The position numbers and the translations under genes are program-made. This document shows positions 1 to 64,000 of a DNA stretch of 64,000 bases, one piece after another. The DNA lies in contig JAHHIK010000014.1 of NCBI GenBank assembly GCA_019358935.1, positions 37,120-101,119 of the forward strand, read 5' to 3'. Source of the DNA: Tolypothrix carrinoi HA7290-LM1. Its GTDB lineage: Bacteria; Cyanobacteriota; Cyanobacteriia; Cyanobacteriales; Nostocaceae. Numbering within the stretch: the first letter of the stretch is position 1; the number at the start of each line of letters is the position of its first letter. Under the pieces are notes generated by a model that ran no database searches, was not told the origin of the DNA, and worked only from the letters and a program-made list of their open reading frames with translations.

Positions 1-158
1 GTGCGTATCAATTTAGCGGGTTAAATAATACTCCGTTGCAGTGTCCTAACTGTGGAGAGCAATTATTGGTGCAACAAAAACATTTTCGGCGTTTCACACC
101 AGAAGGGACAATTGATGTTACCGCAGTGGAAGTGCCAGCCCAATCGATTGAAGATTAG
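1..158 (+). CDS. 3' part of a hypothetical protein with a CPNCG zinc-ribbon-like motif (truncated by window edge)
   Basis: My translation of frame 3: AYQFSGLNNTPLQCPNCGEQLLVQQKHFRRFTPEGTIDVTAVEVPAQSIED*, stop TAG 156-158. Not in the ORF track. Confidence 0.7.
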   Translation, partial: AYQFSGLNNTPLQCPNCGEQLLVQQKHFRRFTPEGTIDVTAVEVPAQSIED

Positions 159-214
159 TCAATGGTCAAGAGTCAACAGTCATGCATCGGCTTCAGTAGA
201 CTTTTGACTTTTGA

Positions 215-646
215 CTACTTCTTTTGTTGCGAAAATGAAAGGCTATAGTTATACTGTCGTTGGGATAGCTCACCGACATATATTGAGTAATTCCCTTTTT
301 GCCAGTAACCTGAAATTTCTGGCTTGCCTCCAGAGTAACTATCCGCTAAAACACAGAAGCGCCCTCCAGGACCGTCAATCAGCAGTGTCGGCTTTCCAGC
401 GCTTTCAACTGTTAATCGCAAGTAAGGTAGTGGATCTGTAATCTGGATAACTTGATTAGGTGCAGTGGCAATGTTACCGCAATTGCTTTTTTTTTCTCCC
501 CCTGACTTGCCATTCACAATCAGTGGTTCGGGTTGGGAATTGGGTTTGATTACTACAAGTGGTGCTTCAGCCAAAGTAACATTGGTGAAAACCAAACTCA
601 TCGCCAATACTGCGGGAACAACCGTAAATAGCTTAAGCGTCTTCAT
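215..646 (-). CDS. secreted hypothetical protein (signal peptide, small beta-rich domain)
   Basis: 143-aa ORF with a Sec-type signal ending VTLA and two Cys. Confidence 0.75.
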   Translation of the reverse strand: MKTLKLFTVVPAVLAMSLVFTNVTLAEAPLVVIKPNSQPEPLIVNGKSGGEKKSNCGNIATAPNQVIQITDPLPYLRLTVESAGKPTLLIDGPGGRFCVLADSYSGGKPEISGYWQKGNYSIYVGELSQRQYNYSLSFSQQKK

Positions 647-947
647 CTGCTAATGCCCCGATTTAGATAGCGATATTGATATACATAGCTTGAGTTGGTA
701 GACACTGGCAATTGATTTTTTGTTTCTAGGTGTGGCGTATAATTTTTTCTTTGCTAAATAAATCACTACATGACTAAAGATTCAAGAAGGTAAATGCGAT
801 CGGTGATGGCGATCGCCTAAAAACCAACAACAAAAAAACATAATTTTTCCCTGAAGAGAAAGGTATTTTATACACAGAATGAGAAAATCAATTGTGATTT
901 TCAAAAATCTGTGATTTCACAAGTATCCTAGCTAAGGTAAAAAGTTT

Positions 948-1298
948 ATGAATCCTCAAAGAGAAGATGATTTGCAGCATCGCCTTCAACAACTAGAGGA
1001 AGAAATGAATTCCTCGTCTCCAAAAGTAGTTGTTGAGCAGCCAGAAGCACAAAAACAGACATCTCAGTTGAATTTTCTTGCCTGGAAGCCGCACTTAGAG
1101 AGATTTAAAATCTGGTTCAAAAGCCTTTCAGTCACGGGAAAACTTGCTGTAGGTGGCGTAAGCGTTTTATTGGGTTTGGCGATGCTGCAAGCGGTTTTCA
1201 AACTCGTTACGTCTGTTATCAGTCTGGCAGTGTTGGCAGGGTTAGTGTATCTTGGATACAAATTTTTTGTGTCCGGTAGCTTTCAACGCAAGCAATAG
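948..1298 (+). CDS. small membrane protein (N-terminal coiled coil, two TM helices)
   Basis: 116-aa ORF with a hydrophobic C-terminal half. Confidence 0.75.
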   Translation: MNPQREDDLQHRLQQLEEEMNSSSPKVVVEQPEAQKQTSQLNFLAWKPHLERFKIWFKSLSVTGKLAVGGVSVLLGLAMLQAVFKLVTSVISLAVLAGLVYLGYKFFVSGSFQRKQ

Positions 1299-1356
1299 TA
1301 TTGTTGTCATCCATAATCGATAGTGGTGTGGAAATAAACTTAAAGGGAATTATGTA

Positions 1357-3489
1357 ATGGCGATTCCAAGTGTGAGGAGAAGTAATCATCAAACTAGCCG
1401 CTCAAAAGAACCGGAAAAATCGAATTTTCTACCCTTGGGAACTAAGCGTATTGCCGCTTGGGTAGCTGAAATTACATTGGTAGTTACCAGTGGGTTGATT
1501 CCCTTCGGTATGGGTGTATACGCGAATTCTCGAAGCGATCTAGACCGAGTACCACTCAACCCGGTGCTTGTAGTCACTGAAAGAGCGATCGCTCAACCTT
1601 TGGCTCTACCTATAAGTTACGGTACGCGAAATGTAGCATGGCCCACTAATTTTTTGTGGACAGTAGCTTTGTTAGCCCCCCTGACAGTCTCTGGCTGGCA
1701 ATTATATTTACTGGCTAAAACTGGTAGCACTATTCCCAAACGTTGGTTTGGCGTTCGGGTTGTTAACGACAAAGGCGCACCTCCCGGTTTCGCGGCTGTT
1801 TTGGTGCGAGAAGGAATTGGTCGTTGGACTGTGCCCATGTCCATCGCTTATCTGGTATGGAGATACAGCTTATTCTTTCCTAATTTAAGTGTTTTTACGG
1901 GATTAATTGCTTTGCTTTGGTTGGCAGAAGGGATGGGTTTACCGTCGAAGCAGGAGCCTAGGCGGGCACTACACGATCGCTTGGCGGGTACTTACACCAT
2001 AGATGCTAATCGCCCCTTTACACCCCCGGTGTTATCAAGTAGTAATCAGCCTAGCTTGACACAAGATGAGGAACAAGCGATCGCCTTAGAATATGTCGAT
2101 CGGCTTAACCTCTGGGGACGGATGCGGCAAAACCCCAGTCTGCCTTTGTTTGGGGTAGCACTTCTCAGCATGGTTGCCGTGTTAGGAACTTTAGTAGCTA
2201 CTCAAGTTTACATCCAAACTCAGGAAACCAAGCGCGAAGCCGATCAAGGTAAAAGACAACAGTTTCTCGCACTCCAAAAACAGTTAACTCCCAACTCCAC
2301 CGCTAGCGATGAGGAACGCCGAAGTGCAATTTTAGCAATGGGTACTCTGAATAACCCGCAGGCGATGGAATTTTTGGTGAGTCTGTTGGCTAAAGAAACT
2401 AACCCTATCCTACTTGATACGATTCAACAAGCGTTAGTAAGTATTGGTCCGGAAGCCATCCCCGATTTAAAACGCATGAATCAGTTTCTTGCTGGTGAGA
2501 TGAATGCTAACAGCAACTCGCCCCAAGATAGAGAAATGCGACAAACAAAGTTACATATCAACCAGCGAGCAATTAACAAGATTTTAGCTGTCTACAGCAG
2601 TCGAATCAACAGCCTCGATCTGAGTCGCACTCAATTGGGACAAAGCGGCACTGGGAATAGTTCCAACTTCAACTTGGTATTAAACAATGTTGATTTATCG
2701 GGAATTAATTTCAAATTCGCAAATTTGAATTCTGCGAGTTTTAAAAGTAGTCGTTTCCGGGGTGCAGGTGAAGATGGACGCTGGGATACATACGACGATT
2801 CAATTGCTGATTTAAGTGGCGCTCAAATCAAACAAGCCAATCTCACCGATGCTAACCTCAGCCGCGTTTTGATGATCGGTACCGATTTGAGACGTGCTAC
2901 TCTCAACAGAGCTAATTTATCCAATGCGCGTTTGGTTAGTGCTAAACTTGGCAGCGCTCAGTTAGTGGGAGCCGATTTGCGGGGTGCAGTTTTGGAAAAT
3001 GCTAGCTTGACTGGGGCTGATTTGGGCGAAGCGAAATTAAACGAAGCCAATTTGTATGCTGCTAGTTTAAGTCGGGTGATTGCGATCGGCACGCAATTAT
3101 CTTTTGCCAACTTAACTAAAACTAATTGGCAAGGATCGGATTTATCGGGAGCTTATTTGGATCGCGCCAATCTAAGCGATGCTAACTTAAGTGCGACTCG
3201 CCTGACTGGTGCTATATTGCGATCGGCTCAGATGTCTAATGCTAATTTGCGGAATGCCGACTTGAGCCTTGCAGATTTACGGGGAGCAAATTTGGCTGGC
3301 GCTGATTTTCAGGGGGCAATTCTTGCTCCTAGCAAACAAGATCCGGCAGATCAATTTGTGCAAACGCCAGCAATGGGGGCACAATCTGCTGTAGTACAGG
3401 GAGTTGATTTTACTCAAGTCAACAATTTAGATCCCAAGCAACTGGCTTACATTTGCACTCAAGGTGGCATTCATCCTCGTTGCCCTTAG
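1357..3489 (+). CDS. hglK: RDD-domain membrane protein with HEAT-like segment and pentapeptide repeats, HglK-like
   Basis: RDD motifs (KRIAAW, PKRWFGVRVV, LHDRLAGT), TM helices and a long A(N/D)LxxA pentapeptide array. The architecture matches heterocyst glycolipid deposition protein HglK; orthology not verified. Confidence 0.65.
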   Translation: MAIPSVRRSNHQTSRSKEPEKSNFLPLGTKRIAAWVAEITLVVTSGLIPFGMGVYANSRSDLDRVPLNPVLVVTERAIAQPLALPISYGTRNVAWPTNFLWTVALLAPLTVSGWQLYLLAKTGSTIPKRWFGVRVVNDKGAPPGFAAVLVREGIGRWTVPMSIAYLVWRYSLFFPNLSVFTGLIALLWLAEGMGLPSKQEPRRALHDRLAGTYTIDANRPFTPPVLSSSNQPSLTQDEEQAIALEYVDRLNLWGRMRQNPSLPLFGVALLSMVAVLGTLVATQVYIQTQETKREADQGKRQQFLALQKQLTPNSTASDEERRSAILAMGTLNNPQAMEFLVSLLAKETNPILLDTIQQALVSIGPEAIPDLKRMNQFLAGEMNANSNSPQDREMRQTKLHINQRAINKILAVYSSRINSLDLSRTQLGQSGTGNSSNFNLVLNNVDLSGINFKFANLNSASFKSSRFRGAGEDGRWDTYDDSIADLSGAQIKQANLTDANLSRVLMIGTDLRRATLNRANLSNARLVSAKLGSAQLVGADLRGAVLENASLTGADLGEAKLNEANLYAASLSRVIAIGTQLSFANLTKTNWQGSDLSGAYLDRANLSDANLSATRLTGAILRSAQMSNANLRNADLSLADLRGANLAGADFQGAILAPSKQDPADQFVQTPAMGAQSAVVQGVDFTQVNNLDPKQLAYICTQGGIHPRCP

Positions 3490-3708
3490 GGGGAGATGGG
3501 GGGACAAGGGAGACAAGGGAGACAAGGGAGACAACGGAGACAACGGAGACAACGGAGACAACGGAGACAACGGAGACAAGGGAGATAGAGAAGTAAGTTT
3601 CTTCCTAGTCTCCTTATCCCTGCCCCCCTGCCCCCCTGCCCCCCTGCCCTCCTTGTCCCCCTTGTCCTCCTTGTCCTCCTTGTCCCCCTGCCCCCCTCCC
3701 CCTGCCCT
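3490..3708. repeat. STRR-type tandem repeats (GGAGACAAG/C 9-mers, then inverted CCTTGTCCY units)
   Basis: Directly visible; the two arms are mutually complementary. Confidence 0.9.
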
Positions 3709-3812
3709 TTTTGCCGGCAAATTTGCTACATTTTGCCAAATACTACAAACAAACGTGCCGATTTTTGCCAAGATAATATTATTTCCCAAAAAGTCACTGG
3801 GCAATAATCGGC

Positions 3813-4544
3813 ATGAGTGAAAAATCCATAGAAAGCGGCGGGAAGGCTTTTCTCGCTCTACTTTTGCCAATCTCTTTTTTAATTATTTTCCTGGTTTCCA
3901 CCTGGCGAGTTTTGCTGGGTGTTATTTTGCTGATAGCTGGTTTTAATCTTTGGCAGCGCTATAAATGGCAAAAGTGGTGTCAAGAAGTTAACCCGATTTT
4001 CAATAAAATGATTCGGGAAAGCCAGGGCAGAATTACGCCAATGGATTTGGCAATGAAGGGCAATTTTTCTGGGCAAACGGCAAAACGTTATCTAGATACT
4101 AAAGCCACGGAATTTGGCGCTAGCATTTTGAATGAAGACAGCAGTCCGGTCTATCATTTCATCACTGGTAGCATTCTCGGCAGCATACTTGATAGTAGTG
4201 AGCCAATTAAAGAACTTGCATCTTTACCTGTTGCCATTAATGCACAATTACTGGCAGCACCGTTACCTGAGGTACAAAAGGAAAAAGCAGAAGCTGAATC
4301 ATTAACACAAACAACTACAGAGGAAGTGAAAAAACCTCTGGAAAAACAGTTAGTTTTTGGCTCTCTCATTCAATCGGAACTGGCTAAACGGCTAAATGTT
4401 TATTCCAGTACGGTATATAAGCGACGAAACGATCCAGATTTTTCTGAGTGGAGTCGCAGCAGAGATCCGGATGGGATTGCTTGGAGTTTTTCCCGGACAA
4501 ATAAGGAGTTTTTCCCGTTGGAGGAAGAAGGGAGTAGAAAGTAG
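3813..4544 (+). CDS. hypothetical membrane protein
   Basis: 243-aa ORF with two N-terminal TM helices and a C-terminal HTH-like segment (QSELAKRLNVYSSTV). Confidence 0.8.
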   Translation: MSEKSIESGGKAFLALLLPISFLIIFLVSTWRVLLGVILLIAGFNLWQRYKWQKWCQEVNPIFNKMIRESQGRITPMDLAMKGNFSGQTAKRYLDTKATEFGASILNEDSSPVYHFITGSILGSILDSSEPIKELASLPVAINAQLLAAPLPEVQKEKAEAESLTQTTTEEVKKPLEKQLVFGSLIQSELAKRLNVYSSTVYKRRNDPDFSEWSRSRDPDGIAWSFSRTNKEFFPLEEEGSRK

Positions 4545-4600
4545 GGAATAGGGAGTAGGGGCTAGGGGCTGGGGGCTGGGGGCTAGTAAGAAGTTACAAT

Positions 4601-4700
4601 TTAATAATTTAAAGGCAAAAGTAATTTTGACTTTCCAGCTTCTAGCCTAAGCGCCTAAGCGCCCCTTAATAATTAAAAGGCAAAAGTAATTTTGACTTTC
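4601..4700. repeat. ~35-bp direct repeat between convergent genes
   Basis: TTAATAATTWAAAGGCAAAAGTAATTTTGACTTTC at about 4601 and 4666. Confidence 0.8.
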
Positions 4701-5848
4701 TAGCCCCTAGCCTCTAGCCCTAACCCCTCTTTTCCCACGGCTTCGGAGATGGAATTTAGTCCGTTTTGTTCTAATTTGGAAAGCAAGCCTTGAAGAATAC
4801 GGCGTACCATAAAGGGACCTTCGTAAATCCAGCCTGTGTAAACTTGGATGAGACTAGCGCCAGCAGTAATTTTTTCCCAAGCGTCTTCTGGGGAAAAGAT
4901 GCCGCCAACGCCGATTATCGGCATTTGACCTTGGGTTTGCGCGGCAATAAAGCGAATTATTTCTGTGGAGCGATCGCCTAATGGCACACCACTAATTCCA
5001 CCCGCTTCTTCAGTGACAGGTTTGCCGGTTTGGTCAATAACCTGCGTTTTCAGTCGATCGCGCCGGATGGTCGTATTAGTGGCAATAATCCCCGCCAGCT
5101 GGTATGTCTGAGCCAGGGAAATTATATCAGCGATCGCTTCCCATTCTAAATCTGGTGCTATCTTGACAAAAATAGGTTTTTGTGCAGTGTTTTCTTTTTG
5201 CAAGAGATCCAAGATAGAACTAAGCATAGCGGCATCTTGAAGCGATCGCAACCCTGGCGTATTCGGCGAAGATACATTAACAACAAAATAATCTCCACAA
5301 TTCTTAAGTAAGCGAAAACTGTTGAGATAATCACATGCAGCTTCTTCTAAGGGTGTTACCTTAGATTTGCCCAAATTTACACCTATTGGTATTGAGATTA
5401 AATTCTGCTGGCTTTCTGCCAAAAGTTTTGCGATCGCTGCCGCACCACTATTATTAAAACCCATGCGGTTAAGAGCGGCTTTATCCAACGGCAAACGAAA
5501 CAAACGAGGACGGGGATTTCCTGGCTGTGGGTGGTAAGTGACAGTTCCTAGTTCGGCAAAGCCAAAACCCAAACTCGACCAAATAGCAGCAGCAACTCCA
5601 TCCTTATCAAATCCAGCAGCTAACCCAAGAGGATTTGGGAAATTTAGCCCAAATAAAGTTTGTTCTAAACGTGTATCCTGAAGACACAAAGACTGCTGTA
5701 AGCGGTGATGTATCCAACTAGCGGGTGGATTATTGCTTGTTTGCGACAGCCATTTGAAACTGCGAATCGTTGTGGAGTGTAACCACTCTGGATCGGCTTT
5801 TACCAGATTAAATAAAAGAGGACGAATAGCAACTTGATAAATATCCAT
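4700..5848 (-). CDS. pyrD: quinone-dependent dihydroorotate dehydrogenase (class 2)
   Basis: Motifs [36 protein letters not shown]. Confidence 0.97.
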
Positions 5849-6057
5849 TTCAATCCCTGATAGGGATTAACATACAACAGCCTGCTTTTTTATCTGTTAA
5901 ACCCGGATATTTTGAGTTTATCAAAATTTTACCACTTTATAATAACGAGAATTACTTTAATTTCCCATAACTGGAGTGCAAGCACTAGTTGCAATATTAG
6001 TCTGAGTGCTTTTCTGGGCATCCTATATATTACAAGCTATATTGACTCATAATTTAG

Positions 6058-8916
6058 ATGGCGCAGAACCAAAAACCTATAGTCGCCGAATCACAAATTT
6101 TTTCCTTGGGTCGCGTCCTGCAAAGCCTTAGGGAAGAAGATAATGTTGACGTTCTGATTGAAACTACTATTTCTTATCTAAAAGAGCAATTTGACTTTAA
6201 ATTGATTTGGATTGCTCTTTACGACAGACTTAATCATATATTGTTTGGTAAAGGAGGCTTCACGCCAGGTAATGACACCACTGTTTTACAACAGCGCGTG
6301 GTTCTCAGTCCTGGAGATTTATCAGAGCAAGTAGTAATTGAACAGCGTGCGTTGGGTGTAGCCGATTTGCGAGCCGAAAATAGAGCGGAGGAATGGCAGG
6401 AATTAGCAAGAAAATACAACATTCAAGGAACAATTTTTTTGCCAATTCGTTATAAAGACCGTTGTTTGGGTGTGGTGTTGCTGGGTTCAGAACTTTGGGG
6501 TTACTTGCTGGGGGGGGAAGACAAAGCAAAGCTATCAATAGTTTTAAGCGAACTGGGAGCAGAACTGTATCAAAGTGAGATTAATTTGCAGCATCAGCAA
6601 ATTAAGCGTCTCGACGAGCCTTTGATTAAATTGTTGGAGCGAGTGCAAACTTTAAATAACTTAGAGCCAAGGTTAGAAGCAGTAGTGCAAGCGACTCATC
6701 AATTTGTTTCTCCCACCCGCACCAATATTTACTGGTTTGAGCGAGAAGGACGCTACTTTTGGCGACGGGTGAGCAATCAATCAAAGAGCATTAGCCATAC
6801 TAACAATCAGCAAGCTGCGGGAATTACGGTACAGGAGTTTAGCGATTTTTACTACGCTTTATCGGTCAATCAAATTGTCTCGATTGGCGAGGCGCGTAGT
6901 TCTCTCAAAAGTAATTTTACCGGAAAGTTGCTGCAACGGCTGCGAGTGCGATCGCTTTTGGCAGCTCCTATCATCTGGCAAAAAGATTTGCTTGGCTTTT
7001 TAACGGTGGAAGCGAATGAAGCGCGAATTTGGACGGAAGCTGAGACAAATTTCCTTAAAAGTGCTGCTGGGTTAATTTCTCTAGTTGCTCCCACCCAAAG
7101 CATGGAAAGTACTATCAATCAAATTCAACTTGATTCTCAGCTAACTAGCCAAGTTGCCCAAGCTATTTATAGTAATCGCGATCTGGAAGAAATTTTACGC
7201 AACTGTGCGGCAAAAGTTTTGCAGCGCTTAGAGGCAACTTGGTTTTTACTCTTACAGTACAACCCAGACCAAAATAATTATCAATTTATTTACCAAAGCC
7301 AGCTTGTTAATCGCCGATGTTTGACATTTACTCTCGATGCTCTCAAAGAAGTTGATTCACAGCTTTTGCAACGTGCTACGGTAGCAGTGGGGATAGAAAA
7401 CTTTGAGGAAGATTTGCGGTTTTTTAACTGGCGTTCTCTGTTGCTGGAAAATAACGTGCGATCGCTTTTAATTAGTAATTGTACTGCCAAACATGCACCA
7501 GAAGCGCTTTTAATAATTGCTCACGAAGCCAACCGCGCTTGGACAACTTTAGAAAAAGAGCTTTTGCAAATTGTCGCTCAACAAATTGGTGCGATTGTCC
7601 GTCAGTGGCAGTTACAGGCAAATACCCACCATCAGCAACAAATTTTACAAACCTTTCAGCAATGTTTTCGGATTACGGAACAGGCATACGCCACAGCCGA
7701 AGTAGAAGAAAAGCATCTAGAACGTACAGGGCTACAACAAATCGCATCTCTTCTCGGTTGTCCTTTGGCGATACTATTATCTTGGTCGCCCGGTCAGCGT
7801 GTTGCAGAAATTATACCTGGGGTAATTGCTAATAATCGGTTTGCGATCGCTCTTGATGCACCCGTCTTAATTCAAACAGAGGTTTTGATTCAGTGGGCAC
7901 TTGCTACAGATGGTCTATTGACTCTGAGCGTGAGTGATTTACCACCTGATACTAAGAAATGGTTAAATGGTGCTGACATCGGTCAAATTTTGGTGATGGC
8001 ATTACGTACCAGTCCTGATTATCAACCTACAGGTGTAGTGTTGATGGCTGACTATTTAGAACGGCGCTGGTCAGAACAAAGTCTTTATACCACAGAAACG
8101 TTAGTTTGTCAACTAGCTTGGTCGCGGCGATGGTTGCAAATTACTGAAAGTCTTGAATCGACAACAGAGGAATTACAACAACTCAATTGGTACAAACATC
8201 GTCGTTTAGAAGACATTCAAAGAACGACAACGTTGTTACTCGGTCAAATTCATGATTTGGGGGTTCCGGCTACGGAACTGGCTCAAATGCGCTGTCAGCA
8301 ACTGCTGCGGCAATTAGATCATACAACCGCCTCGATGACAGGACTGTTAAAGCTGGAGCAGTGGCAGTTGGTTTTTAGCTGTGAAACAATGCCAATAGCT
8401 AGTTTGTTCAAGCGATCGCTCGAACGAATTGATAATTTAATTAAACAGCACAAGTTGTGGGTAAGCGTGCATGGTTTAGGGCAATCTATTGGCATTCAAG
8501 AGTCAGAACAAAGCGGTTTAGTTCAGTCTACAGGAAAAACCACAATAGCGATCGCTGGCGACATCGTGAAAATAGAATTAATTCTGCATGAATTGTTGCT
8601 CGGAGCATGTCATCGTTCTCCAAGTGGTGGCAGAATTGATATTTGGTGTCGCCGTTTAGATGAGCGCTTCTTAGAAGTATCAATTACAGATAATGGCATC
8701 ATTGACGCACAGCTACTCCAAGAACTACACCCAGATAGACCCAAAGATTTGCTTGCTTTCTCAAACCTCAATCAACCACCAGGTTTGCACCTGCTGATTT
8801 GCCAAAACCTTATGCAAAAACTAGGCGGAGAATTGCAAATTTATCAATTACCAGATAATCGAGTAGTCAGCCGCTTATTGTTGCCTTTAACTTGTGGCAA
8901 TGATTTGTCATATTAA
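6058..8916 (+). CDS. multi-GAF sensor with degenerate histidine-kinase-like C-terminus
   Basis: Several GAF-like segments (LPIRYKDRCLGVVLL, APIIWQKDLLGFL) and a HATPase-like tail (ITDNG). Confidence 0.85.
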   Translation: MAQNQKPIVAESQIFSLGRVLQSLREEDNVDVLIETTISYLKEQFDFKLIWIALYDRLNHILFGKGGFTPGNDTTVLQQRVVLSPGDLSEQVVIEQRALGVADLRAENRAEEWQELARKYNIQGTIFLPIRYKDRCLGVVLLGSELWGYLLGGEDKAKLSIVLSELGAELYQSEINLQHQQIKRLDEPLIKLLERVQTLNNLEPRLEAVVQATHQFVSPTRTNIYWFEREGRYFWRRVSNQSKSISHTNNQQAAGITVQEFSDFYYALSVNQIVSIGEARSSLKSNFTGKLLQRLRVRSLLAAPIIWQKDLLGFLTVEANEARIWTEAETNFLKSAAGLISLVAPTQSMESTINQIQLDSQLTSQVAQAIYSNRDLEEILRNCAAKVLQRLEATWFLLLQYNPDQNNYQFIYQSQLVNRRCLTFTLDALKEVDSQLLQRATVAVGIENFEEDLRFFNWRSLLLENNVRSLLISNCTAKHAPEALLIIAHEANRAWTTLEKELLQIVAQQIGAIVRQWQLQANTHHQQQILQTFQQCFRITEQAYATAEVEEKHLERTGLQQIASLLGCPLAILLSWSPGQRVAEIIPGVIANNRFAIALDAPVLIQTEVLIQWALATDGLLTLSVSDLPPDTKKWLNGADIGQILVMALRTSPDYQPTGVVLMADYLERRWSEQSLYTTETLVCQLAWSRRWLQITESLESTTEELQQLNWYKHRRLEDIQRTTTLLLGQIHDLGVPATELAQMRCQQLLRQLDHTTASMTGLLKLEQWQLVFSCETMPIASLFKRSLERIDNLIKQHKLWVSVHGLGQSIGIQESEQSGLVQSTGKTTIAIAGDIVKIELILHELLLGACHRSPSGGRIDIWCRRLDERFLEVSITDNGIIDAQLLQELHPDRPKDLLAFSNLNQPPGLHLLICQNLMQKLGGELQIYQLPDNRVVSRLLLPLTCGNDLSY

Positions 8917-9293
8917 ATTGCACATTTAAACATGAAACTGCAAAGCTTCAATCCTCAGCTTTTGTAAATATTAACCCTGATTAATTAATTTAATAAAAGA
9001 CAACAAAACAATTATAAGTTTTCAAGAGGTATAACCCAAGCTAATTTAACGCCGTGTGCGACTTTTTCTCAAACCTAACCCCCAATCCCCTTCCCTGTAT
9101 AGAGAATGGGGAGAACTCAAAGCCTCTCCCAGTAATAAAAGCTGCTCCTCTTCCCTCCCCTCTTAGGGGAGGGTTAGGGAGGGGTAGGGGAGAGGAATGG
9201 AAGTGAGGTCAAAAGAATAAGTTGCACCGAACCGTAATTTATTACAATTTGAGTCTTAACACCAAGCCTATTGGCTTTTAAGGTGTAACTTTT

Positions 9294-10563
9294 TCACTTT
9301 TTACGGGACATTCCACATATACTGAGCGACCACCAAGCGATGTGCGTAAACTGGGCGCACTCAAACCAGGTAAAAGTAAACACGAGGTAGGTGACTACTA
9401 CTGCCGAAATCCCCCGGTAAGGAGAATTGATAACCTCTACCAGACAGAATCCTATCAGTGCTAAGTAGGGTATTAGTCCTAGAAATCCTACGGATAAAGT
9501 TGTATCTAAAATTAGATTGTGTGCTTTGGTTGTGCGTAGCGGTTCCGTGCGGAGGAGTCCATTCTTGGCTTGAAAGTCAAAAGTGAAGTCACCCAAGCGA
9601 ATTACTTTTACGAGTGATTTGCGATATTGTATCTCTGGGTAAGCTGCACCGAATCCATTAAAGCCCCATCCGAGTAAGGGACGCTTTTGAATGCCGAGGG
9701 ATGATAGTTCCCATAGATGCACGCGGTCAGATGTAATTTGTTTGATTAGAGGTAAGTTATTAAGGTGGCGGGTGGTAGTGCTAATACTGATTATTAACAG
9801 ACACGCTAATGCAGCAGGAAGTATCAACTTATAATGTTTGCGTCCAAGCAGATAAGCAATTGCAACCATACAGGCTAATAATCCTGCCCTGTTTTGAGTT
9901 AGCAGCAGTGCTGGGATAATTAAGACAGCAGCAATTAGTGCGTGGAGTGTGTTTATCCACTTCCACTGCCAACCGACAAGCGTCATAACTGCCACTGCTG
10001 CGAGGACAAATGATGCATGTCCGCGATGGGAATACAAACCGATTGGTTGGTGTCCCTGGAAAATGGTACTGGCGAGGATATTGTCTTGCATCAATTGCCC
10101 ACTTGTGGCAGTATAATCGATACGCCAATTAATCACCTGGGGGAAAATGCTCAGGGCTAGGATGACTCCGCCAATCACGCGCACCGATTAGTTGCGATCG
10201 CGCTAGTTCTGGATAAAGTCTTAGCAGTAGGGCATTGCTGAGGGTGAAGACGGCAATTAGCAGCCAGTAAAGTCAGCCATCACCCATCTGTTCTTGTCCG
10301 AGTAGGGAACGTAAGGGGTAGGGACTAGTGAGGGTTGAGATAAGCCCAATTCCTAAGAATATTTCCCACAGCAGTCTGGTAATTTTCCAACTTTGGGGAA
10401 TTTTTAGGGCGTCTCTTTTTTCCCACAGATAAAGAAAATTGAGTATGCAGATTAGGAGGATGGCGAATACTTTTGGCTGTGTCCAGATTTCCCCGCGCAT
10501 TGTACCAATTGGGTTAATGAGAATGATGCTAAGGGAAAATAGCAGGGTGTAAAGACGGTTCAC
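9294..10563 (-). pseudogene. O-antigen ligase / O-oligosaccharyltransferase family membrane protein, disrupted
   Basis: Wzy_C-like motifs (TQNRAG, RVHLW, PLLGWG, KAHNLILD). In-frame TGA at 10273-10275 (GDG*LYWL), after which the frame stays open, then a frameshift near 10180. Confidence 0.85.
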
Positions 10564-10565
10564 GG

Positions 10566-12287
10566 TTACTTGTCTTTTTTAATTTTTAGCGCTTTCACTA
10601 TACTCCATGCGCCGAGTGCCAATAGTCCTAGTGCAGGTGTGGATTCGGGGACAGATTTAGACTTTTCAGAAGTGTAGTCCTTATCGATATCAAAGATTGG
10701 CAGGCTCTGGTTTACAGTCCTAAGAGCGAGGGTACGAGCGCACCCACCACCACCGCTTCCACCGCCACCATTACAACCACCGCCATTGTCACCGCTATCG
10801 CCACTTGCGGGCAGATTAAACCAGAAATAGCGGTTGCTGACAAGCTGACTTATCCCTGGTTGTTGGGAGCCATTGAGCGATAATTCACTTGGATTAACGC
10901 TTGATAATCCGTCACCAAAACCGATGGCTGCCGGTGTACCGCCAAATCCACCTGTTCCTCCACTGGCATCACCTGTTTCCCATTGGACATCTTTATAAAA
11001 GAAGCCAACGTTGCCTTCATTTGCAGGAGTAGGATAATCGGGTCCGCGCAGTACCAGCTGGAAGGAGGCTAATTTGTCTGTGTTCTGATTGTAATATCCC
11101 ACTTTGTCCCATGTAACGATGACTTGGTTGGGAATATCTGTCCGCACTGCTACAGTTCCCGTGCCACGGGTATCTACATCTGCCCAGTAAGGAGCAATTA
11201 TGGGAGCAGAACTTTGTGCGCCCACAGAGGTTGGTGTGTATGCTCCAATCGGGTTACCAAAAGAAATATTGCCGTTGTTGTTGAGGTAGAAACTGTTATA
11301 TGTGTTGCCAAAAAAGGGCAGTGAAAAACCTAAGGGATAAGAACCGAAGGAGCCATCATCATTTGGAAAATATCCGCTTGGAGGTCCTCCAATTCCACCA
11401 CAAAGCACACTATCAAACACACCACCAAGTCCACCACAAAACGCACCATTAAACAGACCACCAAGGTTATCTGTATAGTACCCGCGATATTCGTGGAGTA
11501 CTGGTACTCGCGTGAATCCGAACTCATCCAGTACCTGTTGCTGATAGTTGATGGGTAATTCAGCGTCTTCCCCCAGAGACTCCAGACGGGTGACATTAGT
11601 GGTTTTATCATCCCTAATCCTTGTTGACCATTTAAAACCACTGAGAAAATCATACGTTTGATTTCCAAAATCACCAACGAGAAAGGTGAGAAAATCCAAC
11701 TCATTTCCAGCTGGGTCTCCTCCAGGGTAGTCTTGAAAATTTAATTCTGTTCCGTCTACTCTCTCCTCTAGTAAATTACCAAAATCCCAATCTCTGACAT
11801 CATTATCATCGTCTGGCTTTTCGTATTCATCAAAGTACCAGGGTTTATCATCTGCCCATCTACCATCTTCATTGCTAGGAAGTTCGTACCCATTTTTAGG
11901 TAAATCGATATACGGTGCAGATAGCAGATTACCATTAACATCATTGGGAGGCGATGTATCATGTGTGATTATCTGCAACCAATTAAAGTGAAATTTGTCA
12001 AATCCAGTCTCCTGTCTAATTTCATTCTGTAGTTGCTCGATAGTCATTGTCGTACCATTGCTATTTTTTTTAGTGACTTTAAATGCTCCATAAAGTCCTT
12101 CTGAATCGCCGAAATCTAGAGAAATTGTATCAATATCAACGTCAACTAAATCAACTGTTTCGCCCTTTACTTTTACATTAACTGTTGCTCTCCCCCAAGC
12201 TGTTGTACTCAACATTGTGTTGAGTAAAATAGCTATACCCACTTGGACTATAATTATTTGGCTGAAGTTCAGTTTATATGCTTTCAT
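10566..12287 (-). CDS. secreted NIDO-domain protein with PEP-CTERM sorting signal
   Basis: Signal peptide; NIDO motifs (LGFSLPFFG, NNNGNISF, IAPYWADVD, FQLVL, QWETGD); C-terminal VPESTPALGLLALG...KIKKDK. Confidence 0.88.
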   Translation of the reverse strand: MKAYKLNFSQIIIVQVGIAILLNTMLSTTAWGRATVNVKVKGETVDLVDVDIDTISLDFGDSEGLYGAFKVTKKNSNGTTMTIEQLQNEIRQETGFDKFHFNWLQIITHDTSPPNDVNGNLLSAPYIDLPKNGYELPSNEDGRWADDKPWYFDEYEKPDDDNDVRDWDFGNLLEERVDGTELNFQDYPGGDPAGNELDFLTFLVGDFGNQTYDFLSGFKWSTRIRDDKTTNVTRLESLGEDAELPINYQQQVLDEFGFTRVPVLHEYRGYYTDNLGGLFNGAFCGGLGGVFDSVLCGGIGGPPSGYFPNDDGSFGSYPLGFSLPFFGNTYNSFYLNNNGNISFGNPIGAYTPTSVGAQSSAPIIAPYWADVDTRGTGTVAVRTDIPNQVIVTWDKVGYYNQNTDKLASFQLVLRGPDYPTPANEGNVGFFYKDVQWETGDASGGTGGFGGTPAAIGFGDGLSSVNPSELSLNGSQQPGISQLVSNRYFWFNLPASGDSGDNGGGCNGGGGSGGGGCARTLALRTVNQSLPIFDIDKDYTSEKSKSVPESTPALGLLALGAWSIVKALKIKKDK

Positions 12288-12325
12288 TGGATTCTCTTGT
12301 CTTTTTTAGAAGGATATACAGCAGC

Positions 12326-13090
12326 CTATTGGCTAATTTCTCTGACCTCGTGGGTTGTTAGATCGAACCGCCATAATTTTGTGACCAAATTATTGTCAGG
12401 TAAGGAACGCTTGGTCTTTTTAAAGTTATAGAATCTTGAGTCAGGGGAAAACTTACCTTCCCCAAGTGCTCTCAACTGTGAAAACTCCTGAATTTCCTGA
12501 CACGTATCAAGATTGAAAAGCTTTGTGTAAACGTGCGCTGCACGAACGGGATTTCTCCGGGGATAATTTTTCTCGCTGGAGGGATATCCGGCGGCGAACC
12601 AAACGACTAAAAAGCGGTCATCTGGAGAAAAAAGAAAGTGAAAAGGCCCAGGCATTCGTCTCTTCAGCAGTTCACAGATTTGCGTCAACTCAGGATAGGC
12701 ATACAAGGACACGCCATCTGGATACTTGTAAGTAAAGAATTTCGTTTCGTCGTGTGAGAAGCCATAAATCCTCTGTTGAAAACGGTGGACTTGTTGACCT
12801 GTAGCTAAATCCCAAAAAACAGCGTGGTCTTTTTGCGAGGCAGCAACAGTTCTACCATCATCTAGGAGAAATACCTCTCTAACAACAATCCCTTCATCCA
12901 TGCCAAAAATACGGATCACCTCACCGGAACTAATTTCCCTTATAGTTACTTGCCCTTGTCGGTCACCGCAGACTTGGTAACCACTTGCTTGAACTGTGTT
13001 TACTTGCTCAAACATATTTCCCTCGCCTTCTATCCCGAATATAATTAAGCGCAAAACCCAACAGGAGATTTTGGCAGCCTGTCGCCTCAT
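12326..13090 (-). CDS. WD40/beta-propeller-like hypothetical protein (start may be ATG at 13015)
   Basis: VFWDLATG and FSPDDRFL / FSPDSRF repeats. Confidence 0.7.
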   Translation of the reverse strand: MRRQAAKISCWVLRLIIFGIEGEGNMFEQVNTVQASGYQVCGDRQGQVTIREISSGEVIRIFGMDEGIVVREVFLLDDGRTVAASQKDHAVFWDLATGQQVHRFQQRIYGFSHDETKFFTYKYPDGVSLYAYPELTQICELLKRRMPGPFHFLFSPDDRFLVVWFAAGYPSSEKNYPRRNPVRAAHVYTKLFNLDTCQEIQEFSQLRALGEGKFSPDSRFYNFKKTKRSLPDNNLVTKLWRFDLTTHEVREISQ

Positions 13091-14185
13091 CTATAAGCGT
13101 TCATGCAGCAACATTAATTTTCTTTCAAAGCGATTGTAGTCGCATTAAGATGAAAGGCAAATATTTTTTAGCTGAATCACCAGAAAATTTTGCACGTCTT
13201 GGCATTGGTTTAGACGCATAAATTCGATTTTATTTGATGCTAATTCAATGTACTACTGTCTGCAATTGAGTGCAAATATCTCTATCCTCAGACAAATTGT
13301 CGCTCCTATACAGCTTTTTTATATTTAGGTAAAACTCTCTATTTGTGTGACTGGTTAAACATTATTATGATTAATGTTCAAGAAATAATTATGAATGAAA
13401 TGTGTTTATCTCAGCCAAAAATATGAATGAAATGTTTAAAACAAGAAAAGCAAAAAAAGTTAATTATTAAAATCATGTAAAGATAAAGATATAGCCTGAC
13501 ATCAAAGGAGGCGCTATTCTCCAAGCGGGCGTGAGGTTTGAATGCTTACTTTTTTTCTACTTTCGTATTGCGGCATTTCCTGACCACGACCAGAACCAAT
13601 ACGCTTGGTGTTAAGGCTATGCAGTGCTTGAAACAATAAACACAGTTAAATTCATTTTTGTTCCAGTACCTCTGGGGAATGACCTTTTTCGCGCTCGTAT
13701 TTTGATACAGGCTTTTTCACAACCGTTGGGTTGTTTCTATGAACTCTTTGAGGCAGAACTTGGTCAACAATCTCTACAGTTAACCAACTCAAAAAAAGGC
13801 AAGTTCAAGTGGAAAGCAAACGCGCTCAATTTGGGGAGGGCACTCAGAACAACTCGCAATTAAAGCAAACAATACCTAATTTACTACTATTTGAGCCTTA
13901 ACTGAACTGCATTCGGGTATAACCCACTACAATTTTTCGATTTAGCAGTGGCAAAATAAGATTTTACAGACTCCTGTGCATTGCTCTATTACTGTCAAAT
14001 CAAGGGAATTTCTACTTGTTAGAGCTACCAACCAGATTAAATATCTCCTTCTTCAGATTGGTAAAAAGTCTAGGAGGGGAATGACCCCACATTTATTCGC
14101 AAAAAGTATTCTACCGTTGTAGCGTTCTGGTTATAATTGTCTTCCATCTGTCTCTAACATTTAACTCAAATCTGCACCGTTTGAT

Positions 14186-14350
14186 ATGGCACGTACTCGT
14201 TCTAAATCTGATTTACCTACAAAAATCTGTCCGGTATGTCAACGTCCCTTCACATGGCGCAAAAAATGGGAAGATTGTTGGGACGAAGTGAAATATTGCT
14301 CAGAACGTTGTCGTCGTCACCGTTCTCAGGCTAAAACAACTGGGGAATAG
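14186..14350 (+). CDS. DUF2256 family small Cys-rich protein
   Basis: My translation: MARTRSKSDLPTKICPVCQRPFTWRKKWEDCWDEVKYCSERCRRHRSQAKTTGE*. Below the ORF-track size cutoff. Confidence 0.9.
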   Translation: MARTRSKSDLPTKICPVCQRPFTWRKKWEDCWDEVKYCSERCRRHRSQAKTTGE

Positions 14351-14540
14351 GGAATGGGGAATGGGGAATAGGGAATGGGGAATGGGGACAAGGGGGACAA
14401 GGGAGACAAGGGAGACAAGGGGACAAGGGGACAAGGAGACAAGGAGACAAGGAGACAAGGAGACAAGGAGACAAGGAGACAAGGAGACAAGGAGATAAAG
14501 GGACAAATTCTTTCTCCCACTCTCCCCATCTCCCCATCCC
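14341..14540. repeat. STRR-type tandem repeats (GGGAATR heptamers, GGAGACAA octamers)
   Basis: Directly visible. Confidence 0.9.
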
Positions 14541-14589
14541 CTTGGTTAAAGGCAACTTAGTATTAGACGCAAATAGCGCAAAGGTATAA

Positions 14590-15543
14590 ATGAAATTACA
14601 TATGCAACCTAAATTAATTATTCATGGAGGAGCTGGAAGTTCTCTCCACGGTAAAGGTGGAGTGGATATAGTGCGGCGATCGCTCTATAAAGTAGTAGAA
14701 GAAGTTTATTCTCTTTTACTTTCCGGTGCAAGAGCTTCTGAAGCGGTGGTGCGGGGTTGTCAAATGTTGGAAGATGACCCCCGCTTTAATTCTGGTACTG
14801 GTTCGGTACTGCAATCTGATGGTCAAATCCGCATGAGTGCTTCTTTGATGGATGGAACAACGCAAAGCTTTAGTGGTGTGATTAATGTTTCGCGGGTGCA
14901 AAATCCGATTGAATTGGCGCAATTTTTACAAAATTCACCCGACCGAGTGCTGTCAGATTACGGTTCTGCTGAATTAGCGCGGGAAATGCAAATTCCCAGT
15001 TACAATGCTTTAACTGAGTTGCGCTTGCAAGAGTGGATGCAAGAACGCCAAGATAATTTTAAAAGAACAATGGCTGGGGTTGTGGCAGAACCGGAATTAG
15101 TGGAAACTAGCAACGCCCGACGCGGGACGATTGGTGTGGTAGTATTAGATACTCACGGCAGGCTAGCTGTTGGCACTTCTACGGGTGGTAAAGGCTTTGA
15201 GCGGATTGGACGTGTCAGTGATTCTGCGATGCCTGCGGGTAATTATGCTACAGTAAAGGCTGCCGTAAGTTGCACGGGTATTGGCGAAGATATCATTGAT
15301 GAGTGTTTGGCACCAAAGATTGTGATTCGCGTTACCGATGGTATGTCCCTCAAAGATGCGATGCAGCGTTCATTTAGCGAAGCAAAAAACCACAAGCGAG
15401 ATTTTGGGGCGATCGCTCTTGATGCGGATGGGGCGATCGCTTGGGGTAAAACCAGCGAAGTCCTTCTCGCAGCTTACCACGATGGCGAAAAAATTGCTGA
15501 CACTTTGGAATGGACTGGTGAAGAACTGGTAGGTTATTGCTGA
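14590..15543 (+). CDS. iaaA: isoaspartyl peptidase / L-asparaginase (Ntn hydrolase), probably cyanophycin dipeptide catabolism
   Basis: IHGGAG, nucleophile motif GTIGVV, TSTGG, GRVSDS, SCTGIGE. Confidence 0.9.
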   Translation: MKLHMQPKLIIHGGAGSSLHGKGGVDIVRRSLYKVVEEVYSLLLSGARASEAVVRGCQMLEDDPRFNSGTGSVLQSDGQIRMSASLMDGTTQSFSGVINVSRVQNPIELAQFLQNSPDRVLSDYGSAELAREMQIPSYNALTELRLQEWMQERQDNFKRTMAGVVAEPELVETSNARRGTIGVVVLDTHGRLAVGTSTGGKGFERIGRVSDSAMPAGNYATVKAAVSCTGIGEDIIDECLAPKIVIRVTDGMSLKDAMQRSFSEAKNHKRDFGAIALDADGAIAWGKTSEVLLAAYHDGEKIADTLEWTGEELVGYC

Positions 15544-15956
15544 ATTAATTTCAGTGCAAGAGTGATAATTTCTTCTTGGTCAACCATTACTGCTAATTCT
15601 TGGGCTTCATAACGTCCTTCAAAAGCTTCAAGCGCTGCTTTTTTCAATGCCAGTTGATATCCTTGTTGCAGAATATCGATTAATTCTGTTTGATTCAAGT
15701 AAAAACTGCCTGATTTGCGGCGCTTGTTGATTTTGTTAATTTCTCGCACCGCATTTTCTATGGAAATCTCCCAAGAGCGAGGAGAACGTTTTTCAGCTTT
15801 CTGTTTAATTAAATAAATGAGAAGAATTACCCCATAACTATCAATTTTATTGATTTTGTCACTCAGGCTCAGTTCTTCTAACTCATCCACCAACAGCAAA
15901 GCTTCATAAACTTTGCCTTGTTCTAGAAGTTGCCTCAGTTCTAGTAGTTCTTCCAT
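15534..15956 (-). CDS. DUF29 family protein
   Basis: ELEELS...DKI...RSWEISIENA pattern; overlaps the convergent upstream gene by 10 nt. Confidence 0.75.
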   Translation of the reverse strand: MEELLELRQLLEQGKVYEALLLVDELEELSLSDKINKIDSYGVILLIYLIKQKAEKRSPRSWEISIENAVREINKINKRRKSGSFYLNQTELIDILQQGYQLALKKAALEAFEGRYEAQELAVMVDQEEIITLALKLIQQ

Positions 15957-16008
15957 ATTGAATCTTGAGATTTTGGCTTCACTACTAATTTAATAAATCA
16001 CACATATT

Positions 16009-16037
16009 GTAGAGACGTTCCGACGGAACGTCTCTAC
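16009..16037. repeat. GTAG-type REP-like palindrome (copy 1)
   Basis: GTAGAGACGTTCC-gac-GGAACGTCTCTAC; same arms at 30877-30905. Confidence 0.85.
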
Positions 16038-16086
16038 GACGGTTAGTGTTTCTCCCTCATCTCCCTCATCTTCCTCATCTTCCCCA

Positions 16087-17454
16087 TCACCCCACGTCCC
16101 CATCAGGACGCTTCAACCGCCAACCTGGTTTGACTACTTGACGCGCACGGGCTATTACCAGACAATCATCAGGGACATCTTCTGTAACAGTTGAACCACC
16201 AGCAACTGTGACATCAGAACCGAGTGTCAATGGAGCCACAAGAACGTTGTTGACACCTGTTTTAGTCCGATCGCCTATTTTGGTAGGATGTTTTTTCACA
16301 CCATCATAATTGGCAGTAATCGTGCCACCACCGATATTTACTTGATTTCCGGTTGTGGTATCGCCCAAATATGACAGATGTGCTGCATTGGTGCGATCGC
16401 CTAACTTAGTATTTTTTAATTCCACAAAATTACCGATGCGGCAATTTGCCCCCACTTGTGCATGTCCGCGTAAATGGGCATAAGGACCAATTCGAGCGTT
16501 TTCCTCTACGGTGCTATCTGTCACCACAGAATACATCACCGTGACATTTTCACTTAAGTGGCTATTCTCAATTAAACTTCCAGGTCCGATGCGACATCCT
16601 GTTTGAATGACCGTATTGCCTCGCAGGTGAGTTTGCGGTTCAATAATTACATCTGGCTGTAATTCTACCGTGTCATCAATTGTAATGCTGATGGGGTCGA
16701 TGAGAGTGACACCTGCTGCCATCCATTTTTCTTTAATTCGCGTTTGCAAAATATCCGATGCTGCTGCTAGTTGCAGGCGATCGTTAATACCCAAAATTTC
16801 CTGAGAATCTGACACATCAACTGCCATCACTTTACCAACTTGAGTTACCGCATCGGTGAGGTAGTATTCTTTTTGGGCATTGTTTGCTTGCAAATGTGGT
16901 AACACATGCGCTAACTCTTGCCAGTTAAAGCAGTAAATTCCCGCATTGACACGGCGATTTTGTTTTTGGGCAGTAGTGCAATCTTTATCTTCAACGATTT
17001 GTTCGACAATATTATCACTGTTGCAAAAAACACGCCCGTAGCCTTTAGCATCGCTCAGATGTGCGGTGAGGATGGTAGCAGCGTTGTCATTTTCTTGATG
17101 AGTTTGCAACAGTTGTTTGAGTGTTTCGGTGCGTAATAAGGGCACATCGCCGTTTAACACCAGCAAATCCCCAGTATAGCCTTCGAGGTGAGGAAGTAAT
17201 TGCTGGATGGCATGACCTGTTCCCAATTGTACAGTCTGTTCGACAAACTCCAAATCCGGGTTTGATTGCATGGCTGTTTTTAGTTGTTCAGCCTGATATC
17301 CGACAATCAGCATTTGCCGTGAGGGATTCATCGGTTGTACACTTTCGAGAACTCTCTCTACTAGCGATCGCCCACCCAAAGAATGTAAAACCTTGGGTAG
17401 GTGTGATTTCATCCTTGTGCCGCGTCCTGCCGCTAAAATTGCTACGACTACCAT
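16087..17454 (-). CDS. glmU: bifunctional UDP-GlcNAc pyrophosphorylase / glucosamine-1-phosphate N-acetyltransferase
   Basis: [28 protein letters not shown], hexapeptide repeats, NYDG. Confidence 0.98.
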
Positions 17455-17569
17455 AATTAGCTATCAGCTATCAGTTAATTGCGATGAATCTACACAAATA
17501 GTTTGAGATTCCCGCTCAAATGATACCTGATTACGCCCTGAACCAAAATGTTAATTCTTCTTAAAAAGT

Positions 17570-18796
17570 TTATTGCTTGCTAGAAAGAATAAATTCTCTA
17601 AACTGTAGCATTAGTTTGGGGTTGCGCCAACCCTTTGCTGTTTCTTCCGCCATGACGCTGAGAGCTTCTTCTTCGCTGAAAGCTCTTTTGTAAGGTCGTT
17701 CGCTAGTTAGGGCATCGTAAATATCAATCATTTGAAAAACTTGTGCCAGATAAGGAATTTCATCTTCCTTCAGTCCATCGGGATAACCAGAGCCATCCCA
17801 GCGTTCGTGGTGGTGGCGAATTATCGGAATTACACCGCGCATACTGCGTAATGGCTGGCAGATTTTTTCACCAATCAAAACGTGTTTTTTCATAATATCC
17901 CACTCTTCGGGGGTTAGTTTACCACGCTTTAGTAGCACCACATCAGGAATACCCACTTTACCGATATCGTGGAGATAACCCCCCCACATCAAATTCCGAA
18001 TTTGGTTGCGTGAGAGATTGAGGAATTCTGCAAAAGCTTCTCCCAATGTTACCAATCGCTCGCAGTGGTCGCCAGTATTGGGATCGCGACTTTCAATTGC
18101 TCTGGCAATAGAAAATAACACTTTTTCGGCATGGTCTAAATCTTCGTTTAGACGCTTTTGCCTGACTAAAGATTTAACCCGTGCTGCCAATTCTAAACGG
18201 TCAAAAGGTTTGGTTAAAAAATCATCTGCCCCAACTTCGATTCCCTGGATGCGCGATCGCTTATCATTTAAAGCTGTAATGAAAATCACCGGGATTAACC
18301 TGGTATGTTCATCCTGCTTAAGTAACTGGCACACTTGAAATCCATCCATCCCCGCCATCATTACATCTAACAAAATTAGATCCGGTTGTTTTTGTGTTAC
18401 CAGTTCTATGGCAGTATAACCACTGTCTGCCTCAATCACTTCGTAGCCTTCCATCGCTAAAAGCGCGACAGCAGTCAGACGACTGGCAGGATGATCGTCT
18501 ACTACTAAAACTTTCGGCGCATCACAATCAAAGCCATTCACTGTTGACCCTTTGGCTTGTCGCGTTCTAGAGACCAATGAATTATTACTTGTATTAACAT
18601 CAGGATTCATCCAAGAAGACAAGACTTCGGTTTCTTCAGCCATCACGTTTTGTTCAGATAAGCTCAAGGAATTACCCTCGGCTTTGTTCAATGCTAAGGC
18701 ATGATTTGAACCGATACCATTGACATTGTTTGAGGGGTTTAACCCACTAACAATTTGTTCGCCCTTGGCAGTATACTTGGATTTCCATTGAGTCAC
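17570..18796 (-). CDS. response regulator with HD-GYP (c-di-GMP phosphodiesterase) output
   Basis: REC domain (VVDD, LLDVMM, KP) plus HDIGK and HHERWDGSGYPDGL. Start codon uncertain. Confidence 0.92.
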   Translation of the reverse strand: MTQWKSKYTAKGEQIVSGLNPSNNVNGIGSNHALALNKAEGNSLSLSEQNVMAEETEVLSSWMNPDVNTSNNSLVSRTRQAKGSTVNGFDCDAPKVLVVDDHPASRLTAVALLAMEGYEVIEADSGYTAIELVTQKQPDLILLDVMMAGMDGFQVCQLLKQDEHTRLIPVIFITALNDKRSRIQGIEVGADDFLTKPFDRLELAARVKSLVRQKRLNEDLDHAEKVLFSIARAIESRDPNTGDHCERLVTLGEAFAEFLNLSRNQIRNLMWGGYLHDIGKVGIPDVVLLKRGKLTPEEWDIMKKHVLIGEKICQPLRSMRGVIPIIRHHHERWDGSGYPDGLKEDEIPYLAQVFQMIDIYDALTSERPYKRAFSEEEALSVMAEETAKGWRNPKLMLQFREFILSSKQ

Positions 18797-19170
18797 AAAG
18801 GCACTCCAATAAAAAACTTCACTGCGGTTAGAGAAAAAACAATTTTAGAATTTGACTATATTTGAGTTTGCATTTTCACAAGCTTTATGCATCATAACTG
18901 TAAAATGTTGGTTTTAATGCATAGCATGTGTTTTTTACGTGTTATTGGAACAATATAAATATAGCTATTAAATTCCCCACTGGTCTAATTACAGTATGAG
19001 CAATTTTTACAAATGTTAAATCAGGTTTTTTACGGAGATTTCTTAACATCGCAGCCCCAGAAAATTTTGTCCTCGCTAAATTTATATAAAAGTAAAGGAT
19101 TTTTAGGAACTAAGTTTTTATTTTCCGCACTATCACACGCGCATTTTTCGCTTTATGAATGGAAAACATC

Positions 19171-19314
19171 TAACTATGATTGGCAGAGTGTCGCAGTCAT
19201 AACTTACTTATATTTTAGTGATTTGTATTACATAAATAACTCTTATTTAACTATGATTGGCAAAGTGTCGCAGTGATAACTTACTTATATCCATAGTGAT
19301 TTGTATCACATAAA
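19171..19314. repeat. tandem duplication (~66-bp unit, ~77-bp period), each copy with a CRP-like site
   Basis: TAACTATGATTGGCA...ACATAAA at 19171 and 19248; AGTGA-N6-TYACA at 19217-19232 and 19295-19310. Confidence 0.8.
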
Positions 19315-19370
19315 CGCCTACAGTTTTCTTTGAAATTAGAAATTTTGTGAAAAAAAGATAGATTTTTGGA

Positions 19371-20576
19371 TTAACTTAAGCGCAGCCAGCGTTTTCAAAA
19401 AACGAGAGGTAGGTTCGAGCGTACAGGTTTGCTGCTCTTTTTCTCGTCTTTTAATGATGACATCAGCGCGATCGCGCTACTTGCGGATCGCGGTAAGGAA
19501 TAGCAGCACTCATAAATGCAAATGTTCTTTTTCTGCCTGGGAAAGGGTGGAGGAGGGGGGGAGAGGGGGGGATGGGGGAGACAAGGGGGAGGGGGGAGAC
19601 AAGGGAGATGGGGAAGACAAGGAAGACGAGGAGGCAAACTCCCCCGGCCCCCTGCCCCCTGCCCCCTGCCCCCTGCCCCCTGCCCCCTCCTCTTGTATGC
19701 GCTGCAACAGTACCAGGCGATCGCCTTCCCACTGGTGGGGTAGAACCGATTTGTAAATCGGCTGCCAAAAGTGCTGTGCGTACTGCCGCAGCACAGGAAT
19801 AAGTCGCTAATAATCCATCTACGTGTAAACACATAGAGACTTTTTTAATAAATTCAATTGTCCACAATTGCGGACATTGAGGTGGTGAAAAAGGATCGAG
19901 AAAAATTGCACACTAAGCGAAAACCTGAGTGATATACTTGCCCTATCGTGCTTCTAGCATCGCCAATTAGTAGCCTTGCCGCTATATTGTCTCGAAATAC
20001 TTGATGCTCACTCGCCGTCATTAGTCAAAATTTCCGTATATTCGTAACTCCAATTGTCGAATAAGCGCTAAGAGCGATCGCCGCAATTGGCACAGATGCA
20101 TTCAACTCTAAACCGATTACTTCCACATAACAATTGGGATTCACTGCCCAAATTGTCTGCAAAGCAGCTGCGGTGTTGTATCCTAACCCTTGAAGAAAGG
20201 CAGAGGGCAGGAGGCAGAAGGCAGAAGGAGCAATCGGATGGGGATTCAAACCCCAACCGATTGAATCCACCGTGTAGACGGTGGGGTTTTATACCCAGTT
20301 GGCTCCAGCCAGAAGGCTGAATCAAAGACATAATTTATACCTTCTGCCCTCTGCCCTCTGCCTTCTGCCTTCCGCCGAAGGCGGATAACAAACATCTAAC
20401 AAACGCAACACTGGTTTATTAGCTTTCAACGCTAGTTGCGTAGGACTGGCAAACTTGAAAAAACTCTCTTGACGCGCTCCATAATGACTGTGAAAAAACT
20501 TGCCAAACTCTTTGGAAATAAACGTGAAAGAGCCGTCTGCTGTAACTTGTGGTATAAAGTTATCATCATTTGTCAT
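19371..20576 (-). pseudogene. mnmD: MnmD/MnmC-type tRNA methyltransferase, fragmented
   Basis: Pieces in different frames: TADGSFT..FHSHYGA..LDVCY|GLGYN, LLIGDAR, FLDPFSPPQCPQLWT, LATYSCAAAVR, AIPYRDP. Several frameshifts, one repeat tract and one element insertion. Confidence 0.85.
20190..20384 (-). mobile_element. 195-bp non-autonomous IS200/IS605-like miniature element, copy 1
   Basis: Near-identical to 49699-49894. On the minus strand it follows TTAT and ends TTCAA with no TSD; removal rejoins DVCY-GLGYN. Confidence 0.85.
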
Positions 20577-21450
20577 TTGTGATTACCTTTTCCCAATTAC
20601 CAATTATCAATTACCAATGACCAATTACCAATTACCTTTTTCCCAATTTGTTGTTTCTGCCGAATGGTTGTTTGCACACCTTGACGATCCGCAAGTTGTG
20701 ATTGTGGATTGTCGGTTTTCACTTGCCGATCCAATTTTAGGACAACAGCAATATCAAGCAAGTCATATAAGTGGAGCTTACTATTTAGACTTAAACCAGG
20801 ATCTTTCTAGTTCTGTGGGAGAACATGGAGGAAGACATCCTTTACCTAACCCCGCTGATTTAGCGCAGAAGTTATCAGCAATGGGGGTGAAGTCAGACAC
20901 TTTAGTTGTAGCTTACGATGACTCCCGTCTTGCTTTTGCATCTCGTTTGTGGTGGCTTTTGCGTTATTTAGGACATGAACAAGTAGCTGTGCTTACAGGA
21001 GGGTTTGCGGGTTGGCAAAAAGCCGGGTATCCCGTCACAGATGTGATTCCCTCTCCTCGGATAGCAACATTCGTTCCACAGGTACAAACACAAATGGTGG
21101 TAGATAGGGAAGAAGTTAAAACTCGCAAAGATTTCTCAGGAGTAGTGTTGGTGGATTCACGGGAAAGCGATCGCTTTTCTGGCGAACGAGAACCAATTGA
21201 TAAAATTGCCGGACATATCAGCGGCGCTGTCAACTATCCTTGGCTAGAAGTTACAGATTCTTCAGGCTACCTACTTTCACCACAACAGCAAAGCGATCGC
21301 GCATCCAACCTTGAAAAAGCCGAGGAAATTATAGTTTATTGCGGTTCTGGCGTTACCGCTTGCGTGAATTTATTATCTTTAGAACTAGCCGGCATTAAAG
21401 GAGCTAAACTTTATGCTGGCAGTTGGAGTGATTGGATTAGTTATATGTAG
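20500..21450 (+). CDS. sseA: two-domain rhodanese / 3-mercaptopyruvate sulfurtransferase (true start probably ATG at 20617)
   Basis: HISGA, GRHPLP, RLWWLL, GHISGA, YCGSGVTAC, YAGSWSDW. Confidence 0.9.
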   Translation: MPNSLEINVKEPSAVTCGIKLSSFVICDYLFPITNYQLPMTNYQLPFSQFVVSAEWLFAHLDDPQVVIVDCRFSLADPILGQQQYQASHISGAYYLDLNQDLSSSVGEHGGRHPLPNPADLAQKLSAMGVKSDTLVVAYDDSRLAFASRLWWLLRYLGHEQVAVLTGGFAGWQKAGYPVTDVIPSPRIATFVPQVQTQMVVDREEVKTRKDFSGVVLVDSRESDRFSGEREPIDKIAGHISGAVNYPWLEVTDSSGYLLSPQQQSDRASNLEKAEEIIVYCGSGVTACVNLLSLELAGIKGAKLYAGSWSDWISYM

Positions 21451-21501
21451 TTAGGAGTTAAAAGTGAGGAGTTAGTCCTAACTTTTAACTCCTAACTTTT
21501 T

Positions 21502-23205
21502 TCAAAACTTACCTAATTCCCAATTGTAATTAAGAGTAAAGAACCAGCCATCAAAATTAATATTTTGGTCGGTAGAACCACCTAAGCTGACACCACCTTG
21601 CAAGCTGACATTAGTGGAGTCAGATATTCCATAAGTTAGGTGAGTATATAACCGATGATATTGGTCTTCTCGTTGGCGCAGCGTAAAGTCTGACAAATTA
21701 AACTGGTAGTCAAGACCAACTTGCAGCGATCTTAACCAGTAGTAGCTCAAAGAAAGTAACAAAGAATTGTTTATCCGATTACGACTGTCTGGATCGGCAA
21801 AATTAAAACGTAATTCATAAAAGCTGTCTAGCACCAACCTTTGAGTTAGGGGATCTCGCCGTCCTAAAGACAGACGCACAGAATTTTCATTTAAAAAGCG
21901 ATCGCCTGCCGAAAAGAAATCGCCATCCTTCGCATAAAACAACTGTTGATTGCTCCAACCGAGTTCACCATACATCCGCCGTGATAGCTGTTGATAAATA
22001 CTTAGATAGAATCTCACCTGGTTGTAATTAAATTGTGATTGATCTATATAAAAAATCAAATTGCCATCAATTCCCGCACTTAAATAAGTCTTAGGTCCCA
22101 AGGCTAAAGGTGCAGAGGCTAGTGTCAGCCCAGAAAAAACCAAGCCATCCTGTATGGGATCAACTTCTGACGAAAAAATATTATTTGTTGCAAAAAATCC
22201 CACATAACCTCGTAGGGAGCCTATGGGCTTAAACTTAGCCACAGGCTGTGCTGGCAGTGGCGGTTGTTCTACTGTTGGTGGTAATTGTATGGGTCTCGCC
22301 CGTATCTCAATTTCCGCAGAGCTATCATAATCAGGTATGGGTCTTGCCCGTATCTCAATTTCCGCAGAGCTATCTGATGGCGGTAATGTTTCTTTGCCCT
22401 CTTGCAGCCGACGTATGAGCCTGTCTAGTCTTTCGGAGTTAGTTAAAGGTGGTTTCTCCAACAATTGCTCTATTGGTGTTGGGGAAGTTTGGGGAAAATC
22501 GTTTGGCTGTCCTTCTAACTGTGGTGGCTCATTGCGCTGAACAGAAGTGCTAGGAATGTTTCTTGGTTCTTCCCTTGGTGGGGGATTTGGTGGATTTGGT
22601 GGATTTGGTGGCGGGGGATTTGGTGGCGGTGTGTCTTTTGGTGGCGGTTGCTGTGAGTATAAAAGCGAATTACAGACTGAGGAGCCAACGCCGTACGAAG
22701 ACCAGTTGTAGCCACTGGCGTTGCCCAGTTCAAGCCCATGATTAAAGTTAGCGGTTTCAGACGTTGTACTGAGTTGAAAGTACTTGATATTTTCTTTCTC
22801 AGCAGCGTAGACGCGAAGCGGTGAGGGGGTCGCAGTCAAGAGGACGCCACTTGCGTGACTGTCGGCACGCGATAGCGCAGTGGCTCCGCTTCCCGTCGAT
22901 TGCGATAGCGAAGCGTTAGCGAGTCTTCTCCCAAGGGGAGACGCCAAGGGCGAACGAGCGTCACCCCCTCTCCCGTTGGGCTTGTCGTCAGACATCGCTT
23001 TCAAATTAGTATTTTTATGACATGGCTGATGTGTTTCTTCTTTGACAGCCATAGATGATATGATTGATACGATCGCGTTGTTACGCTCCGGTGTATCTGA
23101 ATTTGCAGCTAGCGTCGCATCTACTTGGGTGATGCAACACCAGTTTGCACCACTGTACGCTAAGAAAGTCCAAAATAAGAGATTTTTCCGGAACTTGGGT
23201 TGCAT
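21502..23205 (-). CDS. predicted outer-membrane beta-barrel protein with long Pro-rich/disordered N-terminus
   Basis: Signal-like N-terminus; the last ~240 aa are alternating amphipathic strands ending FTLNYNWELGKF. Confidence 0.7.
   Translation of the reverse strand: MQPKFRKNLLFWTFLAYSGANWCCITQVDATLAANSDTPERNNAIVSIISSMAVKEETHQPCHKNTNLKAMSDDKPNGRGGDARSPLASPLGRRLANASLSQSTGSGATALSRADSHASGVLLTATPSPLRVYAAEKENIKYFQLSTTSETANFNHGLELGNASGYNWSSYGVGSSVCNSLLYSQQPPPKDTPPPNPPPPNPPNPPNPPPREEPRNIPSTSVQRNEPPQLEGQPNDFPQTSPTPIEQLLEKPPLTNSERLDRLIRRLQEGKETLPPSDSSAEIEIRARPIPDYDSSAEIEIRARPIQLPPTVEQPPLPAQPVAKFKPIGSLRGYVGFFATNNIFSSEVDPIQDGLVFSGLTLASAPLALGPKTYLSAGIDGNLIFYIDQSQFNYNQVRFYLSIYQQLSRRMYGELGWSNQQLFYAKDGDFFSAGDRFLNENSVRLSLGRRDPLTQRLVLDSFYELRFNFADPDSRNRINNSLLLSLSYYWLRSLQVGLDYQFNLSDFTLRQREDQYHRLYTHLTYGISDSTNVSLQGGVSLGGSTDQNINFDGWFFTLNYNWELGKF
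22808..22993. mobile_element. 186-bp nested small-dispersed-repeat composite inserted in a HIP1 site
   Basis: Flanked by GCG (22805-22807) and ATCGC (22994-22998); GC-rich and palindromic; in frame with the host CDS. Confidence 0.7.
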
Positions 23206-23558
23206 CTTTAATCGCGTTTGCCAAACTTAGACCCACAAGCTTACTAGGAAGTTTCTGCTAAAAATGTTAAATTTTTGAGCCAATTTAACGACGGTATAAG
23301 ACTTTCTCCTAAGTCATAAAAAAAAATGATAATTACTACACTTTCTTATTCAGTTAAATTATGAATTTATCTGAACAAGTTAAACGACATATGTAGTATA
23401 ATAGTACATTTACGTGTTTTACCTTTAAAGTTTTAAATAAAATTTAAGGAAATATGCGTAAATCAACTGGTTATAACAATTAGCAGGCTTAAACCTTTAA
23501 TATCAGAAGCTGTGTTGAACTGGCTTGGTATCAGTTAAATATTTAGAGATTCCAAACT

Positions 23559-25190
23559 ATGTTGCGTAAATTATTACCACTTTTAGTCATTGGTGTGTGG
23601 GGAATTACGGTGGTGTCTTTGCCTCTTGAGGCAAGTGCGACAACACCTCTAACTCGTGCGGAGATTGAAAAAATCCGCAACTTAGTGCAACTGAAGCCAA
23701 AAAATAGACAGCAGCGTCCGGCACGTTCATCAGATGCAATGTTTCCTGGGGATGGAGTGTCCACAGGTAGAGCTTCTCTAGCAGAGTTGCGTTTCAACGA
23801 TCGCTCTTTAGCACGAGTTGGAGAACAAGCAGTATTTCAATTTTTGCCGAAGACGCGAAACTTTAAATTGTCCAACGGGACTGTATTGCTACTCATCCCA
23901 CCCAAGCAAGGGCGAACACGTATACAAACGCCAAATGCAGCAGCAGCAATTCGCGGTTCCGCATTATTCGTGCGCTATGACGAACAAACAGATACTACAG
24001 TAGTTGGCGCACTGACAAATAGCGGTATTGAAGTTTCTAATAAAGATGCTTCCCAAAGTCGGGTTCTAGAAGCCGGACAGATGCTGGTTATAGTTAAAAA
24101 TAGAATTCAGGGATTATACGAGTTCGATCTGAGAAATTTTTATGAGAGGAGCGATTTAGTTCGGGGACTTGATTTGGCGAGAAAAACCGGTGAGCCTAGT
24201 CCAGATCCGGCGATCGCTCAAGTTCAAGAGGAAACCACCGCAGCTTTAGCAGCACAGAAGCCAATCACCGGCGCGGGAGTCATTGAAAACCCATCTTTTG
24301 TAAAGCTTACAGAGAGTTCGCCTACTTCGCCAAGTGCTGCCGATAACAACATTATTAATAACAATTCCGCAGTAGAACCCTTGGTGGACATAGGACAAAT
24401 CCTGTCAAATAACGATAAGAAAAAAGACAATTCAAGCGGATCTACACCCGTTACAAATCCACCGATTACAAATCCACCGATTACAACTCCACCGATTACA
24501 ACTCCACCGATTACAAATCCACCGGTTACAACTCCACCGATTACAACTCCACCGATTACAACTCCACCGACTACAACTCCACCGATTACAACTCCACCAG
24601 TTATACCTCCACAGTCTGAAAGTCCAGGAGAAAGACCACCAGTTACAACCCCACCGATTACAACTCCACCAGTTACAACTCCACCGGTTACAACTCCACC
24701 GATTACAACTCCACCGATTACAACTCCACCGATTACAACTCCACCGATTACAACTCCACCGATTACAACTCCACCGATTACAATTCCACCGATTACAACT
24801 CCACCGATTACAACTCCACCGATTACAACTCCACCGATTACAACTCCACCGATTACAATTCCACCGATTACAACTCCACCGATTACAACTCCACCGATTA
24901 CAATTCCACCGATTACAACTCCACCGATTACAACTCCACCGATTACAACTCCACCGATTACAACTCCACCGATTACAACTCCACCGATTACAACTCCACC
25001 GATTACAACTCCACCAGTTATAACTCCACCCCAGATAGAGTCACCTACAACTCCACCAGTTATAACTCCACCGATTACAACTCCACCGATTACAACTCCA
25101 CCAGTTATAACTCCACCCCAGATAGAGTCACCTACAACTCCACCAGTTACAACTCCACCAGTTATAACTCCAGTCAAACCAAGCACATGA
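23559..25190 (+). CDS. FecR-domain protein with long (TTPPI)n tail
   Basis: Signal peptide; FecR motif GDGVSTGRASLAELRFND...QTPNAAAAIRGS. Confidence 0.85.
   Translation: MLRKLLPLLVIGVWGITVVSLPLEASATTPLTRAEIEKIRNLVQLKPKNRQQRPARSSDAMFPGDGVSTGRASLAELRFNDRSLARVGEQAVFQFLPKTRNFKLSNGTVLLLIPPKQGRTRIQTPNAAAAIRGSALFVRYDEQTDTTVVGALTNSGIEVSNKDASQSRVLEAGQMLVIVKNRIQGLYEFDLRNFYERSDLVRGLDLARKTGEPSPDPAIAQVQEETTAALAAQKPITGAGVIENPSFVKLTESSPTSPSAADNNIINNNSAVEPLVDIGQILSNNDKKKDNSSGSTPVTNPPITNPPITTPPITTPPITNPPVTTPPITTPPITTPPTTTPPITTPPVIPPQSESPGERPPVTTPPITTPPVTTPPVTTPPITTPPITTPPITTPPITTPPITTPPITIPPITTPPITTPPITTPPITTPPITIPPITTPPITTPPITIPPITTPPITTPPITTPPITTPPITTPPITTPPITTPPVITPPQIESPTTPPVITPPITTPPITTPPVITPPQIESPTTPPVTTPPVITPVKPST
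24450..25172 (+). repeat. coding 15-bp minisatellite ACAACTCCACCGATT (more than 40 units)
   Basis: Directly visible tandem array. Confidence 0.95.
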
Positions 25191-25195
25191 AATTA

Positions 25196-25302
25196 TCCGA
25201 CTGAATCAAACATTCAGTCGGGTTAAGTGAAGAAACAATTCAAGCAAAGCTACTTTGCAGTTCGCATTTAGCGTTTCAATGCTGAAGTGCTAATTGCGAA
25301 CT
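25196..25302. terminator. two hairpins between convergent genes
   Basis: CCGACTGAAT..ATTCAGTCGG and AGTTCGCA..TGCGAACT. Confidence 0.55.
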
Positions 25303-25325
25303 TTAATTTATTGATGTCCAGCTAA

Positions 25326-27704
25326 CTAATTTTTTCTCTCGAATTTGTCAAATGGTCGTGGAAGAATTGATGTGGAAGATGGTGGTTGCGGGGTGTCTTC
25401 ATCTAGCCAAGGTGTGGTGGGAGTGTCTGTATCTTCTAAAGATAAAGTACTTGCCTCATAGTGTCTTTGTTTAGAACTTCTCAACTCATCAAGCGCTTCC
25501 AGAGCTAGGGATGCAGATTGATAGCGTTGTTTAAAGTCATCCAGCACCATTTTACTAAGAATCTGTGCCAAGGCGTGACTGACGTTTGCTTTGTCGATCC
25601 ATTTCAATTCTTCCTCTTCTCTATCTAATTCATGGGGATGTTTGCCAGTCAAGGCTTTAATACCAATCATCCCAACTGCATAGATATCACTACTGTATTG
25701 CGGACGCCCAAAACATTGTTCGTTTGGTGCATAACCTTTAGTACCAATACCGATGGTAAAGGCTGTTTGCTCTGGATTATCAAGCAGTTGTGTGGTGACT
25801 TTTTTAACGGCACCAAAGTCAATTAGTACGAGTTTACCGTCATCTCGGCGCATGATGTTGCTGGGTTTAATATCCCGATGAATTACGCCGTTGTCATGAA
25901 CAAATGCTAATGTTTGCAATAAGTCACGCAACATCTCGATAACTGCGGTTTCGGGTATGAGTCTACCTGCTGGAAGTTCCTGATTGAGAGGATGACCGAT
26001 TATGTATTCTTGAATTAAGTAAAATTCTTCGTCTTCTTCAAAATAAGCCAATAACTGAGGAATTTGGGGATGTGTTCCTAGTTTTTCTAAAGTTTCCGCT
26101 TCTGATTTAAACAAACGTCTGGCAATTTCTAAGCTTTCTGATTTGGTATTGCCTGGTTTTAACTGCTTAACAACACATAGCGGGTTTTGCGGACGTCTGG
26201 TATCTTCAGCAATGTAGGTTTCGCTGAATCCTCCTGATCCGAGAACTTTGACAATTTTGTAGCGTCCGTCAAGTATTTTACCCGCTATTGCTTTTTCTCT
26301 TTGCAGAAGCAGGTCTTGCAGGTCATCTTGCATACTGATAATTTCTTGGGCAAGATGATTAGATGCATGTTTCTGAAGAATATTAACTAATTGGCTTTTT
26401 CTTAACTTTTCTTTAGCTACTTCGGTTCCGAGATAAGAAAGTCCGATCGCACCCATCGCCATCATTGGCACTGTAGTCGGTAAAATTAACTGATTATATA
26501 AAAAAATAGAATAACTAATTCCGCCCCAAATCGTTGCTAGGGCACTCATCGCGAAAAATCTAATTATGCCTCGCTTGCTGCGAGTAACTATCAGCGCACA
26601 TCCACCAACTAACCCCAGCACAAACAATCCTTGCAGAAATGGATTTTTAATTGCTTGAGCGATCGCTTTTCCTTGCATTAAAGTGGCGATCGCATTCGCA
26701 TGAATTTCTACTCCTGCCATTTCTTTACTACTTGGGGCAGCAGCTACTGCATCATAATCATTACTTAACTCGTCGGTTGCCCCAATCAAAACTATTTTGT
26801 CTTTGAAAATTTTTCCTTGCTGTAAATAAGAGTTCCAATTTTCCGGATCGAGTACGTACCAGAAAGGAATATGCTCAAATGTACCCGCAGTTCCGTAAAA
26901 ATAAATGCGATCGCCTTTTGGTCGCGGATATTTCATGTTTGCTGCCCCTAGCACCGCTTCATCAAAAGATGGTATTTTATCTGCTGGGACAAAACCTTCG
27001 TTTTCGGCTAACAACTTGGGAAATTCACTTGCCAAGCGGTGTATCTTGCCATCTACCTCTAGAGGGAAATTTACTGAACCTATTGACACTGACCCGGTAC
27101 GAAACTGCGCTTGAGGCTGGGACAGTTGCCAAAATTTACCTTGATGTGTCTCAAAAGACTCGTAGAGTGCGCCTAAAGTAACTTTGTCGCCATAACGTTG
27201 CAAAGACTGTTGTAACTTTTGATCGTCGGCAGTATCCTCAAGATTTGCCTTATCAAATACTACATCTAATGCTACCGAGCGTGCCCCCGCTTTCATCAAT
27301 TTATCAATTACCTGGGCGTATGCCTCACGTTTATAAGGAAATTTTTGCAGCGGTTCAAAGTAGGCATACTGCTGCGGGTCTGCTTGATAGTATTGTCCAG
27401 GAGTTGATGTTGATTGATCGTCAATTGCCAATATCACGATATCTTCTGGCGGTGCCACAGAGCCGCGCATTTGATAAAAAGTAGAAAGTGCTTGACTTTC
27501 CATCAATTGCGTTAAACCCAAACCAGAAGCACTCAGCAATGCTGCACCTAATGCGGAAGTACCAGCAAGTAGATGACCTAAACGAGTCATCTGCTTTGAG
27601 AAACGTGCTAGTGCCGTCGCGGTCGTTTTTGTCGATTTACTTGACAGTCTATTGGCAGCAGAGACATAGTTTTTAGGTAAGGTAGATTTAGATTCTTCTG
27701 CCAT
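25326..27704 (-). CDS. CHASE2-domain membrane Ser/Thr protein kinase
   Basis: CHASE2 (IVILAIDD, GARSVALDVVF, KDKIVLIG, GVEIHANAI), three TM helices, kinase motifs GSGGFS, VVK, HRDIKPSN, DFG. Confidence 0.93.
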   Translation of the reverse strand: MAEESKSTLPKNYVSAANRLSSKSTKTTATALARFSKQMTRLGHLLAGTSALGAALLSASGLGLTQLMESQALSTFYQMRGSVAPPEDIVILAIDDQSTSTPGQYYQADPQQYAYFEPLQKFPYKREAYAQVIDKLMKAGARSVALDVVFDKANLEDTADDQKLQQSLQRYGDKVTLGALYESFETHQGKFWQLSQPQAQFRTGSVSIGSVNFPLEVDGKIHRLASEFPKLLAENEGFVPADKIPSFDEAVLGAANMKYPRPKGDRIYFYGTAGTFEHIPFWYVLDPENWNSYLQQGKIFKDKIVLIGATDELSNDYDAVAAAPSSKEMAGVEIHANAIATLMQGKAIAQAIKNPFLQGLFVLGLVGGCALIVTRSKRGIIRFFAMSALATIWGGISYSIFLYNQLILPTTVPMMAMGAIGLSYLGTEVAKEKLRKSQLVNILQKHASNHLAQEIISMQDDLQDLLLQREKAIAGKILDGRYKIVKVLGSGGFSETYIAEDTRRPQNPLCVVKQLKPGNTKSESLEIARRLFKSEAETLEKLGTHPQIPQLLAYFEEDEEFYLIQEYIIGHPLNQELPAGRLIPETAVIEMLRDLLQTLAFVHDNGVIHRDIKPSNIMRRDDGKLVLIDFGAVKKVTTQLLDNPEQTAFTIGIGTKGYAPNEQCFGRPQYSSDIYAVGMIGIKALTGKHPHELDREEEELKWIDKANVSHALAQILSKMVLDDFKQRYQSASLALEALDELRSSKQRHYEASTLSLEDTDTPTTPWLDEDTPQPPSSTSILPRPFDKFERKN

Positions 27705-28645
27705 ATCGTGTTATTCATAGATTTACGTACATGATTTTATTTATTTACACCCTGTTATAGTCCCACTATCTTGACATAATACTTAAATGAAAAACTTATA
27801 CATTTGTAACTTATTCTTTATTTTTTACCAAATCGTAAGTAAAGCTCTTATATAAAGCCATAAACGAAACATAGCTTCATATATTTTAGTAACGCAAGTG
27901 ATTATATATGATTGTTCCACTAGAGTAGCTTGGTTCGGTTACAACGAGCGTGTATGCTCAATTCTCGCATACCTTCTTTGCTTGGGGTGATGAGCGGATG
28001 TGCATTCGTGACGGTGCTGGGCTAAAGCTCGAGAGTGCTCATGTCTGGCATCCTTAAAGAGATAGACACGGGACTAAAAGTGCAAATCCGTTAATCTAGC
28101 GGTTGAAGTAGCTTTAAAGGCGTGTTGTCAATTGCTTTAAAGACAAAATCTATAGATAACGATGATTATATCCTACTCCCAGCCTACGCATACCTCTTTA
28201 GGAGTAAACTTAACTGTTATATGGCTAATAAAGGTGTTATTAAGTCAATTTTATTGGTAGATTTTGATTATCAGGTATTTATTGTAGAGGTGTTCCATAA
28301 AAATAAAGCGTTTTCTGGTGTGTGTTAGAGAGTGTTGGTGGGGTATTGAAGATTTAGGATGAACTTGATCGCATTTATTTCTTCTCCCTTGGCGCTAGCC
28401 TCTCCCAAAGGGAGAAGGAAAGACGCGTTACTCCAGGCATTATGCTACCTGGAGTAAAAAAGGTTCAGCACCCAATTGAAAGCCCACTTGAATGTTTCAG
28501 CCGATTTTATCAATTGAAAGAGGTAACGTCAAAGCTAGAAATGACGATATAGTTTATAGATATTAGCAAATTTATCATTTTATTATTGCTATAATCTATT
28601 GTTCAATCTAAATGCTTTTCTATATATATTAGGTGTAACTTTACT

Positions 28646-29167
28646 ATGGGTTCTCCAATGAATCGTCTATCTATTTTTGTAGATGGAAACAATATGTTCT
28701 ATGCTCAACAAAAAAATGGCTGGTTTTTTGATCCGCGACGCGTCTTAGAATATTTTAGAAACGAGAATCACGAAACAGCCTTAATCAATGCCTTTTGGTA
28801 CACTGGCTTAAAAGACCCACAAGATCAGCGAGGGTTTAGGGATGCTCTAATCAGTTTGGGATATACAGTCAGAACTAAAATTCTCAAAGAATATTATGAT
28901 GATTCCTCCGGTCGTTATTCACAAAAAGCAAATTTAGATATAGAAATTGTTGTAGATATGTTTAATACTGTAGATCAATACGACCGAGTAGTTTTATTTA
29001 GTGGTGATGGAGATTTTGAAAGAGCAATAGAATTATTAAGAGGAAAAAATACTTATATAACAGTAGTATCGACAGAAGGAATGATAGCCAGAGAGTTACG
29101 TAATGCTACTGATAGATATATAGATTTGAACGATATCCGGGATAAAATAGAAAAAACTGAAGGTTGA
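28646..29167 (+). CDS. labA: NYN/DUF88 protein LabA (circadian feedback regulator homolog)
   Basis: IFVDGNNMFYAQQKNGWFFDPRRVL, SGDGDF, ARELRNATDRYIDL. Confidence 0.85.
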   Translation: MGSPMNRLSIFVDGNNMFYAQQKNGWFFDPRRVLEYFRNENHETALINAFWYTGLKDPQDQRGFRDALISLGYTVRTKILKEYYDDSSGRYSQKANLDIEIVVDMFNTVDQYDRVVLFSGDGDFERAIELLRGKNTYITVVSTEGMIARELRNATDRYIDLNDIRDKIEKTEG

Positions 29168-29255
29168 TATTCTTAGCAATTATTTACAAATCAGGAGTAA
29201 AGAAAATTAATATTAAAGATATTTCCAAAGAAAAAGTAGAAACGCTAATAATGAG

Positions 29256-30863
29256 ATGAAAATGAACAACTCTGAGAGAATTATCATTTTTGATACGACC
29301 CTGCGAGATGGCGAGCAGTGTCCGGGTGCAACTTTGAATATAGACGAAAAGCTGGCGATCGCCAAGCAGCTAGCACGTCTTGGAGTAGATGTCATCGAAG
29401 CGGGTTTCGCTTTTGCCAGTCCTGGAGATTTTCAGGCAGTCAGCAAAATCGCGGAAACTGTCGGACAAGAAAATGGTCCGGTAATTTGTAGTTTGGCAAG
29501 AGCGATTAAAGCTGATATTGAAGCTGCCGCACAAGCATTAAAACCAGCAGCCAAAGGCAGAATTCACACGTTTATTTCTACGTCTGATATCCATTTAGAG
29601 TATCAGCTCAGAAAGTCACGCTCAGAAGTATTGGCGATCGCCGAAGAAATGGTAGCTTATGCCAAAAGCTTCATGGCAGATGTAGAATTTTCGCCGATGG
29701 ATGCTGTGCGTTCCGATCCAGAATTTCTTTACCAAGTATTAGAACGAGCGATCGCAGCTGGGGCAACAACAGTTAACATTCCGGACACAGTGGGTTATAC
29801 TACCCCCAGCGAATTTGGAGCGCTAATTAAGGGAATTAAAGAAAATGTTCCCAACATCGACAGCGCGATTATTTCCGTTCACGGACATAATGATTTAGGC
29901 TTGGCAGTTGCTAACTTCCTAGAAGCTGTAAAAAATGGCGCAAGGCAGTTAGAATGTACGATCAACGGAATTGGTGAACGTGCAGGAAATGCCTCGCTAG
30001 AAGAATTAGTTATGGCGTTGCATGTCCGACGACAATATTTTAATCCGTTCTTAGGAAGACCAATTGAATCCGAAGAATCACTGACAAATATTGACACTCG
30101 TCAAATTTATAAAACATCGCGCTTAGTTTCCAATTTGACGGGAATGTTAGTGCAAGCAAATAAAGCAATAGTCGGCGCAAATGCTTTTGCTCACGAGTCT
30201 GGAATTCATCAAGATGGTGTGCTAAAAAACAAGCTCACCTATGAAATTATGGATGCTCAATTGATTGGATTGACAGACAATCAAATCGTTTTGGGTAAAC
30301 ATTCAGGCAGAAATGCTTTCCGTACTCGGTTGAAAGAATTGGGCTTTGAACTTTCAGAAAGCGAGTTAAACAAAGCATTTGTTAGGTTCAAAGAAGTAGC
30401 CGATAAAAAGAAAGAAATTTCTGATTGGGATTTGGAAGCGATCGTTAACGATGAGATTCAACAAGCACCCGATTTGTTTAAATTAGAGTTGGTGCAAGTT
30501 TCGAGTGGCGATCGCGCACGTCCTACCGCAACTGTCACCCTCCGCACCCCAGAAGGTGAAGAATTAACTGACGCAGCGATCGGTACAGGACCCGTAGATG
30601 CAGTTTATAAAGCAATTAACCGCGTCGTTAACGTCCCAAATCAGTTAATTGAGTTTTCCGTACAGTCGGTAACAGAAGGCATTGATGCTTTAGGGGAAGT
30701 AACCATCCGCCTGCGGTATGAATCTCAAGTATTTGCCGGACATGCGGCGAATACAGACATCATCGTTGCCTCCGCTCAAGCTTACGTAAATGCACTGAAT
30801 AGATTGTATGCTTATTTGCGGCAATCCCAGAAGCAAGAACAGGTAACTGCCCAGCAAATTTAA
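29256..30863 (+). CDS. leuA: 2-isopropylmalate synthase
   Basis: [31 protein letters not shown], regulatory domain GTGPVDA. Confidence 0.97.
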
Positions 30864-30876
30864 TACAATATTTGCC

Positions 30877-30993
30877 GTAGAGACGTTCCATCGGAACGTC
30901 TCTACAATACGTCGATAAATTCAACGCCGTGATTATAACTTCGTAGTCAGGACTGAAGTCCTCATCTAAGAAAAGGACTTCAGTCCTTACTAC
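30877..30993. repeat. two GTAG-initiated palindromes (30877-30905 and 30943-30993)
   Basis: GTAGAGACGTTCC-atc-GGAACGTCTCTAC and GTAGTCAGGACTGAAGTCCT...AGGACTTCAGTCCTTACTAC. Confidence 0.8.
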
Positions 30994-31907
30994 AACTGTG
31001 CGCGATTATTGCGGACGAATTCGCGAAACATAGTTGGCTTTTGTCCGGTAATTTCCGGAATATTATCATAAACATCAGCAAAATCGGGAAGTTTTCCCGC
31101 TTGCAATAGTTCCATCTGACGGACAATGCACTCAAAGTAAGCAGGTTCCATCGTTTGACCGATGGGTAAGTTTCGCATCTGGGCAGCAGGTAACGGCTCG
31201 TAAGTGATAATTTTGTCAAGTTCCTCTGAGAGGATTTGCGCGGCTTGAGTCATATTCAGCGCTTCTACACTCAGGAAATATCGTTCTCCTGCGTGCTTTT
31301 GCGGGTTACGCAAGGCAGCTGCCGCAACACTAGCCAAATCAAAACAGTCTATCAATCCGACGCGATCGTGACCGAAAAACATGCGAAGTTTGTTATCTTG
31401 CACCGCACCGAAGAAATTTTGCATAAATGCGTTAGGGTGCAGGTGAGTCCAGGCGATACCGCTGGCTTCGATGTATGTTTCAATAAGTTGATGCCAAATG
31501 TAATGGCGAATCAATTTTGTTTGCGGGCGATCGCGTTGATGGAAAGTACCGACATGTACGATATATTCAACACCTGCATTTTTCGCAGCATCAGTTAAGT
31601 TTTTACCTTGACTGAGCATGTCCACGGTGTAGCCTGTAATCATAAATAAACGTTGTACACCTTGCAATGCTTTTTCATAAGTCGAAAGGTCATCAAGGTC
31701 AAGATGTACAGTTGAGATACCGCGTTTTCTAAAGGTTTCAGCTTGTTCGGGTTTGCGAACTGCAACGCATATCTCAACATTGTCTGAACCAGCGTCTTTT
31801 TCTAATAGGTTGACAAGGTGAGAACCTGTTCTGCCAGTAGCACCGAGAATTAAAGCAACAGGATGAGAATTACTCATTTTATGGAATCTCCACAACCAAG
31901 TTACCAA
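30990..31907 (-). CDS. NmrA-like NAD(P)-binding protein (start probably ATG at 31877)
   Basis: ILGATGRTG Rossmann motif and PNAFMQN. Confidence 0.88.
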   Translation of the reverse strand: MVTWLWRFHKMSNSHPVALILGATGRTGSHLVNLLEKDAGSDNVEICVAVRKPEQAETFRKRGISTVHLDLDDLSTYEKALQGVQRLFMITGYTVDMLSQGKNLTDAAKNAGVEYIVHVGTFHQRDRPQTKLIRHYIWHQLIETYIEASGIAWTHLHPNAFMQNFFGAVQDNKLRMFFGHDRVGLIDCFDLASVAAAALRNPQKHAGERYFLSVEALNMTQAAQILSEELDKIITYEPLPAAQMRNLPIGQTMEPAYFECIVRQMELLQAGKLPDFADVYDNIPEITGQKPTMFREFVRNNRAQL

Positions 31908-32919
31908 CAGCTTGTCCGCTTTCCATCATTTCATGTGCTGCGGCAATTTGCGATAAAGGAAAACGTTGAGCAATTACATGATGCAATCCAGCTTTTAAAC
32001 AAGTTGTAATATCTTCTGCGGCTTTCTGATGCGCTTCTTTCGGCATCATATAAACTAGCACGTAATGAACCGTGACATTTTTGTAGACTAAAGAATAAAA
32101 AGGTATCTGCGGTTCTTTATTTGAATCAGACGCATAGGTGGCAATAATTCCATTGCGCTTCAATACTGCCAAGTTAGTTTCTAAATTACTGGCAAAGTCT
32201 ACATCAACAACTCGATCGACGCCTTTATTATCTGTTATTTCTTTTATTCGAGCCGCCACATCTTCTGTTTTATAGTTGATCGCATAATCTGCTTTCCCCA
32301 AACGAGCGATTTCGGCTTTCTGGGGAGAACTTACGGTGGTGATAACTTTTGCACCCCCCCATTTTGCCAGTTGAATCGCATAGTTACCAACTGCACCCGC
32401 ACCACCAGTTACGAGGATTGTTTGTCCAGTGACTGCACCATCTTTAAAGACGCAATTATGTGCCGTCATTGCGGGAACACCCAAACAAGCGCCGGCAGCA
32501 AATTCGGTGTTATCCGGTAATAAAACTGCATTTTCACTCGGTATAACTACATATTCTGCCGCAGTTCCAAATGGATGCGCCAAAGTTGCTTCATAAATCC
32601 AAACTCTTTCCCCCACTCTTTCAGGAGATACCCCTTCTCCTACTGCGTCAATTATCCCGGCTCCATCATTGTGAGGAATTACCCGTGAATGTCGCATTTT
32701 TAGCCCACCCCAGCCACTCCGCTGCTTGACATCCGATGGATTGACACCAGAAGCGTACACTCGCACGCGGACTTCATTTGCACCTGGTTGGGGAATTTCT
32801 ACTTCACCAATATTTAGTACTTCTTGAGGATTGCCAAGTTTCTCGTACCATGCTGCTTTCATAGTTTTTATTGTTTGAGGTTCAAGGGTTATGCTCATTT
32901 TCTCTAAAAATGCGCCCAA
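31879..32919 (-). CDS. NADPH:quinone reductase (zeta-crystallin/MDR family)
   Basis: GVNPSD, PHNDGAG, GTAAEY, GGAGAVG. Confidence 0.92.
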   Translation of the reverse strand: MGAFLEKMSITLEPQTIKTMKAAWYEKLGNPQEVLNIGEVEIPQPGANEVRVRVYASGVNPSDVKQRSGWGGLKMRHSRVIPHNDGAGIIDAVGEGVSPERVGERVWIYEATLAHPFGTAAEYVVIPSENAVLLPDNTEFAAGACLGVPAMTAHNCVFKDGAVTGQTILVTGGAGAVGNYAIQLAKWGGAKVITTVSSPQKAEIARLGKADYAINYKTEDVAARIKEITDNKGVDRVVDVDFASNLETNLAVLKRNGIIATYASDSNKEPQIPFYSLVYKNVTVHYVLVYMMPKEAHQKAAEDITTCLKAGLHHVIAQRFPLSQIAAAHEMMESGQAVGNLVVEIP

Positions 32920-33065
32920 ACCTTAGAAGAGTTGGGCTACATATACACACACTCGTGTGCCTTTGCAGCCTCAAGATTAAGCTCCTAAATGTAGTAACGG
33001 CTACCCTACGGGAAAGCTCCGCTAACAGCCGTTGAAACGCTTGCAATTGAGCGGTAAACCGCTGA

Positions 33066-34526
33066 CTACGAAATTATCTCAGCTAATCTGCGAATTGCTT
33101 CGACTAGTTGCTGTTGTGTGAGTTCGCTGTAGCCAAAGATAAATTCACCTGTGCGATGCGGTGTGAGATACTGAGGAGCAGCAGACATCATCGCGATACC
33201 AACTTTTGCAGCACGTTGAATTATCTCTTCATCGCTGAGATGGGTGTGTAACTGCACCATCAAATGAATTCCCGCTTTTTCGCCTAAAATTGTGGCGTTT
33301 TCCCCAAAGTTAATTTTTAAGGCTTTGACGAGAACTTGACGACGGCGATCGTAAAGTTCGCGCATTTTTCTGATGTGACGTTCTAAATGTCCTTCGGCGA
33401 TGAAGTCTGCAAGCACTTGCTGTTCTAATATGGGTAAATGGCGATCGCTTAACCACTTCGCACGAGCAAATAAAGCAACTAAGCTTTTTGGCAGCACTAA
33501 ATAACCAATCCGCAAGCCGGGAAACAGCACTTTGGAAAAAGTACCACTATATAATACTGAATCACTGCGATCCAATCCTTGCAAAGCTGGAATCGGGCGA
33601 TCGCCATAACGATATTCACTATCATAATCATCTTCAATAATCATCGCCCCACTTTGCTGTGCCCAAGCGAGTAATTCCAACCGACGCGGTAGAGATAAAG
33701 TTGCGCCGGTGGGGAATTGGTGAGAAGGTGTGACGTAAACCAGCCGAATCGGTTCGTTTGTATAATTTGTCAGTTCTTTTACCAGCAAACCTGACTCATC
33801 CACAGCAATCGGTAAAAGTTTCGCACCTTGAGTTTGAAAAATTAACCGAGCGCTGAGATAACCTGGATCTTCAAGTGCGATCGTATCACCGGGCGCGATC
33901 AACAAACGAACAATTAAATCGAGTGCTTGTTGCGTACCGTTAGTAATTAGCACTTGATTTGCTTCGCACTTCACAGCGCGGGAAGATAGATAAAGAGCGA
34001 TCGCTTCTCGCAACTTTTTATAACCCAAAGGATCTATTGAATAGTCCAACCAATTCAAATTAGAGCTACAATAACGCCCAAGTAGCCTGCGCCACAACTT
34101 AATCGGAAATTGTTCAAAAGCCGGTCGTCCATAACGGAAATTAATCGTGGCATTTACTTCAGCAATTCTAGGGACATTCTCTGTATTAGATAAAGTGATT
34201 GCATACTGATTTAACTTGACTGGTGGACGAGTAATTTTTCCAGCAGACTCAATCGGTGTTGAACGCAACAAATCATCCGGAAGTTGAGCGCAGACAAACG
34301 TACCAGAACCCACAACAGTTTCTAAATAACCCTCGCAAAGTAGTTGTTCATAACTTTGGGTGACAGTAGTACGAGAAATACCGAGAGATTTCGCAAGCGA
34401 TCGCGTAGAAGGAATCCGTCCCCCAGGTGACAACCGTCCGCTAAGAATGCAGTATCGCAGTTCTTGATAAAGCTGCTGATGTAAGGGTAGAGAGGAATTA
34501 TTGTCAAGCCTTATTGCTAAATCCAT
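33066..34526 (-). CDS. MocR/GabR-family GntR regulator with PLP aminotransferase-like domain
   Basis: wHTH PSTRSLAKSLGISRTTV, TPSHQFPTG, EDDYDSE, GTFSK. Confidence 0.95.
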   Translation of the reverse strand: MDLAIRLDNNSSLPLHQQLYQELRYCILSGRLSPGGRIPSTRSLAKSLGISRTTVTQSYEQLLCEGYLETVVGSGTFVCAQLPDDLLRSTPIESAGKITRPPVKLNQYAITLSNTENVPRIAEVNATINFRYGRPAFEQFPIKLWRRLLGRYCSSNLNWLDYSIDPLGYKKLREAIALYLSSRAVKCEANQVLITNGTQQALDLIVRLLIAPGDTIALEDPGYLSARLIFQTQGAKLLPIAVDESGLLVKELTNYTNEPIRLVYVTPSHQFPTGATLSLPRRLELLAWAQQSGAMIIEDDYDSEYRYGDRPIPALQGLDRSDSVLYSGTFSKVLFPGLRIGYLVLPKSLVALFARAKWLSDRHLPILEQQVLADFIAEGHLERHIRKMRELYDRRRQVLVKALKINFGENATILGEKAGIHLMVQLHTHLSDEEIIQRAAKVGIAMMSAAPQYLTPHRTGEFIFGYSELTQQQLVEAIRRLAEIIS

Positions 34527-34575
34527 ACTCTGCGTACCTTTGCGTTTACCTTTGCGAACCTTTGCGTTTCAATCC

Positions 34576-34626
34576 AAAGTGGACTTATATTAAATCACAA
34601 AAGTGGCTCTTGTATAAGACCACTTT
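34576..34626. promoter_or_regulatory. putative MocR operator (two direct and one inverted AAAGTGG)
   Basis: AAAGTGG at 34576 and 34600, CCACTTT at 34620, in the divergent intergenic region. Confidence 0.65.
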
Positions 34627-34668
34627 CACTTATTACGCTAACAGTAGTTGAAATAAACGCTCCCAACA

Positions 34669-35157
34669 ATGCTGACGCAAAGACAAATCATCATCAGAGA
34701 AGCAACAACCCAAGAAGACTTACTGATTGCACAGCACTTTTACCAAATGTGGCAAGATATGGGCATCCCCGAAGACGCTATCAACCCAGACTGGCATAAT
34801 ATCACCCTTGAGTTTATCAAGCAGGCGCGTCGAGATTTGTTTTACAAAGCTTTTGTCGCGGAAGTTGATAATGCAGTTGTTGGTTCTGCAAGTTGTCAAA
34901 TCATTGGGGATTTATTCCCGAATATTTTTAAACCAGAGTACCGCAAAACCGGATACATTTGGGGCGTTTACGTCGAACCATCTTACCGCAGACAAGGCAT
35001 AGCCAAACAATTAACTAGCATAGCAGTAGAGTATTTGAAAGCGATCGCCTGCACGCAAGTAGTTCTTGGTGCCTCACCAGCAGGTAAACCAGTATATTCC
35101 AGTCTTGGTTTCTCCCAAGGCAATCAAATGATACTTAATCTCGTAGTGAGCGCTTAA
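34669..35157 (+). CDS. GNAT N-acetyltransferase
   Basis: VYVEPSYRRQGIA motif A. Confidence 0.9.
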   Translation: MLTQRQIIIREATTQEDLLIAQHFYQMWQDMGIPEDAINPDWHNITLEFIKQARRDLFYKAFVAEVDNAVVGSASCQIIGDLFPNIFKPEYRKTGYIWGVYVEPSYRRQGIAKQLTSIAVEYLKAIACTQVVLGASPAGKPVYSSLGFSQGNQMILNLVVSA

Positions 35158-35173
35158 GCGCTCCAAATCATCT

Positions 35174-35845
35174 ATGAATAATCCAGAAAACCTAACTCCC
35201 ACACAACGCAGCCAAATCAAACGAGTACCTCAGCGCGGAAATTATGAACGCCAAGTTATCTATCAAATTTTAGATGAAGGCTTAATTTGTCATCTTGGAT
35301 TTGCAGTAGACAATCAGCCGTTCGTCATTCCCACTGCTTACGGTCGCGTGGAAGACCAACTTTACATACACGGTTCACCAGCAAGTCGCATGTTGCGCTC
35401 CTTAATTACTGGTATTGAAGTTTGCCTAACCGTCACCTTACTTGATGGTTTGGTAATGGCGCGTTCAGCCTTCCATCACTCAATGAACTATCGTTCTGTA
35501 GTCATATTTGGTACAGCAAGCGTAGTAAAAGATGCCGAAGAAAAGCTAGAGGCTCTACGAGCTTTCACCGAGCATGTAGTACCCGGACGATGGGCAGAAG
35601 TGCGCCAACCCAGCCGCCAAGAATTACAAGGAACCTTAGTACTATCGCTTCCCTTAGCCGAAGCATCTGCCAAGATACGGACTGGTGCGCCATTAGATGA
35701 TGAAATAGATTACGATTTACCAGTGTGGGCGGGTGTTGTACCATTGCAATTAGTTGCTGGTGAAGCGATCGCTGATTCTCGTTTGCAACCAGGTATTACT
35801 CCACCGACTTATATACAAAATTACACTCGCGTGCATGTAATATAA
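35174..35845 (+). CDS. pyridoxamine 5'-phosphate oxidase-like flavin-binding protein (NimA-like)
   Basis: YIHGSPASRM, ARSAFHHSMNYRSVV. Confidence 0.9.
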   Translation: MNNPENLTPTQRSQIKRVPQRGNYERQVIYQILDEGLICHLGFAVDNQPFVIPTAYGRVEDQLYIHGSPASRMLRSLITGIEVCLTVTLLDGLVMARSAFHHSMNYRSVVIFGTASVVKDAEEKLEALRAFTEHVVPGRWAEVRQPSRQELQGTLVLSLPLAEASAKIRTGAPLDDEIDYDLPVWAGVVPLQLVAGEAIADSRLQPGITPPTYIQNYTRVHVI

Positions 35846-35851
35846 AATACA

Positions 35852-36430
35852 TCAATTATGGCAATTGACATCTGAAAATTTTCCTAGCCAAGCCTGCTCG
35901 TGCTTTTCATAACAGCTGTCAATCATGTTAACGTAACAGTATTTCGCATGAGCATCTAACTTAATTAACGCCTTCCAGGTTTGAGGATTAATCACACCAT
36001 CGGCGGTCATTTGGCAGGATACCTGAAAATCTTTGACAGCAGCAGCAGTTTTTTGTTGAAAGACACCATCGACTGCACCAAAGTAGTAACCAGCGTATCT
36101 TAGTGCCTCTTGAACAGCTTTAACTACTGAACTAGCAGTACCAACATGCAAGCGTGGCAAGCTAGCAGGTCCGTCACACAAGAAAGCCCAAGTTTTTGGT
36201 CCGACAATGCCATCTATCGGTAAAAAAGTCAGGCATTGCAGGTATTTAACCGCAATTAAAGTGTTTTGATTAAAGTAGCCAGTTTCCGCCACATTTTGGG
36301 GAAACGACGATGCGGTATCAAATTCCCTTAGCCGCTGATTGAGAATATTTTGCATTTGTTTGACTTCTTCACGACTCGCACCTAATTCTAGGGTTGGTCT
36401 GTGGAGAAGATATGGAATTACCCTCACCAT
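35852..36430 (-). CDS. peptidoglycan-binding domain protein (two PG_binding_1 repeats)
   Basis: DGIVGPKTW and AVKDFQ...DGVINPQTW. Confidence 0.85.
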   Translation of the reverse strand: MVRVIPYLLHRPTLELGASREEVKQMQNILNQRLREFDTASSFPQNVAETGYFNQNTLIAVKYLQCLTFLPIDGIVGPKTWAFLCDGPASLPRLHVGTASSVVKAVQEALRYAGYYFGAVDGVFQQKTAAAVKDFQVSCQMTADGVINPQTWKALIKLDAHAKYCYVNMIDSCYEKHEQAWLGKFSDVNCHN

Positions 36431-36568
36431 AATCTAGATATCTCCTTGATGCTTTTTTAGCTGATAGAAGAAGATCCATATGGTTTATGGTTATTCCGGA
36501 GAATCTTTGGGGTAATTTCTTTGGGTATAGCTTGTATGGTTCTGTATCAATGCAAGCACGCAACCTTG

Positions 36569-36605
36569 AGGCGATAAGCAAAGCTTAAACCTTTGCTTAT
36601 CGCCT
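36569..36605. terminator. hairpin downstream of 36674..37900
   Basis: AGGCGATAAGCAAAG-N7-CTTTGCTTATCGCCT. Confidence 0.65.
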
Positions 36606-36673
36606 AATTCATCTGCTTGATTGGTGCAACGCCGCTTTTTTTGTCGCCGTAAGAGTGGCAACGAGCACTGCTT

Positions 36674-37900
36674 CTAATTTCCAATTGGTGCTGCTAAAGG
36701 TTGGCGTGGTGTACCACCTCCACCAATGCTGTTCGGTTTGTTGTTGTCCACAACCTTCACCGCATCAATGATTTTGGCGAAGTCAGCTTGGAGCGCTGCA
36801 TCTCCATGAACTTGATGTCCGGTGACTTGCTCGTACTCTTGCTCGGCGCTTCGCTCAACGCAGAGGTAATTGTAGTCCCACCCGGAATCGTCAACGACGT
36901 AAGCACCGTAGTCTTGCATCGCTTTAAAGATTTTCTTGCCTGCTTTGCTAGTCAGTCCCAAGCTCTCTGCTGTGACATTGGGCGGAATTGCTAGCAACGA
37001 ACCCATAACCAGCGCCGGATTGGAGCCATGATATTGGTTTGCCGCATTAGAATCAGCGAGACGGGCGGGCCAGCGGCGACCGGGAGTTGACGATGCAGAA
37101 TTGTAGTGCAGCCAGTTGCCCCAGATAACAATCTTGAGTGCGTGAGGGATAGGGTCGTCGTTCAACAACTCACCTTTGCGAATGCTACCGCCAATGCTCG
37201 ACATCCCCGAACCACCATGTCCACCGTCAATGCCATCACCGTAGATGTCCTGCTGTCCAAACCAGACGCCGTAAAGCGGGGCACCCTCCTCACAACGGGT
37301 GGTGACGTTATAAGATACCAGGGTTTTGCCATCCGGCATTAAGAACGCCGAGGAGTTGTTGGGAGTAGACCCTGGCTTTGCATCCTCAATGACGAGATCG
37401 TAAGGAACGTTCAACGGTTGACCCGCTTCGGGATGCCATTGCGCCTGCTGCTGCGGCGTAGTGCCGGTGCAGCGACCTTGACCCCAAGAACCAGGCATAT
37501 AGGTTGGCACAGCTGGGTCGCTTTCCTTGGTTATGATGAACCAGTCGGTGTCAACTCCAACGCTCTTTGAGCCGATATAGGCATCAACGTATTGCGCGTT
37601 TGATCCAATCGGCATATTCCAGATGCTGTCGCAGGCAAACGGCTGTGTGTACTTGTCGCGTGTTTGACTTTGACTGCATTTGCTAGCATCCGAGCTGAAT
37701 GTTGGAGTGCTAGCTTGGGCTATGAAAGTGGGGGTAGTAGGAGTTGGGTGTGAAAGCTTTCTTGAGCTATTTGCTAGCTGCGGTTTGGTATCTTTACTCA
37801 GACTCAAGCTTGATTGATTTTGAATGCTAGCGCTGATTAGGGAAGCAGCATTGAGAGCATGGCTAATAGTACTCAAGGTACTAGAATCAGAAATTATCAT
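36674..37900 (-). CDS. hypothetical protein, GC-richer than its flanks
   Basis: 408-aa ORF; Ser/Thr-rich N-terminus followed by a globular domain starting PFACDSIWNMPIG. Confidence 0.8.
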   Translation of the reverse strand: MIISDSSTLSTISHALNAASLISASIQNQSSLSLSKDTKPQLANSSRKLSHPTPTTPTFIAQASTPTFSSDASKCSQSQTRDKYTQPFACDSIWNMPIGSNAQYVDAYIGSKSVGVDTDWFIITKESDPAVPTYMPGSWGQGRCTGTTPQQQAQWHPEAGQPLNVPYDLVIEDAKPGSTPNNSSAFLMPDGKTLVSYNVTTRCEEGAPLYGVWFGQQDIYGDGIDGGHGGSGMSSIGGSIRKGELLNDDPIPHALKIVIWGNWLHYNSASSTPGRRWPARLADSNAANQYHGSNPALVMGSLLAIPPNVTAESLGLTSKAGKKIFKAMQDYGAYVVDDSGWDYNYLCVERSAEQEYEQVTGHQVHGDAALQADFAKIIDAVKVVDNNKPNSIGGGGTPRQPLAAPIGN

Positions 37901-38371
37901 TTGCCTCTTCTCTTTTGATCAAGGTTGGCTGAAGCTCACAGAAAAGTGAGTTTTCTTGCTCCAAGTTGGTAGAAGCAAAACCCTGAAAAACTCTTTCTTT
38001 AACTCCAAGGGACTTGGCATCCTCATTGGATTTGAGCTATATCAACCCGAAGTGAAGTAAAGCCTGCTTACGCAAGTAAGGGCTTAAACTCTTCCTCAAG
38101 TTGTCTACTTTACACAAACTTGTTCAGAATATGTCAAAACTTTAAGTATGTCAATGCGTAATTCTAATGAAGAGAAATGATAGTATTTTATCTTCATTTT
38201 TATCGCGCTAACCCATATCTTGTGTATCTTGTCAATCCGTAAGTCCTAATGTAGCCTTTAGGAAAGACCGCACTCAATCTTATTCCAGCCCTTGGGCTTG
38301 GCTCGTTCCGACGCTCGTTCCGACGCTCGTTCCTCGCTAACGCTGCGCTATCGCTAACGCTTCAAAGATCG

Positions 38372-38939
38372 CCAGTACGAATAGACCCAAACCGACTCCT
38401 GGATGTGGACTCACCGTGTATTTAATTGCTCGTTGCGTGTCGTGGATTTGGATGTTGCCGAGTGTATCTTTTTTCGTTCTCATATGCCTTAATGTCATCC
38501 CGTCAGCTTATGAAAGCTAGTATTTAATCTAATACGTATCGTATTATTCAAAGAAAGCGGTGATGAGAAAAATGAGTGAAAAAAAATCGCCTTTAGGTGT
38601 AGGGGAGAACCATAAAAATAAATCTCCAGCCCAACGGGAGAGCCAGTACGAATAGAACGCCAGTCCGCTCAACGCGGGGAACCCGCGCACGCGGCTGGCT
38701 CCGGAAACCGACTCCTGGATGTGGACTCACCGTGTTTTGAAATTATTCGCACGGCTTGTGCGGATCTAGGTCTTCGGGCTGGAGATTTATTTACTGGTAA
38801 GTGCCTAGGAAGACCGCGATCAAAAGAATCACAACAAGCAATCTGTGCTGCGTGGAAGTTATTAGAGACAACAACTTATCAGGGATTTGTCGCTCATGAG
38901 TGCGATCGCATGAGAGAAAAATTAAGAAATGGAACGTAA
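38372..38939 (+). pseudogene. duplicated, decayed hypothetical gene fragments
   Basis: CCAGTACGAATAGA...AAACCGACTCCTGGATGTGGACTCACCGTGT at about 38372 and 38644; the second copy is interrupted by a GC-rich palindromic repeat. Confidence 0.45.
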
Positions 38940-39213
38940 TAAGTAGAACTTACTCAGAAAATAATTGATAATTGGTACGAATTGCAAAGGAACTTATTTA
39001 CGCGCATTCGTGCTCCCGTATATTTTGGAAAATCCGAGCAGCACTTGCACTTGAAAATTTATTTTTAGCTTTTGCTTGTCAATGCGCTCATTCCTATATA
39101 CATAGGAATGAGCGCTTTCCTAAAGTCTTGTAGGGGACCCTTCATGAATTGCCCCTACGTAAATTCAAGCTTTGACGACATGAGTGCGTAAGTCTTATAT
39201 ACATAAAAAAATC

Positions 39214-39651
39214 TCACAACTGATGAGCATTATGATTTAAACGCATCATAATTTTTTCTGGTTCTGTCAAATTTTTAAAACCGTAACGACGATAAAGCCC
39301 GTGGGCATCTTTTGTTCCTAATAACCACCTTTGAACATCTTGTAATTCTGGATATTCCAAAATATAGTTGACAAACCATTTACCTAAACCCTGTCCTCGA
39401 TAAGGCTCAAGAATAAAAACATCTTTTAACAACGCAGAAGTTGCATAATCAGTGATTACTCTAGCAAAGCCAACTTGTGTATCACCTTCATAAAGTCCAA
39501 AGCATAAAGAATTTTTGATTGACTTTTCGACAATTCTTAATGGAATATTCTCAGTCCAATAGCAACTTTGTAAAAAATCATGAATTGCTTTTATATCTAA
39601 TTTAGATTTATCCGTACTGATATAAAACTTATGTTTTAATTCTTCGTTCAT
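39214..39651 (-). CDS. GNAT N-acetyltransferase
   Basis: GFARVITD, YRGQGLG, DAHGLY. Confidence 0.9.
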   Translation of the reverse strand: MNEELKHKFYISTDKSKLDIKAIHDFLQSCYWTENIPLRIVEKSIKNSLCFGLYEGDTQVGFARVITDYATSALLKDVFILEPYRGQGLGKWFVNYILEYPELQDVQRWLLGTKDAHGLYRRYGFKNLTEPEKIMMRLNHNAHQL

Positions 39652-39880
39652 CAGACTACATTGATTATTTATAGTGTTTAGATATGGTAATTAATTTTAA
39701 TTCATCTGTGCGGTCAGCGCATTAAAGTCGTTAAAACCCCTCTTCCTTCACTCGTCTTTCAGCCATATTTTGAGTAGTCAAAAGGAAAATTAAATATTTT
39801 ATACATATTAATGTAGAAAATACTGAACCCTGAACTTGATAGCCAAGGTTATATTAAGATACACGTCATGTAAATGAAGT

Positions 39881-41362
39881 GTGCAAGGAGAAGGGTGCAT
39901 TTACCTACCATTGATTATGAATCAACATCAACCCCCAGCTTGGAAAGATGTCCGTGCTGCTTTTCAAAAAATTTGGGGTTATGATGATTTTCGTCCCCCA
40001 CAAGGAGAAATTATCCGCTGTTTGTTGGCAGAAAAAGACGCATTAATTATTATGCCCACAGGTGGCGGAAAGTCAATATGCTTTCAGTTGCCGGCACTGC
40101 TACAAACAGGATTAACGCTAGTAGTTTCCCCCTTGGTAGCGTTGATGGAAAATCAAGTGCAAGAACTACATCAGCGCAACTTGAGTGCAGCGCTTTTGCA
40201 TAGTGAATTGCCTTCTAGCCAACGACGTGCGGTTTTGCAAGCTTTGGAACGACAACAGCTAAGATTGCTGTATTTATCGCCAGAAACTTTACTGAGTGCG
40301 CCAGTTTGGGAAAGATTGTGTCAGCCGCAGTTAAAAATTAACGGATTGATATTAGATGAGGCACATTGTCTGGTACAATGGGGCGATACATTTCGACCAG
40401 CTTATCGAAGATTGGGGGCGGTGCGACCAGCGCTGCTAAAATTTAAACCACAGGGAACACACATCAGCGTAGCCGCTTTTACCGCCACCGCCGATCCTCT
40501 GGCTCAAAAAACTATTAAAGAAGTCTTAAGATTAGAGCAACCGGCGTTTTTTCGTGTTAATCCGTACCGTTCTAATCTTAACCCCACTGTTCGCATTGTT
40601 TGGACACCAAGAGGCAGAAAGCAACATTTATTAAAGTTTATTCAAGAACGGAAACAAGAACCTGGGTTAGTTTATGTACGTACTCGGCGAGATAGCGAGA
40701 ATTTAGCTGAGTGGTTGAGAGAAAAAGGTTATTCTACAACTTCTTATCATGCGGGATTGGGTGCAGAAAAACGCCGTGCAGTAGAAGCGAGTTGGCTAAG
40801 TGGAAAAACCATGTTTGTTGTTTGTACTTGTGCGTTTGGGATGGGGATAAATAAGCCAGATGTGCGTTGGGTGGTTCACTTCCACGCACCGCATTTGCTT
40901 TCGGAGTATGTGCAAGAAATTGGACGCGCTGGAAGAGATGGAAAACCAGCGCAAGCATTGATGTTGATTAGTGAACCTACGGGATGGTTAGATCCAGAGG
41001 ATAAGCAAAGACAGAAGTTTTTTGAGGATCAGATGCGATCGCAACAACTTTCCGCACAACAACTGATGAAAAAACTGCCGAAAAAGGGAGAAGTCAATGC
41101 AGTAGCCAAACAATTTCCCGATGGTGCTGTTGCTCTTTCTTTACTACACAGCAGCGGTCAGTTAAACTGGCTTAACCCTTTTGAGTACATTATTGAAGAA
41201 AGCAGACCAAAGCAGTTAACGACGCAATTACATGCTGCAAAGCAAATGAATCAGTATCTTACAACAAAGCAATGCCGCTGGCAGTTTTTGTTAAATGCTT
41301 TTGGTTTTGGCAAAGAAGCGGCAAACTGGCAGTGTGGACATTGCGATAATTGCAGGAAGTAG
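39881..41362 (+). CDS. recQ: RecQ-family ATP-dependent DNA helicase, short form (start probably ATG at 39917)
   Basis: PTGGGKS, DEAH, TATA, QEIGRAGRDG and a C-terminal Cys cluster; no HRDC domain visible. Confidence 0.88.
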   Translation: MQGEGCIYLPLIMNQHQPPAWKDVRAAFQKIWGYDDFRPPQGEIIRCLLAEKDALIIMPTGGGKSICFQLPALLQTGLTLVVSPLVALMENQVQELHQRNLSAALLHSELPSSQRRAVLQALERQQLRLLYLSPETLLSAPVWERLCQPQLKINGLILDEAHCLVQWGDTFRPAYRRLGAVRPALLKFKPQGTHISVAAFTATADPLAQKTIKEVLRLEQPAFFRVNPYRSNLNPTVRIVWTPRGRKQHLLKFIQERKQEPGLVYVRTRRDSENLAEWLREKGYSTTSYHAGLGAEKRRAVEASWLSGKTMFVVCTCAFGMGINKPDVRWVVHFHAPHLLSEYVQEIGRAGRDGKPAQALMLISEPTGWLDPEDKQRQKFFEDQMRSQQLSAQQLMKKLPKKGEVNAVAKQFPDGAVALSLLHSSGQLNWLNPFEYIIEESRPKQLTTQLHAAKQMNQYLTTKQCRWQFLLNAFGFGKEAANWQCGHCDNCRK

Positions 41363-41709
41363 TTAGTTGTTAGTTGTTGGTTGTTAGTTGATGGTTGTTA
41401 GTTGACGGTTAACAGTTATCAACGCTCCCACATTCATCTGTTGCACACTTTATTACTCAATGAATATTCAATGCTATATAGTAAACACTTTGATATCAAA
41501 AGATTTAAGAATGCCTGCATAGAATTTATCAATGCATCAGAACATAAGGTATCTAACGCAAAAGTAATTGGGGATGAGGTGCATCTCCAGTATAAAGAGG
41601 CGGGTACAGGAGATGTGTATCATGTAGTGTTTAAGCCTTGGGTTTAAGTTATAATTAGTAAATAAATTATTAATAAAAATAAACATAATTAGTTGGCTTT
41701 ATATAAATT

Positions 41710-42426
41710 ATGTACGAAATTGACTTAGATTCAGATAGAGAATTTTGCCATTGCGGCAGCTTGATGAAATGCGAAAGAACATATTCGCATAATATGGAAG
41801 ATAATAATTGTTATAGTAGCGAAATTTTTAAAATTTTCATTTGCTTAACTTGTGATGAAGCAACGGTAATGCTATATACATCATGGCTTTTTGAAAATGA
41901 AATGTTTGCATATGCAAATGACCCAGAAGCGAGACTTTATAGAAAATATACTAGAAGAGTGTTACATGCTCCTAAAATAAGCTTGCATAGTTCGATTCCT
42001 CAACCTATCGCCGAAATTATTTATGAAGCTCAATCAGTTTTGGGGAAATCTTCGCGTGCAAGTTTTATTTTGTGTAGAGCAGTTTTAGAAGAAATTTGTA
42101 ATGATTTTAATATCCCTTCTACTAAAACAAATAACAAAGGTGAACTATATTTTATTAGCCTTGCTAACAGGCTTAAACTTTTAATAGAGAAAGAAAAAAT
42201 ATCAGATGAATTAAGTGAAATTATTGATGGTATTAAGGAACTTGGTAATGAAGGAGCGCATTCAGGACATATTATTTTTTCAGAAAAAGTTGAAATTGAA
42301 GATGCTGAGAATTTATTAAAGCTAGTAAATTATATAATTGAACGGCTTTACGTTGACAAATATAGACAGGAAGAAGCTAAAAAAGTATTGGATCAATTGA
42401 AACATAAAATACTACCACCGCAGTAA
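41710..42426 (+). CDS. DUF4145-domain protein with N-terminal Cys motifs
   Basis: ASFILCRAVLE...IKELGNEGAH pattern; AT-rich. Confidence 0.8.
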   Translation: MYEIDLDSDREFCHCGSLMKCERTYSHNMEDNNCYSSEIFKIFICLTCDEATVMLYTSWLFENEMFAYANDPEARLYRKYTRRVLHAPKISLHSSIPQPIAEIIYEAQSVLGKSSRASFILCRAVLEEICNDFNIPSTKTNNKGELYFISLANRLKLLIEKEKISDELSEIIDGIKELGNEGAHSGHIIFSEKVEIEDAENLLKLVNYIIERLYVDKYRQEEAKKVLDQLKHKILPPQ

Positions 42427-42580
42427 ATTTAAAAGTTAGCCCTGAGGCAAGTTTTAACAGCACCCTACATTAAGAGGATAACAAAAAGCCAAATAAATAT
42501 TGATACTAATCAGGTAGCAGGGCTTATTAAAGTTAAATTTAAAAATCTCCCATAAATAATTGATTAAACAAGTTAAGTTG

Positions 42581-42762
42581 CTATAATAGTTCCCCCGCTG
42601 CATCAACTTCTTCACGGTCAATATCAATATAAAGTGCCAAACTTGCAGAACTAGCATGACCAGACCTCTTCTGTAATGTTGGCAGCGGGACACCTGCTTT
42701 ATACAACTTAGTCACTGTTCGTCAGTCAGTACAGAAGCCTGACCATTGCGCTGTATCTTCAT
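42581..42762 (-). pseudogene. tyrosine recombinase/integrase remnant with internal deletion
   Basis: My translation: MKIQRNGQASVLTDEQ* joined out of frame to TKLYKAGVPLPTLQKRSGHASSASLALYIDIDREEVDAAGELL* (GH...Y catalytic box). Confidence 0.75.
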
Positions 42763-43107
42763 AACTTACAGGTGTTGCTGATTTTTTAAAAGAGCAAATG
42801 CTAATTCCCCCTACAACAACCACTCTACAGCTTAAAGCGTGAGAAATTAGCAAGTCTTATCAAGGAAAACGCCCAAGATGCCTATTATTCCGTGGAAAGA
42901 TAAGTATTTATTAACTACAGTCAAGTAGAACTAAGGCTTCCCTAATCTTCTCTTAATTGCCCCGCCTTTGTTTGCTGGCAACGGCAGGGCATCTTTTAAT
43001 AGTGCGATCGCGGCGGCAATAATTTTTTTATCCTGCCCCCCTGCAATGAGATTAGCTATCGACTATCCACTATCGACTATCCACGCTCCTACTAACCACC
43101 AACCAGC

Positions 43108-44109
43108 CTAAAATTGGCGTAAAAAGCGCAAATCGCTATTGTATAATCGGCGAATATCATCCATTTGGTGTAAAACCATCGCAAAGCGTTCGACACCAAA
43201 ACCGGCGGCAAATCCAGTGTAAACTTCTGGGTCGTAACCCACAGCTTTCAGCACATTTGGATCGACCATACCGCAGCCCATAACTTCTAACCAGCGACCA
43301 TTCCACTGCAAATCGACTTCCGCAGAAGGTTCTGTAAACGGGAAATAACTGGCACGGAAGCGAATTGGTAATTCGCCAAACATTGCTTCTAAAAACAACT
43401 TAATAGTGCCTTTGAGGTCTGTAAAAGTTAGTCCCTCGTCAATTGCTAAAAGTTCTATTTGATGAAAAACTGCCGAGTGGGTAGCGTCTACATCATCTTT
43501 CCGATAAACTCGTCCTGGGGCTACAATCCGAATCGGTGGTTCTTCGGCTTCCATGTAACGAATTTGGACACACGAGGTTTGAGTACGCAGGAGATTTCCA
43601 TCTGGGAGGTAGAAAGTATCCTGCATATCACGGGCAGGGTGGTCGGGGGGGGTATTCAGAGCCTCAAAGTTGTAGTAATCTGTTTCCATCTCTGGACCTT
43701 GAGCCACGGTGTAGCCCATACCGATAAAGATATCCAGCGCTTGGTCGATAATGCCATTGAGGGGATGAACACGTCCTTGAGGGCTGTAAATTCCCGGCAT
43801 TGTTACATCTAGAGTTTCTGCTTCTAGCTGTGCGTGAATTTGAGCAGCTTCTAGGGAAGCACGTTGTTTGTCTAAACTGGTTTGAAGGCTTTCTTTGACT
43901 GTATTGCCGATCGCCCCAATTGAGGGTCGTTCTTCGGCACTTAATTGTCCCATACTCCGCAACAGCGTGGACAATTCCCCTTTTTTACCAAGGTAGCCGA
44001 CTCTTAGTTCTTCTAGGCGTTCTAAGCTATCAGCAGCTGCGATCGCTTTTTCTCCTTCAATTCGCAGTGCTAAAAGTTGAGCCTCTAAATTGCTGGGCTG
44101 ATTCGTCAT
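43108..44109 (-). CDS. pheS: phenylalanine--tRNA ligase alpha subunit
   Basis: [29 protein letters not shown]. Confidence 0.98.
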
Positions 44110-44120
44110 TTCTTACAGTT

Positions 44121-44167
44121 ATTGGGCATTGGGCATTGGGCATTGGGCATTGGGCATTGGGCATTGG
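44121..44167. repeat. STRR heptamer (ATTGGGC)x6 plus a partial unit
   Basis: Directly visible. Confidence 0.9.
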
Positions 44168-44360
44168 TTAGAAGACTAATGACCTTAGTAATAATGCCAT
44201 TGATGAGTCAAAGGCAAGGGTTAAAGCAAACCTCTTTTTACCAGTTTAAAGGCTATTGTCTAAGGGAAGCATGTTTTTTTGTTCAAAGCCTGTGACCCAT
44301 GACATTGACAATTGTCTCTTAACTATTGACTATTGACTATTGACTATTGACTAAAGACTT

Positions 44361-45158
44361 ATGAAATTACTAATTAGCAATGATGACGGGGTTGCGGCTT
44401 TAGGGATTCGGACTTTAGCTAATTGTTTGGCACAAGCCGGTCATGATGTGACTGTAGTTTGCCCGGATCGCGAGCGATCGGCAACCGGACACGGACTAAC
44501 TTTGCACCAACCAATTCGCGCTGAAATCATTGAATCGGTGTTTCATCCTGCTGTCAATGCTTGGGCTTGCGATGGCACTCCTTCCGATTGTGTTAAATTA
44601 GCGCTGTGGGCTTTGCTAGACTCTCCCCCTGATTTGGTTGTTTCTGGCATTAATCAAGGTGCTAATTTGGGAACCGAAATTCTTTATTCCGGAACTGTTT
44701 CCGCCGCAATGGAGGGTATAATTGAAGGCATTCCCAGTGTGGCATTGAGTCTTAGCAGTCACACTTGCAAAGATTTTCAACCTGCTGCTGACTTTGCGAA
44801 AATTCTCGTAGACCAAATAGCAGCAAAACCCATACCAGAATTGATGTTGCTTAACGTCAACATTCCCGCTGTCAAGTGGTCAGAAATTGCTGGAGTGACT
44901 ATTACCCGTCAGGGAGTGCGACGCTACGTAGATGTTTTTGACAAGCGCATCGATCCGCGTGGAAAAACATACTACTGGTTAACCGGAGAAGTTCTTGAGG
45001 ATGTAGAACCGCCATCCGATTTAAATTTGCCTGAAAATGTACCTACTGACGTGCATGTTATCCGTAAAAACTACATCAGTATAACCCCATTGCAATATAA
45101 TCTCACCTATGCGGGTGGCGTTAATCAATTGTCTGAGTGGGAATTTAAATTTCCTTGA
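44361..45158 (+). CDS. surE: 5'/3'-nucleotidase SurE
   Basis: [30 protein letters not shown]. Confidence 0.97.
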
Positions 45159-45473
45159 ATAATTTTATGTACAAGGGAGCTAGTAAAGCTTGTTAAATGC
45201 ATTACAAGAAAATTTAGGCTATAAAGTAGGAGCAGTCTTGAAAACAACTCATACATATACGCCTGGAAAACTCAAGGAATTTGCCTTGCAGTCTCTAATA
45301 ATAAGCAAGAGCAAGATAACCAAATTAAGCAAAACTAGCATTGAAAAGGGTATGCTGTTTTACCAAGAAATTCCCCGTTTCACAAAGCGCACAAGATACA
45401 GCATAAACTGGACAAACAGGAGTAACAATTTCTTTTATCGATCGCCCGCTCAGTATCCAGCAAAGCAACACCC

Positions 45474-46370
45474 ATGTCTAGGATAGATAATCAATTTACC
45501 GTACAATTTTGGGGCGTTCGCGGCAGCATCCCCAGTCCAGGACTACATACCGTTCGTTACGGCGGTAATACCCCTTGCGTTGAGATGCAAGCGGGCGGTA
45601 AACGCTTAATTTTCGATGGTGGTACGGGACTGCATGTTTTGGGGCAATCATTATTGCGCCAAATGCCGATAGAAGCTCATATATTTTTCACGCACTCCCA
45701 CTGGGATCATGTACAAGGATTTCCCTTTTTTACTCCAGGTTTTGTCAGGGGAAATGACTTTCATATTTATGGGGCGATCGCTCCTGATGGTTCCACTGTC
45801 GAACAGCGGCTAAATGACCAAATGCTGCATCCAAATTTTCCCGTACCTTTGCAAATCATGCAAGCAAATTTGGATTTTTACAATGTAAAACCCGGAGAGC
45901 CAATCAAAATTAATGATGTTATCGTCGAAACGGCACCTCTGAACCATCCGGGTGAAGCGGTAGGATACCGAGTTAATTGGCGGGATGGTGCGGCTGTTTA
46001 TATTACTGATACTGAGCATTTTCCCGACAGGTTGGATGAAAATGTGATGTGGCTAGCTCGTAACGCCGATATCCTCATTTATGACTCCACTTATACCGAC
46101 GATGAATATCATTCGCCAAAGTCGCCGAAAATCGGTTGGGGACATTCCACATGGCAAGAAGCTGTGAAAATAGCCAAAGCAGCTAACGTCAAAACTTTGG
46201 TAATTTTCCACCACGATCCGGCACACGACGATGAATTTTTGGATCGTGTAGGCCAAGAAGCAGCGGTGCAATTTCCTGGTGCGATTATGGCACGAGAAGG
46301 AATGGTACTTCAGGTTCCCATATCCATGCCCTTATCAGAATCTATTCCTGTTAGTGAGTTTTCTGCTTAA
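45474..46370 (+). CDS. MBL-fold metallo-hydrolase
   Basis: GVRGSIP, THSHWDH, WGHS, FHHDP. Confidence 0.92.
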   Translation: MSRIDNQFTVQFWGVRGSIPSPGLHTVRYGGNTPCVEMQAGGKRLIFDGGTGLHVLGQSLLRQMPIEAHIFFTHSHWDHVQGFPFFTPGFVRGNDFHIYGAIAPDGSTVEQRLNDQMLHPNFPVPLQIMQANLDFYNVKPGEPIKINDVIVETAPLNHPGEAVGYRVNWRDGAAVYITDTEHFPDRLDENVMWLARNADILIYDSTYTDDEYHSPKSPKIGWGHSTWQEAVKIAKAANVKTLVIFHHDPAHDDEFLDRVGQEAAVQFPGAIMAREGMVLQVPISMPLSESIPVSEFSA

Positions 46371-46634
46371 AGGTTGTAGTCGAAGCGATGGGAGATTTTA
46401 GTTTAGATTGGTGATAAACAGCTTTATCGCCACATACCCCAACGGGTATGCCGCAACTTGAACTACACCGAATGCGGGTTCTTCCGCACGAGCGCAAGAA
46501 GCGGATGAATGGCAGTTGAGCTAAACGGCAGCAGCGAAAAGTTAGTTGAGGGTGAATTCATTCTCCCGAAAACTAGCCTTTGAAAAATGAATTTTTTCGG
46601 AACTGCTTCAAAAACCTAAAATCCCCGAATCGAC

Positions 46635-47648
46635 GTGGTAAATCTGTCTCCAAATGGGTGTGCTGTGTGGGTTGCTTCTGACACCAAATTGGCTTTAACG
46701 CCTACTGCTGTTGCGCTGGGCAAATTTGATGGTGTCCATCGCGGGCATCAAAGAGTAATTGCACCAATTTTGCAACAAGCCAATAGAGAAAATAGAGATA
46801 AAGAAAGTAATACTAATTACATTTACTCAACAGTTGTCACCTTTTATCCCCATCCACAAGAATTTTTTACAGGGATACCTCATGCTTTGTTGACACCAGT
46901 GGATGAAAAAGTGCAACAGTTGCGATCGCTTGGCGTAGAACAACTGGTACTATTACCCTTTGGCAAAGAATTATCAGCTTTGACTCCCGAAGAATTCGTA
47001 GAACAAATTCTCGTACAACAACTGCAATGTCAACAAATTAGCGTCGGGGAAGATTTTTGTTTTGGTAAAAAGCGCAGTGGTACCGCCAAGCATTTACAAT
47101 TTCTCGCCGCCAAGTATAACATTCCCGTCACCATCGTTCCCATCCAAACTCATGCAGGTGAGAGTGTCACTTCCACCGAGGAGGCTCGTATTAGCACTTC
47201 ACTAATTCGTCAACATTTAGCAAACGGTAATATCGAACTCGCCAACCAACTTTTAGGGCATCCTTATACCCTAATTGGTGTTGTCGTCCAAGGTCAACAA
47301 ATTGGCAGAACTATTAACTTTCCCACCGCCAATTTGCAATTACCTAAAGAGAAATTTTTGCCCCGTCAAGGTGTTTACGCAGTTCGCGTTTTTATCGAAG
47401 AAAACCAAACTGACACAATCGTTGGCGTAATGAATATAGGCGATCGCCCAACTGTAAACGGCACTCATCCAACCGTAGAAGTGCATCTGTTAGATTGGGT
47501 TGGCGATTTATACGGCAAAAATCTAACAGTGCAACTCGCCAAATTTTTGCGCCCAGAACAAAAATTTTCTTCTCTAGAAGACCTAAAAACACAAATTCAA
47601 CTTGACTGCATTGCTGCAAAAGAAGTGCTGAGTGGGAACACTATATAA
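46635..47648 (+). CDS. ribF: bifunctional riboflavin kinase / FAD synthetase
   Basis: GKFDGVHRGH, FPTAN, GVYAV, NIGDRPT, EVHL, LRPEQKF. Confidence 0.97.
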   Translation: MVNLSPNGCAVWVASDTKLALTPTAVALGKFDGVHRGHQRVIAPILQQANRENRDKESNTNYIYSTVVTFYPHPQEFFTGIPHALLTPVDEKVQQLRSLGVEQLVLLPFGKELSALTPEEFVEQILVQQLQCQQISVGEDFCFGKKRSGTAKHLQFLAAKYNIPVTIVPIQTHAGESVTSTEEARISTSLIRQHLANGNIELANQLLGHPYTLIGVVVQGQQIGRTINFPTANLQLPKEKFLPRQGVYAVRVFIEENQTDTIVGVMNIGDRPTVNGTHPTVEVHLLDWVGDLYGKNLTVQLAKFLRPEQKFSSLEDLKTQIQLDCIAAKEVLSGNTI

Positions 47649-47649
47649 A

Positions 47650-47831
47650 GGGTAATGGGTAATGGGTAATGAGTAATGGGTAATGGGTAATGGGTAATGG
47701 GTAATGGGTATGGAAAGAATCTCTTATTACCAATTCGCAATTCCCCATTCGCAATTCCCCATTCGCAATTTCCCATTCGCAATTCGCAATTCCCCATTCC
47801 CCATTCCCGATTCCCCATTCCCCATTCCCCC
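47650..47831. repeat. STRR heptamers (GGGTAAT)n then (ATTCCCC/ATTCGCA)n
   Basis: Directly visible. Confidence 0.9.
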
Positions 47832-47836
47832 AGTGC

Positions 47837-48745
47837 ATGAGAAAAAAAATTGACGCGCTTACACAAAATCTCGCTCTGACCATCGTTGGTAAAACAGAGG
47901 CAATACGCTTAGTATTAGTTGCTTTGTTAGGTGGTGGTCACGCTTTACTAGAAGATGTCCCTGGAGTCGGTAAAACCCTGCTGGCAAAGTCTCTAGCTCG
48001 TTCTATTGATGGCAAATTTCAACGCCTGCAATGCACCCCAGATTTACTTCCTACTGACATTACTGGTGTCAATATTTGGAACCCAAAAAGCGGCGAATTT
48101 AGCTTTCTCCCTGGTCCAATATTTGCCAATGTGCTGCTAGCTGATGAAATTAATCGGGCTACACCCCGCACTCAGTCAGCCTTGCTGGAAGTGATGGAAG
48201 AACAACAAGTAACGGTAGATGGTGTTTCTCGCGCTGTTCCTACACCCTTTTTTGCGATCGCGACTCAAAACCCCATCGAATATCAAGGTACTTTTCCCTT
48301 GCCAGAAGCGCAGATGGATCGGTTTATGCTTTCCTTGAGTTTGGGTTATCCTTCTCAAGCTGAAGAATTACAGATGCTGCAAAGTGTGGATAAGAATATC
48401 AAAGTTGCTGATTTACAACCTTGTATTACTTTGGCAGAGGTGCAGGAATTGCGCCAAATTTGCGCTCAGGTAAGAGTGGAAAGCTCATTACAACAGTATA
48501 TTTTGGAATTGGTGCGGGCGACGCGCCAAGATGAGGAAATCTCTCTTGGTGTCAGTCCTCGCGGTACAATGGCTCTACAACGAGCTACGCAGGCGTTAGC
48601 TTTTCTGTTAGGACGTGATTATGCGATTCCCGATGATGTGAAGTTTCTTGCTCCTTATGTTCTTTGCCATCGTTTGATTCCTGCGGGAGGACGCAGGGCA
48701 AGAACTGTGATGGAGCGGTTATTGCGGGCTGTGCCGATTCCATAA
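47837..48745 (+). CDS. MoxR-family AAA+ ATPase
   Basis: EDVPGVGKT, DEINRA, ATQNPIE, PLPEAQMDRF. Confidence 0.95.
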   Translation: MRKKIDALTQNLALTIVGKTEAIRLVLVALLGGGHALLEDVPGVGKTLLAKSLARSIDGKFQRLQCTPDLLPTDITGVNIWNPKSGEFSFLPGPIFANVLLADEINRATPRTQSALLEVMEEQQVTVDGVSRAVPTPFFAIATQNPIEYQGTFPLPEAQMDRFMLSLSLGYPSQAEELQMLQSVDKNIKVADLQPCITLAEVQELRQICAQVRVESSLQQYILELVRATRQDEEISLGVSPRGTMALQRATQALAFLLGRDYAIPDDVKFLAPYVLCHRLIPAGGRRARTVMERLLRAVPIP

Positions 48746-48889
48746 CTCTCGTTCCAAGTTGCGTTATTCGCCCTCAGGCTATAAGCCTGGACGGCAGTCG
48801 CTACAACGGAGGGAACCTCCGCAACGCGCTGCCTCGGCTATACAAACGAAGCCCACCTTCGTGGGCTAAAACCTTAATCTGTAACGCTA

Positions 48890-49239
48890 TTAAGTCAGTT
48901 CTACAAATACACCGCTGCGGGAAAACTCTTCTTCTTCAGGAGTGAAGTAGGGAGCTTTATCCACAAGGTTAGGATCAAAACAATATGTTTCTTGTAAAAA
49001 TTGTCCGCCGATCACAGCCGACTCCAAATCGTTGATGTAATCTTGTGCAACCAGACACGCTTCCTTGATGCCTTGCCAATCACCCTTTTGCAACAGCTTT
49101 TGCAATGTGGTTCTTGCCCCAGTTCTTCTGCTGAGATGGTACTGTTGCCGTCCTCGTCAAACATTTGGAAAGCTTCCCACAACTTTGCCACTTCTTCAGA
49201 GGTCATTACCTTGTTTTCATGCTCCACAGGCATCATCAA
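48890..49239 (-). pseudogene. EF-hand protein remnant
   Basis: Calmodulin-like EAFQMFDEDGNSTISAEELGQ, joined out of frame (near 49110) to a helical C-terminal fragment. Confidence 0.6.
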
Positions 49240-49273
49240 TAAATCCTCGATAATTGTTGAACTTTGCTATATA

Positions 49274-52200
49274 TCAATCGATTTTGACACGGAAGCGAAC
49301 GAAGCCGTAATTGTTGTCGGCTGTGTTGTCAAGATTGCCAAAATTAGCGATCGCTGCTCCTTTAAGATTATTTTGATTAGAGCAAACGTTATTCGTTGGT
49401 AATGGTGCTAAGGGCGAGAAAAAGCTAGCATTATCGCTATCTGCCGCATTCGTCCTCGGTGTAACTGTGTTCGCCATATTTACCAAAATGCCACTACCTG
49501 AACCAAAACTGTCAGGAATGAACTTTGTCCCGTTGGGGATAAAGTCACAAAATTTGGCATTTTGCACCGGCTGATTGCCATCAGAAAGGAAATACACGGT
49601 ATATTCTACTTCATCGCCACTTTGCAAACGTATTTGCGGGCTAATGATGGGAACTCCTATCGGCGGTAGTTGTGACCATCCGGCGGCATTGTCATTATCC
49701 GCCTTCGGCGGAAGGCAGAAGGCAGAGGGCAGAGGGCAGAAGGTATAAATTATGTCTTTGATTCAGCCTTCTGGCTGGAGCCAACTGGGTATAAAACCCC
49801 ACCGTCTACACGGTGGATTCAATCGGTTGGGGTTTGAATCCCCATCCGATTGCTCCTTCAGCATAGCTGCCTCCTGCCCTCTGCCTTTCTTCAACATCAT
49901 TTGGGTCATCGATAAAGGTATTAAAGTTGACGTTATTTATTGACGCGCCGTTTCTAATTACATTGGTAATTCGCTTGACTCCACGCAACTGCGGTAATTG
50001 AGGAGGGTTGATAAAGTTGATGATTGTGGGGTCAGGATTTATACCATCGCCGGTGGGTTGGTTGACATTGCCGTTTGCATCTGGGTTGCCGGAATTTACC
50101 CCGGAACCGGGTAGATTGGGGTTAATTGTGTCACTGGCATCAGAAGCGATCGCCTTCCCCCCATCTCCTGTAAAATTAATACTGGCTATGTTGCTAATTC
50201 TCGTTTCAGAATTAGGCAGAATGCGGGCGTTATAAGTAACTGTAACAGTGCTGTTTGGCGGCACAGTGCCGGGATTGGAAAAGATAATTGAATTGCCAGT
50301 ACCGTTAAAACTGTTGTTGGGTAAGGTAGAAGCAGCGTTGAAACCCGAAGAAAATTCAATTGCGTTCGCACTATCTTGTAAAATTTGTAGTTGTGCGGGA
50401 ACGCGATCGCTAATCACGAGATTATCTACAGGATTAGCTGGATTCGGATTGGTAACGATGATCGTATATTGGACATCATCACCACCTGTAACAGTTTTTG
50501 TATTGTCATTGTCTCGCAAAAAGCGCACTGACTTGCGAATTGTCGGAGTTAAAGAAGCTACAGTTACATCTTCACCTGGATTTGCCGCATCATAACTTGT
50601 ACTTGTTGTACCGTTGGCAGTGGTGCGGGTTGGGTTGAGATAAGTTGCTGTCGCAGAGTTTTGATAAACACCATCGGCTACGGTTGCAGAAATGTCAGTT
50701 GTAAAGGTAATTTCTACAGTAGCGCCGCCAGGAATATCGAATGTGCCAAAATTAACAGTAGTTGCGCCAGCAGTTGCATTGTTAATTGCGTTACGAGTTG
50801 CCCCACCAGTTACATTGATAGTGGGAGTGCTTGAGCCATCGAAGGTGAAACCAGCTGGCAAAGTATCGGTAATATTAACGTTAAGCGCTGTACCTCGGTT
50901 GACAGCATTAGAAACGGTGATAGTATAACTTGCTTTACTCGGCTTGTTAAGTGGACCGGGCGTGCTGGTAGTTTTATTAACAGTTAATATCGGCAAGCAT
51001 TCAGCACCGGAATTTGCACCGGGAATACTGCCGGTGGCTGCACTAACTCCACTAGAACCTGTAGTAGAACCGAAGTTTTGCGTAGGGTCAATTGGGTCGC
51101 CAGTACCGCCAGGAGTACCACCGCTAACATTGACAACCGCACCAGAACTGCTAAAAACAACACCACCACCGCCACCACCACCAGGACCGTGCGGTGAAAT
51201 AAATCTGACATCACCGCCTCTACCACCGTTGGCATTTACAGTCAAACCTGTAAGGTTATTATTGGCAGCGGTAACTACCACACTACCACCAGCACCCCCG
51301 CCGCCACCACCATCGTTTTCCACATTGTAAGCATCGTCACCATTAGCAGCGATCCCACCGTTACCACTGACGCTGCCAGTACGAATTAATACCATCCCGC
51401 CGCCAGGAGCGCCGCTGCTAGCAAGACCATTAGGAAGAATACCTCTGATAATCGAGGTACGATTATTACTTGAGCCTGAACCACCACCCCCACCCAAGAC
51501 AACGCGAGCAACATCACCCGGAAAAGCTGTACCGCCAAAACCGCCTATAAAGCGTAGAGAATTCCAAGATTCGCCCCCCAAACCGCCAAAACCGCCGTTA
51601 GCACCACCACCACCACCGGAGTTTTCATTGTTTGTACCGCCGGGATTTCCATCAGTTGCACCACCGCCGGCGGTACCGGGTGCCCCTCTACCGTAGCTGC
51701 CATTTGGGTAGCCTTCATTGATATTATCTAATAGTTGAGGAGTGGCAAGGGAATTTCCAGTTGTGTTGTTAAATGTTTGAATGATAAAGCGGGGTGTACC
51801 TGCAATACCTTCACCTTTGGAACCGTTGGCATTTTGGGTTGAAAGGGTGCGGTAGTCATTGAATGATAATCCAGGTTCGCCGTTAAAAAATCTTCCACCG
51901 CCACCACGGAAACCTTTACCAGTGACATCTACAGTGGCGTTGTTCAAGTTGAGGTTCCCAGCGACATCATACACCAAAACCCCGCCTGTAGAGCCATTCC
52001 ACGGGGCAGCGGTCAAAGTTGAATTTACACTAGCGCTAGAGTATTGCGGGACGCGGATTACTTGATATGTTCTTTGTCCTTGAGTGCCAAAGTCAGCATT
52101 GCTATAAGAATTCCTCAACCCACCACCGGAACCTGTACCTTTAATAGATATGGAATTTCCGGAAACGGAACTTGTAGCAACAACATATTCATAATTCCCA

Positions 52201-52604
52201 GCAGTCGAGTTAGTGTAACCACTCGCTCCGGTTGCTCCCCCGGATGGAGCGACTTTAGTATTTGCACTGTTACCACCCCCCGCAACACCATCACCGTAAG
52301 CATCAGTGTTACTGGAATTAATATCTGCTGCTTGCATTTGGATGACTAACAACAAGTCACCTGGTTGAATTAACGCTCCGTTGGTGGGTGTTCCGACTGG
52401 AATTGACATTGCACCGGGCGATATGGTAGTATTTGCCTGACCTGGGTAATAGGTATTAATTATCCCATTTAAAGGTACTGGACCATCTCTGCCAGGAATA
52501 GCGCATAACTGCGGTGTAACTTGAGCGGATACCGGAAAAGCGGTAAATAAAAGCAGGTTTTGATAACTAAATGTAGTTGTCAGTAAAATTACAGGAATTT
52601 TCAT
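49274..52604 (-). pseudogene. Gly-rich secreted adhesin-like protein with three DUF11 domains, interrupted by a 196-bp element (1044 aa when restored)
   Basis: Deleting 49699-49894 fuses ORFs 49806..52604 and 49274..49627 in frame (..DDPND-DNDNAAGW..; 3135 nt). Confidence 0.88.
49699..49894 (+). mobile_element. 196-bp non-autonomous IS200/IS605-like miniature element, copy 2
   Basis: Follows TTAT (49695-49698), ends TTCAA, no TSD; near-identical to the reverse complement of 20190-20384. Confidence 0.88.
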
Positions 52605-52651
52605 TTCTTCCTTTGCGCCTCTGCGCCTTTGCGTGAGATAAATATAAGGAT

Positions 52652-54808
52652 TTAGCGTGCAGGTTCTATCTGTAAGTCGTTTTCTTGTTCTTCGATGATG
52701 ATTTCTACACCCCTGATATCTTTGAAAATCAATTCCGCACGTCTGTCTCTTGCAGTATCAATACGGCTATTACCTTGAGAACGTCGCTTAGTTTCACCTA
52801 ATGAGCGAATGGTCATTCTTTCTGGCGCGATCGCACTTTTTAAGAGATAATTTCTCACAGATGAAGCGCGTCGCTTACCCAACGCTAAGTTGTATTCATC
52901 ACTTGCACGCGGGTCTGTATGTCCTTCAATTTCCACGATAATGAAAGGATATTCGCGCAATACTTCGACGACGCGATTTAATACCGTTGCACTTTCAGAA
53001 CTAATATTAGATTTGTCTAAAGCAAAGTGAACAATACGCGGTACTTTCAAACGTATCGGTTCTGGTTTTGGTTGTGGTTCTGGTGTCGGTTCCGGAAGCG
53101 GTTCTGGTGTCGGTTCTGGTGCAGCGCTGACACATTGGGGATTTTGGATTTTAGGTCGAGCTATCGTGATCGCTAACGAGCGACTTGGATTTTGGATTGG
53201 TTTTGGAGCATTAACAGAACGGATAATCGCGTTGTAAGCTGGTTCGGAAGTGCCATATTTAGGAACAGTAGCGATCGCGCTAATTTTGTCTCCCGCCTGC
53301 AACTGAGTTAAACTAGCATTAAACTTGCCTTTTTCATCTACACTTACCGTTGCCAAAGACTGACTCAAAGGACCATAATCATTGTCTTGCTCATCAACTC
53401 GGTAAATTTCGACTTGAGAACCAGCGTCAGCAGTACCATTAATTAAAGCCTTGCCATTGACAATAAATAACTCAGAACTAGCAAACTCTGGTGCATTCAC
53501 CGCTCCATTGCCTGTATCTATGCGTCGGTTTGAACTGTTACGCTTAGGGTTAGAACCATCACCACGTTGAAAATCGCTGACATCCAGATTTTGCTGAGTG
53601 TTCAAGTCAATGCTCAAACCTTCTAACTCACCAAATCTGTTATTTTGAATCACGTTACCCAACGCTGAACCAAAACCATAAGCTTTACTCGTGGGAAACG
53701 CAGTCACCACCACCCCAGGTCCAGTTTGATGACTGATTTCATTATCAATAACTTGATGTTCATTGCCCATCAAATACACCGCAGCGCGTCGCAAACGCTT
53801 ACCATTGAAAGCGATGCGGTTATCGCGAATTTGTACTTTCCCTTCAGGTTTGAATAAATAAACACCAGCACCATCGTTACCGCAAATCAAATTACCCTGA
53901 AGTTGTGAATTAGAAATTACCCCTTCTAAACGCACTGCATCAGGCATTCCCGCAAGTCCATTACCGACGATGATGTTTTCTATCATCAAAGTATTTTCCG
54001 CACGTTGCGATGTAATAATGCCACTGCCATCATGGTAATAAATACGGTTGCGTCGAATTGTCGTCCCCGTACTGTTGAAAACGTAAACCCCAAAAGCAGA
54101 TGTTTTTTCTGGCATTTTTTCATCTGGGGTAATACCCAACCAGTTATTTTCCAGCACCACATTTTTCGTGCTGTTGTCAATAAAGATATCCGCTGGTGGT
54201 ATAGTTAAAGTAGCGCCTCGGTTCGACGAACTGAAACCGTAAATACTTAAACCGCGAATTTGGACGTTATCAGCAACGACACTTAAACCGCGAAGTATCT
54301 CTTTGTTGAGTGCAGGAGTTATTGCCACCATCGCTTTAGGAATAGCAATTTGGGCAGTAGCTGAACGAGAAGCGTTGTAACCTGTTTGAGTAGTACCATC
54401 AACTATCACCGGCTTTGTTAAAGCTGGTAATTCCTGCTGTAACTCAATAGTGGTTTCACTTGATGGTAAGCTAAATTCTATACGTGAGTCCGGCGTATTT
54501 TGCCGAACCAAAGCTTTTTCAGCACCGCTTAATTGCTGTATTGGTAAAGTGTTATTTATTAAAGCGATCGCTTCTCTTAAAGTCAACTTATCATCAGCCT
54601 TAACAGCATCTTCCCCACTATTCACCACAACCCGCAAGGAAGAGGAGGGGGGGAGGGGGAGAGGGGGGGATTGACTAGCTGCTATTTCAGGTGAGATAAG
54701 CAAGAAAAAGCACAACGAAGATATAAAAAGTTTTCTCGTAGTAAGCACTAAAGTGCTTATTTGAGCGCTGAAGCGCTCACTACGTCGTATAATTCCACTC
54801 ATATGCAC
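52652..54808 (-). CDS. secreted beta-helix protein with C-terminal OmpA peptidoglycan-binding domain
   Basis: LTLREAI (CSLREA-like) start, parallel beta-helix repeats, PEPTPEP linker, HFALDKS..IEGHTD..YNLALGKRRA. Confidence 0.9.
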   Translation of the reverse strand: MHMSGIIRRSERFSAQISTLVLTTRKLFISSLCFFLLISPEIAASQSPPLPLPPSSSLRVVVNSGEDAVKADDKLTLREAIALINNTLPIQQLSGAEKALVRQNTPDSRIEFSLPSSETTIELQQELPALTKPVIVDGTTQTGYNASRSATAQIAIPKAMVAITPALNKEILRGLSVVADNVQIRGLSIYGFSSSNRGATLTIPPADIFIDNSTKNVVLENNWLGITPDEKMPEKTSAFGVYVFNSTGTTIRRNRIYYHDGSGIITSQRAENTLMIENIIVGNGLAGMPDAVRLEGVISNSQLQGNLICGNDGAGVYLFKPEGKVQIRDNRIAFNGKRLRRAAVYLMGNEHQVIDNEISHQTGPGVVVTAFPTSKAYGFGSALGNVIQNNRFGELEGLSIDLNTQQNLDVSDFQRGDGSNPKRNSSNRRIDTGNGAVNAPEFASSELFIVNGKALINGTADAGSQVEIYRVDEQDNDYGPLSQSLATVSVDEKGKFNASLTQLQAGDKISAIATVPKYGTSEPAYNAIIRSVNAPKPIQNPSRSLAITIARPKIQNPQCVSAAPEPTPEPLPEPTPEPQPKPEPIRLKVPRIVHFALDKSNISSESATVLNRVVEVLREYPFIIVEIEGHTDPRASDEYNLALGKRRASSVRNYLLKSAIAPERMTIRSLGETKRRSQGNSRIDTARDRRAELIFKDIRGVEIIIEEQENDLQIEPAR

Positions 54809-54811
54809 TCC

Positions 54812-57800
54812 TCATTGAGAAAATACTTCTAAAGTTGTATTGACTTTTGGCTTTTCTGTTACAGTTTTAACCTCAGATTCCTGCTGTTGTCTCGGTACTA
54901 CCTTCTGTCGTCCAAAACCACCGAAAAGCTCATTTACCTTAAAGCTGATGTTCAAATAAGGACCACCATTCGAGCGATAACCTGTAAAATCTCGGTCATC
55001 GATACCACCAAAAGCGTAACCTAAACCAATTCGCAAATCTGGTGTGAAATAATACCCGCCTTCTAGCGCTACACCAAATTCGTTGTATCCTTGGTCGGGT
55101 TGACCAATCCAACGCCCTTCCACTGCTAAATCGGTGCGGTATCCTAGTTGATAACTTGCGCGTAACTGCGCTAAATGCAAACTGCTACTGTTAGTAAAGT
55201 TATTCGCTAAGTAACCTGTGCTGTTACGATATGCGTATTTTCCGTAGAATTCCCACTGCCAATTAGGTGCGTAAATAGCTTCGGCAGCGAAGAGGTGATC
55301 TATCGAATTGTTACCGCTACCGTTTAACAAATTGTCGGGAATCGTCGAGGGATTTTGGCGATACTCGTAGCGCAGCAAGGCGTTAAAATTATCGTTATTC
55401 GGATCGCGGTAAGCTAAACCTACTTTCAGATTTGCGGTGTCTCCCAATCCTTCTAAAAGTTGATTTGCACCACCGGCTTGGTGATAGCGGACTAATGCAG
55501 TTACAGCAGGTGTAATTTTACCAGCAACATTTGCGTAAATTACGGAATTGCTGCCGCCGCTACCGTTGCGATACTCAAATTGGGCACCTGCTTGAAAGTT
55601 GGGATTATCAGTGTATTCCAACCCGACGCTGTAAGCATCACCGGAAAACAGTCCTAAAGATGAAGCACTTTGTCCCACAGTATAAGGTTGAGCAAATCTA
55701 GCACCTGCTGCTGTGGGGGTAAATAAATTGTTGAATATATGTTCGTAACCTAAATTAAGTTTTAAACCTGGTGCTAAACGGATGCGATGATTTAACCCTA
55801 CTGCTCCTCGATCGCTCAAGCCCTCAACACCTGATAAAATCGAATAACGTCCGGTGATGTTGGTATTTTCAGATAGTTTGCGGTCAAGAATTGTATCTAA
55901 GCTGGTGATGCTGTTGCCTTTGAGCAAGCCGCCATCATAAAATTGGTGTGCTAGTCGCATGGTTACGCCAGGATACAACGCCCAATCTAAACCGAGAGTG
56001 GTACGGTTAGGATATAAAACGTCGCTATCACCTAGGTTAAGTTCATTTTGAGCGCGGAAAGTTAAAGCGTTGCTTAAAGGAACGTTGAGATGAGATACTA
56101 ATTGACTGGCGTTACCGTCAAACTGGTTGCTGATTTTATCTTCACGGGAACGATTGACATACTCTATACCCAAGTCGGAAGCACCGAGTTTTTGCTGAAT
56201 ACCTGCGCGAATCGTGGTAAGTTTGTTATCAACTCGACTTCCTGGGGTGGGTTGCGGTTGCGGGTTGAATAAGTCAAAAAACTGCGATCGCGTTGCGGGA
56301 GCGATACCAAAGTTATCTTCGCGATCGTATCCGAAATTAAAGCTGGTAGAATCAGTTAGAAGAGCGATCGCTGATGCACCATAACGAGTTTGTCCGGGTG
56401 TAAAACTTGATGTCGCATTATTGGCAAAGTTTTCTGTGAGAGAACGATAGTAAGCTTTTGCTTGAATGCGATCGCTAAAATTCCCAAATGCTTCTAAACG
56501 ATAAGCAGAACCGCTAACATCCCCAAAGGTGAGAGAATTATGGTTAGAGTGAGCATACTCACCAACAATTTGACCGTTTTTACCTAAAGGTGCAAAAAAG
56601 TCAAAGCCGTATAATTGAAACTCTTGCGCTCCTTGATTTTCTCGCAGATAACTACCTGCAATAAATGAATTTGTATTTCCCGCTTCTCCTCTAAAGTTAT
56701 ATTGCAGTCTGCCTGCGTAAAGATTTGTATCTTCACCCCCGTCATTTTGGTAAGTTACAATAATCCGCTTTACAAGAGTACTGCCAAAAGGATTTAATTC
56801 TGTAGCGAACATGGGACGGTGAAAATTCAGCGTTCCCCGGTCATAATCAATATCGTAGTCTGCACCACGCGATAAAGGTTTGCGTTCAACTACTGTACCG
56901 GGACGATTGATTTCTTCTGATTCTAAGAAGACGTTTTCACTACCTGGAATAACCAAGCGACGCGATAAAAAGTATGTTCCACTCAAACCTGTGGGAGTGA
57001 TAGTATCTCGTTGAAAGCCTTCGATATTGTTTGCATACAAAGCTGTTAATTGCAGGTTGCCAAAATTGTAGTTTCCTTTAAACCCGTGCAGTTGTCTGGT
57101 GGTTGCGGTGTAAAGTTGAGAAGTTCTGGCAAATTCAGTTGTATTGTAATCTCCCCACATAAAGTAGTCGGGTTCCGCACCCGGTACGGGGGAAGTGCGT
57201 TCAAAACGAGCATAAACGCTGTCACCAGAAGGTGCGGTAGAAGTAACCGTAGAACTATCACCGTAGACAGGATATTGTTTTTCACAAGATTGAATACTAC
57301 CAAAAAGGCGATTATCATTATTACAATCTTGATTGAGAGAGCGATCGCTATTAAATGCACCTGTAAATAACCAATCTCCAACTTTACCCGTAGCAAACAC
57401 AGCAGCATTCAAATCTACTTCAGTTCCTTGTTTTTTCGGGTTGAGAAAGTCACGGTAACTACCCCAATAATTTGTTCCCCCCGCACCAATCCGCAGATTT
57501 ACAGAACCGGTTGCCAAAGAAGGACGCAAGTAAGTGATGAATTCTACATCTGTATACGCTTCCAGGGGAGAAGAGGAGAGGGGGAGGGGGGGATGGGGGG
57601 ATGGGGGAGACAAGGGAGACAAGGGAGACAAGGGAGAAAATTCACTTCCAAGTCCTCCTTGTCCCCCTTGTCCTCCAAGTCCTCCTTGTCCCCCTTGTCC
57701 CCTTGTTCCCTTGTCTTCTAATGCATCAACTGCGGCGCGAATTTGGACTCTTTGCGCTTCTAAACTTGATTGCAGAGTTGCAGTGAATATACCATTACGC

Positions 57801-58795
57801 GCAAGTACTTGAAACCCGCTTGCGTCTTTGTCTTGATCTGCACCGATAAACTTACCACCACTAGCGGTTAAAGTAACGGTGACATTTTTGGGTATGATTT
57901 CCCCATCTTCATCAATAATTTTACCATTTAACTCGATAGTTGAACGTCCATCAGCCGGAAGAAAGCGATCGCCTGTAGGTGCAATACTGATTTTTGCCTT
58001 TGTTTGTTTAACTGTTATTTTGACGCTAACAGCTTTACCATTTGCAAGTGCAGTTATAGTATTTTCCCCCTCTCTTAGCGGAACGTTATACCAAACCTGA
58101 GTATTTAATTGTTGTGCGGCATCTTTTTCTACCTGCGTAACTATACTTGCGTCAATCAACTTACCATTCACTTTTACCGTCACTTCAGCGCTGGAGTGAT
58201 ATTCAACTACTAAATTAGTAAATTTATCAGTAATAACACTAACTTGCGGGCTAACAATCCTCACTTCATCAGCAGCAATACTTGCATTACTTTTTATTTG
58301 AGCCTCAACTGCATTCACTGAAGGTATATGTATTTCCTCGGATACGTCTTGGGGGAGTGGGGAGTGGGGAGTGGGGAGTAGGGGAGATGAGGGAGATGAG
58401 GGAGAAGGGGGGGAGGGGGAGAGGGGGGGAGTGGGGGAGTGGAGGAGGGGGGGATGGGGGAATGAGGGGAAAGAAGAATTATTCTCCTTGTCTCCCTTGT
58501 CCCCCTTGTCCCCCTTGTCTCCCTTGTCCCCCTTGTCCCCCTTGTCTCCCTTGTCCCCCTTGTCCCCCTGTCTCCCTGTCTCCCTGTCTCCTGACAATTC
58601 ATCAGGTTGAACACTGGGCGAAAAAACCGCAGCGCTATCTTGTTCAACTGGTGCAATTAAGTGAGATAATTTAGAAGGCTTTGCGCTTTCTTGATTTTGA
58701 GGATTTGTATTTGCCGTTGCGCTTGCAGTCGGTAAAATAGGCAGCGCACTACAAATTGTTAATACAGTTAATTTTCTCGAACTTGCCGGCGTCAT
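54812..58795 (-). CDS. large outer-membrane protein (Ig-like domains plus predicted C-terminal beta-barrel)
   Basis: Signal peptide; Ig-like motifs (LREGENTITA, PADGRS); YPVYGDSS, DYDIDYDRG; long amphipathic-strand C-terminus; two in-frame STRR inserts. Confidence 0.8.
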   Translation of the reverse strand: MTPASSRKLTVLTICSALPILPTASATANTNPQNQESAKPSKLSHLIAPVEQDSAAVFSPSVQPDELSGDRETGRQGDKGDKGDKGDKGDKGDKGDKGDKGDKENNSSFPSFPHPPLLHSPTPPLSPSPPSPSSPSSPLLPTPHSPLPQDVSEEIHIPSVNAVEAQIKSNASIAADEVRIVSPQVSVITDKFTNLVVEYHSSAEVTVKVNGKLIDASIVTQVEKDAAQQLNTQVWYNVPLREGENTITALANGKAVSVKITVKQTKAKISIAPTGDRFLPADGRSTIELNGKIIDEDGEIIPKNVTVTLTASGGKFIGADQDKDASGFQVLARNGIFTATLQSSLEAQRVQIRAAVDALEDKGTRGQGGQGGLGGQGGQGGLGSEFSPLSPLSPLSPPSPHPPLPLSSSPLEAYTDVEFITYLRPSLATGSVNLRIGAGGTNYWGSYRDFLNPKKQGTEVDLNAAVFATGKVGDWLFTGAFNSDRSLNQDCNNDNRLFGSIQSCEKQYPVYGDSSTVTSTAPSGDSVYARFERTSPVPGAEPDYFMWGDYNTTEFARTSQLYTATTRQLHGFKGNYNFGNLQLTALYANNIEGFQRDTITPTGLSGTYFLSRRLVIPGSENVFLESEEINRPGTVVERKPLSRGADYDIDYDRGTLNFHRPMFATELNPFGSTLVKRIIVTYQNDGGEDTNLYAGRLQYNFRGEAGNTNSFIAGSYLRENQGAQEFQLYGFDFFAPLGKNGQIVGEYAHSNHNSLTFGDVSGSAYRLEAFGNFSDRIQAKAYYRSLTENFANNATSSFTPGQTRYGASAIALLTDSTSFNFGYDREDNFGIAPATRSQFFDLFNPQPQPTPGSRVDNKLTTIRAGIQQKLGASDLGIEYVNRSREDKISNQFDGNASQLVSHLNVPLSNALTFRAQNELNLGDSDVLYPNRTTLGLDWALYPGVTMRLAHQFYDGGLLKGNSITSLDTILDRKLSENTNITGRYSILSGVEGLSDRGAVGLNHRIRLAPGLKLNLGYEHIFNNLFTPTAAGARFAQPYTVGQSASSLGLFSGDAYSVGLEYTDNPNFQAGAQFEYRNGSGGSNSVIYANVAGKITPAVTALVRYHQAGGANQLLEGLGDTANLKVGLAYRDPNNDNFNALLRYEYRQNPSTIPDNLLNGSGNNSIDHLFAAEAIYAPNWQWEFYGKYAYRNSTGYLANNFTNSSSLHLAQLRASYQLGYRTDLAVEGRWIGQPDQGYNEFGVALEGGYYFTPDLRIGLGYAFGGIDDRDFTGYRSNGGPYLNISFKVNELFGGFGRQKVVPRQQQESEVKTVTEKPKVNTTLEVFSQ
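57566..57715. repeat. STRR insertion, translated in frame
   Basis: Encodes GQGGQGG...SPLSPLSP. Confidence 0.85.
58351..58593. repeat. STRR insertion, translated in frame
   Basis: Encodes (GDK)n...PHSPLP. Confidence 0.85.
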
Positions 58796-58796
58796 C

Positions 58797-59720
58797 TTAT
58801 TGTCGTCCCTCCCTAAAAGCGGGTGTTACCGCAAAGTTCATCCGTGCCATACCCCCAGGTGCAAGTCGGACAAGTCGAGATTGACTATTTTTTTGGATGC
58901 TGCGAAAGTTGGGAGCGATCGCGTAACCTGGTAAACTAGTTAAATCTAAAGTGCCGGTGCGATCGCCTGAAATTACATTCGCTAAAGAAAACAATCCATT
59001 GGCATCGGTGACAATGCGATTACCGTCATCCATGTAAACCACAGCGTTAGGTATTCCCGGTTCTCCGGGTTGTTGTTCACCGTCAAAGTTTTTATCTACA
59101 AACACACGTCCAATCAAAGTTGCACAATCGGAAATTATGCCTGGACGAATTTTCAATAAGTAGCTAGCTGTATTACTTTTAATGTTGCCAGCATTCGCAA
59201 CCGCTAAATTTCTCCCAGTTCCCCGCACTGCATCCGGTGTGACTGTGGCAGCGTAAACTACGTTTAAAGTGCCTTGTGCAGGGATGCTACCGGCATTGAT
59301 GGTGAATGTGCGGTTTTGTGGTGGTGTGGTTGATATTGTGACTGGTGTTGTTGTACCGCTATTTGTTAAAGTTGCTTGCGGCGATCGCGTAATTAATTGC
59401 AGCCCTAATGGTAAAATATCTGTAAGAGTCAGATTATTCGCACTCCCATTGCCAGTGTTGCGGATGGAAACACGGTAAATTACTGTATCTCCAGGTTCAG
59501 CTGCGGCGCGATCGCTACTTTTAATAATCTGCAAAGCTGCAACATCTGTGGTTAGTGATGTGCGATTGGTGTTGACATTTGGGATATTGTCACCCCCAAA
59601 GACTGCTGTATTTACAATTTCATCGGCAGCAGCACACCTTGCTTCCCAAGCAAGCATTCCCGGAAGCAGCAAGAACAGGAGAAGGTGACTATACCTCCAC
59701 CGTTTGATTATCAATCTCAT
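58797..59720 (-). CDS. secreted DUF11 (conserved repeat) plus SdrD-B-like protein
   Basis: LQIIKS..PGDTVIYRVSIRN..LTDILP; IGRVFVDKNFDGEQQPGEPGIP..TDANGLFS. Confidence 0.88.
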   Translation of the reverse strand: MRLIIKRWRYSHLLLFLLLPGMLAWEARCAAADEIVNTAVFGGDNIPNVNTNRTSLTTDVAALQIIKSSDRAAAEPGDTVIYRVSIRNTGNGSANNLTLTDILPLGLQLITRSPQATLTNSGTTTPVTISTTPPQNRTFTINAGSIPAQGTLNVVYAATVTPDAVRGTGRNLAVANAGNIKSNTASYLLKIRPGIISDCATLIGRVFVDKNFDGEQQPGEPGIPNAVVYMDDGNRIVTDANGLFSLANVISGDRTGTLDLTSLPGYAIAPNFRSIQKNSQSRLVRLAPGGMARMNFAVTPAFREGRQ

Positions 59721-60340
59721 TTCAATACCCGAATCGTTAAAAATCAGCGTTTGTCGAGGATGCGTTCTGATCGGAGGAAACCTCCGCTCAGACTTTCCGC
59801 TTTTGTGCAGATAGGCAAAAATAAACTACCCACCGATTACATTCATCAGCAGAGTGGAAATACGCTCATTTTTTGCGTAACAGTCAGGAAAATTCCCATA
59901 CTCAACACCAAATACCACCGATACTTAAAGAAAAAATTATCGGTTTATAAATGCCTTATTTAGATGTGATAAATGCCCTAATTATTTCTTGAGGTAGATG
60001 CTGCAATTACGTTGCATATGCAGCAAAAAGATTTATCTGCAAACTAAATATAACTAGTGATGTATCAATTGGCAATAGCTTTGCATAGGCTTTACAAATT
60101 AGTGTGTTTGATAACTTAATTTGTATAAATAAACAAGGTAAATATCGCTGATTTATAAAAAAATATTTTTTACCAAAACTTATTTAGAATAATATTTAAG
60201 TACTGAAAAAATACTTAGATGTATATAAGAAAGCATTGACAAACTAATTTTGATGTGCAGAATAAAGAGAGCGATTCTCCGTAGGAGAGGCTACTTTCAC
60301 CGCGCTGGAAAAAACAACTCCTCACCAACTATCAGACACG

Positions 60341-62308
60341 TTACTTTGAATCTTTGAGAGACTGATGTTTTGAACCATCAGGCATAATCGTACCTTCAAG
60401 GAAAGCAGCACTCAGTTCAGAAATGCTCACTTTAGCACCTTTTAAATTTGCACCAGTTAGGTAGGCACCATCTAAGTTAGCACCATTCAAAGTAGCATTC
60501 CTCAAATTGACACCGCTCATATTCGCATGACTCAAGTCAGCACAAATCAGGTTAGCGCTACTGAGGTTGGCACTACTGAGGTTAGCCTGATTTAAGTGAG
60601 CAAAACTCAGCTTGGCATGACTGAGATTAGCACCAGAAAGTTTAGCACCAGAGAGGTTAGCATTATCGAGGTTAGTGTTGCTCAGATTGGCATTACTGAG
60701 ATCGCTTTCACTTAAATTTGCTGCACTCAGATTGGCTTTGGGGAGATTAATATCTACTAACTCTGCACCCGGAGCATCTAAACCTCTAAGAGAAACATTA
60801 TCCTCATTCAAATCTTGGAGTGCTAGAATTCTGGCATAGCTAACTTTTACACCGTGGGCTGCGTCGATGATACCCCAAGCTTGGTAGTGAAATTGTTTTC
60901 TGCGATCGGGAGCTTCTTTAATTACTAGAACTAAGGCAACTACAAGACTAATAGTATCAGCAGCACCCAGAGCCTTTCCCAGCACAGAATTTTCATCAAT
61001 GCTCACAAAAAATATTGTGAAGATGACGGCTGAAACAGTAGCGACTAACCATGCTGGTGATATCCAGAAAGTATCGATAGCTTTAAGCGGAATTTCTGTG
61101 AGGATTTTAAACCAACGCTGTTCTAATAATTTGGGTTGAAATTCCTGATATTTTTCGGTGATTTTCGCTCTGATTTGTGGGAGGATTTCACCCCACTGCC
61201 CCGCTGATAATTTGGGTTGAAATTCCTGGTATTTTTCGGTGATTTTCGCTCTGATTTGTGGGAGGATTTCACCATTCCACTGAATCGATATTAAAGGCTT
61301 TTTCTGTTGCTCTACTTCGGGCTGAAATGGCTTAGATTCCTTTAATTGTCTTAGCTTTTCTTCGGTTGCTGCTTTTTCATCTGAGATAACTTTTGGTGCG
61401 GACTCTGCACTAGCACCTTTTAACATCAAAGCGGTAATCGCTCTGTAAGCATCTACCCACGCTTGCTTTACTTCGGGTGTCCAATCTTGTTGGAGATACT
61501 GCTCAAAAGACATCAGCAGTGCTTCTCCAACTGGTCCATAATATTTGGCAATTGCTCCATATCCAACGTGTCTTTTTCCCAGAGCGTTGAGAACAGGCTC
61601 TAAAGCCTCGGCATTGCGGAGATTTTCTACTACTAAAACCAGAGCATTAAGCAGCTTTTTCTGTTGCTTTGCCATATCGGTTGTGGCAAACAGCGGTTTC
61701 AGCTCTGGGTGTCCTGTAAACAGGTGTTCGTAAAAACTAGCTGTAAATTCATCAGCGTGGGGTTTAATTTTCTCGAAACTGCTTTCGAGTAACTCTACGG
61801 GTAACTCCTGAGGCTCTTTTTCTAGGACTGATTCTATTTGTGTTTGTGTGGCTGGTGCAGCAGTTACCTGTTTCTCTAATTGAGCTTCTTTTGGTACAGA
61901 TTCTGCACCAGCACCTTTTAACATCAAAGCGGTAATCGCTCTATAGGCATCTGTCCACGCTTGCTTTACTTCGGGTGTCCAATCTTGTTGGAGATACTGC
62001 TCAAAAGACATCAGCAGTGCTTCTCCAACTGGTCCATAATATTTGGCAATTGCTCCATATCCAACGTGTCTTTTTCCCAGAGCGTCGAGAACAGGCTCTA
62101 AAGCCTCCGTATTGCGGAGATTTTCTACTACTAAAACCAGAGCATTAAGCAGCTTTTTCTGTTGCTTTGCCATATCAGTTGTGGCAAACAGCGGTTTCAG
62201 CTCTGGGTGTCCTGTAAACAGGTGTTCGTAAAAACTAGCTGTAAATTCATCAGCGTGGGGTTTAATTTTCTCGAAACTTTGCTCTAAAAGTTCAATATTT
62301 AAAGACAT
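60341..62308 (-). CDS. tandem globin-globin, two-TM, pentapeptide-repeat protein
   Basis: Two near-identical flavohemoglobin-type globin domains (FYEHLF, KPLF, LGKRHVGYG), TM helices and an A(N/K)LS pentapeptide tail. Confidence 0.9.
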   Translation of the reverse strand: MSLNIELLEQSFEKIKPHADEFTASFYEHLFTGHPELKPLFATTDMAKQQKKLLNALVLVVENLRNTEALEPVLDALGKRHVGYGAIAKYYGPVGEALLMSFEQYLQQDWTPEVKQAWTDAYRAITALMLKGAGAESVPKEAQLEKQVTAAPATQTQIESVLEKEPQELPVELLESSFEKIKPHADEFTASFYEHLFTGHPELKPLFATTDMAKQQKKLLNALVLVVENLRNAEALEPVLNALGKRHVGYGAIAKYYGPVGEALLMSFEQYLQQDWTPEVKQAWVDAYRAITALMLKGASAESAPKVISDEKAATEEKLRQLKESKPFQPEVEQQKKPLISIQWNGEILPQIRAKITEKYQEFQPKLSAGQWGEILPQIRAKITEKYQEFQPKLLEQRWFKILTEIPLKAIDTFWISPAWLVATVSAVIFTIFFVSIDENSVLGKALGAADTISLVVALVLVIKEAPDRRKQFHYQAWGIIDAAHGVKVSYARILALQDLNEDNVSLRGLDAPGAELVDINLPKANLSAANLSESDLSNANLSNTNLDNANLSGAKLSGANLSHAKLSFAHLNQANLSSANLSSANLICADLSHANMSGVNLRNATLNGANLDGAYLTGANLKGAKVSISELSAAFLEGTIMPDGSKHQSLKDSK

Positions 62309-62389
62309 ATTTTTTCCCGGACTTAAAAGCTGAAACTACCCTGTATAAAGACAGGGCTTTCTGGATTTACCAACGCTTACTAATGCTTT

Positions 62390-62818
62390 TTACACAGTTT
62401 CTAGTGCATAATCTTCTCCTGCACCTGTTAACATCAGAGCAGTAATTGCTGTTAAGGCATCGACCCAGGCTTGTTTGACTTCAACAGTCCAATCTTGCTG
62501 GAGATACTGTTCAAAAGTCGTCAACAATGCTTCTCCAACTGCGGGGTAATGTTCGGGAATTGTCCCATATCCAACGTGTTTGGCTCCTAAAGTTTTGAGA
62601 GCTTCCCCTAAAACCTCTGGTTTACGGAGATTTTGTATCACTAAGACCAGAGCAGCTATGAGATGTTTCCGTTGTTCTACCATGTTAGTGTGGGCAAACA
62701 GCGGTTTCACTTCCGGGTGAGTTGCAAACAGGTTTTCGTAGAAGCTAGCTACGAAATCATTAGCGCGAGGTTTGATTTGCTGGAAACTTTGCTCTAAAAG
62801 TTCAACATTTAAAGACAT
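62390..62818 (-). CDS. single-domain globin (flavohemoglobin-like 3/3 fold)
   Basis: FYENLF, KPLF, EQRKHL, LGAKHVGYG, HYPAVGEALL. Confidence 0.93.
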   Translation of the reverse strand: MSLNVELLEQSFQQIKPRANDFVASFYENLFATHPEVKPLFAHTNMVEQRKHLIAALVLVIQNLRKPEVLGEALKTLGAKHVGYGTIPEHYPAVGEALLTTFEQYLQQDWTVEVKQAWVDALTAITALMLTGAGEDYALETV

Positions 62819-62948
62819 AATTTTGTTTTTCTCTTGAAAGTTGACGATCGCTTGTCTAAAGACAGGGTTTTTTAACTATCCGGTTCTGATGAATGCTTTC
62901 GATATGTTTGGAACCTGAGAGTTTTTTTGCTTCAACCACAGCTTGATA

Positions 62949-63266
62949 TTACAAACTCAAAGAATCCAATTCTTGCGACACAGCAGCCATAAATTGTGCT
63001 GCATCTTTTATACCCATCTCTCCCAAAGCTTTCCACTCCTCACTAGTGTAATCAAAATCTAGTCCCATCACGTCTTGAGTCCAATAAGGCAAATTAGATG
63101 GGTTTTCCATTAGTTCACAAGTTAGCTTCAAGATTTCTGTTCCTGAAGTATTAACTCTTGCCTTTGTCGCCAAACAGAAAAAGAGCAATTTGGCTAAATT
63201 GCTTTCAGGAGGAATCGATATCAGAAAAGCCATATTTTGTGCCAGTACGAACTTATCTAACTTCAT
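62949..63266 (-). CDS. hypothetical protein in the globin cluster
   Basis: 105-aa ORF, co-oriented with the globins, purine-rich RBS-like sequence upstream. Confidence 0.75.
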   Translation of the reverse strand: MKLDKFVLAQNMAFLISIPPESNLAKLLFFCLATKARVNTSGTEILKLTCELMENPSNLPYWTQDVMGLDFDYTSEEWKALGEMGIKDAAQFMAAVSQELDSLSL

Positions 63267-63383
63267 TGGTATCTCTTCCTCACAAGTTCTTTATTAGTTT
63301 ACCAAACAATACTTTCGATGTTACGCATATTTCAATGTTTTTAATATGGGATTCCCTTTCTTCTTCCTTAATTTGATATCAAT

Positions 63384-63881
63384 TTACTTCCAATTCCTAA
63401 TAGGCAATTCAACCTCAGCATTCGACGAAACATCTGCCTGTTGAGCCATACTTACCGCTTTGCTTCGCGCTTCTATAATTTTACCTATCTCACGTCCCAA
63501 GCTTGGTTGACGTGAAATTATCGTATTTACAGAATCTGAGTAAATGACAAGAACTTGCAAATCGTCAACTGCTTTGATTGATACCGGACTCGGTTCCCCA
63601 GTAAACAGTGCCATCTCGCCAAAGAACTCACCACGCAAGATAGTCATTACCTCCAATTCCTTGCCAAACTCGTTGGTGACGGTGACTAGAGCCTGACCCG
63701 CAATGATAATATACAAAGCATTACCAGGCTCGCCCTGCCGGATAACTTTCTCGCCAGCACCGAACTGTTGTAAAATACTTCCCTTAGCTAAGTCATCCAA
63801 ATTTTTCTCCTCTCTAGCTAAAGGCATAAATCCGGGAATTGAGTGCAGGTGGCTTAACTTACTTGAAGCGCTATCTGCCAT
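63384..63881 (-). CDS. cyclic nucleotide-binding domain protein
   Basis: GEKVIRQGE..LYIIIAG..GEFFGEMAL. Confidence 0.85.
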   Translation of the reverse strand: MADSASSKLSHLHSIPGFMPLAREEKNLDDLAKGSILQQFGAGEKVIRQGEPGNALYIIIAGQALVTVTNEFGKELEVMTILRGEFFGEMALFTGEPSPVSIKAVDDLQVLVIYSDSVNTIISRQPSLGREIGKIIEARSKAVSMAQQADVSSNAEVELPIRNWK

Positions 63882-64000
63882 TTAACTAAGTCCTAAAGTA
63901 GTGGGATAAATCGGAATATTTCGATATAAATCAGAATCCATAACTGTATCCGTCCTGTGAATGCATTTTTGTAAACTTATCCAAAGTCCCGCCTATCCGC

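Follow-up and report, generated by a model that had tools for sequence, protein, structure and literature searches.

In chaperone-usher pili of the Fim and Pap types, an Ig-like domain without its C-terminal strand is complemented by an N-terminal extension that belongs to a different exported protein. SpyTag/SpyCatcher and Jo/In are engineered split isopeptide domains of Gram-positive adhesins, the parts of which reassemble and ligate without an enzyme. In type IX secretion, a complete Ig-like domain at the cargo C-terminus is removed by a sortase-like protease and the cargo is linked to lipopolysaccharide. Donor-strand insertion together with a sortase-free intermolecular isopeptide bond has been described for the archaeal thread filament Saci_0406, where the bond joins the N-terminal amine and an Asn (PMC9715654), and for the ‘exchange and lock’ of Clostridium perfringens BsaA (bioRxiv 10.1101/2024.11.04.621531), each as given in the accessible part of the source. 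The CLIPPER/DUF11 domain (PF01345) is an intramolecular isopeptide domain with a crystal structure, 9IFR, and the accessible text of the same report states that the triad positions are not universally conserved in DUF11 (PMC12617251). A literature search that covered few subscription journals turned up no account of a naturally split DUF11/CLIPPER domain.

A minus-strand operon at positions 49274-59720 of the window, the whole stretch of 64,000 nucleotides analyzed, encodes four proteins: a protein termed the root, an outer-membrane barrel, a beta-helix/OmpA protein and a DUF11 adhesin that ends in a strand-deficient C-terminal domain (CTD). We propose, with a probability of roughly 0.6, that the CTD and the N-terminus of the root are the two parts of a split CLIPPER (DUF11, CnaA-like) isopeptide domain that joins two different exported proteins. 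The features are as follows.

58797..59720, minus strand: gene 1, root protein, 307 aa (open reading frame)
59535..59624, minus strand: putative donor segment, root residues 33-62, DEIVNTAVFGGDNIPNVNTNRTSLTTDVAA (conservation of Asn37 and Asn52, complex model)
54812..58795, minus strand: gene 2, outer-membrane protein, 1327 aa (open reading frame)
52652..54808, minus strand: gene 3, exported beta-helix/OmpA protein, 718 aa (Pfam)
49893..52604, minus strand: gene 4, 5′ part, adhesin up to the start of the CTD (open reading frame, Pfam, TIGR04226 at 64.6 bits against a cut-off of 30)
49697..49892, no strand assigned: 196-bp repeat element, MITE-like, within the CTD (comparison with the intact orthologue L017)
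49274..49696, minus strand: gene 4, 3′ part, remaining CTD, strands B to F (open reading frame, TIGR01451 at 38.7 bits against a cut-off of 24)

In the adhesin, 1043 aa long in the intact orthologue, a signal peptide and a Gly-rich region are followed by two complete DUF11 domains and then by the CTD of ~172 aa. The CTD has a Lys of the bond-forming type in strand A (LRGVKRIT from 49988; Lys codon 49974-49976) and an Asp in FCDFIP (codon 49544-49546), and it ends at ...FVRFRVKID (stop region 49274-49276) without a G strand. The preliminary description had pointed to this Lys, to the CDFIP Asp and to the missing Asn strand, to three complete DUF11 domains with a shared K...D...N-x-A pattern, and to Asn37 in the segment behind the root signal peptide; all of these hold in the sequence, and the three complete domains carry K...D-x-[LIV]-P...N-x-A and match PF01345, TIGR01451 and TIGR04226. 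The 3′ fragment of the CTD was not reported by the Pfam DUF11 scan.

The early end is a property of the family, and the pattern as a whole exceeds chance by a wide margin. In 208/208 strong CTD matches the C-terminus of the protein lies within 3 residues of the CTD end, and weak internal matches to the CTD profile turn out to be ordinary DUF11 domains that continue past strand F into ...N-x-A. Lys5, Arg6, Cys82 and Asp83 are kept in all 120 database relatives and in 76/76 aligned sequences. Lys, catalytic Asp and Asn do not occur together in a CTD chain; because the chain stops after strand F without the Asn, the CTD is a split form and not an intramolecular isopeptide domain. It shares with CLIPPER the sequence family, the Lys on the first strand and the Asp in D-x-[LI]-P, its fold is probably CnaA-like too, and the Asn likewise belongs to the penultimate strand. 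Unlike in CLIPPER, it is a separate protein here that carries the Asn strand and the final one, so any bond would be intermolecular, and the CTD has a ~45-residue insertion following strand A and an invariant Cys adjoining the Asp.

AlphaFold2 models the CTD alone with a pLDDT of 94, which means that a stable stand-alone domain is possible. The model has the strand order A, B, C, C′, D, D′, an extra strand, E and F, and is still without the two last strands. Its best structural neighbors are CnaA-like isopeptide domains, namely CppA (Z 7.7), BcpA (7.4), RrgB (6.5) and Cnm (6.5), all below 8, a range that may reflect a common arrangement only; the comparison with CLIPPER 9IFR (Z 5.8, rmsd 2.2 over 84 residues) falls in the same common-arrangement range. 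Jo.In (5MKC) is also among the fold matches. Foldseek returned no match of the model in the PDB at E ≤ 0.001, and the CTD profile had 0 matches among PDB chain sequences at E ≤ 1. The template ranges aligned to the CTD start 4 residues before the Lys and stop ~9-11 residues before the Asn: 189..307 in 2X9Z (Lys193, Asn318) and 173..282 in 7LGR (Lys177, Asn291), with residue numbers from Table 1 of PMC12617251, a source accessible in part, whose numbering for 9IFR is not reconcilable with certainty. Judged by its sequence and predicted structure, the CTD is probably a CnaA-like/CLIPPER domain that ends after strand F.

The strands missing from the CTD have counterparts at the start of the root. 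In this protein the signal peptide (residues 1-32) is followed by the donor segment (33-62); a complete DUF11/CLIPPER domain spans residues 63-190, and the C-terminal domain (195-307) is SdrD_B-like. The protein matches Pfam DUF11 (1e-10), TIGR01451 (56.7 bits) and SdrD_B. The complete domain, which matches the 9IFR sequence at 4.5e-6, has the triad K67, D101 and N171, all invariant in the root alignment, and in the model it shows the same core strands as the CTD plus G (170-177) and G′ (185-188). In terms of a CLIPPER domain, the donor segment represents strands G (penultimate) and G′ (last), and it has the motif I-x-N37-T-A. In a profile-profile comparison of donor and root protein the best window was the root’s own G/G′ region, a weak match (score 13.9, probability 9.6%, runner-up 12.7). 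In the AlphaFold2 model of the root the domains have a pLDDT of ~90, and residues 31-60 are poorly ordered (pLDDT 54-60).

Asn37 (codon 59610-59612) and Asn52 (codon 59565-59567) are invariant in 88/88 aligned root proteins, as the preliminary description would have it for Asn37. The x-N-x-A motif was found in 116/120 root homologues by regular expression and, by eye, the motif or its Asn is kept in 119/120: three of the sequences missed still have the Asn (P0125, with the motif outside the search window; P0180, N-I-A; P0226, N-T-G), and P0126 is N-terminally truncated. Among the homologues listed, the donor always begins 4-5 residues past the predicted signal-peptide cleavage site, and four root homologues carry two donor motifs in tandem.

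To place the two parts relative to each other, a complex of the root donor and the CTD was modeled. It reached an ipSAE of 0.73 (runs 0.75, 0.71 and 0.73) against 0.01 for the best control; the mark applied is reached by 116/157 solved complexes and 2/215 mismatched pairs, counts that are approximate here given the custom alignments. All contacts (100%) were common to the runs, and the partner pLDDT was at least 72. Donor residues 33-46 lie antiparallel to CTD residues 76-84, the C strand, and residues 48-59 lie on CTD residues 1-7, the A strand. This insertion matches the CnaA topology, in which the first and penultimate strands are on opposing sheets. In the model, the N-terminus of the root is thus placed where the missing strands of the CTD belong. 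Lys5 contacts Ala39 and Thr54, and Asp83 contacts residues 39 and 40. Because donor and CTD are halves of a known fold, the pass may be model memory; it may stem from likeness to intact DUF11/CnaA domains, and likeness is not binding.

The preliminary description had proposed that the root N-terminus completes the adhesin CTD. Sequence anatomy, the joint conservation of both genes in one operon and the controlled complex model speak for this, while the window’s own CTD is interrupted by the repeat element. It had also expected strand insertion with the triad residues clustered; the insertion appears in the expected topology, and the listed contacts give Lys5–Ala39 rather than Lys5–Asn37.

Covariation was considered as independent proof of the contact and rejected. 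The CTD residue at Lys−2 is Gly or Ala where donor position +4 is Phe or Leu (16/16) and otherwise Leu or Ile (31/31 unique pairs). Across 13 donor and 172 CTD columns, however, the predicted interface contains 7 of the 30 pairs with the highest mutual information, a share to be compared with a background of 0.23. Since the top pairs lie in the interface only at the background rate, the Lys−2/+4 partition is read as a clade signal.

As the last adhesin domain lacks two strands and its partner starts with exactly those, adhesin and root probably click together. In the proposed mechanism, cargo adhesins would end in the ~172-aa CTD as a ‘catcher’ (strands A to F) that offers the Lys of VKRIT and the Asp of FCD-x-IP on strand C, and the root, encoded by the first gene of the operon, would display the two missing strands right past its signal-peptide cleavage site. 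Following Sec export, the N-terminal segment of the root would insert into the CTD, a donor-strand complementation between two different proteins. Strand G would come to lie beside the Asp strand in one sheet and strand G′ beside the Lys strand in the other, completing the sandwich. An isopeptide bond would then probably arise autocatalytically between Lys5 and Asn37, releasing NH3 as intact CLIPPER domains do; we infer this covalent bond from the invariance of the triad together with CLIPPER homology. We likewise infer binding in the cell, the site of assembly and an anchoring role of the root. The naming of the root as an adaptor or anchor is a guess, since nothing ties it to the barrel or the cell. 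Export or holding of the complex is probably the task of the giant, co-conserved outer-membrane barrel, and may be shared by the peptidoglycan-binding beta-helix protein in operons of type A; both roles are guesses.

The proposed pair resembles the chaperone-usher systems in having, by sequence anatomy and model, a strand-deficient subunit and a donor in an N-terminal extension, and a large outer-membrane barrel is encoded in the operon. It differs in that two strands are donated and not one, in the probably CnaA-like fold with an isopeptide triad and in the protein families present: neither Usher (PF00577) nor the PapD-like chaperone (PF00345) was found in the four operon proteins by Pfam scan, and the PapD-like chain 4NCD matched the root profile at E 0.083 only. 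With SpyTag/SpyCatcher and Jo/In it shares a split Ig-like isopeptide domain and a short terminal peptide tag that would be ligated. Unlike these, it is natural, has a probable CLIPPER fold, a probable Lys–Asn bond and a two-strand tag, and occurs in a two-membrane bacterium.

The strongest rival, which we regard as unlikely, is that root and CTD complement each other non-covalently, with Lys, Asp and Asn only packing and hydrogen-bonding, much as in a chaperone-usher system without a lock. All evidence for strand insertion applies to it equally, the Lys5–Asn37 pair is absent from the listed model contacts, and some DUF11 domains are without isopeptide bonds, according to the accessible text of PMC12617251. 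The triad, however, is invariant across two proteins (Lys and Asp 120/120, Asn 88/88) and is kept in the root’s own intact domain, and the donor Asn is in the homologous place, 22 residues ahead of the segment end, as is Asn806 in 9IFR. These observations speak against the rival.

The root, barrel and CTD genes occur together well beyond the window. Among 40 further cyanobacterial loci, those with at least 6.5 kb of DNA upstream of a CTD gene, the barrel gene is upstream in 36 and the root gene in 33, a co-conservation of the kind that the preliminary description named as a check. Root and CTD genes are both present in 25-27 of 41 relatives and, in nearly all of them, are on one strand and 7-11 kb apart. 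The CTD caps cargo with very different passenger domains, 13 loci have 2-3 CTD cargo genes per operon, and orphan CTD genes occur among housekeeping genes. The tandem donors and the multiple and orphan cargo genes fit a modular tag.

Besides its signal peptide, the gene 2 product carries GDK/Pro-rich repeats, Ig domains weakly of the Big_1 type and a barrel region of ~870 aa, to which no named family could be assigned from Pfam (weak matches only), the Atlas or database names. Its Atlas neighbors are unnamed outer-membrane proteins of ~850 aa, and among 120 listed relatives nearly all named ones are called ‘hypothetical protein’. The gene 3 product combines a right-handed beta-helix and an Ig-like domain with a Pro-rich linker and a peptidoglycan-binding domain of the OmpA kind (Pfam OmpA 2.7e-17, Beta_helix 5.9e-12 and NosD); its Pal/OmpA-type matches in NCBIfam were all under their cut-offs. 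Operons of type A contain this gene, and in those of type B it is optional.

A second rival, less probable still, takes the CTD as a self-sufficient sorting or secretion signal, similar to the type IX CTD, that is read by the barrel or another factor, with the root N-terminus as a flexible leader or relic that does not pair. Like the type IX CTD, the CTD is conserved and Ig-like and sits at the very end of diverse cargo, including the products of orphan genes. It also folds confidently on its own in AlphaFold2, and the barrel is the most conserved operon member, with 65-76% identity for most of the relatives listed. Unlike the type IX CTD it is incomplete, and no type IX components were seen in the operon. 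A sorting signal leaves unexplained why the domain without exception stops just short of the Asn strand, why the missing strands and an invariant Asn are found at the mature N-terminus of the co-operonic root, and why the modeled insertion stands out from its controls. A sorting role and a docking role of the CTD can coexist.

A homopolymeric fiber was also considered for this operon type and rejected. Scores of 21 bits or more for the donor profile are confined to 29 root N-termini, in proteins whose own domains are complete, and the next-best sites of the profile are internal DUF11 G strands; over 208 CTD proteins no site exceeded 4 bits. Neither the CTD proteins nor the roots combine donor and acceptor on one protein, as the subunit of a self-polymerizing fiber would. 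With no subunit being both, the arrangement is a root-plus-cargo pair and not a polymer. In this it differs from Saci_0406 and BsaA, which form homopolymeric fibers with thread/TasA-like folds and other bond chemistry, and for which the accessible parts of the reports describe neither an operon barrel nor a hetero-pair.

In the window, the adhesin gene is more than split: the 196-bp element lies within its CTD, a point absent from the preliminary description. The insertion is between ...DDPNDV and NDNA..., that is, between strands A and B, and, compared with the intact orthologue, it shifts the reading frame by +1 and introduces an in-frame TAG. The 3′ part of the CTD is 89% identical to the orthologue CTD and has no further stops. 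At least 42 copies of the element, at 97-100% identity, are present in the source genome, and tRNA and Rfam scans of it gave no match. The insertion of this MITE-like element is taken as recent. Because the element interrupts the CTD, the adhesin copy in the window is, from its sequence, probably dead, and this tag/cargo pair probably cannot work here. That the whole arrangement is a by-product of gene decay or mis-annotation, with a chance likeness at the root N-terminus, would fit this truly broken gene but is highly improbable and refuted by conservation across the family, since the break is between strands A and B and not at the CTD end, intact orthologues and hundreds of relatives stop at the same ...RFRV-x-x-x, and the donor motif is kept in 119/120 homologues. 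A gene-fission artefact is ruled out by the position of the donor gene and by the family-wide architecture; the donor gene is upstream and two genes away, an order that no simple fission yields.

Extended to the organism, the split CLIPPER domain may serve as a natural, enzyme-free Tag/Catcher display system of filamentous cyanobacteria, a picture to which we give slightly less than even odds. Any exported cargo with the strand-deficient CTD at its end would be clicked covalently, through its Lys, to the Asn of the two-strand tag of a root that acts together with a giant unclassified barrel; several possibly orthogonal pairs would be present per genome (three distinct tag/CTD pairs in the source genome), and tandem tags would allow multivalent display. 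If true, this would be a sortase-free, covalent attachment of large adhesins in outer-membrane bacteria, and a domain for which descriptions to date give only an intramolecular cross-link would serve to couple separate molecules. A widespread operon whose annotation now goes no further than hypothetical or DUF11 would gain a function (our searches gave 2091 root-like, 1641 barrel-like and 626 CTD-bearing proteins), and the system may be a source of natural, perhaps mutually orthogonal protein-ligation pairs for biotechnology.

The root, whose mature N-terminus (residues 33–62) forms the donor segment, and the adhesin, or cargo, whose C-terminal domain (CTD) is the putative acceptor, are encoded by an operon of four closely packed genes on the minus strand of the window.

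Open reading frames of the operon
58797–59720, minus strand: root, 307 aa
54812–58795, minus strand: barrel protein, 1327 aa
52652–54808, minus strand: beta-helix/OmpA protein, 718 aa
49806–52604 and 49274–49627, minus strand: adhesin, now two ORFs

All four proteins begin, as judged by eye, with a Sec-type signal peptide. In Pfam and NCBIfam, the root matches DUF11/TIGR01451, with an SdrD_B match below the cut-off, and the 718-aa protein contains a beta-helix plus an OmpA domain. Two DUF11 domains were recognised in the adhesin, and both also pass TIGR04226 (64.6 bits; cut-off 30), the model for isopeptide-forming D2 domains. The barrel gave only weak Ig-like and DUF2490 matches, and no named family was matched in Pfam, among its Atlas neighbours or in the names of its database relatives. 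Its N-terminal part (58300–58660) contains collagen-like GDK(GDK)n and Pro/Ser-rich low-complexity repeats, whose length varies among orthologues (1327 versus 1280 aa); long antisense ORFs over this region are by-products of the repeats. The neighbouring genes are unrelated to the operon (SurE, RibF, a MoxR ATPase, globins and a globin–pentapeptide fusion). The last of these, a 655-aa protein (60341–62308, minus strand), is an unusual globin fusion in which two globin stretches are combined with an extended region of pentapeptide repeats. It adjoins a 142-aa globin gene (62390–62818, minus strand), and a gene for a cNMP-binding protein (63384–63881) lies nearby.

DUF11 is now named CLIPPER, and the crystal structure 9IFR, comprising a structural domain of residues 708–828, is reported to contain a Lys715–Asn806 isopeptide bond with catalysis by Asp748 (PMC12617251). 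The same source places the bond of CnaA-like domains between the first and penultimate strands, on opposing sheets, and describes the bond positions in DUF11 as not universally conserved. The preliminary description, whose coordinates and motifs were all correct when re-read from the sequence, held that the last adhesin domain stops without its Asn strand, and this is true of the window and of every relative. The window CTD spans ~172 aa from LRGVKRIT and terminates in GFVRFRVKID. The same ending is found in all homologous frames in 11 loci, all 21 cargo proteins of 20 operons and the best 120 of 626 database proteins, where a regular expression recovered it in 97 and the remaining 23 have variant forms, FTRFRV among them. 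Strong matches to the CTD profile finish within three residues of the protein end in 208 of 208 cases. The 119 internal matches are all weak, the top one (62.8 bits) being a fragment ORF and the others scoring at most 32.4 bits; they belong to ordinary DUF11 domains, which continue from strand F into x-N-x-A. The end positions and the nature of the internal matches therefore indicate that this subtype is solely C-terminal and halts before the Asn strand.

Lys5, Arg6, Cys82 and Asp83 (CTD numbering) are present in 120/120 database relatives and, together with Tyr64 and Tyr67, are invariant in the 76 aligned CTDs from the loci. An insertion of ~45 residues after strand A carries a conserved acidic motif, D-D-P-x-D-x-N/D-D-N (residues 26–35 of the first sequence), that looks like a metal-binding loop. 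Invariant Cys82 adjoins the catalytic Asp, and it could form a disulfide with a second, near-invariant cysteine (N-x-C).

AlphaFold2 modeling of the CTD alone (pLDDT 94.0, pTM 0.89) gave strands A, B, C, C', D, D', one extra, E and F. In the root model (pLDDT 82.9), the DUF11 domain has the core strand order of the CTD plus G (170–177) and G' (185–188); residues 31–60 are ill-defined (pLDDT 54–60). The top VIA-align ranks for the CTD are CnaA-like isopeptide domains of Gram-positive pilins and adhesins (Z: CppA 7.7, BcpA 7.4, RrgB 6.5, Cnm 6.5, 9IFR 5.8). Since all Z values are below 8, and Foldseek alone returned nothing below E 0.001 for the CTD model, we base the fold assignment on the sequence family and on the consistent aligned ranges. 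These run from 4 residues ahead of the bond Lys to 9–11 short of the bond Asn (189–307 in 2X9Z, with bond residues K193 and N318; 173–282 in 7LGR, with K177 and N291).

The mature root begins DEIVN37TAVFGGDNIPNVNTN52RTSL, and the donor motif immediately follows the signal peptide across 120 database root homologues. A regular expression detected it in 116; three of the four misses keep the Asn, and the fourth is a gene call truncated at the N-terminus. Asn37, the proposed bonding residue, proved invariant in 88 aligned root proteins, as are Asn52 and the triad K67, D101 and N171 within the complete DUF11 domain of the root itself. The donor, proposed to resemble the missing strands, can be matched to the end of that domain, where GRN171LAVANAGNIKSN183TAS aligns with IVN37TAVFGGDNIPNVNTN52RTS; this was also the best match in a profile–profile scan, albeit a weak one (score 13.9). 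The donor profile reached at least 21 bits at 29 root N-termini only, the next matches (at most 4 bits) being G strands inside ordinary DUF11 domains, and a search with it found no donor in CTD proteins. The donor is read as the penultimate strand, with its Asn 22 residues before the segment end as in 9IFR, plus the last. Four root homologues (P0122, P0123, P0124 and P0133) have two tandem copies of the donor motif, as in ...EIVNTAVFGGENIPNVNTNEIINTAVFGGENIP....

Compared with an intact 1043-aa orthologue from a related locus, L017, whose CTD is 89% identical, the window adhesin gene has a 196-bp insertion at ~49697–49892. It falls within the CTD, between DDPNDV and NDNA, and adds a +1 frameshift and an in-frame stop. 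The stretch separating the two ORFs is a MITE-like repeat of ~200 bp with G/C-rich, purine/pyrimidine-skewed ends (GGCAGAGGGCAGGAGGCAG ... CTGCCCTCTGCCCTCTGCC), and it matches neither a tRNA nor an Rfam family. At least 42 copies with 97–100% identity in the window's own genome suggest a recent burst; a further copy lies at ~20190–20388 of the window (G000:C14:57309–57507). The gene has no additional defects outside the insertion, which therefore looks recent. The sequence indicates that this cargo gene has probably been inactivated by a mobile element.

As the window's own pair is broken, the L017 operon pair was modeled, using a 76-row alignment for the CTD and an 83-row one for root residues 31–68. 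The strand insertion anticipated in the preliminary description was seen, with an ipSAE of 0.73 (runs 0.75, 0.71 and 0.73) versus 0.01 for the best control. The ipSAE mark was reached by 116/157 solved complexes and 2/215 mismatched pairs, a calibration that is rough here, with our own alignments used. Contacts agreed at 100% across runs, and partner pLDDT was at least 72. In the model, donor residues 33–46 run antiparallel to CTD 76–84, the strand bearing Cys82–Asp83, and residues 48–59 lie on CTD 1–7, the Lys strand. Lys5 contacts Ala39 and Thr54, Asp83 contacts 39 and 40, and core residue 66 contacts 39. As modeled, this is the expected CnaA topology. The CTD and donor each correspond to half of a known fold, and the score may therefore reflect memory of intact domains. 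The model supports CTD–donor binding.

Root and CTD genes are also linked in operons of relatives. In a set of 41 genomes, made up of the window's own and those of 40 relatives, the CTD is found in 25 and the root in 27, and in nearly every such genome they lie 7–11 kb apart on one strand. Twenty fetched operons fall into two types. Type A consists of a root of ~307 aa, barrel, beta-helix/OmpA protein and cargo, and its tag comes in two flavours, DEIVNTAVFGGDN and GVIRNTAGAGADN; type B has a root of ~510 aa starting I-x-NQATYTYTD, a barrel, an optional third gene and a cargo with the terminus RFR-x-KVK. Each flavour is represented by one operon in the window's own genome (contigs C14, C30 and C100). 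In another 74 cyanobacterial loci, the sequence upstream of the first CTD gene extends for 6.5 kb or more in 40; a same-strand barrel gene is present in 36 of these and a root gene in 33, with three barrel-only loci, two of them cut at the locus edge, and four loci with neither. Two or three cargo genes occur at 13 loci, and the passengers are highly diverse (DUF11, SdrD-B-like, carboxypeptidase-regulatory-like, DUF6923 and lectin-like families). Donor–CTD covariation was dominated by clade structure and gave no independent support.

Orphan cargo genes (786–800 aa) with a CTD variant beginning LRFVKRIS were found at L111 (9917–12277, minus strand), G010:C6, G008:C286, G007:C170 and G002:C271. 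The L111 gene has housekeeping neighbours and no root or barrel gene within ~8–10 kb on each side. At L067, from a Cyanomargarita MAG, a root-like ORF of 201 aa whose donor is intact (8610–9215) is directly upstream of CTD fragments (9869–10538), with neither barrel nor full cargo between them, and may be a deletion remnant.

Several known systems share features with this one. Chaperone–usher pili use donor-strand complementation, as is likely here, but Pfam revealed no usher or chaperone families in the operon. Engineered SpyTag/SpyCatcher and Jo/In pairs are likewise split, self-ligating isopeptide domains, ligation here being inferred. Archaeal threads (as described in PMC9715654) and BsaA (as described in bioRxiv 10.1101/2024.11.04.621531) follow a natural 'exchange and lock' fibre principle. 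Unlike all of these, the present system combines a probable CLIPPER fold, a donor-only root and an acceptor-only cargo, the putative donation of two strands and a dedicated giant barrel, in two-membrane bacteria. A literature search found no description of such a root–cargo system.

Sequence anatomy, conservation and linkage together confirm the original observation, and we put strand complementation between root and cargo at a probability of roughly 0.75. A covalent Lys5–Asn37 bond is somewhat favoured; the argument for a real bond is chiefly that its positions are invariant though split over two proteins. We would guess that the root serves as an anchor for the cargo, and tandem donor motifs would permit two cargo molecules on one root.
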